In this document: positions 1 through 64,000 of the stretch, in pieces | Layout: each line of letters opens with the position of its first letter | Numbering within the stretch: the stretch's first letter is position 1 | DNA from: Amoebidium appalachense | Lineage: Eukaryota > Protista > Ichthyosporea | Reading direction: 5' to 3' | NCBI GenBank assembly: GCA_963693365.1 | Contig: CAVNZM010000012.1 | Coordinates: 1,674,001 to 1,738,000, forward strand | Length of the DNA: 64,000 bases | Translations under genes and position numbers: made by a program | Notes under the pieces: model-generated | Database searches by the model: none | Told to the model about the DNA's origin: nothing | What the model saw: only the letters and a program-made list of their open reading frames with translations

Positions 1-236
1 GTGAAAGTGGTGGGGTGTGCGCGTGCGTGCGCGCACGCGCGAGCGTGCGTGCGTGTGTGCACATGTCTTTTTTGGTGGTGGTGGTGATGTGTGTGTGTGG
101 GGGGGGGGGGGGGAGGGGAGGGGGAAGGAGGGGGGGGAAGGGGGGGGGGAGGGGGGGGGGGGGGAGACAGGCAGCAGGGTATGGAAGGGATGTAAGGCAA
201 ACACGGGTAAGCAGTGAGGTGGGTGGCGAACGGGGA

Positions 237-274
<38 letters not shown>

Positions 275-462
275 AGGGTGGCAACTGCAATACTGATGCA
301 ACATGCACTACACAGGTAACATAGTAACACACAAGATCTATATACCATGCGTCCTTTAAGCCTCTTCTATCACCTACTAAATACTTCTGTCAGGCTCCTC
401 TCTACCTCCTCCCCTCCCCGCCCCTTCTCCCCGCCTCCCCCCCCCCTCCCCCCCCCCTCCTC

Positions 463-495
<33 letters not shown>

Positions 496-3133
496 ACACA
501 CAGTGCCAACACCCAGAACCTAATCACGCACACCGGACACAAGCTATGCAGCGGGCGGAGGGAGAAGAAAAGAGCTAGAGACGAGAAAGGGGGGGGGAGG
601 GGTCAAAGTGGGTGGATGGTTGGGGGGGGGGGGGGGGGGGGGGGGGAGGGGGGAAGGGGGGGAAAGGGGGGGCGGGGGGGGAGGGGGGGGGGGGGAGGAG
701 GGGGGTGTTCGCCAGTTCGTGAAGGGATTTGTGCGAAAGCGGATCAAAAGTTTAGAATGGGTTACCGACCCATGATGGTTCGCCTGGCTGGGCCGTCAAC
801 TACATCTGGCTCCTTTTCTGTGGGTTACGACTCAAGAACACAGAACCTCGGTTTAAAACCGCAGATTATAATCGTTTTGCCTCTTCGCTCCATCAGCGGG
901 TATTTTACAGCATAGTGCTTGCTCTAATAGTATAAGACCGAGTCATTACTAGTGCTAGGAAGTGGGTGTTGGGTGCACAGGATAACTCAACATACACAGT
1001 GTAGGTGTACAAATGTGGTTTGATACTTTGTTGGGCCCAAAGTTGAAAGTCGTCGCTTTGCCAAAGTGTCCGCCCCTGCAGCTGGAGGCTGGGTCGTAGC
1101 CTTGTAGGCACAATCAGCATTCCAAAGTAATCCAAACAGCCATTTAAGGTAACTGATCTTATCAACAAAATAGTGGATTGGCCAACTAAAATTTTCCATG
1201 AGCCGCCACAGATCCGAGTGAGATCCGAGCGTGGCCGGAGCGGAGCCTCAAACTGTCTTTTAACGGCTTGCTGTCGAGTGTCCGACGTCACGGCCTTACA
1301 AGCCTTGTGGCAAAACTGGTGGCAATCATTGTTGAAACATCACGGCTCCCTTCTGTTCTGCCTACTCTGCATTTCTGTTTACTGAACACCTAGCCTGAGA
1401 GCCCATATGATGGGCACGCACCGTGACGTCGACTGATACACAGGACGTATATATAGCCACGGCCTCCCTGGAGTCACACAACTGTACAGAGATGGGCTCA
1501 TGCGTGACAAGGCAATTTTTGAAGATAGATTTTTCGACAACTCTTCAACCATTCAAGCGCCGGAGGGTTGCGACTATTATATAGTGCCGAATTTTAGGTG
1601 GCTAGATATATTGCTGAGGAGTTCAACAAACCCGAGGAGAGTTCTCTAGTAGTGGTTAGGATACATGTTGCACATCTGCATGTAGGCATTTGGCATGGCA
1701 CAAGTAAGATTTAAATTCCAAAGGTGCAGGCTATGGTGGTGCCGTGTTTGTGTTAACAACGTTGGCACTTGTACTTGTACAAGGCGACGGGCTTCTGATT
1801 CAATATTTCTATTGAGAGATGTATTGCTACCGCACGCAAACAGAGTCCACCTCACAGTATGTACACCCGGCCACGATGTCTGTGACACACGTTAACATAC
1901 AGCCATGGCATCACCGACTTCCTTCTTGACATGGGTGACAAAAAAACGGGTGCCCTTAGATTATTTGCCAAGCTTTGCTCTTGCGCACGCCCCCCCCCCC
2001 CCCCCCCCCCCCTGCCTCCGCACACACGCACCCTCCCCCCCCCCCCCCCCTCCGCCGGCCCTCCCTCAAGCTTCCCTCCTCCCCCCCTCCTCCCCTCCAG
2101 CCCCCCCCTCCCCCCCTCCATCAGGGCCTGGCCTGAGGCTCCAATCATCCAGTGGATACCAAGACTGTCTTTTATACATATTGCTGCGGCCATAGTGTCA
2201 AGTTGGGCTATGTATGCTTATGGATAGGCAAGTCAACGGGTTTGTGATCTATTTCTTGTGATTACCTCGAAGAATCTGAGAGTCATTGATGTGAATGAAT
2301 ATCCACTCGCTATAACCATAGTATGCCAAGTGTCTACATCGGACCACCATGCAAACCAAAAAAACTCAAAACCGCATACTGGCTTGGGAGGGGTGCACTT
2401 CCCCTATGGCTTTTTGGGATCAGCCTATTATAGTGGAGTATGAACCGTTAAAGCACCTCGGGTTCCCTACACCTTGAGAGTAATAAGCTTCAGCAAGCCT
2501 TCGGGATGAGAATTGTGTGCGCAGCTTTAGTGCTCATGCCGAAAGTGCTAGGCAGTACACTCGAGAACTCTGACCACCCCACACGAATGCACACACTCTT
2601 TCTATCACGGATCATAAATTATGAGCGGAACAGGGCAGGCGTCATCGCCAGATCTAACGTTGTATGCACATACACAGCAAAAAAGCTTGGTAGCACCTCA
2701 AGTTTCTAGTAATTCTCGCGCGTCATTTATTTTCCCAATGTTAAAAAGACTTGTTCAATCAATAGCGGGTGCAATATGAGCAGACCATTACAAAAAGAAC
2801 AATATCAATCAATACTGGACGAAAGGAAACAAAAACACATCCACACACAAAAAAAAACAGGGCTACTGTTGACTTAACTCAGGTTAAAATCATCAAGCAA
2901 ATGCACTCGTATTGCTCCTTACTTGCACCTTTGCTGCATTCAATCATTAGGCTACGAAATAAATTCAACCCATCTTCTCCAACACACCATACGGGCATAT
3001 TCATTTACAGTTGGCAAGACCTGCTTGCTGCTCGACCAGTAGCCAGCACAAAAGCCTCGTTTAGTCGGTAAATATGTTCATCCTTTAGGGCATTCAGAAC
3101 ACTATACACATGCTGGACAAACACACTCACTCT

Positions 3134-4096
3134 TTAACACGTCATCGTGCTCTGTCTTGGAAACACAACAGTATAAGGTTTCTGCATTGCGTAATATGCT
3201 GTAGACAATATTCCCGAAGCTATTTTTCCGGCACGGTTCGTAACATTGCCCCCGACATCACAGAATATTTCAGACAACACCTGTAAGAAGAAAAACATCT
3301 GCACCACGTACGGCCTCATCGCCATCACTCCGTCCACTGCTGCTCTCATTCTCGCTACGGTGTGCTCGATGGCGCTTACACCTACGAGGCCCCACGAAAG
3401 CCGCTCCGCCGTTGCCTCTGCCACCGTAACTGCAACGGCCTCAGAGCAATGCTTTCCGTCATCTTGCTCCATTAAAACGAAAAACAAAACACCGTTACAC
3501 ACCCGACCCCATATGTCCACTTCAATAGTCTCCTCTTCGTGTTCTTGGTCTGCAGACGCCCCAGTGTTGGAGTTCTCTGGCGAGGGCCGAAGCATTTTTA
3601 CCGAGAAGCTGGCGACACCGCATTTGGTAATTTCGACGACTTTACGGCAAAACTGGGCAAGGTCATCGTCCGACACAAAACGCATTATAGACTCTCCAAT
3701 CAGCGAATTAGGGTCCCGATTCAACAAACCTGATGAATGGCGCGCCACGAACTCTATTTTACCCACAAGTGATACTTGCAGAATGGTTGTATTCGAACAG
3801 AACGGGCTTTTGGTGCCAAACGTGCTGATATCTGTTGTGTCCTGAAAGAACAACGATGTTCCCGTTGGTGTGGGCACGATCGCAAAGAGCCCAACGGATT
3901 TTGTTGTGCCCTGAAGAGCCTTCAGGTCATATAGTTGTCCCTCTGCCAGCGTTTGGCTTTCGTAAGCTGCAGAGAGTAATGTGGATAATTCAGAAACATG
4001 TTTGCCCGGCAAGGAACTAATGTCCGTCCCGAGGATGCAATGTTGGTCAAACACTTTCAGCATAGCCCCGTCTGGGGTCAAAGACAACACCAACAT
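3134..4096 (-). CDS. PAS-domain-containing protein (start and possible extra exons uncertain)
   Basis: 320-aa non-repetitive ORF. Segment LQVSLVGKIEFVARHSSGLLNRDPNSLIGESIMRFVSDDDLAQF fits the PAS-fold pattern; the N-terminal LSLTPDG...LPGKHVSEL may be a second degenerate PAS. Confidence 0.6.
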   Translation of the reverse strand: MLVLSLTPDGAMLKVFDQHCILGTDISSLPGKHVSELSTLLSAAYESQTLAEGQLYDLKALQGTTKSVGLFAIVPTPTGTSLFFQDTTDISTFGTKSPFCSNTTILQVSLVGKIEFVARHSSGLLNRDPNSLIGESIMRFVSDDDLAQFCRKVVEITKCGVASFSVKMLRPSPENSNTGASADQEHEEETIEVDIWGRVCNGVLFFVLMEQDDGKHCSEAVAVTVAEATAERLSWGLVGVSAIEHTVARMRAAVDGVMAMRPYVVQMFFFLQVLSEIFCDVGGNVTNRAGKIASGILSTAYYAMQKPYTVVFPRQSTMTC

Positions 4097-5328
4097 CCTT
4101 GTACGCGCGACAAGTGTGCTTAACCTAAGAGAAGCCTGGGTAAAAGAGGAAGACGTAATAGTTCAAGGGGCTATATCTAAGGATGCAAGCCTACAGAATG
4201 ACCTCTTCTATTCGCTTTATGTTGCACCCGGTTTCAACCCAACATGTTTCTGACACAGACAAACCTGTGCCCACCTGCCGACTGGCGCACGCCGTCTGTT
4301 GCTTTTCATTCAGTTCCAAAATCTTGCGACATCGCGGCTGTAGTGATTTGTATCCAATGAATGCGACTTCTGAATTAGGTGATTGACTCTCCGCGAATCA
4401 AAATGCAAACGGCATGTTTTGCCAGTGCTTGATTCTTTCTGTAGAAACATGTGGAATGAACGTTACAGACTGAGACTCCAGGTGGGTGTACTGATCTCTC
4501 CGTGAGGTTTTGCATGAGCTTTGCGGGATATTTGAAAGTAGGTTGTTTCTTAAATTAAAAAGTTCATAATACCTATAACAATCAAAATTAATAAATCCAG
4601 TTAAAAAATGTTTTCCGGACTATATTCAAAGCAAATTTGATACATGCAACGATTCCTCAGAGGCCAAGCAAAAATATCAAGAAAAGTTCATGTAAGTGAA
4701 TGTTAAGCCTAAGCTAGTTTGGGGAGATAGTGACTCCTGAACATTTCCTATTGGTCAGGAGATTTATTAAGCCTTGGCGGCTGCAGCGCCGTCATGATTT
4801 TTGAATGTAAATTCGAAAGCTTGTTAACATCATAGAAAGTCATTTATGGACTCCAAGGGGGCGATTATTCGTTGTGATTCAGTTCTCGAAACGTTAAAAA
4901 AGCAGCATACCATGATAATGGCGATGATCTATGGAATGATCCCTTGCACTTATAAAAAATTTAGCCTCGGTACCAGTGCTTGCTGGCGAGTACATGTGCG
5001 TCACTCATGAGCTCACGTCCGGTGCGGCGGACTCTTCCGGCGCCGGACTCTTCCGGCGGTGCTGGCGGTGCCACGTTTTGTAAGTTTGCTAGGGCCACAG
5101 ACATACTGCATAGGTAGGCAGTGCTAGTATGAAGTATATGTGAATTACGTGTGACACTAAAGGTAGCTCTATGTGGTCCTTTCCGCATTCTATATAAGCA
5201 AAGAAAGGCATATGCTTGTGTGCGATCACGCATAAGCCTTGGCAATATCATCGGCAGCGACAACGTGAAATTTGGGGCAAGAGTCTTCCGCTTTAGACTA
5301 AAACACCAAACGGAAGCTAGGCCTAGGT

Positions 5329-5357
5329 CACGGCCATCTAGAAACAAGATGGCCGTG
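5329..5357. mobile_element. 29-bp mini inverted-repeat element with 8-bp TSD
   Basis: cacggccatctagaaacaagatggccgtg has 11-bp terminal inverted repeats and is flanked by gcctaggt at 5321-5328 and 5358-5365. Same termini as 62957-62996. Confidence 0.8.
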
Positions 5358-5566
5358 GCCTAGGTGCACAGCTGGCTGCATTCCAAAGAGCTGTGTGATA
5401 CATGGGCAAACAATGCCTCTATGGCTATATTTTCTTTGTAAGCCCCACACAGTGTTTGTCTGTCATGCATATGATTCGAGGGCACTGACTGCAAAGCAGA
5501 TCAGTACTTGTCAAGGCTCCTATGGAGGCCTTGGTACCTGTACATATTGTTGTCATCAACCCCCCT

Positions 5567-5605
<39 letters not shown>

Positions 5606-5805
5606 AAAAAAAAAAAAAAAAAAACACCGACATCACCGTTCCCACCGGTGGTACCTGCCCCGCCCCTGGCCCCTCCTTCCGCCCCATGTATCCTCCTCGG
5701 GCCAAAACAAAGCCGCGGGCAAGACCATAATTGTATGTGCGCTTGGATTCGGCCATTGACCTGACCAGAATGTAATGATTCCCGCTTAGTCCGTCCCGAG
5801 GAATG

Positions 5806-5960
5806 AATTTGTCCACTGCGCAGATAGATGCCAACTCTGCTCGACTAGTCCTCATGAAGCCCAAACCTTTTCCTGCTAAGCCCTTCCCGAGTTTTAAATT
5901 TGTCCACTGCGCAGATATATGCCAACTCTGCTCGACGAGTCCTCAAGAAGCCCAAACCTT
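5806..5960. repeat. Tandem duplication, ~91-bp period
   Basis: aatttgtccactgcgcagata.atgccaactctgctcgac.agtcctca...gaagcccaaacctt starts at 5806 and at 5897. Confidence 0.85.
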
Positions 5961-7001
5961 ATCCTTTACATGCCCATTATCACCTGCTGGACGCTTATAG
6001 CTAGTCAACATACGTCGAAGAATCTCTGTCTCCATCTCCCTCGAAATTCACAGAGAAATCCCTGAGCGCTCACTCAGCCTTCCCCCGTTCCCCAAACACC
6101 TCCATCTATCTCTCTTACTCCCCCCCCCCATCCCTCCGTCCCCCTCCCCCCTTCACACTCTCGTTTCCCTGGCCCTCTATGTCCCTGTCCCCTCTCCTGT
6201 CCTGTTGCTCTCTCTACTCTCAACCAGAGGCAACAACACACACATCATGGATCCCCGGGTCTCTCTCCTTTGCACTCTGTCTCCCCTGTGTTTCTCTCAA
6301 TCTCTTACTCTCTCTCACTCTCAACGCCCTTATCTCCATTCTGCCAACCCAGCCTGCCCTTCCCCCCTTCCCCCCACCGCCCCTCCCTCCCGCCCCCCTC
6401 CCCTTAGAACTTCCCACACCCACTCCTCTCACCCCCTCGCAGCCCCGCCCTCCCAGTCCTCCCGATTCCGGTTGCTCCCTCTAGATCTCTTGGTCTCGTT
6501 TTTTCCCCTCTCCCCCTTCCACTCTCTTTCCAAACCTCCCATTCTCTTTCTACCTCTTGCTATGCGTCTTTTGATCTCTCACCCGTTCCATTCTCTCCTT
6601 CTTCTAGATTGTTTCCTCCCGATTATTTCTACTACAATGCAGGAGCCAACTCTGCACCGTTGCATGACTACTTGCACACCATATGCAGTGCCGACCTTTC
6701 AAAATATATTATCTGCTCGGTCCACCGGCCAATCCCAAGTTTCCCTTTTTCTTTTTTGTTTGCCTTCCTCCCAAGCTCTCTTCTTTCCCCACCACTGTTA
6801 GTTGGATTCTTCTTCGTTTGAATCACTCTCTTTTGCTCACACCCACCGTAACCTACCGGCTGTAAGTTTTTGAACTCCCTATTCAACGCCACAAATATCC
6901 AGTCGTGTATCCTTAAATTTTTTTTCGAAACTCATTTCTCTCTTCTCGCCCCTCACACAAGTCACATCCCACTCACATAGATAACAAAATAAACCGTCGT
7001 G

Positions 7002-7094
7002 CTCAGATCCTAACAGGTTTTTCGTCCCTCTGTCCCTCCGGTTAACTCGTACTCAGATCCTAACAGGTTTTTCGTCCCTCTGTCCCTCCGGTTA
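7002..7094. repeat. Tandem duplication, 50-bp period, upstream of RPA1
   Basis: ctcagatcctaacaggtttttcgtccctctgtccctccggtta at 7002 and 7052. Confidence 0.9.
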
Positions 7095-7581
7095 GTGCGG
7101 GCTCCGCAAGGCTCATTCACTACGCAGCCGAAGGCACGCTTTCGAACTCTAGAACTGTTGATTCTCACAGCTTTCACGGCTGTCCAGACTGACTCCTACA
7201 ACTTCCACTCAACCTCGAATTCAGCCGCGAAGCTAAGCTTGTCGATCGATATTAATTAGCCTACACACATTGACTGCATGTGCACATTTCTATGAGTGCT
7301 TCAAGTACATCTGTGTTTGAAAATCAAAACAGTGACGTCAGACATAAACAGACTTGAACAGGATGCACGTGGATCGATCACCACCGGTACCATTCTTACG
7401 AAACCCAGCAAGCGCAGTCATTGCCGCATTTTCCGTGTCTCATGTGCACGTGTGTGCTGTGTGCACACGTAGCCACTCGGAAAGAGGGAGAGAGAGCACA
7501 CACCACACTAAACCATAGATTATAGCACACACGACACACACACAGCGCTAGTATGGTTACGGGAGTACATAGTTGCTGAAT

Positions 7582-8929
7582 ATGGCCACCGAGCCCATCG
7601 TGCGGCAGACCAGCCGCATTAACTTCGGCATATACACGGCCGATGAAATTAGGAAACTTAGCGTGAAACGCATTACCAACCCAGTTCTGCTTGATGACAC
7701 AAACCTCCCAACCAAGGGAGGGTTGTATGATCCCGCGCTCGGGGCCACAAGCCCACACGAGAAATGTGTAACATGCAGCCTCTCGTACTTCCACTGCCCG
7801 GGTCACCCTGGGCACATAGAGCTCGTCCTGCCAGTGTATAATCCTATCCTGTTCGACTCCCTTTTCCAGGTGCTTAGGACGAAATGTTTCTACTGCGATC
7901 GTCTGAAATTAAGCCGTTTGTCCGTCGAGGTTTTCCTTGCTAGGATCAAGCTGTTGGAGTATGGTTTGCTGGAGGAAGCAATGGATTTGGACCCAGCGAC
8001 GTTGTTTGCAGAGGACGGTGAGGCAGAGGAGGTGATGCAGGTGGACGGGGAAACGGACGGAGGAAAGAAGGCGAGCAAAACGAAGAGTATAACGAAACAG
8101 CTGGAGGAGTCACACATTGGGATGGTGAATGAGTATGTGAAACGGGCGCTGAGGAATGCAGGGAAGAAAGGGCCGGTCACTCAGGATGAGCTGGACCAGC
8201 GCACGACCAACACGAACAATTATCACACACAGGTGAAACATGCTCCCTTTTGCCACTCCCCTTCTCCTGTTCTTCGTGTTCCCACAGAACTCTTATCTTA
8301 ATCGTTATAGGTTCTGGGATGTGGCACTGGGGTATAATGGAGTTGTGGACTGGATAGGAATGTGTGTGGTTGTGTTGTTAAAATTTGTATGTGCTGTTCA
8401 TGACCGAAGGAGAATAGTTGTTTAAGCTAATATGACAGTCCTACGGTGGTTTGAGTTTTTCCCCCCCCACTTTGTAGTGAATTATTGTGCTGGACTCGTG
8501 AAGTGACGACGAATTAAGGAGGCATGGGAGATTCACGTGAATGGGAGAGAGGTTATGGGAGAAGTGATGTGGCACTTGAAACTGTGGTTGAAAGGAGCAG
8601 TGTGGTACGGGAAGGAAAGCGATAAAGCGAAAACAACAGAGTTGAATGTGGAAGCGTAGTTTGAGCGAGGGATCAAAATAAACACTGAAGCATTGGGATG
8701 AAAGGGTAGAGGGAGAGTGAGGAGGTGGGGGGGGGGGGGGGGGGAGGAAGGGGGGGAGGGGCAGCAAGGGAGACAGGGGAGTGGAGGGGGTGTGAGAGAA
8801 GTTGTATAGAGAGAGAGGGTGTGTGTGTGTGTGTGTGTGTGTTTTGGGTGGGGGGCAGGGGGGAAGGGATGGGGGCGGAACAAGAGAGAGAGAGAGATGG
8901 TGTGTGTGTGTGTGTCTGTGCGTGCGTGC

Positions 8930-8967
<38 letters not shown>

Positions 8968-9731
8968 GTGCGTGTGTGTGTGTGTGTGTGTGTGGTGTCT
9001 GTGTGTGTGTGAACAGAAAGGCTAGGGACACCGTTTGGTGTAGGGATGACTCACGGCTTGAAAGCATTAGTTTCTTTCTCCCGTATTGCTTAGGAGGAAT
9101 CAATGGATTTTTGGAACAATTAGTAAATGATGGGATCTGAATTGGTTGGATTTGGGGGCACCTTGAGTGTGTATGTCCTATGTGTTGTTGTGTCTCTGTC
9201 CATTATGGCATTATCTGAATTGTGTTTTGGCACGGAGACAGAAAGAACATTAGTGTCTTTGTTTTGCCACAGCCTTCTGTTATTGGTTTAAGCTGGTGTG
9301 TTGTGTATGGTGTAATGGTTGTAGCTAGATTGCAACTTTGAGTTTTTGGAGCTGTGTTGGGATGATTTCGTTCCTCGGGAGTACGTGAAGGGGGAAGGAG
9401 GTAGCAATAGGGATGGAAAAGGGGTGTGTGTGTGGGGGGGGGGGGGGGGGGGGGGAGGGGGGGGGGGGGGCGGGGAGGGTGGGAGGGTGGGAGCAAGCAG
9501 GGCAAGAATGTCACTGACACAACAACCCCCATCCCACCCTACTACCCCCGTACAAGCACACACCGTTTTTGCTTGCACACACCAGCAAACAACCACGTGT
9601 GTACATGATACGCACAATTGCACGATCCACGAATGCAAACACAACACATATGTGTTGCCATCCAAGCTCCCTTCCCCCCCCACCCAAACAAACAAAGACA
9701 CGGTGCAATATACACACACACACGTACATGC

Positions 9732-9796
<65 letters not shown>

Positions 9797-11094
9797 GAAT
9801 AGCTGATTAAGGAGTTCCTTGCGCTAGGAGCACGATGCAACCGGTGCCTGAACTGCGAGGCGCCGAGCCGTTCGTTCAAGAAAAACGGCGTGGGGAAGAT
9901 TTTCCTCATGTCGCTGCCGAACAAACAAGCAGATAAGTTGCGTGGAATGGGTATCAATCCGGAGGGTAACGACCCATTTGATATGCCCGAGGGAATTGTG
10001 GAAGTGGATGGGGAGGAAGAAGAGGGTGGAAGGAAAAAGAAGAAGGGGGAAGGAAAGAAGAAAGACGGAAAGAAGGGGAAGAAGGACGGGCAGGACACGT
10101 TTATCGACGACCAAGCGGAAGAGACGGATGGAGAAGGGGAGACGGAGGACGATGGGGAGAACGGGGAAGAGGGAGGAGAGGGGGAGGAGGAGGAGGACGA
10201 ATTCGCCAAGCAGGGAGAGAGGATTCAGGCGAGGGGGGAGGCGGAGAGGAAAGCGCAGGTGGCGGTGTCGGCGCGGTATCTCACCCCCCAGGTTGTGCGC
10301 GAGTACATTCGCAAGCTGTTTGCGATGGACTACAGGGCTCTCGCAATGATTTTCGGTCGGAGCAAGCGTGGGAAGGACGGGACGATTGAGCGTGTTGCGT
10401 CTTACGACATGTTTTTCCTGGACGTTTTGCCGGTTCCTCCGTCGCGTTTCCGCCCAGCGAATAAGGTCGGAGATATGTTGATGGAGTCGCCGCAGAATGT
10501 TTACCTTGGAAATGTGCTCAAGCAAAACGTTTTGCTTTTGGATATGATCCAGCAAATGAACGCGGCCGCTGACACGTCGATGAATGGAATCGGAGAGGAG
10601 AAAGGAGAGAAGGGAAAGAAGGAGAAGGGGAAGGGGAAGGAGAAAACGAAGGACACGGCACAGGGGGCTGTGCGGAAGGTGGATATGGTGAAGGTGCAGG
10701 CGGCGTGGAGCCAGATGCAGGTGTGTGTGTGGGTGGGTGGGTGGGGGGGGGGGGGGGGGGGGGGGGGGGGGTGGATGCGTGTGTGTGCGGGTGTGTGTGT
10801 GGGGGGATCGGTGTGTGTATGTGTGGGTGTGTGGGTGTGGCCGTGGTTGTGTGTGTCTTGTAATTTGTGGATTTGCACCGTATGGTTTGCATGGGTGGGC
10901 ATTGAGTGGTGTGTGGGTGTGTGCATGTGCTTGTGCGTGCCTGTTGTATGAAAAGTTGTCATTCTGTAATCGATTTATTGGTTGTTGTTGAAGGGATTGC
11001 TGCAATTCCAGACACGTGTGCTATACTTTGCACTGGTGCAAGTCTTTAAATGTGTTTGCGTGGTCTTCATTTTTGTGCGGCTGTGTGTGTGTGT

Positions 11095-11128
<34 letters not shown>

Positions 11129-11755
11129 GTCATTGCTGCGCTTTTTGAGGAATATTTGTCTGGGTTCGGGCCCGTCGAGGCACCCAAGACATGCACGTAT
11201 ATCTTGTATGGCATTGAAAACTTACACTTAGCCTCTCTTTACTCTACGCTTACTTGGCACATGCACATTCATCCACACCCGCATGTGTTATCACAAGCGG
11301 ACATGTATAAAACCACACCCCCACACCTACGTTCACATTCGCGTGAAAATCTTCCTTCAAACTCTTCCCTCGCGGTGCCTTCATCTCGCTTGCACTTTCA
11401 TCCGCTTTTGTGTGCGCACACAAACCTACACACACATGCACCACACCTCCATGCACACATCTCCACACACACATTTACTCTTACACACACACACACATGC
11501 ACGCACACACACACACATGCACATACAAACGAAACATCATTTCCCGCTTTTCCCGCCGCCCTGCACGCACGCGCGCACACACACTCATACACACACACAT
11601 GCACACCCTCCCCTCCGATGAATGGGTGAAACTCGGGTACTTTGGATGACCCGAGGATGGACTCTGTTTATTATGCATACTACTTTTTGTGGTTTGCACC
11701 CTTTATTATGTTGTCCGTTATGAATGATAACACCGTTTGTCTATAACACTTTTTT

Positions 11756-11812
<57 letters not shown>

Positions 11813-11947
11813 ACACACACACATGGCCCCCCCCCCTGAGGATGGGCTCTGCTTATTATGCATAGTCTTTATGTATGGCTTGCATTCTGCATCGTGTTAT
11901 CCGTTTTTTCTTGTGTACTTCGTACTTTTTGACGCATTCAACCCCCC

Positions 11948-11978
<31 letters not shown>

Positions 11979-12401
11979 AGACAAGCGTCAACGGTCTTAT
12001 GGACAGCGCGACACTTGGCGCCGCAGCCAAGCGAATGCCAGCAGGAATCAAGCAGATGCTCGAAAAGAAACAGGGTCTCTTCCGCATGCACATGATGGGC
12101 AAACGTGTCAACTATGCGTGCCGCTCCGTCATCTCTCCTGACCCTTACATCGGCACGCATGAGATGGGAATCCCCATGGTGTTTGCTACAAAGCTGACGT
12201 TCCCTGAGCCTGTGACCCCGTACAACCTGCACGTGTGTGCCCTAGAGTGCCATCGATACATGTGGTGGTTTGCATGGTCGTGGGCTCGGGAAGTTGGGAG
12301 ATGTATTGTGTTTTCTTCAATTGATAAAGAAAAGGGGGGGATGGATCATGCTTCTAAATGGTGGTAGCTAGATGCACGGGGAAGAAAGAGGGCTGGAGGA
12401 A

Positions 12402-12438
<37 letters not shown>

Positions 12439-12632
12439 AAGACGATTGCCTGATAAGATTGGATGGATAAGACTTTCCAGGGAACAGAGGGGAAGGGCGA
12501 GGTTATAAGACGATCCGGGGAGGGGGGGATGGAGAGAGGGGTTCAGAACGAGCGGTTTTTTTATTATGTGACGGGTATTATAATGTTTTAAGTGTTGACT
12601 AAGTGTTCCCAAGCTGGTATGCGTCATCCCCA

Positions 12633-12684
<52 letters not shown>

Positions 12685-13687
12685 ACACACAGTTTTTTCG
12701 GTTCCCCGTCCCTCTCCGCCTGTAAACAAAATGAAGAAGAATAGTGAACAAGCAGCACATGAAAAAGGAAAGGCTTGTTGTTTTCTTTGGGGTAGTAAGC
12801 AATACCGAAGCAAAAACACCTGCTAGTATTGTGTTGACCGCACAATTTTCCTTCACCTCAATTTTCTTAGGCGGTGGATACCAAGCTAATGCCACCCCCC
12901 CCCCCCCCCCCCCCCCCTCCCCTCCCTCCTTCTCTCCCTCCCTCCCTCCTCCCCCCCCCCCCCCCCCCCCCCTCCTCTCTCCCTCCCCTTCCTAAATTAT
13001 CACCCACCACAGGAAATGCGTGAAGCAGTAGCCAACGGTCCCAACGTGCACCCCGGAGCCACCCTAGTCGAGCACGAAGACGGTCGTGTGACGTCACTTG
13101 CAGCGCTGACCGTCGAGCAGAGACAGGCCCTGGCCAGCCAGCTGCTAACACCACCGGAGGGGGGTAGGACCAGACACATGCTGGGCAAGAAGGTGCACAG
13201 GCACATTAGGACCGGGGATGTGGTGCTGGCAAACAGGCAGCCTACACTGCATAAGCCGTCGATCATGGCGCACAAGTACGTGTGTGTACGAGTATCATAC
13301 GTGTGTGTGTGTGTGTGTGTGGTGGGGGGGTGGAGTGGGGAGTTGGGGGGGGGGGGGGGTAGGCGGAGGGGTAGTTGGGGGGGTGTGGGGGGGGGGGGGG
13401 GGGTGGGAACGAGGGGTGGTTTGTGTGTGTGGGGGGGGGGGAGGGAGGGGGGGGGGGGGGGGAAGGGGGAAGGGGGGTAGGTAGGAGAATAAACTGGTTT
13501 GGTGTGTGGTCGTGTGCGTGTGAGTGTGTGTATGCTTGTGTGTGTGTTTGTGTTGGTGGGCACGTCCATGTCCGTCTACGTGCATGTGTGTGTGTTGTGC
13601 TTTTCTGGTGGAGGGTTGATGTGTTGGGTTGACGGGTACATGTTTGTAATGGTGATGGTGAGGGAGGGAGGAGATATAGATGCGCGC

Positions 13688-13766
<79 letters not shown>

Positions 13767-13872
13767 CGCGCGGGCGTGCGCGTGTGTCGGTATATTGGTG
13801 TTTCGGATAAAGAAGGGGCCATATCATAGACCGACATAATTTTCGTTGTGGAGCTGTGGTGAAGGTTGGGTT

Positions 13873-13907
<35 letters not shown>

Positions 13908-15278
13908 GCGTATGGAGGGTTGATAGTTGTAGTTTTTGAGTGTGGTTACAAGTAGGGGAATTATGGTTGATAGTGAAGTTGAGTTCTGCCTTTGTCTGAT
14001 GAAGAACGTTTGAAGAGAAGAAAGAAAAGGGAGGTAGGATCTGGGAGCAAGAGGGTTATTGGTATTCGCTTGTTTTGTGTGACTGAGGTGTTTTGTGAAG
14101 AGGGTGTGGGTGGAGTATGTGTGTCAGAAAGCTTGTGTCTTGTCATTCGTTTCCTTTAGCGTTTGTGGTTGTTGTGTCCATCCCCTACTTTGGCATTTTG
14201 TTGTCTGGTATTATAGACTTACTCACACTCGCTCATCCACAACATTACCCATCCATCCCCCCCCCCCCACATCTTTACTTCCATGCAACCGGGCATGGTT
14301 GCTCTGTGTCGTGCATCTGTAAGCACATACGCGTTTGTCGCTGCACTGCATTAGTTTGCACATACATCTTCACCGTTTTGCTCACCTTGCTTGCATAAGC
14401 AACCCTGCTCGTCTTTGATCAAGACGGGTTGACCCACCCAAGTTCAGTTGATGCTGCTGTCTGAGTTGGAGCGTCGTATATACGCGGGCTAAGGGGTCGA
14501 AACTCAGACGCAATTGATGACTTGGGCCCTCCCTGAGGATGGGCTCTGCTTATGACGCATACTGTGCGCATGGCTGATGCTGCATACTTGAATGTTTGCC
14601 TTTGCATGTGTCCTGCACCATGCTTCTCATCGTGTATGCGTACTTCGTACTGTGTTCCGCATTCAAAACCCCCCCTGTCTTCTTTCAGAGGTGTCCTTTC
14701 AGGACAGACCACTGTGTGGAGACATCTTTACTTCCATGCAACCGGGCATGGTTGCTCTGTGTCGTGCATCTGTAAGCACATACGCGTTTGTCGCTGCACT
14801 GCATTAGTTTGCACATACATCTTCACCGTTTTGCTCACCTTGCTTGCATAAGCAACCCTGCTCGTCTTTGATCAAGACGGGTTGACCCACCCAAGTTCAG
14901 TTGATGCTGCTGTCTGAGTTGGAGCGTCGTATATACGCGGGCTAAGGGGTCGAAACTCAGACGCAATTGATGACTTGGGCCCTCCCTGAGGATGGGCTCT
15001 GCTTATGACGCATACTGTGCGCATGGCTGATGCTGCATACTTGAATGTTTGCCTTTGCATGTGTCCTGCACCATGCTTCTCATCGTGTATGCGTACTTCG
15101 TACTGTGTTCCGCATTCAAAACCCCCCCCCCCCCCCCCCCTTCCCCTCTCACTCTCCCATATTCCATTACCCATTCTACCCGTTCCCTTTCATGAACACA
15201 AGCACATGCACCCATGCACATACACAAAAACACATGTGAACATACATTTGCCCACAACACACAATGCATACACACACG

Positions 15279-15317
<39 letters not shown>

Positions 15318-16061
15318 ATACACACACACACGTACACGCAGGGTGCGCGTCCTCCCGGGGGGAAAAGACCCTCCGCATGCACTACGCCAACTGCAACACA
15401 TACAACGCCGACTTTGACGGAGACGAGATGAACGTCCACTTCCCCCAGTCCCAACAAGCGCGCGCCGAAGCGTACAACATTGCCAACACAGACAACCAAT
15501 ACCTGGTTCCTACAAGCGGAAAACCCCTTCGCGGTCTTATTCAGGATCACGTTGCTAGCGGCTCTGTTTTGACTGCGCGCACGACGCTTATGGACAGGAC
15601 GAGATACCAGCAGCTGGTGTTTACCGCCCTGCCCGACCTCCCTGGCCGGGTTCGAACCCTGCCTCCGTGTATCATCAAGCCCAAGTATGTATTTAATGGG
15701 TGGGGTGGGGGGGGGGGGGAGGGGGGGGGGAGGGGTGATGGTGTGGGGGGGGGGGGGGGGGGGGGCGATGGGGGGGGGGGGGGGGGGGGGGGACGGAGGA
15801 GAGGAGTATTGGCCTCCGGAGGAGACAGGGAGGGGGGGGGGGGGGGGGGGGGGGGCTAAATTCTTTTCATTAGCGGGGGATGATAACAGCTACTATCGGG
15901 GGGATGATAACGGTGCTTGGAAAAGGGACACCATAGGAAGAAGGGGGGGGGGGAGAGGGGGGGATAGTGTGCAGTTGGAGAGGCGTAAGTGTGGTTAGGG
16001 GGGGAGAGGGGGGGGGGGGGGGGGTGCAGTTGGAGAAGCAGGAATGTGTGTGTGTGTGGGG

Positions 16062-16093
<32 letters not shown>

Positions 16094-16212
16094 ATAGATG
16101 AGAGGGTCTAGGTTTGGGATGTGTTTGGCGATTGCAACGCAGATGGTAGAGTGTAGGTGCCTATTGAATTTGAGTGTTTTCTCATCTGTGCATGCGAGCG
16201 GCAGGGGGAGAA

Positions 16213-16248
<36 letters not shown>

Positions 16249-17027
16249 TCATAGCTACATTTTGTCGTAAACCTACTCTACCTTTTCTCTACGGTAATTG
16301 AAAGGGAACTAATCAACCCCCCCAACCCCCCCAACCCCCCCAACCCCCCCCCACACACACACCCCTCTTTCCCCGTCGTTACGAGCGCCACCCTCTTATC
16401 TCAAACACACCGGCACCCACACAACACGTGTACACATATGTGCGCATGCACATACACACACACACACACACACATACCCACACGTACACGTACACGCACA
16501 CTCACACAGGGAGATGTGGTCGGGCAAGCAGGTGGTGTCCACCATCCTCCTGAACGTGTGCATGGAGGGCCGCAGCGACGCCGAAGCCCTTCACCTCGAC
16601 TCCCAGGCAAAGATTCCCTCATCCCTCTGGGGTGAAAAGTCGGAGGAAGGCAACGTGATTTTTCGTCACGGAGAGCTTCTTTGCGGTGTTTTGGACAAGT
16701 CTCAGTTCGGTGCTACAAGTTATGGTCTTGTTCACGCCTGCTACGAACTCTACGGGCCGGAGGCTGCGGGGAAACTTTTGACGGCGCTTGGGCGTTTGTT
16801 CACGGCGTACCTGCAGTTCAGGGGGTTAACTTGTGGGATCGACGATTTGCTGCTGACGCCGGCCGGTGACGAGGAGAGGAGGAAGCTTTTGAAGGAGGCG
16901 GATACGGCGGGGGCGGAGCAGGTTGCGGCGTTTATGGGCCAGCCTGATATGGCCAAGGACGTGGAGTATCTGAAGGACGGGCTGAAGGATATCTACCGCA
17001 GGTGTGTGTGTGTGTGCGCGTGTGCGT

Positions 17028-17058
<31 letters not shown>

Positions 17059-17744
17059 CGTGTGTTTTTTTTTGGGGGGGGGGGGGGGGGGGGGGGGGGG
17101 CTCGCTCTGTATTTATGAAGATCTCCTCTCTCTTTGCTGGTGTATGGGCTATTGGTCATGGATGGTTTGTTGGTGCGGGATTGGTTGTGTTTCAGAAGCA
17201 TGGGAGTGTGAGTGAGACCCGTGAGGATTTAGGGGCAGGACCGGGTGGGGAGGGGGGAGGGATAACGACGACTAGGGGAAGATAGCAAAAAGTGTGTGTG
17301 TGTGTGTGTTTGTGTGTGTGCGTGTGTGCGTGGTGGTATGTTTGTGTGTGTGTGTGTGTTGGGGTGGGGGGGGGGGGGGGGGGGGGGGTTCCCCCTCGAA
17401 ATCTATATGGGTGGGGTCGTGGGATGTGATGCACGTGTTTGTGGGGAAGAGAGGATGGCAGCACCCACACTATCTTGTGCTGATAAAAACGGGGGGGGAG
17501 GGGAGGGGGGAGGGGGGAACTTAGATTAACGATCTGGTGTATTAGTCTTAGCCTGGCACGTGTACCACCACCCACGTGGCTTCTGTTGCACACATGCACA
17601 CGCACACACTTGTCGTACACACAATGCACAGACACGGATGCACATACTGACACGTACGTAACACGTCACACACTCGCACACACACTCACACACACCAAGG
17701 AAAAAAACATACATGTGCAAGTACACACACGTACACGTACACAT

Positions 17745-17805
<61 letters not shown>

Positions 17806-19202
17806 ACGTATACGCAAACACGTACACACATACACAAACACATGCACACACACATTTTCCCTTCCACCCCGCAGTGACGAGAAGATGGCCGGGCTGGATG
17901 CCACCATGAAGACCCGCCTCAACCAACTGACCAGCAACGTCATCAACGCCTGCCTCCCCGGTGCAGCCCAGAAACCCTTCCCAGAGAACAACCTCTCCCT
18001 CATGATCCAGTCCGGCGCAAAGGGTAGCAGCGTGAACTCTTCGCAGATTTCCTGCCTTTTGGGCCAACAGGAATTGGAGGGAAGACGTGTTCCCGTGATG
18101 GTCTCCGGTCGTTCCCTCCCTTCTTTCCTCCCTTACGACACGTCGGCACGGAGCGGGGGTTATGTCCGCGGTCGTTTCTTGACTGGAATCAAGCCACAGG
18201 AGTATTTCTTCCACTGTATGGCTGGGAGAGAGGGTCTTATCGACACGGCCGTCAAAACGGCGCGTTCCGGATACTTGCAGCGTTGTTTGATTAAGCATCT
18301 GGAGGGGTTGAGGGTGCACTATGATATGACGGTGAGGGATACGGACGGGAGCTGCGTTCAGTTTGCATACGGCGAGGACGGGTGTGACGTTACGCGGACG
18401 GCGTTTTTGGAGAAATTCGAGTTTTTAAACAAGAACGAAGCGGCTCTACAGGGGAAACTCAAGCCTCAGGAGGCCGTTCAGCATATGAACTACACTAAGG
18501 CGACGAAGCTTTTTCGGAAAGTCAAAAAGTCGATTTCGAAAACACCGGATTCCCCGCTCGACCCAGTCCTCGGGAGCCTGCGGCCGGATTTGTACCTGGG
18601 CGCGACGTCGGAGAGGTTCCATAAGAATCTGGAAAAACACGTGGAGAGTGGGAAGATGAGGGAGGAGGTGGAGAAGGATGCATTCAGGCTGCTCATGTGG
18701 CTCAAATACAGGTGGGAAACCCCTGGGGTTTGATTGCTAAAATGGAAAGTGGGTGTTGTTGGAATGGTGGGTGGGTGGGGAGTTTGGCTCAAAAAAAGTT
18801 GCGGTTTGCCATGTGTATGGAGTGGTGAAGTGGGTGGGTGAGTGGGAGTGTGGCTCAAGTATACATTTGGAAATTGCTAAATAAGGAATGTAGTTGTGGG
18901 TGGGTGGGGTGGTCAATGTTGCTCACGTACAAAGGGATTTTTCTTTTTTTCGGAAAGTGGTTGTAGGTAGGTGTGTTGGAATGGATTGAAATGGGTGTGG
19001 TTTTAGATGTTAATGGGCAGAGAGAATCTGTACGGGGTTTGTGCCCGCCGGGTGTGTGTGCGTGTGTTTGGGACTGGGGGGGGGGGGGGGGGGGGGGGGT
19101 TGGCTTTTTGCACCCTCGCCATCATACTTTGAGTGGATACATTTATAGTTCTAGAATAAAGTGTAATCACGTCTAACCACCAGCACAACCACTCCCTTCC
19201 CC

Positions 19203-19241
<39 letters not shown>

Positions 19242-19796
19242 ACACACGCGTGTTACTACCCTGCGGCGTGGGTCAAATCTCATATTTTCCCCTCTGATTA
19301 CGAATTCTGTGGCCTTCGGGACTTAATTCTTTTCAGCTGGTGTAGTATGTTAGCCAGGGAAGTATCGACTTAGGTATCGACGGGGGAGCTTCCTAGAAGC
19401 CCCGTCTCCTGAGTTCCTATCTATATTTTTCTTGCTTCTGCTTACTGCTGCAACTTTAACCCCCGGCCTTTCCCACTGCCCTTGCCTGCATAAGCAACCC
19501 TGCTCGTCTCTGATCAAGACGGGTGACCTACTCATGTTCAAGTGAAACAGTATCTGAGTTGGGTTTCGTTAACGAGGGGAATAGGTCGAAACTCGGGTAC
19601 TGTGGATGACGTGGGCCCCCCCTGAGGATGGGCTCTGCTTATTATGCATACTCTTTATGTATGGCTTGCATTCTGCATCGTGTTATCCGTTTGTTCTTGT
19701 GTACTTCGTACTTTTTGACGCATTCAAAACCCCCCCCCCACACACACACCCCTTCACACACACACACTCACACTCACACTCACACTCACACTCACA

Positions 19797-19856
<60 letters not shown>

Positions 19857-19897
19857 GCACCCCACCTGTCTCACCCCCTCTCCCTTCTCCCACAAAT

Positions 19898-19934
<37 letters not shown>

Positions 19935-20480
19935 ATCCTCACCACCACCAATAAACAAAAAAAAAAAAAAAAAAAAAAAAAAAAACATCTGCAGGGCATC
20001 CCTTGCCGAGCCAGGTGAGGCCGTTGGTCTTCTTGCTGCCCAGGGAGTGGGTGAGCCCTCTACCCAGATGACCCTCAACACGTTCCACTTTGCCGGGTTT
20101 GGCGCCATGAACGTCACACTGGGTATCCCCCGTCTTCGTGAAATTCTCATGACGGCCTCGGAGAAGATAAAAACCCCCGCCATGACTATCCCCCTCCTGC
20201 CCAACGTGAAAAACCCCACCCAGCGCGCGGAAAAACTGCGCCATCGCTTCACCCGGCTGACCCTCTCCGATGTGGTGTCGAGCGTTGCTGTCAAGGAGTG
20301 GCTGGAGGCACCCAAGGTGAAACTTCCTTCCGACACCCCCCCCCCCCAAACACCCCCCAAACACCCCCCAATGATGCATTCTACTTTCAATATGGTTTTA
20401 CATACCACTCAGGGTCCGTTTCCGTGTTGTTGATGGTGTAGATATGATTCGTGCTGGGGTACTGCATCCCCTTCACCCCC

Positions 20481-20517
<37 letters not shown>

Positions 20518-21781
20518 ACTCCCCTCCTCCTAACACATACACACACATGAACCGGGGATAGTAGGCGTCTTTCTTCTGCTTACGGTCTCGTACATAGTCG
20601 TGGCCCCCTCTCTGCCGTTTCTGTTTGTGTCTCCCCCCCCTTTTGCTGGTTACCTCAGTGCGACCTACCACAGTTCGGTTCTCTCTCGGCCCCTTCCTCC
20701 CAATCGTTTTTCCCATGCTCCCTCCCCTATTATATCTTTGTGGTGTTGCTGTGCTTCGTCTTCATGTGTGTCGTTTCCTTGCCGAGTTTCCCATCTCTCG
20801 TGCCGTGTGATTCTGCGCGGTCCATTGTTTTTCCAGTTGCTTTTTTAAAGCTCTGCTCTTCCACATGTTTGCACAAAGCGGAACGTGACAGGTTTCAACT
20901 CTTGCATCCGCACACATAAGTAACCAACACACACCCTAGGTGAGGGTTTACATACAACAATACTCCTCCTTTATGCTGCACAACATGGTGTCCCCTCCCG
21001 TCCTCCCCCTCGCCTTCCTCTCCCCACATCCTTGGATGCACCCCCTTTTGTTGTTTTCCCTTCCAATGCGATTACTGACACCCCCCCCCCCCCCCCCCCC
21101 TTTCTCTCTCTTTTTTCCTCGGCCTCTCTATTATTTACCTACCCAACCGTGTCCTCCCTTTCAATCACCGATTCCCTCCCTCCCTCCCTCCGCTCCTTCC
21201 CTCCTTCCCGTTCCCCCCCCCCCCCCCCCCCCCCTGGCCTCCCTCGCCTGTCCCTCCCTCCCTCCCCCCCTCCCTCCCTTCTTCCCCCCCCCCCCCCCCC
21301 CCCCCCCCCTACCCCACCCCCCCACCCCTCCTCCCTCCCTCCCCGACACCCAACTCCCACAATCAACCCACCAGACCGGAGGCGTGCAGAGCAAGAAGGG
21401 AGACAAGCACATGCCAGCACACGGCCCCGTGCGCAAGTACCACGTGCGCATCGAGATGGACAGGGAGGTTGTTGCAAGCAAGGAGGTCATGCTCACTACC
21501 TCGGAGCTGAGACGGGGGCTGGAGAACCAACTTCTGCCCCTGCTAAATAGGGCTGTAGCTACGCACATTAAGGGGAAGAAGGCGAACTCGGCGGCAACGG
21601 TGCATTCATTGTCGAAGGCAAGGAAGGACGCTGATGCGGTGGGTGGTTTGTGGGTGGGTGGGGGGGGGGGGGGGGGGGGGGGAAAGGGGGTGGGGGGAAT
21701 GACGGGGGGGTGATTTGGGAGAGGGGGGGGGGGGGGGGAGGGGGGGGGAGGGGAGGGGATGAGAAGGTGTGTATGTGTGGT

Positions 21782-21813
<32 letters not shown>

Positions 21814-22122
21814 GGGGATGTGGGTGGGTGGGTGAGTGTTAGTTGGGTATGTAGGTGTGTGTGCATGTGTGTGTGTGGGTTGTATGTGTGTGGTTAGGGT
21901 GGTGTGGGGGAGAGGGAGGGGGGGGGGGGGGACACCCGCAAGGATACGAATTGTTCTACATGTGTGGTTTGGTGGTGTACTCGAAAACGGGGCGGGGGAG
22001 GAGGGGGGGGGGGGATTTTGCAGTGAAGGGGGAAGGGGGATGAGGCTGGTGGCAGGTATGAGGGGGAACCTCTCCAGGTTGGGATGTGGGTTTGGGGTGT
22101 GTGTGTGGGGAGTGGAGGGGAA

Positions 22123-22183
<61 letters not shown>

Positions 22184-23385
22184 TCGGAATGGTGGTTGTG
22201 TGGGGTCGTTGACTAAAGAAGCTTTGGGGGGGGGGGCACAGGAGGGAGGAAACGACGACGAGGGAGTTGATATGGACGAGGATGAGGAGAAACCAAAGAG
22301 GAAGTCACGTGACTGGGACGAGCCGGCAGCCGAGGGGGATGACGAGAACGAGGATGACGAGAACGAGGATGGTGACGCCACCGACGCTAAAAATAGAGGC
22401 AAGAGGAAGGAGAGAAGCACGTACAGTGAGAGCGAGAGTGAGGGGGAGGAGGAAGAGGAGGAGGAGGAGGGGGAGAACGGTGTAGAGGGCGGCGACAGGG
22501 AGGATGGAAACGAGGAGGACGGAAACGAGGGAGAGGATTCGAAGGAGGGGAAGAAGACAAAGAAGGGGGAGAAGGTGAAGGAAGAGAGGGTCACCAAGGA
22601 GGATATCGTTGCCGGGCTGCTGGGCAGGTTTGCGCCATATTTGGTGCAGTACGACTATGACGACGTCAACAGCCAATGGGCAGAGTTCACGCTTTCCATT
22701 TCCGGAAGCGCCCGGAAACTTCTTCTGGTTTCTCTCATCGAAAACCTTGCAGAGAAGTGTGTCGTCCGTTCCATCCCCGGGATTCGCCGCGCTCTGATTG
22801 CCGATCCGGAGCCGAGCAAGCCTAACGCCCCCGTGACGATTCAGACGGAGGGTTCGAACGTGCGTGAGGTGTGGAACCACGGGATGTATTTCGACGTGAA
22901 CAAGATTTACACCAACGACATTGTGATGATTCTCAAGACGTATGGTGTGGAGGCGGCCAGGGCGGCAATTATGCGGGAGGTGGCAAGCGTGTTCAAGGTG
23001 TGTGTGTGTGTGTGGTGGTGGTGGTGGTGGTGGCTGTTTTGGATGTGTGTGGTGTGTGTATTTTGCTTTTTTGTTTTTTTTTTTTTTGGGGGGGGGGGGG
23101 GGGTGAAGGCTGTCGAGAGCCCAGTGCGTTGGATGAGGGGGGAAAAATATCAGGGGTCTTTTTTTTTGTTTTGGGGGGGGGGGGGGGGGGCTTTGAGAAA
23201 GGTAAGCCAGGAACCAAGTTTTCTTTGCTGTATTCGTTTTTTGGACCTTGCTCTTGTGTGTTGCACGGTGTTATTCGTTGTCGGAAGTTTTACTGTGTAC
23301 TGTTTGTATGTTTTACTGTGTAGTATATTCTTAACCCATCTCCTCCCCCCCCCCCCCCCCCCCCCCCCCCCCAACCCCCAACCCC

Positions 23386-23460
<75 letters not shown>

Positions 23461-23475
23461 CTTCCCCCCCCCCCC

Positions 23476-23526
<51 letters not shown>

Positions 23527-23812
23527 ACAGGTGTACGGCATTGGTGTCGATATGCGCCACCTTTCCCTCATTGCCGACTACATGACCTTTGAGGGCGGCT
23601 ACAAGCCCTTTAACCGCATCGGAATTGACAGCAACCCGTCCCCCCTCGCAAAAATGACCTTCGAGACCACCATGAAATTCATGAAGAGCGCGGTTTTAAC
23701 GGGAGATTTTGATTCGCTGCGGAGTCCGTCGGCGCGGATCGTTCTTGGGCGGGTGGTGGAGGCGGGGACTGGGTGTGTCGATATGTTGCAGCCCCTGGCT
23801 CCTACTCACTGA
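7582..23812 (+). CDS. RPA1: DNA-directed RNA polymerase I largest subunit (A190), 11 exons
   Basis: Exons read at GT-AG boundaries with matching phases: 7582-8232, 9803-10720, 11981-12232, 13013-13275, 15342-15684, 16510-17001, 17875-18711, 19995-20316, 21375-21638, 22242-22997, 23531-23812. Motifs: [12 protein letters not shown]......[47 protein letters not shown], catalytic [69 protein letters not shown] and HYANC are Pol I-type. One extra G at ~15357-15362 gives an apparent frameshift. Confidence 0.97.
11620..11755 (+). mobile_element. Degenerate copy of the intronic structured-RNA repeat (B-like)
   Basis: gaaactcgggtact..tggatgac...gaggatggactctgtttattatgcatact aligns to 19588-19652; followed by poly-C. 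Confidence 0.65.
11825..11941 (+). mobile_element. 5'-truncated copy of the intronic structured-RNA repeat (subfamily B)
   Basis: Near-identical to 19614-19728 (ccctgaggatgggctctgcttattatgcata...gacgcattcaa). Ends in poly-C ~40 nt before the RPA1 exon 3 acceptor. Confidence 0.85.
14269..15121 (+). mobile_element. Head-to-tail dimer of the intronic structured-RNA repeat (subfamily A, 453-bp period)
   Basis: catctttacttccatgcaaccgggcatgg...ccgcattcaaaa at 14270-14668 and 14723-15121, apparently identical, each followed by a C-run. Lies in RPA1 intron 4. Confidence 0.9.
19245..19729 (+). mobile_element. Subfamily B copy of the intronic structured-RNA repeat with a longer 5' extension
   Basis: 19480-19729 aligns with 14385-14668 (gcataagcaaccctgctcgtct.tgatcaagacgggt...ctgaggatgggctctgcttat...gtacttcgtact...gcattcaaaa). 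Bounded by C-runs in RPA1 intron 7. The 5' limit is uncertain. Confidence 0.8.
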
Positions 23813-24537
23813 GATTTACTTTCTTTGATCAGTTGTTCGTTATGAGTTTAGGTATTCGTTGTGTTCTTGTTTGTTTGTTGGCGCATGGGGTGAGTATGCT
23901 TGATTAGAGGGTTAGCGTTATCTCTTAATATGGTATTCGGTGTTGTTTGGCAGGCTTGCCGGTGTCTGGATTAAGTATGATTATCAGTAGTTTTTTTGAG
24001 TTCCTTACGGCGAATAGAGGAGTAGTTGGAGTGTAAAGCCGACATGATTATGTGTTTGACAGTTTGGCGGTTGGGCTAATGTGGTTTAGATAGTGTGGTC
24101 TAGTTAATGTGTGTCTTTGTCAGAAGAAATGTATATGATTTTGAGAAATAGCTAGCCATGCCTTGTCTCTTGTTGGCGCATTTCTGTTTCCCTGAATACA
24201 GTAGCATTTTGTTTGTGTCATTCATATGATTTTACGGCTATGCTCACTTTGTCTTGTGGCGAGTGTGGTTTCTTCCCACAACACAAATTTCCGGTGCTTC
24301 TCTGCCTTAGATATTGCATTCTACCAGTTATGCATGCACAGTTTGTGTTTTTGATAATGTGTATCATAAAAATGTCACTCGCACACACACTAACATACTG
24401 TCACACACACACACCGCGACACGCTCTCCCTCTCGCCGATCTCTCTCTCTCCCCCCCTCGGCCCCCCTCCCTCTCTCTCTCTCTTTCTCTCTTAAATAAT
24501 TGGCTCTCCTCTCTGCAATAATTGGCTCTCCGACCCC

Positions 24538-24539
<2 letters not shown>

Positions 24540-24614
<75 letters not shown>

Positions 24615-24645
24615 CTCTCTCTCTCTGTCTCTCTCTCTCTCTCTG

Positions 24646-24694
<49 letters not shown>

Positions 24695-24722
24695 CCCCCC
24701 TCTCCCTCTCCCTCTCCCTCTC
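24540..24722. repeat. (CT)n microsatellite
   Basis: Long CT dinucleotide run with few interruptions; similar runs at 34365-34612. Confidence 0.95.
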
Positions 24723-25998
24723 TACATAAACTTGTTGATCATCCGATTACAGGAGATGGAAGTTGCCGGAATAGTGTAGGAGGAGGTTTTACAAAGTACT
24801 AGTTTGAAAGCTGAGTTTAGAGAAGAGAGGGGGGAAGGTGAAGGAAGAAAGAGGGGAAAGAAAGAGGAGTTGGGGGTTAGGAGTCTTGAGGGTGGGGGGA
24901 GTGGGGGGTTGCATGGGCTGGGGTCCGGAGGCGAGGCCCCCCAAAAATACGACACCTCTTTGGGGACAGAGCACGGGAAAAGTGAGGCCCTGAGAGGTGT
25001 CGTATTTATTATGGGGGTGGTGTCAAAGTAGGATTGAATAACCCCGATCAAAGAGAGACGAGAAGTGAGAGAAAAGGGCAGACTCTGAGGATCGGATTGG
25101 TCAAATGGATATAATGTTTTCCCAGGGCGTGAGATCATTTTAACCCTCGTATGGATGGTAAGAATTTGATGAGGCTGTAAGTATGCATCGGAATGCCATG
25201 TGCACCAATGACAATCGACTTGTGTCACAAGTTCATATCCAGATGATCCACGCACCTGGGATGAATTTTCGCAAGTGACCAAATATTCACAGGTAGTAGT
25301 AGAAAAACTATCTTAGAGTTCATGGCATATTATACTTTGTTACACCTCTACTGAAGCCCTTCGCAAGCTCTGCTCGGAAATATTTGTAGGCAAGCCTTTC
25401 GGCAGAGCGGTTTAAATTTTGTGATAGATCTCATACCACGGGATAAAAAAATTAATAAAAAAATATCCATCGATCGGAATCCTCCCTAAGTCACCGTGAA
25501 GCAGTGCGTGGCGTGAACTTTAACAGTGTACTACAGTATGTAAAGGAACAAGTTTTGACCTTTTACATAGAGGGGAAGAAAAAAATAGAAATAACTTGCA
25601 AGAAAAGCACACGAGATGTGGTTGTTATCAATTTATGTGCTGACGAAATTATGCCTCTGTTGGCTGACGACGGCAGTGATTCATTTTTCATTTTATGCAT
25701 CCCAAATTTTCGATTCGATAGTTTCAATTTGTCCTAGGGCAGTCGTGAGCATAACTCTTCTTGTACGTACACCTGTACGCCGTACCGTAGGTCCGAGCTT
25801 TGAAAAAGGGGGAACTCACTCCCCCTGCCATCACATATAGTGTCACCGACTCACCGTGCCATCTACTGTGGTAGGACACTGCGTGTGATGAAATCTCTTT
25901 AATAACACTGAACGGAAAATTTGGGCAGCTTATAAGGCCGGGATTGTCAATGATTCAAAATCCCCGCAAAAAGGCTGGGGGAAAAGAAAACTTTAAAA

Positions 25999-37973
<11,975 letters not shown>

Positions 37974-38563
37974 TATTAAATTATATAAACGGGGAGCCTT
38001 TTTTTTGTTATATTTTATTTTCTTTCCCTATAAAAAAAGGCCCGGGGAGCTTTTAAAAGGTATAAGCGCTTTAGTATGGTTGATGTTATTAGTCCAGCCC
38101 TGAAGAAGGTGATGGCGCTGTCAGACAGCAGTTGGTATGCGCTCATTTACGTATGTGTCACCAGGATACTATAAGTTGATGTTGTGTGTTTTTTTATGTG
38201 TTAGTGATATTAATGTTGTGTTAGTAATGCTATTCATATAAGCAAAATCGGGCCTGAATGGCTAACCCCGCACTCGGGCGGTTACTATTAGTTCAATTTG
38301 TGGTGTCTAGTAGACTGAGTAATAGCCTTAAGCAAAGGATCTTTAATGTTTCGATATATTTCTTAAATTTCATTTTATCATTTGAACTCATTCGCTTGTC
38401 TGGCAGGTACGGAGTTTTGCCGTAGTCCAAACTCAACACAATCTCACCGCCCAATCAAACCACCCCATTCTCCGTTTGGTGTGAATTAGAACAGGTGGAC
38501 GTCACTACCACAAGGGTATGTGTGTGGGTGATGCCTAGGGGAGGGGGGAGGGGCAGATGTGTG

Positions 38564-38594
<31 letters not shown>

Positions 38595-38678
38595 GACCAG
38601 GTGTACACACGTGTGTGTAGTGGGGGAAGGGGGAGGGGATGGGGGGGGTTCTTTTTTTCGCCCCCTCCCCCCCCTCCC

Positions 38679-38716
<38 letters not shown>

Positions 38717-39174
38717 ATTTATGAATTCACGGGTGCTTTTTTGTAGGTTTGTACAAGGCCTGGGGGGTGGGGTCCCGCCCCTCCACGCGCGGGGAGGGGG
38801 GAGGCTGGAGGGGGGGGGTGAGGGGGGGTGGGGGACGCACTGGCGTGTGCATGTTGAGTGTGGGCCGGTCAGTCAGTGCAGCTGTGTTAGTGCTTTTCTG
38901 GGTTCGGGGTGATAGCTCGACTCACGTTAGCCAGTTCAAGTCGACCAAATCGAAGGGCAAACGTGTTCGGAGATTCGGAGAAGGTGTGGATAGGGGGGGG
39001 GGGGGAGGTCGGGGGGCAAGGGACAGAGAGGAGAAAATCGTAGGTTGAAATTATCCTGTAGACCGTGTAAACCTGGGTTGTATTGGGAGGTATTAATCCC
39101 CCCCCCCCCCCCCCCCCCCCTTTCTTTCTTTCTTTTTTTTTCTTCTTTTTTTTTCTTTCTTTTTTTTTCTTTTT

Positions 39175-39218
<44 letters not shown>

Positions 39219-39227
39219 GGGGGGGGA

Positions 39228-39445
39228 GATCACTTAGGTGGGCGGTGATAGTAATGGAGGCCCTGAAGGGGGGATTAAACGAATTTTCTGTTGTTTTCAA
39301 CCTTTTTTTTTAAAGAAAAAATGGGGGGGGGGGGGGGGGGGGGGGGGAGGGGGGGGGGTGGAGGGGGTGATCACTTAGGTGGGCGGTGATAGTGATGAAG
39401 GCCCTGAAGGGGGAATTAAACGAATTTTCTGTTGTTTTCAACTTT
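39228..39445. repeat. Local duplication among G/T homopolymers
   Basis: gatcacttaggtgggcggtgatagt.atg.aggccctgaaggggg.attaaacgaattttctgttgttttcaac at ~39228 and ~39369. Confidence 0.85.
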
Positions 39446-39827
39446 TTTTTTTTTTTTTTTTTTTGGAGGGGGGGGGGGGGGGGGGGGGGGAGGGCGGAAG
39501 GGGGGAGTGGGTGGGTGGGTGGTGGTGTTAACAGGGGGGTGGTGGTGGTGGCGGCGGCTGGGTGGGGGGTGGGGGGGGGGGGGGGGGGGGGGTTACAGTT
39601 TTTTTTATTTTTTTTGGGGGGGGGGGGGAGGGGGGTGGGGCGGGGGGGGGGGGGGGGGGGGGGAGAAAAGAAAATTTTCTTTTCTCTCTTTTATTTCATT
39701 TTTATTTCTTATTTTTTTATTTATTTTTTTTTTTCTGGGGGGAGGGGGGGGAAGGGGGGGAAAGAAAATTTCTTTTCTCTCTTTTATTTCATTTTCATTT
39801 TCAAATGTTTTATTTATCTATTTTTTT

Positions 39828-39868
<41 letters not shown>

Positions 39869-40478
39869 GGTGTGGGGTGGATGAGGGGAGGGGGTGGGGG
39901 GGTGGGGGGGGATAAAGCGGGGTGGTGGTGGTAGTATTGAGGGCCGGGGGGGGGGGGGGTTGCCAAATTGAGGGGGGGGGGGGGGGGGGGGGGTATTTTT
40001 CTTTTCTTTTCTTTCTTCCTTTTGAGTTCTTTTTTGTATTTATGTGTGTGTGTGTGTGTGTGTGTGGCGGGGGAGAGAGGGGGGGGGGGGGGGGGGGGGG
40101 GGGTTGGGTAAGTGGGTAGGTGGTGGTGGTATTGAGAGTGGGGGGGGGGGGATTTTTTCTTCTTCATAGTTTTACAGTGTGTCCGCGGGCCGGGGGGAGG
40201 GGAGGAGGGCAGGCAACCAAATTCATAGGCCCTAATATTAAGTTTGGCTGCTAGGAGGGACGAAATGACTCATTTGTTTGCTCATTGATCCATGCAGGGC
40301 AGATTCTTTTTTTTCTTTACGTAGCTGCATGCCGCTACCATGTACAGAGATATGGTACAAATTAAAACTGTGCAGTGTATATTAACACCACAGTCGGTCA
40401 CACTATATATAACAATAGCCTTGGTCTAATCAACCAACCAAACGAAGACACAGTAGTAGCCGTGGTCTAAGTAGCCAA

Positions 40479-42272
40479 TCAAAAGAAGGCAAGGGCCTCA
40501 CCAGCCCTAAACAGTCCCTGTGGGTCTACCTTGTTTAGGTAGTCTACAAAACGTACCCTCTGTTCTTCCTTAAACACCCCCTGCATGCACTCACGCTGAA
40601 ACGGGCCCACCCTCCCATCCCCACCACGCCCAAAACAAAACAGTTTCGTGACTGCAGGCACACCGCCCATGTTTCTCAAAATAGTCTCAATTTCTAAAAA
40701 TGGCTCGCGCCAACGCCCGTCCAACCCATCACCAACACGAAGAAGGTTGAAAGCGAAATATTTCCCGGGGGAAAGTTGGAAAAGGGCCGCATTTCTATCC
40801 GTGTTGGTGATCTGCGCGTAACGCCACTCCGCCGCGCCGTTTACACGAAACGGTTTTTCCGCATTGTTTGAAAAGTTATTGTATTTCCGAACCCACGCCC
40901 TCCAGGCCTCGGCCACCTCGAAATCTTTATCGGCGGGGAACCAATATTCCATAAACTGACCGGGGGGGGCCTGTTCAAGCCACAACCCATCGTTTGCACC
41001 CAGGTTTTTGTTTGAGATGTATACCCCCGTACCGATGATGGATGTAAACATGAAACTTGTCGCGGCTACCTGTGTGTATTGGTTCTCCCCCGCCGTGAGC
41101 CCGAATGGAACCTGTTGTGGTTCGCCGCCCGTCACCTCAATATCCCCCAGGCGATTCTGCATTTCTTCATATCGGGAATTATACCACACGGGGGTCTGTC
41201 CGGCGGGCCGGCACTGTTTCGCTGTGTCCCCCCCACGGAAATTTATCGTGCGGAACGAGTTGCTCTCCAATACGGGGTCGTATGCCATGAAAATTTCACC
41301 GTACACGTCGCCTGACTCAGTGCCAAACTTGGGCCTGTTCACAATTTCGTCGAAGACCTTCTTGTTGTAAAACCCCGAATTTACCAACCGCTTATTCGAC
41401 TGCATGCAGAAAAAACTCCGGGGGACAACCTCAAGCTCCACCCCCGTTATGAGCGCAGGCAGGCCGAATCCGCTGCGGTGGAACGAAATTTCATGGGAAT
41501 TCTCAAGAACCCCCACCGTGCCGTTTGCCCACATAACCCGCAGAGCCGTGACGTGGTTGCTCACAAACGACCTGTTATGGTACCCCCCATGCACCGCATT
41601 TGCGATAATCCCACCAACCGTGAACGAAACACCATCGGTAACAGTCGGCAGGAAATAACCCTTAGGCCTAATATCCTGGTACAAATCTAGAAGAGACCTT
41701 CCAGCCCCGTACCTAACCTTTTTCCCTTGCGTGTCCAAACTGAAATCCCACGCCTTCTCTCCTCCCAAATCACCATGGCGATGACGAGCCAACGACACCA
41801 CCACCGTCTCCTTCTCATAATCTCGCGTAGTAACATAACCTGCGTCGGTGTGTTTTGAGCCCGTTGGTCGCACCTTACACCCGTTCTGCGCCGCCGTGGT
41901 CAAAATGTTTCTTAGCTGCTCGTCCGATGTAGGGAAGAGAACCGGAGCGGTGGTGGTGATGCCTGCATCTGTTCCTCCATACCAGTTGTGCCATGTGGGC
42001 CGCGTACCGTCCGGGTTGAATATTTGTCTGCAGTCGACAGTTGCACGTGATTTGTTGCCACTACGAGTTGTACGGTGAAGGAAAACACTGGAAAACGGTG
42101 AAGATTCCTCGGGACTCGAAACAGCTGCAGAATCTGATGCATCATGAAGGTGTGGAAGGGAAACGGCCTGGGAAACAGCAAGGAAAACAGAGAGTAGTAG
42201 GAAAAGGAGACACAAGAAGCCATTGGCTCTGTGCGCGAGCACCGTGACGAGTGGGAGAGCAGGCCCGGGCAT
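40479..42272 (-). CDS. Intronless secreted FAD-linked oxidase (FAD_binding_4, aldonolactone/gulonolactone-oxidase-like)
   Basis: Long clean ORF; likely start MPGPALP followed by a hydrophobic signal. Motifs TWHNWYG, P.S.EQL, KVRPTGSKHT (VRxxGSxH FAD-attachment-type motif), FTVGGIIANAVHG, GFGLPALITGVEL and C-terminal VDPQGLF. Confidence 0.85.
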   Translation of the reverse strand: MPGPALPLVTVLAHRANGFLCLLFLLLSVFLAVSQAVSLPHLHDASDSAAVSSPEESSPFSSVFLHRTTRSGNKSRATVDCRQIFNPDGTRPTWHNWYGGTDAGITTTAPVLFPTSDEQLRNILTTAAQNGCKVRPTGSKHTDAGYVTTRDYEKETVVVSLARHRHGDLGGEKAWDFSLDTQGKKVRYGAGRSLLDLYQDIRPKGYFLPTVTDGVSFTVGGIIANAVHGGYHNRSFVSNHVTALRVMWANGTVGVLENSHEISFHRSGFGLPALITGVELEVVPRSFFCMQSNKRLVNSGFYNKKVFDEIVNRPKFGTESGDVYGEIFMAYDPVLESNSFRTINFRGGDTAKQCRPAGQTPVWYNSRYEEMQNRLGDIEVTGGEPQQVPFGLTAGENQYTQVAATSFMFTSIIGTGVYISNKNLGANDGLWLEQAPPGQFMEYWFPADKDFEVAEAWRAWVRKYNNFSNNAEKPFRVNGAAEWRYAQITNTDRNAALFQLSPGKYFAFNLLRVGDGLDGRWREPFLEIETILRNMGGVPAVTKLFCFGRGGDGRVGPFQRECMQGVFKEEQRVRFVDYLNKVDPQGLFRAGEALAFF

Positions 42273-43647
42273 TGTGATGTACAGGGGGGGTGAGGGCGGG
42301 AACCCACGAACTGAAATAGTTTTCTTGGCAAAAGAACTGCAGAAGACCTCGGCCACAGTGGTTGTTCTAGCAGTCCACACACATGAAGCTTTATACCTGC
42401 ACAGCGTAAAAACGCCCCAACATGTACTGTCAAATTGATGTTTGTGGCGAAAATGCTGTGACTACAGAGCTCCATGTTGATTGACACTTGTACAAGACCA
42501 CTGGTCGAACACGTATACACTAGCATTGGCATCAAAGGAGAACTTCTATGATAACCTAGCGGTAGACTATCACTAATATATTGTGCGTCGCTGGGTTTAA
42601 TGTTCTTTCACACACATAAACGATGTTGATGTGGATGTCTATGGTGACAGAGACTAGTAGCATATATTTGTACGTGACTACTGTTTGGACTAGGTAATAG
42701 TATGTGAGGTAGCCTACTGTGTAAATCAGCCGTTGAACTGTGGCTCGTTAAGGACGAGGGATTACATATGTAGTATGCACATATGATGAGTGAAAAAACG
42801 AGGACAGAAGACATGATGAATATTGCACAAGGCCTAAGAAGGCTGATAATGTTACCAATTAGCAGCCCCGTTGTCACGTTGTGGTCCGAGTCTGGGAATC
42901 ATCTAATGACACACAAGCCTTGCAATTGCTTAATATATCGATAAAGTCTATATAAGATTTGCGATTACCTTTGGCATGTCCTAAAGCTTTAATAGTACGC
43001 GCCGGACGAACGAGTGTTCTTTTTTTTCGACAGTTAACAAGTGGGTGCCACATGATAGTGGCTCCAGTTCAAGGATTGAGTAGGAACTCCGTCCCAGAGC
43101 CCTGAGCGCTACCGGTATACGTATACGTAAGAAAGCCTGCTAGAGCCGGCACAGAGCCAAGTTTCATTGCATGCGTATTTTGCACACACACGTGTGTAAA
43201 AACTCGAAATTAGGCATTTCTGCTATGACGGCACTGAAAGAACCACACACCCCAAACTGGTGTAGCGAGGCCTCTGACTTGATTCTCACAAAAAGCGACG
43301 AGCGAAACGATTGGGGTTGCCAGAAAGGGCATCATTGGCTAAGGCTATAAGCCAATGATGATTTGGTTTCTATGGTTATATATGGATATATTATCATACA
43401 CAACATTTACCGATTACGCAACCTTGCCGGTACAGGATTCCTTCTCCAATCTACCGATTGATGTTTTAGCCAAAAATGGAAAGAACGGCAAAGCCAAAAA
43501 TAGCAAGCGGTGCACAGTGGGCCGCTGCCCCCGGGGGGCCCGGGCCATGGGCCAGCAAGTCAAGTGGAGAACTGACAGTTCGCTTACTTTTTCATTTTTT
43601 TTTTCCTACCCCAGGCCCTGAAATTAATGATTTCAATTCAGAGAAAC

Positions 43648-44961
43648 ATGGCTAGTGCACAAGCACTCTCACAACTGCTAGAAGATGTGCAAAGGGAAAA
43701 CGTGAAATTTCTAGAGGTAGCTTCGACAAGCGCACAGCGGGCCATTGATGCAGCCAGGGTAGAGGCGGAAAAGTTGGAGAAGGAAAGACGCGAGTTTGAG
43801 AAAGAGAAGGAGAAATGGAAGAAAGATACAGAGCTGTGGATGGAGGAAGAGCGTGCGAAGATAGAGAGGGAGAGAGAGGAATGGGCGGTGGAAAGAGAAA
43901 TGGAAAGAGCGGAACTTGACGAAGAAAAAGAATTGTGGAGAGAAAGGGCGGAGAGAGAGCTGATAGAACAAAAGGCGGCTTTTCAAGTTGAAACGAAAAG
44001 TTTTCAGGAGGAAAAGGCTCACTTTAAAGAACTGGCGGAAAGGGTAGATAGCGTGTTTGTGAGCGCACCCATTGTTAAACTTAACGTTGGAGGGGTGGTG
44101 TTTTCTACAAGCCTAGCGACCCTAAAAGCTGCCAAAGGGTCCTTTTTTGATGTCATGTTTTCTGGGCACAACACGAAGGACTTGTTGCCGCAGGAGGATG
44201 GAAGCTTCTTCATCGACGCCGACCCAACGTTGTTTCCTTACGTGCTGCAATACTTACGCTGCGTCCAAAAACGCGTTGATTTTCCCATAGATGCGGTTCC
44301 AAGCTCGGTACTCAATTCACTCCTCCTCGAAGCTACTTTCTACTCACTCAACCTATATGGAAACAAGCTGGACTGTTTAAAGGAGTCGGCTATTCTGCAG
44401 CCGTTCCAACGCCACTCACACGCACTCGTCAAGTTTTTAAAGCAAGACGGCATTTCTACTGATTGCACTTTCCCGCTATTGTACCGTGGGTCACGTGACG
44501 GTTGGCGTGCAGTCGATTTCCATTCCCATTGCGACAACAAAGGGCCTACGGTGGTTCTCATTCGTTCCGTCGAAGGATACATATTCGGCGGCTACACGGA
44601 AGACGAGTGGGATTCGAGCGGGGATACCAAATGTGGGCGCTCATTCCTGTTCTCACTTACGCGTCCTAACGGTGGAGCACCTTCCAAATTAGGAAAGGGG
44701 GGCCAGCAGGGGACCTTCCAGAGCATCTATTGTAGCAGTTACTGTGGCCCCGCGTTTTTGGAGGATGTGTGCGTGCGGGATCAACCCAATGCGAGTGCGT
44801 GCAGTACATCGGCGCTTGGTGTTTACTATGATTTGCCATCGGATTGTGGAGGGGGTGTTGGATGTGTGTCGTGCGGTTATTTGCCGGGGGGTGCAGCGAG
44901 CTATTTGGCCGGTGCACCGAACTTCGCTGTTGGTGAATTGGAGGTGTTGCAGGTGGTCTGA
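43648..44961 (+). CDS. Intronless coiled-coil + BTB/POZ (KCTD T1-type) + TLDc protein
   Basis: IVKLNVGGVVFSTSLATL...SFFDVMFSG...DGSFFIDADPTLFPYVLQYLR (BTB_2). LLYRGSRDGWRAVDFHSHCDNKGPTVVLIRS...IFGGYT...SFLFSL...GPAF...ELEV (TLDc). Confidence 0.93.
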   Translation: MASAQALSQLLEDVQRENVKFLEVASTSAQRAIDAARVEAEKLEKERREFEKEKEKWKKDTELWMEEERAKIEREREEWAVEREMERAELDEEKELWRERAERELIEQKAAFQVETKSFQEEKAHFKELAERVDSVFVSAPIVKLNVGGVVFSTSLATLKAAKGSFFDVMFSGHNTKDLLPQEDGSFFIDADPTLFPYVLQYLRCVQKRVDFPIDAVPSSVLNSLLLEATFYSLNLYGNKLDCLKESAILQPFQRHSHALVKFLKQDGISTDCTFPLLYRGSRDGWRAVDFHSHCDNKGPTVVLIRSVEGYIFGGYTEDEWDSSGDTKCGRSFLFSLTRPNGGAPSKLGKGGQQGTFQSIYCSSYCGPAFLEDVCVRDQPNASACSTSALGVYYDLPSDCGGGVGCVSCGYLPGGAASYLAGAPNFAVGELEVLQVV

Positions 44962-45284
44962 AAGATTTTTTTTCTTCCGAGGACGTTGGGTGAGTGGTAT
45001 GCAAGTGTGTAATGGGAGGGATAGGACGAACGAAAGGGTACTATGTACTCTCAACATGGAGGAGCCTCGACATGATGCATACACACGTGTGCCCTGTCCC
45101 TAGAAGATACACACTGCCACACAGACACACACGTAGCATATGGAGAGTCCATCTGTTTTTCTCATTCTCCATCCCCCCCCCCCCCCCCCCCCCCCGGGCC
45201 TCCTCCATCCCTCCCCCTTCCTCTGCTTATTGCGGTCCACTGCCGAGCTCGAGGCCAGTTCTGAGCTCTGATCCTTCCCCCCCC

Positions 45285-45315
<31 letters not shown>

Positions 45316-45911
45316 ACACGCCCGTTTTTTTTTGCAGGGGGTAAAGGGAGAGTTTGAATTGAGTTCAGCACACGGCAGAGTGGCCCTAAAGCTTACAGAA
45401 AGAGTAAATTTAATATTAAAATGGTTTCTAGTTAGACTAGCTATATTTTGTTTTGCATACGCGGTGCAGGAAAACTGAGACTTCAATGTGCAACAGGTTC
45501 AGAATCATTAGAATAGGACAAAGGATCAAATAGGGTTTATCTAACCCCGTATTCGAGGTACGGGTAAAGACAGTTGTTACGATTATCCTGTACATAATAC
45601 TTTCCTTCTGTATGGACAGTGTGCACGTCCGCTTGTATGTGCGGAACAAATGTGACAAAGTGTTTGACTTCATATTTTGACCCGAATACCCTGAAAACTT
45701 TGAATGCAGTCTGCACTGTGTGGGCAAGTCAAAGGGTGCTAGAAGTGCAACGCCGGTAGTTCCGGTGTTGAACTGCGAGCAACATTCATCCATCCCATGG
45801 CATCCATTCATTCCTTCCTCTTTTTTTTTTTTTTTTTTTTTTTTTGCTTTGTGGTGATGGTGGTGATGGCCCGTGGTGATGATGGTGGTGGTTTGGTGAG
45901 GAGAGGGGGAA

Positions 45912-45943
<32 letters not shown>

Positions 45944-46069
45944 TGGGGCTTCCCTCCATATGTCCGCTGCACCGCAATCGCATGGCATCCACTCGCTTCC
46001 GAACCCCCCCTCCCCCCCCCCCCGCCACCGCACACCCCCCCCCCCCCCTCCCCCCCCCCCCCCCCCCCT

Positions 46070-46105
<36 letters not shown>

Positions 46106-46130
46106 CCCACCCAACCAACCAACCGAACCT

Positions 46131-46186
<56 letters not shown>

Positions 46187-46442
46187 CAATTATTGCAATT
46201 TAAACCACTGTGCTCTTAACGACTGCTTCGGTCCGTGCCAAAAAGATCTGTAGACCTGTCCGGGAACACGATTTTTTTGGCCGGCAAAGGTTTCAGTAAC
46301 TGTCTATTCGATATTGTGGTGGCCTCCATCAGTAGTGTTGAGCGGGAAAAAAGGCAGGCAGAGGGGTGAAAGGGTGAGGAGCCCGGGGCGGCGGGCAAAA
46401 GGCAGGCAGAGGGGTGAAAGGGTGAGGAGCCCAGGGCGGCGG

Positions 46443-46479
<37 letters not shown>

Positions 46480-47695
46480 GCACGGTGGTAAGGTATGGCA
46501 ACGGAATTCGCCGAGGGAGGGCACTAGTACTGCAGGATATGCGCACGTGCACATGCCCTTAGGCTAGTGTGTACATGTTACGTCAGTGTTCACGTTTTTT
46601 ACGCGTACGAGGGGGCCCTACGTGTCGTACGAGAAAACTCTGTCAAGGTGTATTTATTATTGGTCCAGGTCGAATCCGTTTCGATCAGATTAGCCATATA
46701 AGGAAATTCAAAAAAATCGCCGAGTTTACGAAAGGGGGCTCTACGTATGTGCCACACACACCATTGACATGCAGTACCGGGCCGGGGGGGAGCTCCAGGG
46801 CGAGGGGTGGGGGGTGTTCAGGGAGTAGGGGGGAGGGGGGGGGGGTGTAATTGAGATGGAATTCGAATGCGTTATGTAGAATAGCTATAGTTACTTGCCG
46901 GTGGGTGGGTGGGTGGGTGGCCATGGGGGTGGGTGGGTGGGGGGGGGGGGGGGGGGAGGGGGGGGAGGGGGGGGGGCTGGGCATCCATTTGTTTGTACTG
47001 GATATCCCGTGTGCATGTACTGTATTCATGTGTTAGCAGAGCAGGCGAGTACAATAGGTGAACGAGTGGGTGGGGGGGTGATGACGAGGGGAAGCTGCAA
47101 AAAGGGGACTTCCGGGGAATGCGTTACAGATCTAGAGAAAATAGACATTCCTGACGGACAACACACTGCAGAGTGCAAACCACACAAAATTTAAGGGTAT
47201 GTATATATATATATATAATCAGGAGGAGGGGGGAGGGGGGAGGGTAAAGACCCAGCACCACATGATTACCGTATGATACGAAACGGTGTTGAAGTCGAAT
47301 GTAGGGTAAACCCTTTATATATGCTGCAACAAATGGCCTGCAGTTGGCTCGTATCTCCAAGTGTATTGAAAATATATCCCAGTATATTCAAAGTATATTC
47401 AAAATCATATCATAAAAACACCATTTTAGACCCGACAAGCCCCGCCCCCTAATTACACCCCCTACGTCCTGCAAATGTAAATTTGCTGAGCAACCAAGGT
47501 TTGCGGCAAAATACCCAAACTAGAACAGTGAGATCAAAGAAAAGGAATAAGTAAACGTGCGCAAGGCGGAACAGGTATGAAAACGAAAGAAAAACTTGTG
47601 TAAATACGGGGCTCAAAAGATCACGGAGTTACCCGTACATTCAAGCTGCAGTGTCTGGATTGTGTATCACAGTAGGTGTATGCATGTGTGTGCAA

Positions 47696-47743
<48 letters not shown>

Positions 47744-48200
47744 GCGCGCATGTGTGTGTTCCTGGTGCGCGCGCAGGTGTGCATCACCGTAGGCGTGTGT
47801 GTGTGTGCCGTGTGTGCAGGTGCTCGTATCTTTCTGTGTGCGTGGTACATGGACATGGTGTTTGCAGCGTCACAAACTGATGATATATAGAAATCCAGGA
47901 AAGTAATGCCCCCCCCCCCCCCCCCCCCCCCCTTCCCCCCCAATACACTACATTTCCGAGTAAAAATGGTCGGACTCAAAAAATTACAACAAAGCTGCAA
48001 ATGTTGAAGTAACAACCCCCCTCCCCCTCCCCACCCACCCCACACACACACACACACACACACACCAACACACACACACACTCCAATCCACGCACAGCAC
48101 TAGTAATTCAATGACAATAAATCAGAATATTTTTTAGTAATATTTCACACGACCAGGGCCCATGTTGGCCCGCAGAGGCTCCATGGGTAGAAGCAGTTGC

Positions 48201-48916
48201 CTAAAAAGGCAGGTGATTGAAAATAGTGCCAGGGGGGGTTATGATTGGCCGACGCTCTTCTGCAGACATTCTGTATTGGGGAATGATGGCGGCGGCGGGG
48301 GGGGGGGGTTTGAATGCGGAACACAGTACGAAGTACGCATACACGATGAGAAGCATGGTGCAGGACACATGCAAAGGCAAACATTCAACTATGCAGCATC
48401 AGCCATGCGCACAGTATGCGTCATAAGCAGAGCCCATCCTCAGGGAGGGCCCAAGTCATCAATTGCGTCTGAGTTTCGACCCCTTAGCCCGCGTATATAC
48501 GACGCTCCAACTCAGACAGCAGCATCAACTGAACTTGGGTGGGTCAACCCGTCTTGATCAAAGACGAGCAGGGTTGCTTATGCAAGCAAGGTGAGCAAAA
48601 CGGTGAAGATGTGTGTGCAAACTAATGCAGTGCAGCGACAAACGCGTGTGCTTACAGATGCACGACACAGAGCAACCATGCCCGGGGGGGGGGGGGGGGG
48701 GGGGGTTGGTTGGTTAGGGTAAGTAAAAATGGACTAGGTAGGAGTGGGTAAGGGAAGAACGAGGCTGTGTCGGTATGTGTTCGTGTGTTCGTGTGTCCGT
48801 ATAGTGTGTCTGTCGTGTGCCTGTGTCGTGTGCCGTGTGAGTGTGCATGTGTGCAAGTGCATGTGTTTTAATGAATGCATGTACGTGTGTGCATGCGTGC
48901 ACGTGTGTGTGTGTGT

Positions 48917-48981
<65 letters not shown>

Positions 48982-49264
48982 TGTGTGTGCGCGCGCGCGC
49001 GAGTGTGTGTGTGTTTATGTATCCATGTGTACGTGTGTGTGTGTGTGTGTGTGTGCGTGTACATGTACATGTACTTGTGTTGGGGCGAGTGTGTGTCAAA
49101 GCCCTATGGTGTCCACGCTGTGTGTGTGTGCACGATGGGTGTGTATCTGTGTCTGTTCAGCTCCAGCTCTCTTTCTTTCTTTCTCATGGTGGTGGTGGTG
49201 GTGAGTGGCTTGGATGGGGTGTTTGTGTTTGTGGTTGCGGTGGTAGTTGGGGGGAAAAGCCAAA

Positions 49265-49298
<34 letters not shown>

Positions 49299-49578
49299 AG
49301 AACGGACACCACCATCATACACACTCACGGACGCACCCACCCGGGCAACGCCTCCCCCCCCCCCCCCTCCCCCCTTCTCCTTCCCCCCCTCCCCCCCTCC
49401 CCCCCCCCCCTTCTCCCCCTTCCTCCTCCTCCCTTCCTTCCATCCTCCTCCCTCATCCTTTTCAATGTTGAATCCACACGCACCACCAATACACACAGAT
49501 CTACCGAAAGTGAAACATACACACTGATACATATACGCACAAACAGCAAACAAACACGCATGAACCTAAATCATCCCC

Positions 49579-49609
<31 letters not shown>

Positions 49610-49638
49610 AAAAGGCAAGAGAGAAGCACCCACCCAAC

Positions 49639-49669
<31 letters not shown>

Positions 49670-50881
49670 GCACACACACACACACACATTCACCCAAAGA
49701 ACACACACAACACACGCACCTACACACCCACATACTCATACAAAGATGCACGCGCACGTGCACAGAGCACACATGCACACGCATGCAAACCCACACCCAC
49801 TCTACATCCGCATCAACCACAGCAACCACACCCAACTACCCTTCCCAACCACCCACAGACACACAAACACATGCACAAACACATGCACAAACACATGCAC
49901 AAACACATGCACAAACACATGCACACACGCACACACACCCATCCGCTCCCCTCAACCCCCCACCCACCCACCCTTCCCCCCCCCCCCCCCCCCCCCCCTC
50001 CACCAACACACGCACACCCATCCCCCCCCACCCCCACCCCCTCCGCCCTTCTCCCCGCCCATTCCCATCCCCTTCCCCTCCCCACTACCACCACCACACA
50101 AACGCACACGCACACCTACCCTCGCTCTTGGCCAGAATCTCTTCGTTCATTGCATCGCAGATCTTAGCCATCAGGTGGGAGAGCTTTTCGTTGTCTTCCT
50201 GGATCTGACGTTGGTCTCGGAGTACCTCCGTGTTTTCCATCGTCACATCTGTACGTGTGCATGCAAATGTGAGGGGATTTCGAGGGAAAACCTAGTATAC
50301 CCACAGGGTCGTGCACACACGCACACATGCAAGCACACATACACACACACCACACACACACAAACAAACAGATAGGATGGTAGGTGCAGAAAGAAGGCAA
50401 GTGGGTATGTGTGTGTAGGTGTGTGTCTGTGGGTGCTGGTGGCGTGTGGGCCATCGGGGGGGGAGGGGGGGGGGGGGGGGGGGAGGGGCATGTTTACATT
50501 GCCTGACGTATTTGAAGAGTGGAGACGGGATGATACTGGTGATGTTGGTGATGTGTGCATGTGCGAGTGTGAGAGTGTGCGAGTGTGCGGTGTGTGTATG
50601 TGTGTTTGTGTGTGCACGCGCATGTGACTGTGTTTGTGTGGGTGTGGGGGAAGAGGGGCACTTCACGTGGGAGGCAGATATCGGGGAGTGAGTGAGTGAG
50701 TGAGTGAATGTGAGTGTGAGTGTGAGTGTGAGTGTGAGTGTGAGTGTGAGTGTTCGGGGGGAAGAAGGGGGGAGGGGGGGAAAGAGGGGGGGGGGGGGGG
50801 GGGGGGATGTCTGTGATTGCTGGTGCAATAGTGTGTACGAGGCTAATCTGTGGCAGGGTGGGGTGGGAGAGGGGGGGGGGT

Positions 50882-50918
<37 letters not shown>

Positions 50919-51158
50919 CGCGGAAGAGAGGGAGAGGCAGAGAATGTGTGTGTGTGTGTGTGTTGTGGTGGCAGAGGTGGGTGGGTGGGCGCGGGAGGGA
51001 AGGGGAGGGGGGAGGGGGAGAGGGAGGGGATGAAAGAAGAGCGTTGGGAGCGATTGTGTGCAGGAGAGGAAACGAGAACGGAACACGAAGGTGCACGTGT
51101 GAAAGTGTCTGCCACCCATAGTTCGTGTGTGACTGTGTGTGTGTGACTGTGTGTGTGA

Positions 51159-51211
<53 letters not shown>

Positions 51212-53008
51212 CGCGCGTCGGCATGTGCGTGCGGGCGTGTGTGTGTGTGTGTGTGCCCCTGTGTCTTCCATGTGAGAAGACAGCTTATTGCTTGTCCTCA
51301 CTCATCATGAGCTAAACAAGAAGATAGAAGAGAATATAAAAAAGTGGCGGATGAAGGGGGAGAGGAGCCGGGGGGAGGGGGGGAGGGGGGGGAGGGGGAG
51401 GAGGGGGCAGCGGGCAGAGATGGGAGGTGGGGAGGGGAGAAAGGAAAGATGGGGGTACGGGGGGACGGGGGGCGGGCAGCGGGGGGGACAGGAGGAGGGG
51501 GGAGGGGGGGGGGGGAGGGGGGGACAAGCACGGGGTAAACCCGTGAAGTTGGGTTATCAAACGTGTACATTCCTGCCTGCGTAACTTATTATCCCTGGCT
51601 ACCCTACCATTACCCCCCCCCCCCCCCCCCTCTCCCTTCCCCCCCCGTTTCCCTCTCACATCGTCGCACGTACCCCCCGTACACTCGCACAGCTGTGGAA
51701 TGTTATGCCCAGCACACGAACCACCTGGGCAGTGCACGTTGGGCACCTGGTCAGCCCGTGCACAATCACCTGCCACGTTGACAGCCTTAAAAACACTTGT
51801 CTAATCCCCCACCTGATCCTTCTTCCTCAGAAAAATGACTCTCCATTCCTACCCCCTACCTATACAACGCTCAAGCAGTACACCTTTCTGAATCCTTCCG
51901 ATGCCGTGCACCAACTACTCCCTGTTACGGTCCCCCCTCTCAAAACAGCACATCATACGTACCGTTTATCGCAATTGCCAGTTGGGCGGCAAGTTTGCTT
52001 AGCTCAAGGGTGGACATCTTCGAGAGGTGTTCTGTGTGCACGGGAATTCTTAGTTTACAAAAAAGGCTCCCTGTGCACAATAAACCATGCAAGTACGTCA
52101 AGAACGAAAACGATGCACACCAGGGCCCAAAGCACACCCCCACAAGGCTCCCCCTCCTCCTTTTCCCCTCACTTCTTTCGCCATCATCCCGTACCGTGGT
52201 ATCCATCGACAGTTCGCACAAACACAAAACATTCACACACAAGGAACTAAACGTGGTTCTGCCCTTCACCAGACTCTCACGATTAACACCACAACCAAGC
52301 ATTTCACACAAAAAAAACCACACACACCCATTGACCCTGTACAGACCCGCACAGGTGCAGGGTACATAGTGAAAACGACACTCAAAACCCACACAAACGC
52401 ACACGAAATCACAGTAACACCACCTCCAGCAACAGCCAAACAAATACACAGACTCAAAACACACGCACACACACACGCATGCACACACGCACATACACAC
52501 ACGTGCACACCAAATACCCACCTTCTTTGTACGTGATCTTTGCCATTTCAAGCGCCTGCTTTTGCCTCCTTCCTAGCGCAGGTGACGTCAACGGAGCTGC
52601 CGAACCATCGACATTCAAGTATGGGTCAGCTATCTGCTTGTTAAACCCCTGCCATCCCAGCGCCTTTTTCGGTTTTCTCATCGAACCAGACCGAGACCTA
52701 TCCAAAGGAGAAGCAGAAGCGGATTTCTGTGAGCCCGTCCCATCTGGTTGTGAGTTATGGCGAAATATTCTATATTCGTTGGGTGACAGGGGCTCGCTGC
52801 CGCTATTGTTTTTGGCATCAAGACTCTGTAATGGGTTGAAATCCTGTGAACGTGAAGTTCTCATTGATGGCCTTGTGTTGAGACTCCCGCTCCCTTCAGA
52901 ATCTGAATCCAATCCTGTGAACGAGGAAGAAGGGGCCGGCGAGAGTGGGTCCTTTTCTAGGCGGATGCCTACGGGAGAGTCGTGGCGTGGCTCAATGATG
53001 GCTGCCAT
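48201..53008 (-). CDS. Hypothetical protein: Ser-rich N-terminus, C-terminal coiled coil
   Basis: Phase-1-compatible exons 53008-52522, 52031-51963 (HLSKMSTLELSKLAAQLAIAIN), 50248-50120 (DVTMENTEVLRDQRQIQEDNEKLSHLMAKI) and a terminal exon near 48270-48201 (two candidate acceptors). Confidence 0.6.
48308..48684 (-). mobile_element. Subfamily A copy of the intronic structured-RNA repeat
   Basis: Reverse complement of ~14290-14667 with only a few substitutions; flanked by G-runs on + (poly-C on the element strand). Sense to the minus-strand host gene and ~35 nt upstream of a candidate acceptor. Confidence 0.9.
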
Positions 53009-53732
53009 GGTGTCGGGGCGCTTACTACTTTAGTGCAAAGAAAAACGATTATAAGTTGATAAGGATAGAGTTTCACTTGTAGAATGAGCTCGAGGGTAGC
53101 CCCAACATGAACACGTTCTTTAGCAAAGGCGAAGAATGTGGACACGGAATTCTAATTGCTGACTTTATAATGCACTCAAAGAGAAATAGACTTATCAAAG
53201 AGTGTGGTCGGGTGCTCAAACTGACACAAACACACGACTAAAATGGTTTGTGTCCAACGTTGGACAAAAAAGCAAACTCGTTGGAGGTTGTCAAGTGTCA
53301 GGCATGCATGCATGTCACAACACGTTTTATTGCAGATGAACCTTTTGATTGGCGGAAAACTCAATGGTATGTAGAGTTTATGACCGAAAGCCAATCACTG
53401 TTCAGGTGGTTTCCAACGGCCGTTGCCAACTTGCCAAGTTGCCGTACTTGTGTACTTGTGTTTCGCTATCAATAAAAGAATAGACAAGTTGAACAAGTTA
53501 GGTGTACATCAATACTTTTTACAATGCCGTGCAAGAATTTGAGAGCTATTGACGGCGTTAGCCGTCGATGATGATTGGCTGACGGCATGCTGGTACTCCA
53601 ATCCCCCAAGCTCTACGGTGACCGAAGTGAATCCCGGCCAGGCACCTAAATTTCATCGCCCTGATAATCATTATCATTTTTATGTTTAATAAAAATTAAG
53701 AAGACGCTTTATCTTATCATCCGCATGAAGAT

Positions 53733-54449
53733 TTTTTTATTATTTTTTTTTATTTTATCCCGTTTCACTCCCGGCGAGGCACTGCCTCAGGGGAGCTTAC
53801 CGTCTTCCGCCTAGACACAGATCGTACTGTATAGCACTCTCATAAGTCAGGATTCTAATTGACCCCAACTGGCACTATTTTTAGTTACGCCTTATCCCAC
53901 GGTTCTAGCCGCAGCAACGCTACAAGCTTTTAGTGGGGAAGTGAGCTCAACAACACCAGCCGGAAGCGACCCGGGACACATACACAAACATAAAGACTTG
54001 AAAGGGAAGACCCCATGCCCAGGACGCTGACCCGAACCGTGGCCGGTGACTCGGATTGGTCTCCCACTTGACTCAGTTGGGCCGGGATGCCCAAGCGGCG
54101 CGCCGTCGACGTGAGAGGGCCGGTGCTGTTCATGACGTCATGTCTTGCGGCCGGATGATAACAAATGGTGGTGCTGCTTGACGTGGTCTGGGGTGATGCC
54201 TTCTAGGCAAGGCCTCCTAAATAGCACACCGGTGTGCTATTTAGGAGGCGGTGTGCTATTTCCCGCCGGTGTGCTATTTACCTCCTAAATAGCACACCGG
54301 TGTGCTATTTAGGAGGCCTTGCTTCTAGGGGGCGGCCAGACCGGTCGACCGTCGAGGCAGAATAAAAATTGGAAGTAACCAGGATCGATCCTGCGACTTT
54401 GAGCTTGACACGCAGAGATCTTACCATTGCACCAACCCGCCCCCCATCA
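53733..54449 (-). mobile_element. tRNA-derived SINE (tRNA-Asp-like head), copy 1
   Basis: Minus strand begins GGGGGCGGGTTGGTGCAATGGTAAGATCTCTGCGTGTCAAGC...GCAGGATCGATCC (Pol III A box TGGTGCAATGG, B box GGATCGATCC, GTC in the anticodon position) and ends in an A-rich tail. TSD gcatgaagat at 53723-53732 and 54450-54459. Confidence 0.9.
54208..54321. mobile_element. 114-bp palindromic MITE nested in the SINE, 8-bp TSD
   Basis: caaggcctcc...ggaggccttg flanked by cttctagg at 54200-54207 and 54322-54329. SINE copy 2 has a single cttctagg at the same position (empty site). Confidence 0.9.
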
Positions 54450-55237
54450 GCATGAAGATGGAAAAAGAGAAATAATTTTTAATTGTATTGATATCCACAC
54501 AACACATGTAAACAAAAAAAAAATCTGCCAGAAATCTATAACTGCCATATAGTATGCAGCCATAATCTGATCATATGATAATAGTGTGTTATTGGCACGT
54601 GAAATTACGCTGCTTATCAGGTTTAAGGAGAGTATTCTCGGCATAGTTGCCTCACACCGATTCCTCTTCCTGTACATTCGATGCGCGGCCAAGGCAGCCA
54701 GGTTGTTATTAGATAACACTTCGTAAGTGTAGTGTCTTTTTACGTTAGGTGCATTTTTCGTGGTAGCTTTTCCCTTAATGATAGCTGTTAAATACGGGCA
54801 ACGGCCGTCCTAAGCGAGTATTTTCTTATGCGTTTTCATAGCCTGGCAAGTAGGGCCACAAGATTTTCGGGATTTTTTTTTTTTAGGGACATTTTTGTCG
54901 GCCCGAACGGATGATTAGCCAGCACTTTCAACGGATGACCTATGGGGCGTGTGCACATAGTGCGAAGAGAAATTATAAATATAGTTACGTGTGCACAACT
55001 TTTGGAACAGAACTTTGTTGATACTTCAAAGCTGTGATAACCTGACACATTTACATCACAATCTGATGACACGCAAAACATTGGCAATCACTGGCACAAA
55101 AACGACGGGAACCGAGCCCATTCGAGTCTTCTAGCTAGGTAGTTGTGACAGGGTAGCTTGATATTGCTGTTATAACATCATTGCCTCAACTCAGCCACAC
55201 ACACTGTACTCTAAGCTGGCTAAGTGACTTCAGAGTC

Positions 55238-56137
55238 ATGTCCACCATACCTGATTGGGGTGGTCTCGACATGGCTAGCCTAGGACAACATCCACAGTCC
55301 CCACATGCACTTCCACTTGAGTTCTCTTTGCATAATGAGCAGGACTTCGTAGATACGGATGGAGACGGTTCAAATGAAAATGACAATACCAAAAAGCGAC
55401 ATAGGCGAACGTTTTCCGAGTTGGAAAGGAGCTTCGTGTGTGGATACCCTGCGTGTGGGAGGCCGTATGCATCAGAACATGCACTCAACCAGCACATCAG
55501 GTTGGTATTCACCAACTCTTCCACTTTTTTTTAGCGCGGCAATTGGTTGGCTTTAGAGTTAAGAACAGAAATGTTGTGCATCTGTGCACGTGTTCCAGGA
55601 CCAGTGATCTCCGATGATGACCAGCTTATGCAGTCGTTTGCAGCACCTTTCTCAGGCCCCACTTGTGCTACTCCGATCTTGGTTATGGTCTGCAATTTCG
55701 CACAGTGAATTACAATTGCAGAGATTGGCCACAAAAAAGATAGAAAGACTGGCTATAAGTTCTTTGTTATTCCAATAATGCAATTTCCTTAGTTCCAAGG
55801 GGGCTGTCTGCGAATAAACGTGCGTCTTTGCGTGTGTGTCGTGTGATTGAACACTGTCTTCAATCATCTAGTCTTTTTGTCCAAACGCTGTGTGTGCATG
55901 GTCCTATGGCGCGCGCGGTGATTCTCATGTTCTCTAACATTCTTTTTCGTAACAGACTCAAGCATGCAAACCACAGCCCCGGGCTGTCTCGAAGTCGTGC
56001 GTCGAGCGCATCTGTAAATTTTGGTGTAGGCTTGGACTATGGTGGGTTCTCTCTCTCACTCTGTGTGTTTGTGTGTTGTGTGGGTGTGGGTATACGTGTG
56101 TCTCTGCGTATGTAAAATTTGTGCACGTGTGTGCATG

Positions 56138-56177
<40 letters not shown>

Positions 56178-56880
56178 ACGTGCGTGCCTGCGTGCCTGCG
56201 CGCGCCCACATACAAGCATGTGTGTGTGTGTGTGTGTGTGTGTACAGTTGTGTGTGTGTGTGTGTGCCTGTCACGGTGCGCGCGTGTGCACTCGCGTGTG
56301 CTTTTGCGTATGCTCTTGTCTGCCTGTATGTTGTGTGCGCGTATGTGCGCGTGCTCGCGTGTGTATGTTTGTGTGCATAATCACGCTGTGTTCACTTATT
56401 GTTTAGGATTCTACACATCATGGGAGTAGTTACCATTCCCAGCCGAGAACCATAGATGTCCTTGCAGTCTCTGTTTGGGTGTGCATCAGCCAGGTGGTTG
56501 GTAGTTCCGTGATGTCACCGTGTGTTTATGTGTGCTGTTGTTTGTGTGTGTGTGTGTGTGCCAGTGTGCCGTGTGTTAATGTGTGTCCATGGATGTGTAT
56601 ATCTGCGGGTTACATGGCTCTGCTTTTGTTTGTGTGTGTGTGCGTGTGTGTGTGCCAGTGTGTGTTTCCCTGTTTTATATGCGAGACATCGTGTGTTCAA
56701 GTAAACTGTATATTCCCTGTTACCCTTTAGACACCCCGCCAGAGTTGTCGTTGCATCATGGCAGACCGTTCTGACACAAAGGACATCCGTTTGATCAACG
56801 AGCACATGATACCCAGGTTGCACAATCCTGCACGCAAACTAGTCACCCCTCGAAAGCACACACACACCCTACCCCCCCTC

Positions 56881-56918
<38 letters not shown>

Positions 56919-58363
56919 CCCTTTCTTCAACCCCGCTCCACACTACAAATAGTATCTTCTTTCCTTGATGCCCCGGTGATCACTCGCTCCAATTCGTCCC
57001 ACCCACGAACATAGCTGACCATTCCCTTAACATATGCAGTACCGAATTCAAGTGACCCATACACCAAGGTGCCCATCCCGATGTTTTCTGCCCACGGGGG
57101 TGGTGGTACCCATCTCTCTCCAGTTACAACCTCAAATCCCTCATGGCAACCCACCCCCACGCTCCTGTCCGTGTCCCCTGCACGCATGGGCGATAGGAGC
57201 CCCTCACACCCACCAACAAACCTGAGGCCAACGTTCCAACCATATCCATCTGTTCAACGTTCACCGGAACAGGAGTTTTTGCAAAGTCAAGTTGACCAAA
57301 CGAATTTCCTTCTTTCACACACACTGAGCGGTGATGATGTGAAGTCTGAAACGATGGGTGCCAGATTCGATCTCATTCAGAGCCATTATGAGCATTTAAC
57401 AGAAACTGTATTGACACCAGACTACGACCGACATTACGAGTCCACCGGTGCCACAGACTCGGATGCATTCCTTCGGGATTTGAACAACGTCAACGATTTG
57501 TTGAAGCTGCAGGGGGTATTGGAACATTTACTTGCATCTAACGCAACACCGTTTTCGAACTCGGGTAAGACTTCAGATAATTTGACCCTTGGCAAAAAGG
57601 GGTCAGTGTCGCCCATTTGTGCTGGGATGAACAACATGGGGATAAACGATGACGGCAGTCTGTCCCCATCCACCCCCGGGGCGAACATGGGATATCACAG
57701 CGCCTCCATTTCACCGAACCAAATCGGAAAAACCAACACGAATTACGGGAATTTCGGGGACAAAGGTGCTAGCGTCGACAATATCAGGCTGCTAGTGCCG
57801 ACAGCAAAACCCGCCATCGGCCGGCGATATTCGGAGCCGCCACAGCTTTTGTTTGACGAACATGAGAATTCCGGTGAGGATTATCGGCAGTGCAAACAGG
57901 AATACCCTCCCCCAGGAAGTCTTCCGCCGGTACCCCGATTCAATGTTCCCCCGCCTAATCAGCAAAACTATGATGCGCCCGTTTCTACAGGCCGGTGGCA
58001 GGAACCCGTTCGGGCCGACCCGAAAGACGAGGAGAGTAAGCAGAGGTATGTCGAGTCGTTGCTGGGACGGTATAGAAGGACCCCGGCACAGGACCGACCA
58101 CATGATGAAGGTTTGAACCCCCCCCTCCCCCCCCCCTCCCCCCGGAGCGAAGGATGGGCTCTACTTATCTTTCATACTAAGGGAGTAATTACAATACTCT
58201 ATACCCTAAAGAATTAATTCGAGTCTCTTAAGAGCCATCGCTCTTAGAGTAGTTGCACCTACTCTTTCCTATTCTTAGTACTATATGATGTGTACTCATG
58301 TGAGCACTTTGCCTTATGTTGTCGATCATCAAGAGTTTTTTTAGAAGCTGTGACCCATTCTGT

Positions 58364-58405
<42 letters not shown>

Positions 58406-58651
58406 CTCCGTCCTCCCCCCTCCTGCCCGTCGGCATGTACTCCTCTCTCACTGTAACTCCTTGTGTTCATTTTCCAATGCTTTCCCGTGTGTGTCCTACT
58501 AATGGCACCCTTTTTAGTTGAAGTCTGTTTCTGATTTGACCCCCCACCCCCCCATCCTCCCCTCAGTGGATAACCCCCCCCCCCCCCCCCCCCCCTCCCC
58601 CCCCTCCCCCCTCCCCCCTGCCTCACCCACCCATCCACCCACCCATCCGCA

Positions 58652-58720
<69 letters not shown>

Positions 58721-59500
58721 AGGACGTTTTCTACCTTGTCTGATACACCTATTGTGTGCAACGCATTAACATTAAGCTACATGTAACGAATTTGTAGTTT
58801 GGACTTTCTATTGCATGTAGCCCCCTCCCCCCCTCCCCGTTCTCCCCACCCACCCACCCACCCATCCACCCATCCACGATTTTTGTAATTCGGCATAGGT
58901 CAGGCAAGGCTAGAAGGAGTTGAGGAGGGCAAGGGATGGAGAAGGGAGGGGAAGGGGAAGCATGCACGGTGTGGCATATGTGCATGCATTGAGAGAACTT
59001 ACACACCTTGCAGGGGTCGGACTCGTAACGTGTTTGTTCATTATGGCACACACATGTTTTTGTGTTCACAGTACTTGGTGTTGTGTGCACACAATGCCTG
59101 GGGGGTTCTGTGCACACAGTGTCTTGGTGTCGTGTGCACACAGTGCTTTGTGTCGTGTGTACAAGTGCCTGGTGGTGTGTGCAAACAGTGCTTGGTGGTG
59201 TGTGCACACAATGCCTGGTGGTGTGTGCACACAGTGCCTGTTGGTGTGTGCACACAGTGCCTGGTGGTGTGTGCACACAGTGCCTGGTGGTGGGTGCACA
59301 CGGTGCCTGTTGGTGTGTGCACACAGTGCCTGGTGGTGTGTGCACACACCATATCTGCGAGTGCCATAAATTGTCGTGCTCTGTGCTGAACGCCTAACGG
59401 CTGGGGGAATTTCTACGATGCTTTCCATGTATGGAAATTCGTGCAAGATTGCAGCTCAATTGTATTGCTGACACCACCGTCCTTCCTCTCCCTTCCCCTC

Positions 59501-59544
<44 letters not shown>

Positions 59545-59563
59545 ACCACCACCACCACCACCA

Positions 59564-59602
<39 letters not shown>

Positions 59603-59937
59603 CTTCTTTCCCTTATTTTCTTCCTCCCCTCACAATCACCTGTTTTCCTTCCACCAAAACACACAGGTGGTGTCCAAAACCAGTCATGGAGAGATCCAAC
59701 AATCCATTCTCCGGTCAGCATTCAACACACGCCCCTTACCTCCCCATCCAATCAAACACCACCCGTGATTTCGGGGACATCGCTTAACCCGTGGGGGTAC
59801 AAAAATGAGCTTCCTGCATCTCGCCCAATCCTACGCAGCCGATCGGGATCGCTATCCATCCGCAATACCAAATCAGATAGCGCCGCTCAGATGCCACCCC
59901 GCGGTCGTTCACTCAGCAGGTTGCATATGCCGACGTA

Positions 59938-59975
<38 letters not shown>

Positions 59976-60064
59976 GCCCTACACGCGCATGCACGCACAA
60001 ACACTTGCGTGCGCGTGCACGCCCGCGCGCACACACACACACACACACAGACACAGACATACAC

Positions 60065-60103
<39 letters not shown>

Positions 60104-60386
60104 ATGAAACACAGCACATAAATGAACACATGTGCATGAAACACAAGCAACCGCATACATACATACAAACGCCGCACACGCCTGCCATACAGATACAACT
60201 CCTTCTCCTCTTCCCTGACATAAGTCACCACATATCCAAGCAATAAAAACACCCATGGCCACATATAGATCCCCCAATCATATCGATCCTCACCTAGGAG
60301 GTAGTTCTAATTTGATGTGTAGACATCTGATTTTCAATGACACATTGTTCCAACAATATTTCAAGATTGCAACCGCTTGAAGATTG

Positions 60387-60431
<45 letters not shown>

Positions 60432-60746
60432 ACCACCACCACCACCACCACCACCACCACCACCACCACCACCAGATCTTCCTTCCCTCTCCCTCAGCAG
60501 TACCTCACCCCACACTTCCACACTCCATCCCTCCCTCTCTTCCTTTCCAAGCCCAAAACACACACACACACCCCTCCAAATACATATTCTAACCGTTTTA
60601 AATGTTTCTTTACGAGCTCCTATTCCAGGATACAGCAGGACTGACCTGTGAATCTCCCCCCCCCCCCCCCCCCCCCCCCCCCCTGCAGCCTGGAAAGCCA
60701 AACCCAGTGTCACCTGGTCCACACACGCACACGCACAACATGCACC

Positions 60747-60778
<32 letters not shown>

Positions 60779-60819
60779 CACACTCACTCACTCACTCACT
60801 CACTCACTCACTCACTCAC

Positions 60820-60857
<38 letters not shown>

Positions 60858-61332
60858 ACCCACACACACACACGCACACACTTGCACACTACATAGCAGG
60901 CAGCCATACCACCGAGATGCCAAGCCATCGCCCCCCGTCCAACCCACCGACTCCCCCATGTGCTTCGACTCACCTAGTGGTGACGTATTGTCGGGAGAAC
61001 CCCTAGAGTATTTCACAATCGACGAAGCTTTACTGACCAATCCAAACGGAGAAAAATACTGCGAAAGCCCCGATATTTTTTCAGCATGGCATATTAATAT
61101 TGATTCGCAATCGGACAGTCGGCCTGATATCAAAAATACGCGGATTTCAGACTATTACGGTCAACAGAAATTAGATCCCCGCCCCGATCAAGTGCAGAGG
61201 GTGAACTACTCTACAGAGTCACTGAATAGGGGTTCAATGAATCTGATCGGGGAGGAAGGGGTTAAACTGTCTCCGGGGGAGTCGAGAGCGGTTGATGATT
61301 TGGCGACTGAGTTAAGGTTTTTGGTTCATTGA
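55238..61332 (+). CDS. C2H2 zinc-finger protein with a long disordered C-terminus
   Basis: Exon 55238-55500 ([36 protein letters not shown]) joins exon 55956-~56023 (RLKH) to complete the C2H2 finger. Further exons ~57000-58110, 59667-59919 and ~60899-61332. Internal boundaries approximate. Confidence 0.75.
59068..59350. repeat. Minisatellite, ~22-bp unit (gtgtgtgcacacagtgcctggtg-like), about a dozen copies
   Basis: Direct tandem units with point variants and no unique spacers; intronic. Confidence 0.9.
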
Positions 61333-61531
61333 TGAGCTCACGATCGAGTTAGAAGCAGGAAGGTTTGTGTGTGTGTGTGTGTTTTGGGGGGGGGGGGGGC
61401 TTGTAAAGCTTTTTTCCCCTCTAACGTTATGTGACTGATGGGCTTCATTTAACGGTTTGTCATTTGAGGGTGGCTCGATTTGTGGGTGTGTGTATGTGTG
61501 TGTTGTTTGTGTGTGCGTGTGCATGTGCGTG

Positions 61532-61575
<44 letters not shown>

Positions 61576-61987
61576 CACACACACATGTGTGCCTGTGTGA
61601 GCGGATGTGTGCGCGTGTCTTTTTGTGTACATGCGCATGCGTGTGTGAGTGTGTGCTGGCGATCGCGCGCGTGTGTGTATTATAATAACATGATAACTTG
61701 TACAGGATCACCAGTAGATGCATCTATTGTTAATTTTTTTATTTCTATTTTTTTCTCTCCTGACCAGAAGTTGAGCTTCATGGCATGTAACGATAGTTGT
61801 GTAACGCTGTACATGCACAATGTGGATTGCAACAGAAGGAATGAACTATTGCGACACTTAATATGATAAGAGGGCTGAATATAAACCATGGCTACCGCTA
61901 GTTAACTGGGTTTGAAGGCCAAGAATACACATATCTATATACAATGATTCTATACGTAGTGTCACTGATATCGTTTTTTATTTTTTA

Positions 61988-62260
61988 TAATGACGTTATT
62001 GATATGCTCAGCAAAATAGAAGCCATCGAGATATCACCGATATCTCGGAGAAGAAAATACAAAAGCCCTCACTCTCGGATACGGAGGAGATAACGACTTA
62101 AATAATCATACACCCTAGAAAACTAATGACTTTATTGATATGCTCAGCAAAATAGAAGCCATCGACATATCACCGATATCTCGGAGAAGAAAATACAAAA
62201 GCCCTCACTCTCGGATACGGAGGAGATAACGACTTAAATAATCATACACCCTAGAAAACT
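61988..62260. repeat. Tandem duplication, ~136-bp period
   Basis: aatgac.ttattgatatgctcagcaaaatagaagccatcga.atatcaccgatatctcggag...caccctagaaaact at ~61989 and ~62125. Confidence 0.9.
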
Positions 62261-62275
62261 CGTTATTGTGATGGA

Positions 62276-62306
<31 letters not shown>

Positions 62307-62556
62307 TACACACCCACACACACCCACACACACCCACACACACCACCACCACCACAAACACACACACATACAATCCCTTTCACACAAAAAAATAATACTA
62401 TCATAGAGACACACATGTACACACATGCGCGCGTCCGAACACAGAAAAAACAGGTATACGTAGAAAAAAGGAAGATACTTTCGAAGAAAAGAATGGTAAC
62501 GCAAGGAAGAAAACAAAGTTGGTGTACGCACGGGTGTGTCTCTGTGGTGGTTCCTT

Positions 62557-63047
62557 TTTTTTATTGTTTTTTTTTTATTTTTATTTTATCCCGTTTCACC
62601 CCCGGCGAGGCACTGCCTCAGGGGAGCTTACCGTCTTCCGCCTAGACACAGATCGTACTGTGTAGCACACTCATAACGGTCAGGATTCTAATTGACCCCA
62701 ACTGGCACAATTTTTATATTGTAGTTACGCCTTATCCCACGGTTCATGCTTAACCGGCGCGCCGTCGACGTCAGAGGGCCGGTGCTGTTCATGACGTCAT
62801 GTCTTGCGGCTGGATGATAACAAATTGGTGGTGCTGCTTGACGTGGTCTGGGGTGATGGCTTCTAGGGGGCGGCCAGACTGGTGGACCCTGGCTGAGGCA
62901 GAACAAAAATAGGAAGTAACCAGGCCTAGGATCGATCCTGCGACTTTGAGCTTGACCACGGCCATCTAGAAACACCGGTGTTTCTAGATGGCCGTGAGCT
63001 TGACACGCAGACATCTTACCATTGCACCAACCCGCCCCCCCCTGTGG
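62557..63047 (-). mobile_element. tRNA-derived SINE, copy 2 (internally deleted)
   Basis: Same head, body and tail as 53733-54449 but lacks ~190 bp (53906-54095). TSD tgtggtggttcctt at 62543-62556 and 63048-63061. Confidence 0.9.
62957..62996. mobile_element. 40-bp perfect-palindrome insertion with 8-bp TSD inside the SINE head
   Basis: cacggccatctagaaacacc|ggtgtttctagatggccgtg flanked by agcttgac at 62949-62956 and 62997-63004. SINE copy 1 has a single agcttgac (~54402). Confidence 0.92.
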
Positions 63048-63373
63048 TGTGGTGGTTCCTTGCGACACATGCATGCAAGGGAGGATGCAAAACTTAAAAA
63101 ACGTGCAGCACAACGAACCACCAATACGTGCACACGCCCGTGCGTATCAGTCTATTCTACACGCATTTTCACACAGCGCACACCCGTGTAGGTACATACA
63201 CCATCACACCATGCCATACAACACGGGCTGGCACACAAAGAAGCACCTTTGTGATTTATCAGCCTAGGGGCACTCGACTACCAGATGAGGGGAAGAGGGT
63301 GGAGGGTGTGTGTGCGGTACGCGTTCGTGGGTAGGTGCCACGACGTGGGAGCCCTACGCTACGGGTGTCGTAA

Positions 63374-64000
63374 CGAGAAAATTGGGTACTCTGCCTATCA
63401 TCTAAACCTGTACCTATAGTTCCAGAATACAGATATCTTGGTGTTCCGGTTGATTCTGTTGGTGCTATGTTTCCCCATATGGTCGAAAAGAGGGTAGAGT
63501 TGGCTCGTAAGCGGTTAGCTTTCTTCTCGGCTAATATTTTTAAAGACACACCCCTCCATCCTTCTATTAGACTTACATTTATTCGCACTTTTGTCTTCCC
63601 GGCATGTGAATATGGTTTACCCCTTCTCGCCGCTTGGATCAAGAAAGAGAGAACTAGAGCGCTTAAACCCTTGGCAAATTTCCTTGAAGCAGAAGTTGCC
63701 TCCTTTCTATCTAACAACTGTTGTAAACCTGGGCCTGTAACGCTCTCGATATATGGTCTGGTCCCAATAGCTGCTAGAGTATCCTATCTCGCGCTGAAAT
63801 TCAATAAGCACATAAGCCGCTTAAAGAAGTATTTGCCCTCCCACCCTCTCTTCTCTATCCGACCTGTCCCCTCCTCACCTCTCCCCTCTTTCCTCCCCTC
63901 TCTCTCCCCTTCTCCCCTGGGCACAAATACAAATAAACCCCGCAATAGTGTGTGTGTGACTTTGGACTGCCACTTACTTATTAAACATGTACACAATCAC
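63374..64000 (+). mobile_element. 5'-truncated non-LTR retrotransposon (LINE) RT thumb region, open to the window end
   Basis: Frame is open from 63374 past 64000, so it is missing from the ORF track. It reads VPIVPEYRYLGVPV...RVELARKRL...LHPSIRLTFIRTFVFPACEYGL, the typical Y.YLG...R........P...YG signature after RT domain 7. Confidence 0.8.

What the first reader, a model, noticed from the sequence alone, without database searches (positions are those of the whole stretch)
8233..23530. Introns with G/GT-rich 5' arms and complementary C/CA-rich 3' arms: candidate intron-spanning duplex system
Seen: in 8 of 10 RPA1 introns (1-7 and 10), poly-G and (GT)n lie toward the donor and poly-C and (CA)n run up to the acceptor (e.g. 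10721-10930 vs 11415-11978; 17002-17390 vs 17590-17850; 22998-23190 vs 23345-23524). The polarity is inverted on + in the minus-strand gene intron 50119-48271 and recurs at 56024-56940, so it follows transcription direction. Acceptors often lack a U-rich tract (cacacacag). Known: (GT)n/(AC)n pairs bridge splice sites in teleost introns and lower U2AF dependence. Inference: an independent and more extreme version that adds G:C homopolymer pairing and possibly competes with RNA G-quadruplexes.
Basis: partly seen in the sequence, partly recalled or inferred. Interest (0 to 1): 0.78.

Follow-up and report, generated by a model that had tools for sequence, protein, structure and literature searches.

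The report
Exon-centred G/C skew shapes intron repeats
In this single-celled relative of animals, the DNA is C-rich entering most exons and G-rich leaving them, even at silent codon positions, and the complementary repeat arms in many introns are likely an extreme by-product of this wave rather than a dedicated splicing clamp.

Summary
It does not generalise as a bridging rule. Of 24 modelled introns in the window, 9 have both arms, 10 are one-sided and 1 is inverted. An intron's own arms pair no better than arms swapped between introns (-108.9 vs -111.4 kcal/mol, p=0.58), and pairing across exons is as strong. The polarity is opposite to zebrafish. The 'follows transcription' argument fails: the pattern is its own reverse complement, and the minus-strand intron reads the same way on +. 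What is new is that the skew runs through exons: four-fold synonymous sites go from C-rich to G-rich in 19 of 22 exons (odds ratio 3.1, p=2e-18), and likewise from start codon to stop codon. Best reading: a strand-symmetric, exon-centred skew wave, probably mutational, amplified by repeat slippage in introns. It resembles the gene-level skew of unicellular fungi but repeats at each exon. Selected RNA bridging or protein-binding signals remain possible.

The parts
7582..23812 (+). RPA1 (RNA polymerase I largest subunit), 11 exons; nearest named relatives are ichthyosporeans
8233..9802 (+). RPA1 intron 1: G/GT for most of its length, (CA)n at the acceptor
10721..11980 (+). RPA1 intron 2: both arms (G62/GT62 vs C75/CA110); holds two truncated copies of the poly-C-ended repeat
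12233..13012 (+). RPA1 intron 3: both arms (G31 vs C82/CA22)
13276..15341 (+). RPA1 intron 4: both arms; 453-bp tandem duplication of the poly-C-ended repeat at 14269-15128
15685..16509 (+). RPA1 intron 5: large G arm, small C/CA arm; skipped by contigs of X9 and X10
17002..17874 (+). RPA1 intron 6: best-matched arms; the only one of 8 folded whole whose plain fold brings the splice sites close; skipped by contigs of X9 and X10
18712..19994 (+). RPA1 intron 7: short G arm, long C/CA arm, A-run before the acceptor
20317..21374 (+). RPA1 intron 8: C-rich only (counter-example)
21639..22241 (+). RPA1 intron 9: G-rich only (counter-example). With intron 8 it gives the strongest predicted duplex among neighbouring arms, across exon 9 (-348.6 kcal/mol; 191 pairs)
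22998..23530 (+). RPA1 intron 10: both arms (G34/GT33 vs C57/CA103)
23531..23812 (+). RPA1 last exon: four-fold sites go from G fraction 0.11 (n=19) to 0.89 (n=19) with no donor downstream in the model
28144..37972 (+). Modelled M60-peptidase/EGF/DUF642 gene, 8 introns: none has both arms, yet its exons show the C-to-G gradient (p=9e-7)
48239..53008 (-). Modelled minus-strand gene, 2 introns (52521-50249, 50119-48271), both two-armed; the model rests on frame continuity only
55238..61332 (+). Modelled zinc-finger gene, 4 introns: none has both arms; G/GT tracts follow its stop codon
14270..14667 (+). Poly-C-ended interspersed repeat. Other copies: 14723-15120 +, 19363-19728 +, 11617-11756 +, 11824-11941 +, 48309-48685 -, 58147-58361 +, 47117-47204 -

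Best explanation
The repeat arms are the intronic extremes of a G/C skew wave that turns from C-rich to G-rich inside exons and back inside introns, and the wave likely comes from a strand-asymmetric mutational process on DNA that repeat slippage then likely amplifies into poly-G/(GT)n and poly-C/(CA)n. Shown: the wave, its presence at synonymous sites and coding ends, and the lack of arm matching. Inferred: the cause. The mechanism I think most likely is recurrent exposure of single-stranded DNA either side of intron interiors (break resection or fork stalling at the tracts). That would convert C and A to G or T on the top strand to the left and do the mirror image to the right, over about 1 kb. 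Donor (GTGTGT, GTGGG) and acceptor (CACAG) sequences would seed slippage in the same polarity, and a poly-C-ended repeat adds C runs to 3' arms. RNA duplexes and quadruplexes would then form as a by-product that splicing tolerates.
For: Four-fold sites in multi-exon genes: G/C 208/303 in first halves vs 372/179 in second halves (p=1e-18). The effect holds after dropping 60 nt at each exon end (p=3e-10), without RPA1 (p=3e-7), and for every neighbouring base. Mantel-Haenszel odds ratio over 8 codon families is 3.07 (p=2e-18), and 19 of 22 exons with at least 10 sites rise. Coding ends without a modelled splice site behave alike: G31/C49 in the 150 nt after ATG vs G65/C22 before the stop in 7 genes (p=4e-6), against 119/218 after acceptors and 208/117 before donors. 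With tracts masked, intron halves still differ in 21 of 24 introns. C-to-G switch points fall in exons 17 of 21 times and G-to-C switch points in introns 16 of 17 times (partly a restatement of tract order). The pattern is strand-symmetric, arms are unmatched, and block order is not optimised for folding. The change along exons is G up, C and A down, T flat. This fits the strand-asymmetric C>N and A>N mutations in the 1-2 kb resected flanks of human meiotic breaks (PMC7615360, passages); assigning left and right sides is my inference from standard resection polarity.
Against: The 3 single-exon genes show no half-versus-half gradient (112/67 vs 111/73, p=0.67); only their ends differ (G19/C22 after ATG, G25/C8 before stop, summed). 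That points to some link with exon-intron structure. A C-rich start and G-rich end of genes is already known in fungi (PMC3315797), so the terminal-exon result could have its own cause and does not exclude a splicing cause at internal exons. Exon-edge skew does not track the adjacent intron arm (rho 0.13 and 0.18, n=21), which a single local mutational field would predict. Tracts after stop codons are mixed: G/GT of 60 nt or more in 2 of 7 genes, C/CA in 2 of 7. All 8 copies of the poly-C-ended repeat lie in the sense of the nearest gene, a direction-dependent feature. No polymorphism, break or replication data were available. Only 2 of 24 introns have read support, and UTR introns are not mapped.
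Confidence: 0.45

Rival explanations
1. Splice-signal landscape read by proteins. Selection keeps G/GU-rich sequence on both sides of donors and C/CA-rich, AG-free sequence on both sides of acceptors as binding sites for exon or intron definition (hnRNP F/H-, CELF/TDP-43- and hnRNP L/K-like factors; recalled), in place of a U-rich tract. Complementarity is incidental.
For: Acceptors are U-poor, with long AG-free zones (103-428 nt in 9 of 10 RPA1 introns). Skew is strongest within about 150-200 nt of splice sites and is absent as a whole-exon gradient in single-exon genes. The model needs no arm matching. PMC4691745 (discussion) names CELF1, MBNL1 and TARDBP as GT-repeat binders.
Against: The same skew appears next to start and stop codons. 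Ten of 24 introns carry only one arm type, and several carry C tracts straight after the donor. AG-free zones follow automatically from G-poor sequence.
Confidence: 0.27
2. One reading: selected intron-spanning RNA duplexes (G:C and GU:AC) bring donor and acceptor together and relieve the need for a U2AF2-bound U tract, as a reverse-polarity counterpart of the fish introns.
For: 9 of 24 introns have both arms, including 7 of 10 in RPA1. Introns 2, 3, 6 and 10 fold 6-14% below dinucleotide shuffles (2-4 shuffles each). Intron 6 ranks its own 3' arm first of 24 and folds with its ends 15 steps apart. GT5' vs CA3' is weakly positive (rho 0.39 raw). Co-transcriptional folding would favour the within-intron partner (inference). 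G triplets 5' with C triplets 3' are proposed to bridge human introns (PMC4691745).
Against: Own arms are no better than swapped arms (p=0.58 all; 0.70 RPA1; 0.27 for the 9 two-armed introns). Across-exon pairing is stronger in 9 of 20 pairs, mean -118 vs -103. Block-shuffled introns are as stable in 4 of 4. None of 8 M60 introns and none of 4 zinc-finger introns has both arms. The folding model often prefers quadruplex for poly-G.
Confidence: 0.2
3. Chromatin signal: oriented poly(dG:dC) and GT/CA tracts position or exclude nucleosomes symmetrically around exons, like the oriented poly(dA:dT) tracts at yeast promoters (recalled).
For: The pattern is strand-symmetric. G runs (80) and C runs (68) of 10 or more lie only outside modelled exons and include 44 outside genes.
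Against: No chromatin data here. It does not readily explain the synonymous-site gradient at 1-2 kb scale.
Confidence: 0.05
4. Assembly artefact: the tracts are invented or inflated by long-read homopolymer errors.
For: One exonic G run is one base too long relative to 4 of 4 runs. Short-read contigs stop at the tracts, so lengths are unverified.
Against: DNA contigs of two studies (X1, X3) cover the unique intron pieces, and X3 loose ends continue into G and GT repeats. The synonymous and tract-masked skews do not depend on run length.
Confidence: 0.03

Closest known systems
[quoted passage not shown]
   Same: Coding strand is C-biased at the start and G-biased at the end; it affects four-fold sites and flanks; AT skew is much flatter; the cause (mutation or selection) is unresolved.
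   Different: Here the C-to-G turn repeats at internal exons (19 of 22 exons), reverses inside introns, and is amplified into long homopolymer and dinucleotide tracts.
(AC)m-(GT)n bridging introns of teleosts and lamprey (Lin et al. 2016, PMC4691745; introduction, results and discussion read)
   Same: Complementary dinucleotide repeats at opposite intron ends; weak or missing polypyrimidine tract.
   Different: Opposite polarity (GT 5', AC 3' here). Added poly-G/poly-C. No arm matching or avoidance of across-exon pairing was detected. The skew extends into exons.
Human (GGG)m-(CCC)n structured introns (same paper, computational proposal)
   Same: Same polarity: G-rich after the donor, C-rich before the acceptor.
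   Different: Triplets within 40 nt there; here runs of 10-60 nt over hundreds of bases, with GT/CA repeats.
Strand-asymmetric mutagenesis in resected flanks of meiotic breaks (Hinch et al. 2023, PMC7615360; passages read)
   Same: Mirror-image C>N and A>N changes over 1-2 kb either side of a centre, plus tandem-repeat instability; a candidate cause.
   Different: Shown at PRDM9 hotspots in humans. No evidence here that breaks centre on introns or that this organism has such hotspots.
Non-canonical end-paired introns of diplonemids (PMC12621601; passages read)
   Same: G-rich and C-rich inverted intron ends; CA-rich intronic motifs in a protist.
   Different: Those introns lack GT-AG and pair at the terminal 9 nt. 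Here 23 of 24 modelled introns are GT-AG, one is GC-AG.

Membership tests
Fish (AC)m-(GT)n bridging introns | AC repeats after the donor, GT repeats before the acceptor | tested here: not met
   Totals over 24 introns: GT 984 nt in 5' halves vs 215 in 3'; CA 323 vs 1066
Fish (AC)m-(GT)n bridging introns | [quoted passage not shown] | tested here: not met
   No own-arm advantage; across-exon pairing as strong. n=24, low power; weak GT-CA trend
Fish (AC)m-(GT)n bridging introns | Intron folds more stably than shuffles and brings splice sites together | tested here: inconclusive
   8 of 10 RPA1 introns folded: 0-14% below dinucleotide shuffles, ends close only in intron 6. No gain over block shuffles in 4 of 4
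Fish (AC)m-(GT)n bridging introns | Weak or absent polypyrimidine (U) tract | tested here: met
   T is 0-27% of the last 30 nt in 10 of 10 RPA1 introns
Fish (AC)m-(GT)n bridging introns | Splicing needs the duplex and not U2AF2 | not testable with these tools
   Needs minigenes and depletion; U2AF2 presence was not examined because no genome is held
Fungal-type 5'C/3'G genic GC skew | C bias after ATG, G bias before stop, at four-fold sites | tested here: met
   G31/C49 vs G65/C22 over 7 genes, p=4e-6
Fungal-type 5'C/3'G genic GC skew | Skew extends into promoter/5' UTR and 3' UTR | tested here: inconclusive
   Positive skew after the stop in 5 of 7 genes; negative before ATG in 6 of 7 but mostly near zero
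Fungal-type 5'C/3'G genic GC skew | One gradient per gene with an intermediate middle | tested here: not met
   The gradient restarts at internal exons: skew -0.31 to +0.35 across quartiles
Break-resection (ssDNA) mutational asymmetry | Mirror-image substitution spectrum around mapped break centres | not testable with these tools
   Only composition is available; sign and scale are compatible
Non-LTR retroposon with C tail or C-tract target (recalled type) | Shared 3' end at a simple-repeat tail, variable 5' truncation | tested here: met
   7 of 7 aligned copies end in a C run and are 5'-truncated to different extents
Non-LTR retroposon with C tail or C-tract target (recalled type) | Autonomous partner or reverse transcriptase; clean target-site duplications | not tested
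   No ORF over 84 aa in the copies; flanks are simple repeats, so duplications are ambiguous

The most novel reading that the evidence does not exclude
Every exon-intron unit in this ichthyosporean genome is a self-complementary skew domain strong enough to dictate synonymous codon choice. It is written either by intron-centred single-strand mutagenesis feeding on its own poly-G/poly-C tracts, or by a splicing system that has swapped U-rich tracts for reverse-polarity G/GU:C/CA pairing in most housekeeping introns, and it is exploited by a poly-C-seeking retroposon.
Probability: 0.25. Interest if true: 0.8.

Novelty: new variant of a known kind. Interest (0 to 1): 0.52.

Why it matters
The cause of opposite GC skews at gene ends has been open since it was described in fungi. 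A genome in which the skew restarts at each exon, is large (about -0.3 to +0.35 at silent sites), and is amplified into visible tracts lets mutation and selection be told apart with polymorphism data from a few isolates. If instead the arms are functional, this would be an independent, reverse-polarity route to splicing without a U-rich tract in a close relative of animals. Practically, such skew biases codon-usage and selection estimates, and the tracts cause assembly errors (one frameshift found here).

Tried and rejected
No whole genome is held, so all statistics rest on 7 gene models and 24 introns in one window. A second read-laying over the minus-strand and zinc-finger genes returned no result, so those models and the M60 model lack read support; they rest on open frames and Pfam hits. 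No run was listed as RNA on record; X9 is a guessed RNA run and X10 a guessed DNA run, and both behave as spliced. The acceptor at 56952 was rejected because it gives an in-frame stop; 57039 was used. The M60 and BTB frames were wrong, so supersedes it; an extra 59-nt exon (33968-34026) was added to restore the frame, and one M60 donor is modelled as GC. Rows dropped: exons with fewer than 10 G/C four-fold sites in the sign test (22 of 28 kept); RPA1 introns 1 and 4 were not folded whole; Pfam scan covered 12 of 14 intended segments; the partial intron at the window start and possible UTR introns were not counted. Rfam over 7000-27000 gave 26 matches, all below gathering score; these are chance hairpin hits to G/C tracts. 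A conserved branch point was not found: CTRAY lies within 260 nt of the acceptor in 4 of 10 RPA1 introns. AG avoidance or CpG context was rejected as sole cause because the gradient holds for all neighbouring bases. Three look-ups in earlier findings returned nothing. Ten paper searches and term look-ups in PMC11244446, PMC5560861 and PMC12695648 found no description of this pattern in ichthyosporeans. The library lacks most subscription papers and no supplements were read; Lin et al. Supplemental Table 3 lists further complementary motif pairs and could bear on novelty. The tree is the quick version; the careful search did not finish.


Full report
Identity. The gene at 7582-23812 (+) is RPA1. 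An exon-7 search gave best full-coverage named hits in Sphaeroforma (67%), a CFRG (Creolimax, name recalled) protein (66%) and an Nk52 (Chromosphaera, name recalled) protein (62%). A quick tree of 18 proteins places it with the first two and one unnamed protein (SH-aLRT 97). The host is therefore an ichthyosporean; the genus is not established. Ten GT-AG introns were fixed from sequence, and the spliced product aligns over its length, with junctions in register. Contigs of runs X9 and X10 skip introns 5 and 6, and 4 of 4 laid runs lack one G in an exonic G run at 15357, which removes an apparent frameshift and shows homopolymer error in the assembly. No genome is held.

The observation. With G or C runs of 8 or more and 4 or more dinucleotide units, RPA1 introns 1-6 and 10 have a G/GT 5' half and a C/CA 3' half; intron 7 is mixed in the right order, 8 is C-only and 9 is G-only. 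The polarity score is positive in 10 of 10 (p=0.001). Acceptors are U-poor, and 10 of 24 modelled introns end in CACAG. I modelled three more spliced genes (M60 peptidase/EGF, a minus-strand gene and a zinc-finger gene). Over all 24 introns, 9 have both arms, 6 are C/CA-only, 4 G/GT-only, 3 mixed, 1 inverted and 1 has none. Outside RPA1 the polarity score is positive in 7 of 14 (p=0.13). These 14 introns lack read support.

The strand argument. A GT/G-left, CA/C-right arrangement is unchanged by reverse complementation. The minus-strand intron 48271-50119 reads G34/GT149 on the left and C82/CA64 on the right on the + strand, like plus-strand introns. It is not inverted on +, and the pattern cannot show that it follows transcription. 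It is equally compatible with a process acting symmetrically on DNA.

Tests of bridging. [quoted passage not shown] Here the polarity is opposite, though it matches the G-triplet/C-triplet arrangement that paper proposes for human introns. Arm matching was not found: G5' vs C3' rho -0.16; GT5' vs CA3' rho 0.39 raw (p=0.03, uncorrected) and 0.27 per length (p=0.11); type match rho 0.11, n=12. Duplex energies of 220-nt ends average -108.9 for own pairs and -111.4 for swapped pairs (p=0.58); among the 9 two-armed introns, -169 vs -163 (p=0.27). Across-exon pairs average -118 vs -103 and are stronger in 9 of 20, the strongest being introns 8 and 9 around exon 9. Whole folds of 8 of 10 RPA1 introns lie 0-14% below 2-4 dinucleotide shuffles each; without quadruplexes only intron 6 brings its ends close (15 steps). 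Allowing quadruplexes puts 18-213 nt into G4 in 7 of 8. Against 40-nt block shuffles, which keep the tracts, real order was not more stable in 4 of 4 introns. The duplexes are plausible physically but show no sign of tuning; n is small.

What is really there. Four-fold degenerate sites shift from C to G along exons: skew is -0.31, 0.01, 0.26 and 0.35 by quartile in internal exons; the Mantel-Haenszel odds ratio over 8 codon families is 3.07 (p=2e-18); 19 of 22 exons with at least 10 sites rise. This holds without RPA1 (p=3e-7), without 60 nt at each exon end (p=3e-10) and in all base contexts. It also holds in the M60 gene, where no intron has both arms (p=9e-7). The 150 nt after start codons hold G31/C49 and before stop codons G65/C22 (7 genes, p=4e-6), like 119/218 after acceptors and 208/117 before donors. 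With tracts masked, 21 of 24 introns keep the G-to-C decline. On the + strand, C-to-G switches fall in exons 17 of 21 times and G-to-C switches in introns 16 of 17 times, which partly restates tract order. Against a purely exon-centred DNA reading: the 3 single-exon genes show no half-versus-half gradient (p=0.67); exon-edge skew does not track the neighbouring arm (rho 0.13, 0.18); and tracts after stop codons are mixed.

Mechanism. Shown: a strand-symmetric skew wave with a period of about one exon plus one intron, of which the tracts are the unconstrained extreme. Inferred: its cause. The change along exons is G up, C and A down, T flat (first halves C303 A224 G208 T175; second halves G372 T180 C179 A151). 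Mirror-image C>N and A>N mutation over 1-2 kb of resected single-stranded DNA is described around human meiotic breaks (PMC7615360, passages). If exposure centres on intron interiors, it gives G/T gain to the left and C/A gain to the right. Slippage, seeded by GTGTGT-type donors (5 of 24) and CACAG acceptors (10 of 24), would lengthen tracts in that polarity. I put this class of explanation at 0.45, a protein-read splice-signal landscape at 0.27, selected RNA bridging at 0.20, a chromatin signal at 0.05 and an artefact at 0.03. No data here separate mutation from selection.

A repeat that feeds the arms. Eight copies of an interspersed repeat up to about 400-480 bp were found. Seven lie in introns; the 7 aligned copies all end in a C run and differ in 5' truncation. 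All 8 are in the sense of the nearest modelled gene, although G runs are as common as C runs on + (80 vs 68). It looks like a retroposon 3' end with a C tail or C-tract target (type recalled, not tested). It explains some 3' poly-C, and it is the one feature here that does follow gene direction.

Comparison and novelty. The closest known pattern is the C-rich start and G-rich end of fungal genes, which also affects four-fold sites and has no settled cause (PMC3315797, parts 1-3 of 4 read). Here it restarts at internal exons. It is not a member of the fish bridging class: polarity and across-intron specificity were tested and not met, though it could still work like one in some introns. Diplonemid end-paired introns are non-canonical (PMC12621601, passages). 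A review notes strand asymmetries near splice sites (PMC10030826, passages); Touchon et al. 2004 was seen only as a citation. Ten searches and look-ups in three ichthyosporean-related papers (PMC11244446, PMC5560861, PMC12695648; passages) found no account of this pattern; supplements were not read. Verdict: a real feature and a new variant of a known kind; interest 0.52.

Noticed in passing
window 11617-11756, 11824-11941, 14270-14667, 14723-15120, 19363-19728, 58147-58361 (+); 48309-48685, 47117-47204 (-): Interspersed repeat with a shared 3' end running into poly-C, variable 5' truncation, and often C/CA tracts on both sides. All 8 copies are in the sense of the nearest gene: a possible poly-C-tailed or poly-C-targeting retroposon.
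   Followed up: partly
window 15357: One extra G in an exonic G run frameshifts RPA1 in the assembly; absent from 4 of 4 laid runs.
   Followed up: yes
window 20317-22241: RPA1 exon 9 is flanked by a C-only intron and a G-only intron, predicted to pair across the exon (191 pairs, ends 4 steps apart): a candidate for skipping or back-splicing. It encodes a poorly conserved region and both junctions are phase 0.
   Followed up: partly
window 28144-37972 (+): Modelled secreted-type M60/enhancin-like peptidase with EGF and DUF642 domains. One donor is modelled as GC, and a degenerate second half-EGF copy with its own GT lies at about 35445-35502 inside a GT-repeat intron.
   Followed up: partly
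window 27399-28108: About 710 bp of (AC)n directly before the M60 gene's first modelled exon, preceded by G (26994-27026) and C (27201-27282) tracts; probably a 5' UTR intron with both arms, not counted in the statistics.
   Followed up: no
window 14269-15128, 36914-37445, 37553-37740, 39163-39507, 39643-39853, 61988-62260: Several near-perfect local tandem duplications of 93-453 bp; could be real repair products or assembly artefacts.
   Followed up: no
window 53733-54445 and 62564-63040: A second dispersed repeat (85-98% identical pieces) with internal short palindromes.
   Followed up: no
window 59067-59348: 23-bp minisatellite, 12 copies, inside zinc-finger gene intron 3.
   Followed up: no
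window 38517-40250 and 45170-48090: Regions outside modelled genes with many alternating G and C tracts (and T-then-G runs); may hide UTR introns or unmodelled exons.
   Followed up: no
window 40479-42272 (-), 43.6-44.96 kb (+), 3134-4096 (-): Single-exon genes: an FAD-binding oxidase, a BTB-TLDc protein and an ORF with no Pfam match; used as controls.
   Followed up: partly

Follow-up and report, generated by a model that had tools for sequence, protein, structure and literature searches.

A complete hammerhead core in rearranged strand order within a likely Penelope-like retroelement repeat

The closest described systems are the type-SGC and type-CSG hammerheads of Eckert et al. 2023, both of which cleave, the SGC form as a monomer (PMC10085705). 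In that paper these forms are about 80 nt long and come only from metatranscriptomes and metagenomes, and a distance paradox is remarked on in some natural SGC ribozymes. Block C, comprising a stem I strand, CUGAnGA and a stem II strand, is assumed there never to be interrupted by more than 1-2 nt (PMC10085705). The hammerheads of Penelope-like elements (PLEs) keep an extra base between positions 9 and 10.1, are weak in vitro and often need a dimer (PMC4209133). Among PLEs, Craig et al. 2021 give Naiad and most Chlamys elements as lacking canonical hammerheads and list eight 'HHR_half_core' cases with core halves 35-50 nt apart (PMC8557442).

We describe a structured RNA from a repeat in a 64,000-nt window of eukaryotic DNA, the window being the whole stretch analysed. 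The RNA carries a complete hammerhead core in rearranged strand order. It is likely self-cleaving, and would cut unit-length RNAs from tandem transcripts of a likely Penelope-like (Naiad-type) retroelement. The structure is genuine and under selection as RNA, and we describe it as a putative new topology of the hammerhead ribozyme.

Hammerhead core, strand order and overall fold

The repeat occurs as two subfamilies, A and B, which are 81% alike over 179 nt. The first-pass annotation had drawn the RNA as a set of helices with one crossing pair, and all of these are present where it placed them: P1 (7 bp), the 8-bp hairpin 14407-29, CCCAAGU/ACUUGGG, GUCUGAGU/ACUCAGAC and the inner hairpin, together with the crossing pair 14431-35/14494-98. 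The latter has its B counterpart at 19525-30/19582-87, with the C-G to U-A change. The plus strand folds better than the minus strand in A (-61.9 vs -57.6 kcal/mol) and in B (-54.5 vs -44.0 kcal/mol). The first-pass annotation had overlooked stem I, as well as the k-turn motif and the hammerhead core. Its statement that the RNA could not be matched to a hammerhead is incorrect, as no core base is missing and all of them line up with the three stems. The earlier idea of a new ribozyme, selected as RNA, is thus supported with respect to the ribozyme and fails with respect to class, for the novelty lies in the topology of a hammerhead. An intron-encoded ncRNA, also proposed, is unlikely because the RNA is found in a repeat that is dispersed and represented by thousands of variant contigs.

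The U16.1-A15.1 pair terminates the helix GUCUGAGU/ACUCAGAC; U17 lies to one side of it and G12-A13-A14 to the other. In both subfamilies G12-A13-A14-A15.1 lies between stems II and III, A15.1 pairs with U16.1, and H17 is not G. The segment C3-U4-G5-A6-N7-G8-A9 follows stem I directly and reads CUGAGGA in A and B. Stems I, II and III pair over 4, 5 and at least 8 bp in A and over 3, 6 and 13 bp in B, and stem II is closed by a G-C pair in agreement with R10.1-Y11.1. Between A and B both partners change in stem I (A-U to G-C) and in stem II (C-G to U-A); stem I of B is GGG/CCC and has lost the fourth pair. By analogy with known hammerheads, cleavage is predicted after positions 14467 (A1), 14920 (A2) and 19560 (B). 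Judged from the sequence, the hammerhead fold is highly probable, and genuine self-cleavage of the element RNA is probable.

Read 5' to 3', the order is the stem II 5' strand followed by blocks S, G and C. This is the cyclic class of the SGC and CSG ribozymes, opened between A9 and G10.1. A type-SGC stem II strand would lie within 1-2 nt after CUGAnGA; here the covarying strand lies upstream. The arrangement with an interrupted A9/G10.1 was not found described in the literature searched, which lay mostly outside subscription journals; the SGC variant alignments of Eckert et al. may hold related forms.

Table 1. Predicted RNA features and repeat copies in the window
Feature	Positions	Strand	Details
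Whole structured RNA, A1	14395..14553	+	Closing helix P1 14395-401/14547-53, 7 bp
Junction domain between A9 and G10.1	14403..14429	+	Helix CCC 14403-05/GGG 14541-43, then hairpin 14407-29
Stem II 5' strand	14431..14435	+	G10.1 = 14431; pairs 14494-98, C11.1 = 14498; closing pair G14431-C14498
Helix P4 5' strand	14437..14446	+	9 bp plus U bulge, pairs 14518-26
k-turn motif	14447..14452	+	3-nt bulge 14447-49; G.A 14450/14517, A.G 14451/14516, U.U 14452/14515
Stem III 5' strand	14453..14467	+	Ends U16.1 (14466), U17 (14467); GUU triplet
Stem I 5' strand GGAG	14468..14471	+	Pairs CUCC 14529-32; second pseudoknot
Palindrome, perfect 10-nt	14475..14484	+	Stem I-stem II linker of A
C11.1, G12-A13-A14-A15.1, stem III 3' strand	14498..14514	+	G12 to A15.1 = 14499-502
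CUGAGGA core (C3-A9) plus extra U after A9	14533..14540	+	CUGAGGA at 14533-39; in B at 19622-28
Whole structured RNA, B	19490..19642	+	
k-turn motif of B	19541-46 with 19604-06	+	Third pair A.G
Palindrome, perfect 10-nt, different sequence	19566-75	+	Linker of B
Repeat copy A1, subfamily A	14269..14675	+	C-run both sides; in RPA1 intron 13276-15341; RNA starts 14395
Repeat copy A2	14722..15128	+	Tandem to A1, 453-nt period; RNA starts 14848
Repeat copy A3	48301..48685	-	5'-truncated, C-run flanked; RNA starts 48581; predicted cleavage site 48509/48508
Repeat copy B, subfamily B	19248..19727	+	5'-truncated; in RPA1 intron 18712-19994; RNA starts 19490
Two subfamily B 3' fragments	11620-11719, 11830-11953	+	5'-truncated or decayed, beside C and CA runs

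The core was evaluated against 20,000 dinucleotide shuffles per subfamily with a descriptor (hammerhead core; stems I, II and III of at least 3, 4 and 4 bp) that was written after the sequence had been seen. In any strand order it matches 29/20,000 (A) and 36/20,000 (B) shuffles, and in the observed order two of the 20,000 for each subfamily. When at least 3 bp in stem I, 5 bp in stem II and 8 bp in stem III are required, there is no match among the 20,000 shuffles of A or the 20,000 of B. Applied to both strands of the whole window, the descriptor matches only the four full copies. Two full-length sequence types, A and B, were compared; in a MAFFT alignment stem I of B falls in the wrong place, and the pairs were instead listed by their positions.

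A strong Rfam match, which the first-pass annotation had named as grounds for withdrawing its proposal, was not obtained. Subfamily A has no match at E <= 10, and B shows a partial match to Hammerhead_1 (14.2 bits, gathering score 34, E 2.9) that falls exactly on stem II plus GAAAC. Across the whole window 114 matches reach E <= 1; the element carries none of them, and no match attains its gathering score. Rfam hammerhead types I-III call for a nested three-way junction and a score at the gathering threshold; the element falls short of that score, and its stems I and II cross. A box C/D snoRNA was rejected, the only match being sR47 (10.5 bits, E 6.7) with the motif internal and not terminal. 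HDV, twister, pistol, SECIS, U3 and SAM-I were dropped, as their motifs are lacking and Rfam gives no support. The tandem G.A motif resembles box C/D and SECIS cores; the unpaired AA on the 5' side of the apical loop, a SECIS feature, is absent.

The nested fold has modest z-scores of -2.2 (A) and -1.4 (B), and in the nested ensemble of B the mean pair probability is 0.06 for the CUCAUGU helix and 0.30 for the first hairpin. Nested energy alone is therefore insufficient for the case. In the complete fold, P1 closes a three-way junction in which A9 is followed by a U and a short helix, and G10.1 is preceded by the hairpin 14407-29 with its self-complementary loop UGAUCA. P4 connects stems I and II, at their tops, with the arm, and it has the same length and bulge in B and a double change from A-U to U-G between the subfamilies. 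Both A and B have 16 pair steps from the core to the k-turn bulge and 9 bp plus the U bulge beyond, though their sequences differ. At the level of sequence, a 3-nt bulge followed by G.A and A.G pairs between flanking helices is found in both, in agreement with the k-turn consensus.

In k-turn-assisted pseudoknots such as those of the SAM-I and c-di-GMP-II riboswitches, a bent arm allows a loop to pair back towards the junction. The element differs from these riboswitches in having no Rfam match, and its docked parts are the predicted catalytic core and not a ligand pocket. The linker palindromes arise in 85/5,000 (A) and 25/5,000 (B) linker shuffles, and their computed duplex energies of -11 to -12 kcal/mol compare with -2 to -3 kcal/mol for the hairpins.

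With the SGC and CSG forms the element shares the core, S before G before C, and two core pseudoknots (PMC10085705). P4 corresponds approximately to the interaction helix of SGC forms in joining the free sides of stems I and II. Unlike in those forms, the strand for stem II is found some 100 nt upstream with a three-way junction closing the gap, both P4 strands enter stem III through a k-turn, and the RNA is a 160-nt unit of a eukaryotic genomic repeat.

The repeat, its setting and its variation

The window holds four full copies and two 3' fragments (Table 1), and the full core is absent from both fragments. A1, A2 and B lie in sense orientation within GT-AG introns of the gene for the RNA polymerase I largest subunit (RPA1), whose identity to its database matches is at most 63%. 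The copies have a common 3' endpoint, before a C run, and variable 5' starts, after C or CA runs. The head-to-tail joint of A1 and A2 recurs in other contigs of the public run X1. Naiad/Chlamys elements are marked by an ORF with an N-terminal GIY-YIG domain and a PLE reverse transcriptase; no reverse transcriptase family was found among the 19 ORFs of the window. Since the repeat is tandem, 5'-truncated and flanked by C/CA, it is likely Penelope-like; on this anatomy and the shared RNA fold, we consider PLE parentage the favoured, if not firm, assignment. Partial tandems, 5' truncation, microsatellite targets and no clear target duplication, traits described for Naiad/Chlamys, are all found here. 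Naiad targets are given there as (TA)n, while the element is flanked by C and CA runs, like Chlamys (PMC8557442).

About 46 nt at 14676-14721, with a small hairpin inside, occur only between the tandem copies A1 and A2 and resemble the one-sided tail described for PLE tandems. The end before 19248 is loose: 16 contigs of X1 continue upstream with shared sequence, which in one frame reads like the end of an ORF with two stops and is a lead to the parent element. At 58151-58178, after a C run, the 3' portion of the RNA has a short, decayed match. Elsewhere the window contains exons of an M60/enhancin-like peptidase (30706-33362; PF17291, PF13402), a FAD_binding_4 oxidase ORF (40482-42461, minus strand) and a BTB plus TLDc protein (43576-44958, plus strand). 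Many of its introns are G/GT-rich in their 5' halves and C/CA-rich in their 3' halves, an asymmetry that gives inverted repeats, long but imperfect, and numerous spurious miRNA matches.

The repeat is present in 20 public runs from five coded organisms and seven studies. In X1, possibly the run from which the window itself derives, 14,834 contigs fall on A and 10,259 on B, where contig depth is not a copy number. Variants were taken, unphased, from contigs at a minimum of 80% identity. In subfamily A, no listed variant at 2% or more of family contigs hits a core base. Variable positions number 6/159 inside the A RNA and 18/257 in the flanks, a depletion that is not significant (P 0.20), and some of the A-RNA variants are spill-over from B. 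Among the variants listed for B, the core bases that vary are C3 and U4, at 0.2-1.8%. In B stem II, the variants 19529 U>C and 19583 A>G, carried by 88 and 96 contigs of X1, together would restore a pair if in phase. Three further variants of B, at 19495, 19532 and 19595, preserve pairing. The variant 19521 G>A, at 11% in X4, disrupts a hairpin pair if 19505 stays as it is. One joint contig of X1 (depth 24) carries different letters across 19528-19625, with GGUC-GAAAC, the G.A motif and the C block kept and a shorter arm; it is possibly a third subfamily or a deletion form.

Relatives among Naiads and in a metagenome

The supplement of Craig et al. was searched for YCGAAAC plus six CUGAnGA-type strings, a search that misses motifs split by line ends. 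By eye, the strand order of the element is found at 7/47 YCGAAAC places, all in Naiads and representing four independent types (PMC8557442). The seven consensuses are Bfor, three near-identical ones in parts 10-11 (apparently Acropora, from the file order), one in part 12, Obim and Ovul. In each, again by eye, A9 is followed by a helix and G10.1 preceded by a hairpin. In some the hairpin is bounded by GCUC...GGGU, and two (Obim and Ovul) carry the k-turn motif. In these Octopus Naiads the k-turn is 5 bp from the core with its bulge on the 3' strand, as against 16 steps and a 5'-strand bulge in the element, and the element further has its 10-nt linker palindrome. The fold itself is undescribed in the available portions of the Naiad paper, and none of the Chlamys places examined in the supplement shows it (PMC8557442). 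In File S5, near part 16, the 3' end of the consensus before Naiad_Lpol reads by eye as type CSG, with CUGACGA, one U, a stem II strand, the site and GAAAC. Among Naiads, then, one and the same non-circular cycle may be opened in several ways.

A further relative comes from a metagenome. General patterns returned at least 360 loci (8/64 metagenome parts; 16/64 and 61/64 viral parts), of which 31 passed a loose descriptor and one, L127, is convincing. L127 (1-555, minus strand, core near 254) has the same four-piece order, a GUC site, stems of 6/7/5, a P4 of 9 and a long arm; by eye it likewise shows a helix following A9 and a hairpin ahead of G10.1, with other stem sequences. The ORF upstream of its core has 12 matches, 54-98% identical, with no Pfam family among them. 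The next-best loci, L338 and L352 (stems 5/5/4), were left as chance. Patterns specific to the family gave eight viral matches, none with the fold, and no metagenome match.

Geometry, alternative readings and significance

In the proposed mechanism, the site-bearing apical loop would dock on the strands at the P4 foot, forming stems I and II as two pseudoknots, and the three-way junction would hold A9 and G10.1 together with no direct bond. By analogy with established hammerhead chemistry, the attack on the following phosphate would come from the 2'-OH of U17; G12 would serve as base and G8 as acid. Cutting would leave 2',3'-cyclic phosphate and 5'-OH ends, and two cuts in an A1-A2 tandem transcript would release a 453-nt monomer with ligatable ends. 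This monomer could close into a circle and serve as template for reverse transcription, the model put forward for PLE hammerheads (PMC4209133). Like those hammerheads and the retrozymes, the element shows tandem retroelement repeats, G10.1-C11.1, an extra base between 9 and 10.1 and palindromes, dimer-dependent cleavage being described for theirs (PMC4209133; bioRxiv 10.64898/2026.07.22.740005). The minimal PLE hammerheads are type I with a tiny stem III, whereas stem III here is long and stable, and the exchange we propose is loop-to-base.

A rigid-arm estimate, with assumed rise and k-turn angles, places the top of stem II 67-70 Å and the P4 foot 25 Å from the k-turn. The resulting gap in the monomer is 47-61 Å, beyond the span of a 1-nt linker, and the monomer fold thus needs a partner or partial melting. 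We suggest, with slightly more doubt than conviction, that the long arm cannot reach its own base, and that loop and base come from two copies held by palindromic loops. Two copies docking loop to base would remove the distance gap, and dimer dependence would keep single intronic copies slow. Both subfamilies share the self-complementary hairpin loop, and the palindrome of the docking loop differs in each. The long-arm relatives (L127 and the three near-identical Naiads of parts 10-11) lack long palindromes, a point against generalising the dimer step. Points against the four-piece ribozyme itself are a stem I of only 3-4 bp, the GUU triplet and the competition of stems I and II with nested folds. 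A broader proposal is speculative and more probably wrong than right. In it, this fourth opening of the non-circular hammerhead, inside the catalytic block, would be the hidden ribozyme of a broad Penelope-like group; here it would form an obligate two-copy ring with k-turned arms docked loop-to-base and cross-braced by the palindromes, such that only tandem or paired transcripts would cut and lone intronic copies would spare the host pre-mRNA.

The same four-piece hammerhead may instead act as a monomer, a variant of the best explanation that differs only in the dimer step and that we regard as a tentative but serious competitor. P4 or the distal arm would be partly melted, or the geometry would fall outside the rigid estimate, with the k-turn, alone or bound by an L7Ae-family protein, setting the off state or the bend. 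P4 is weak in B, and short-arm Naiads whose k-turn or loop lies 4-7 bp away from the core seem compatible with a monomer. The same distance paradox is noted for some natural SGC ribozymes (PMC10085705). The lengths and pairs of P4 and the k-turn are, however, kept in both A and B, and both linkers hold perfect palindromes of different sequence.

It is unlikely that the RNA is a non-catalytic retroelement signal, for RT or protein binding or dimerisation, descended from a hammerhead that no longer cuts. Such a signal would suit the k-turn, the palindromes and the presence of sense copies within introns of an essential gene, and PLE hammerheads are weak in vitro (PMC4209133). Yet the core bases are all kept in two subfamilies 81% alike, in the Naiads and in L127, while stem sequences change. 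An ordinary type-SGC hammerhead is more doubtful still; stem II would be 14542-47/14493-98 with a 2-nt insertion after A9, and the GACCC pairing alternative or inhibitory. The descriptor does find this stem (6 bp in A, 4 bp in B), and SGC ribozymes need no partner to cleave (PMC10085705). It is G-U rich and weaker than the covarying stem (-5.1 vs -7.1 kcal/mol in A, -2.2 vs -6.7 kcal/mol in B), however, and in B it drops pairs at the very point of the compensatory change in the GACCC pairing. Nor can the Naiad relatives or L127 form it, since the bases after CUGAUGA cannot make stem II. That the RNA has no relation to hammerheads, being a new ribozyme class, snoRNA, SECIS or riboswitch, or that the fold arose by chance in a repeat, is very improbable: the modest nested z-scores and the lack of an Rfam match at gathering score would fit it, but the shuffle counts and the recurrence of the same order in unrelated sequences speak against it.

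If the four-piece hammerhead does cleave, it would break the rule, as stated by Eckert et al., that the CUGAnGA block cannot be split, and it would be a non-circular hammerhead in a eukaryotic genome (PMC10085705). It would also explain why descriptor searches called Naiads hammerhead-less despite half cores 35-50 nt apart (PMC8557442). For switches, a hammerhead that carries a grafted domain at A9/G10.1 together with a putatively protein-binding k-turn would offer a new scaffold. The role of ribozymes in PLE mobility could then be tested on an RNA of 160 nt whose cut site is exactly predicted. What this locus contributes is the long-arm, palindrome-bearing form together with the family variation.
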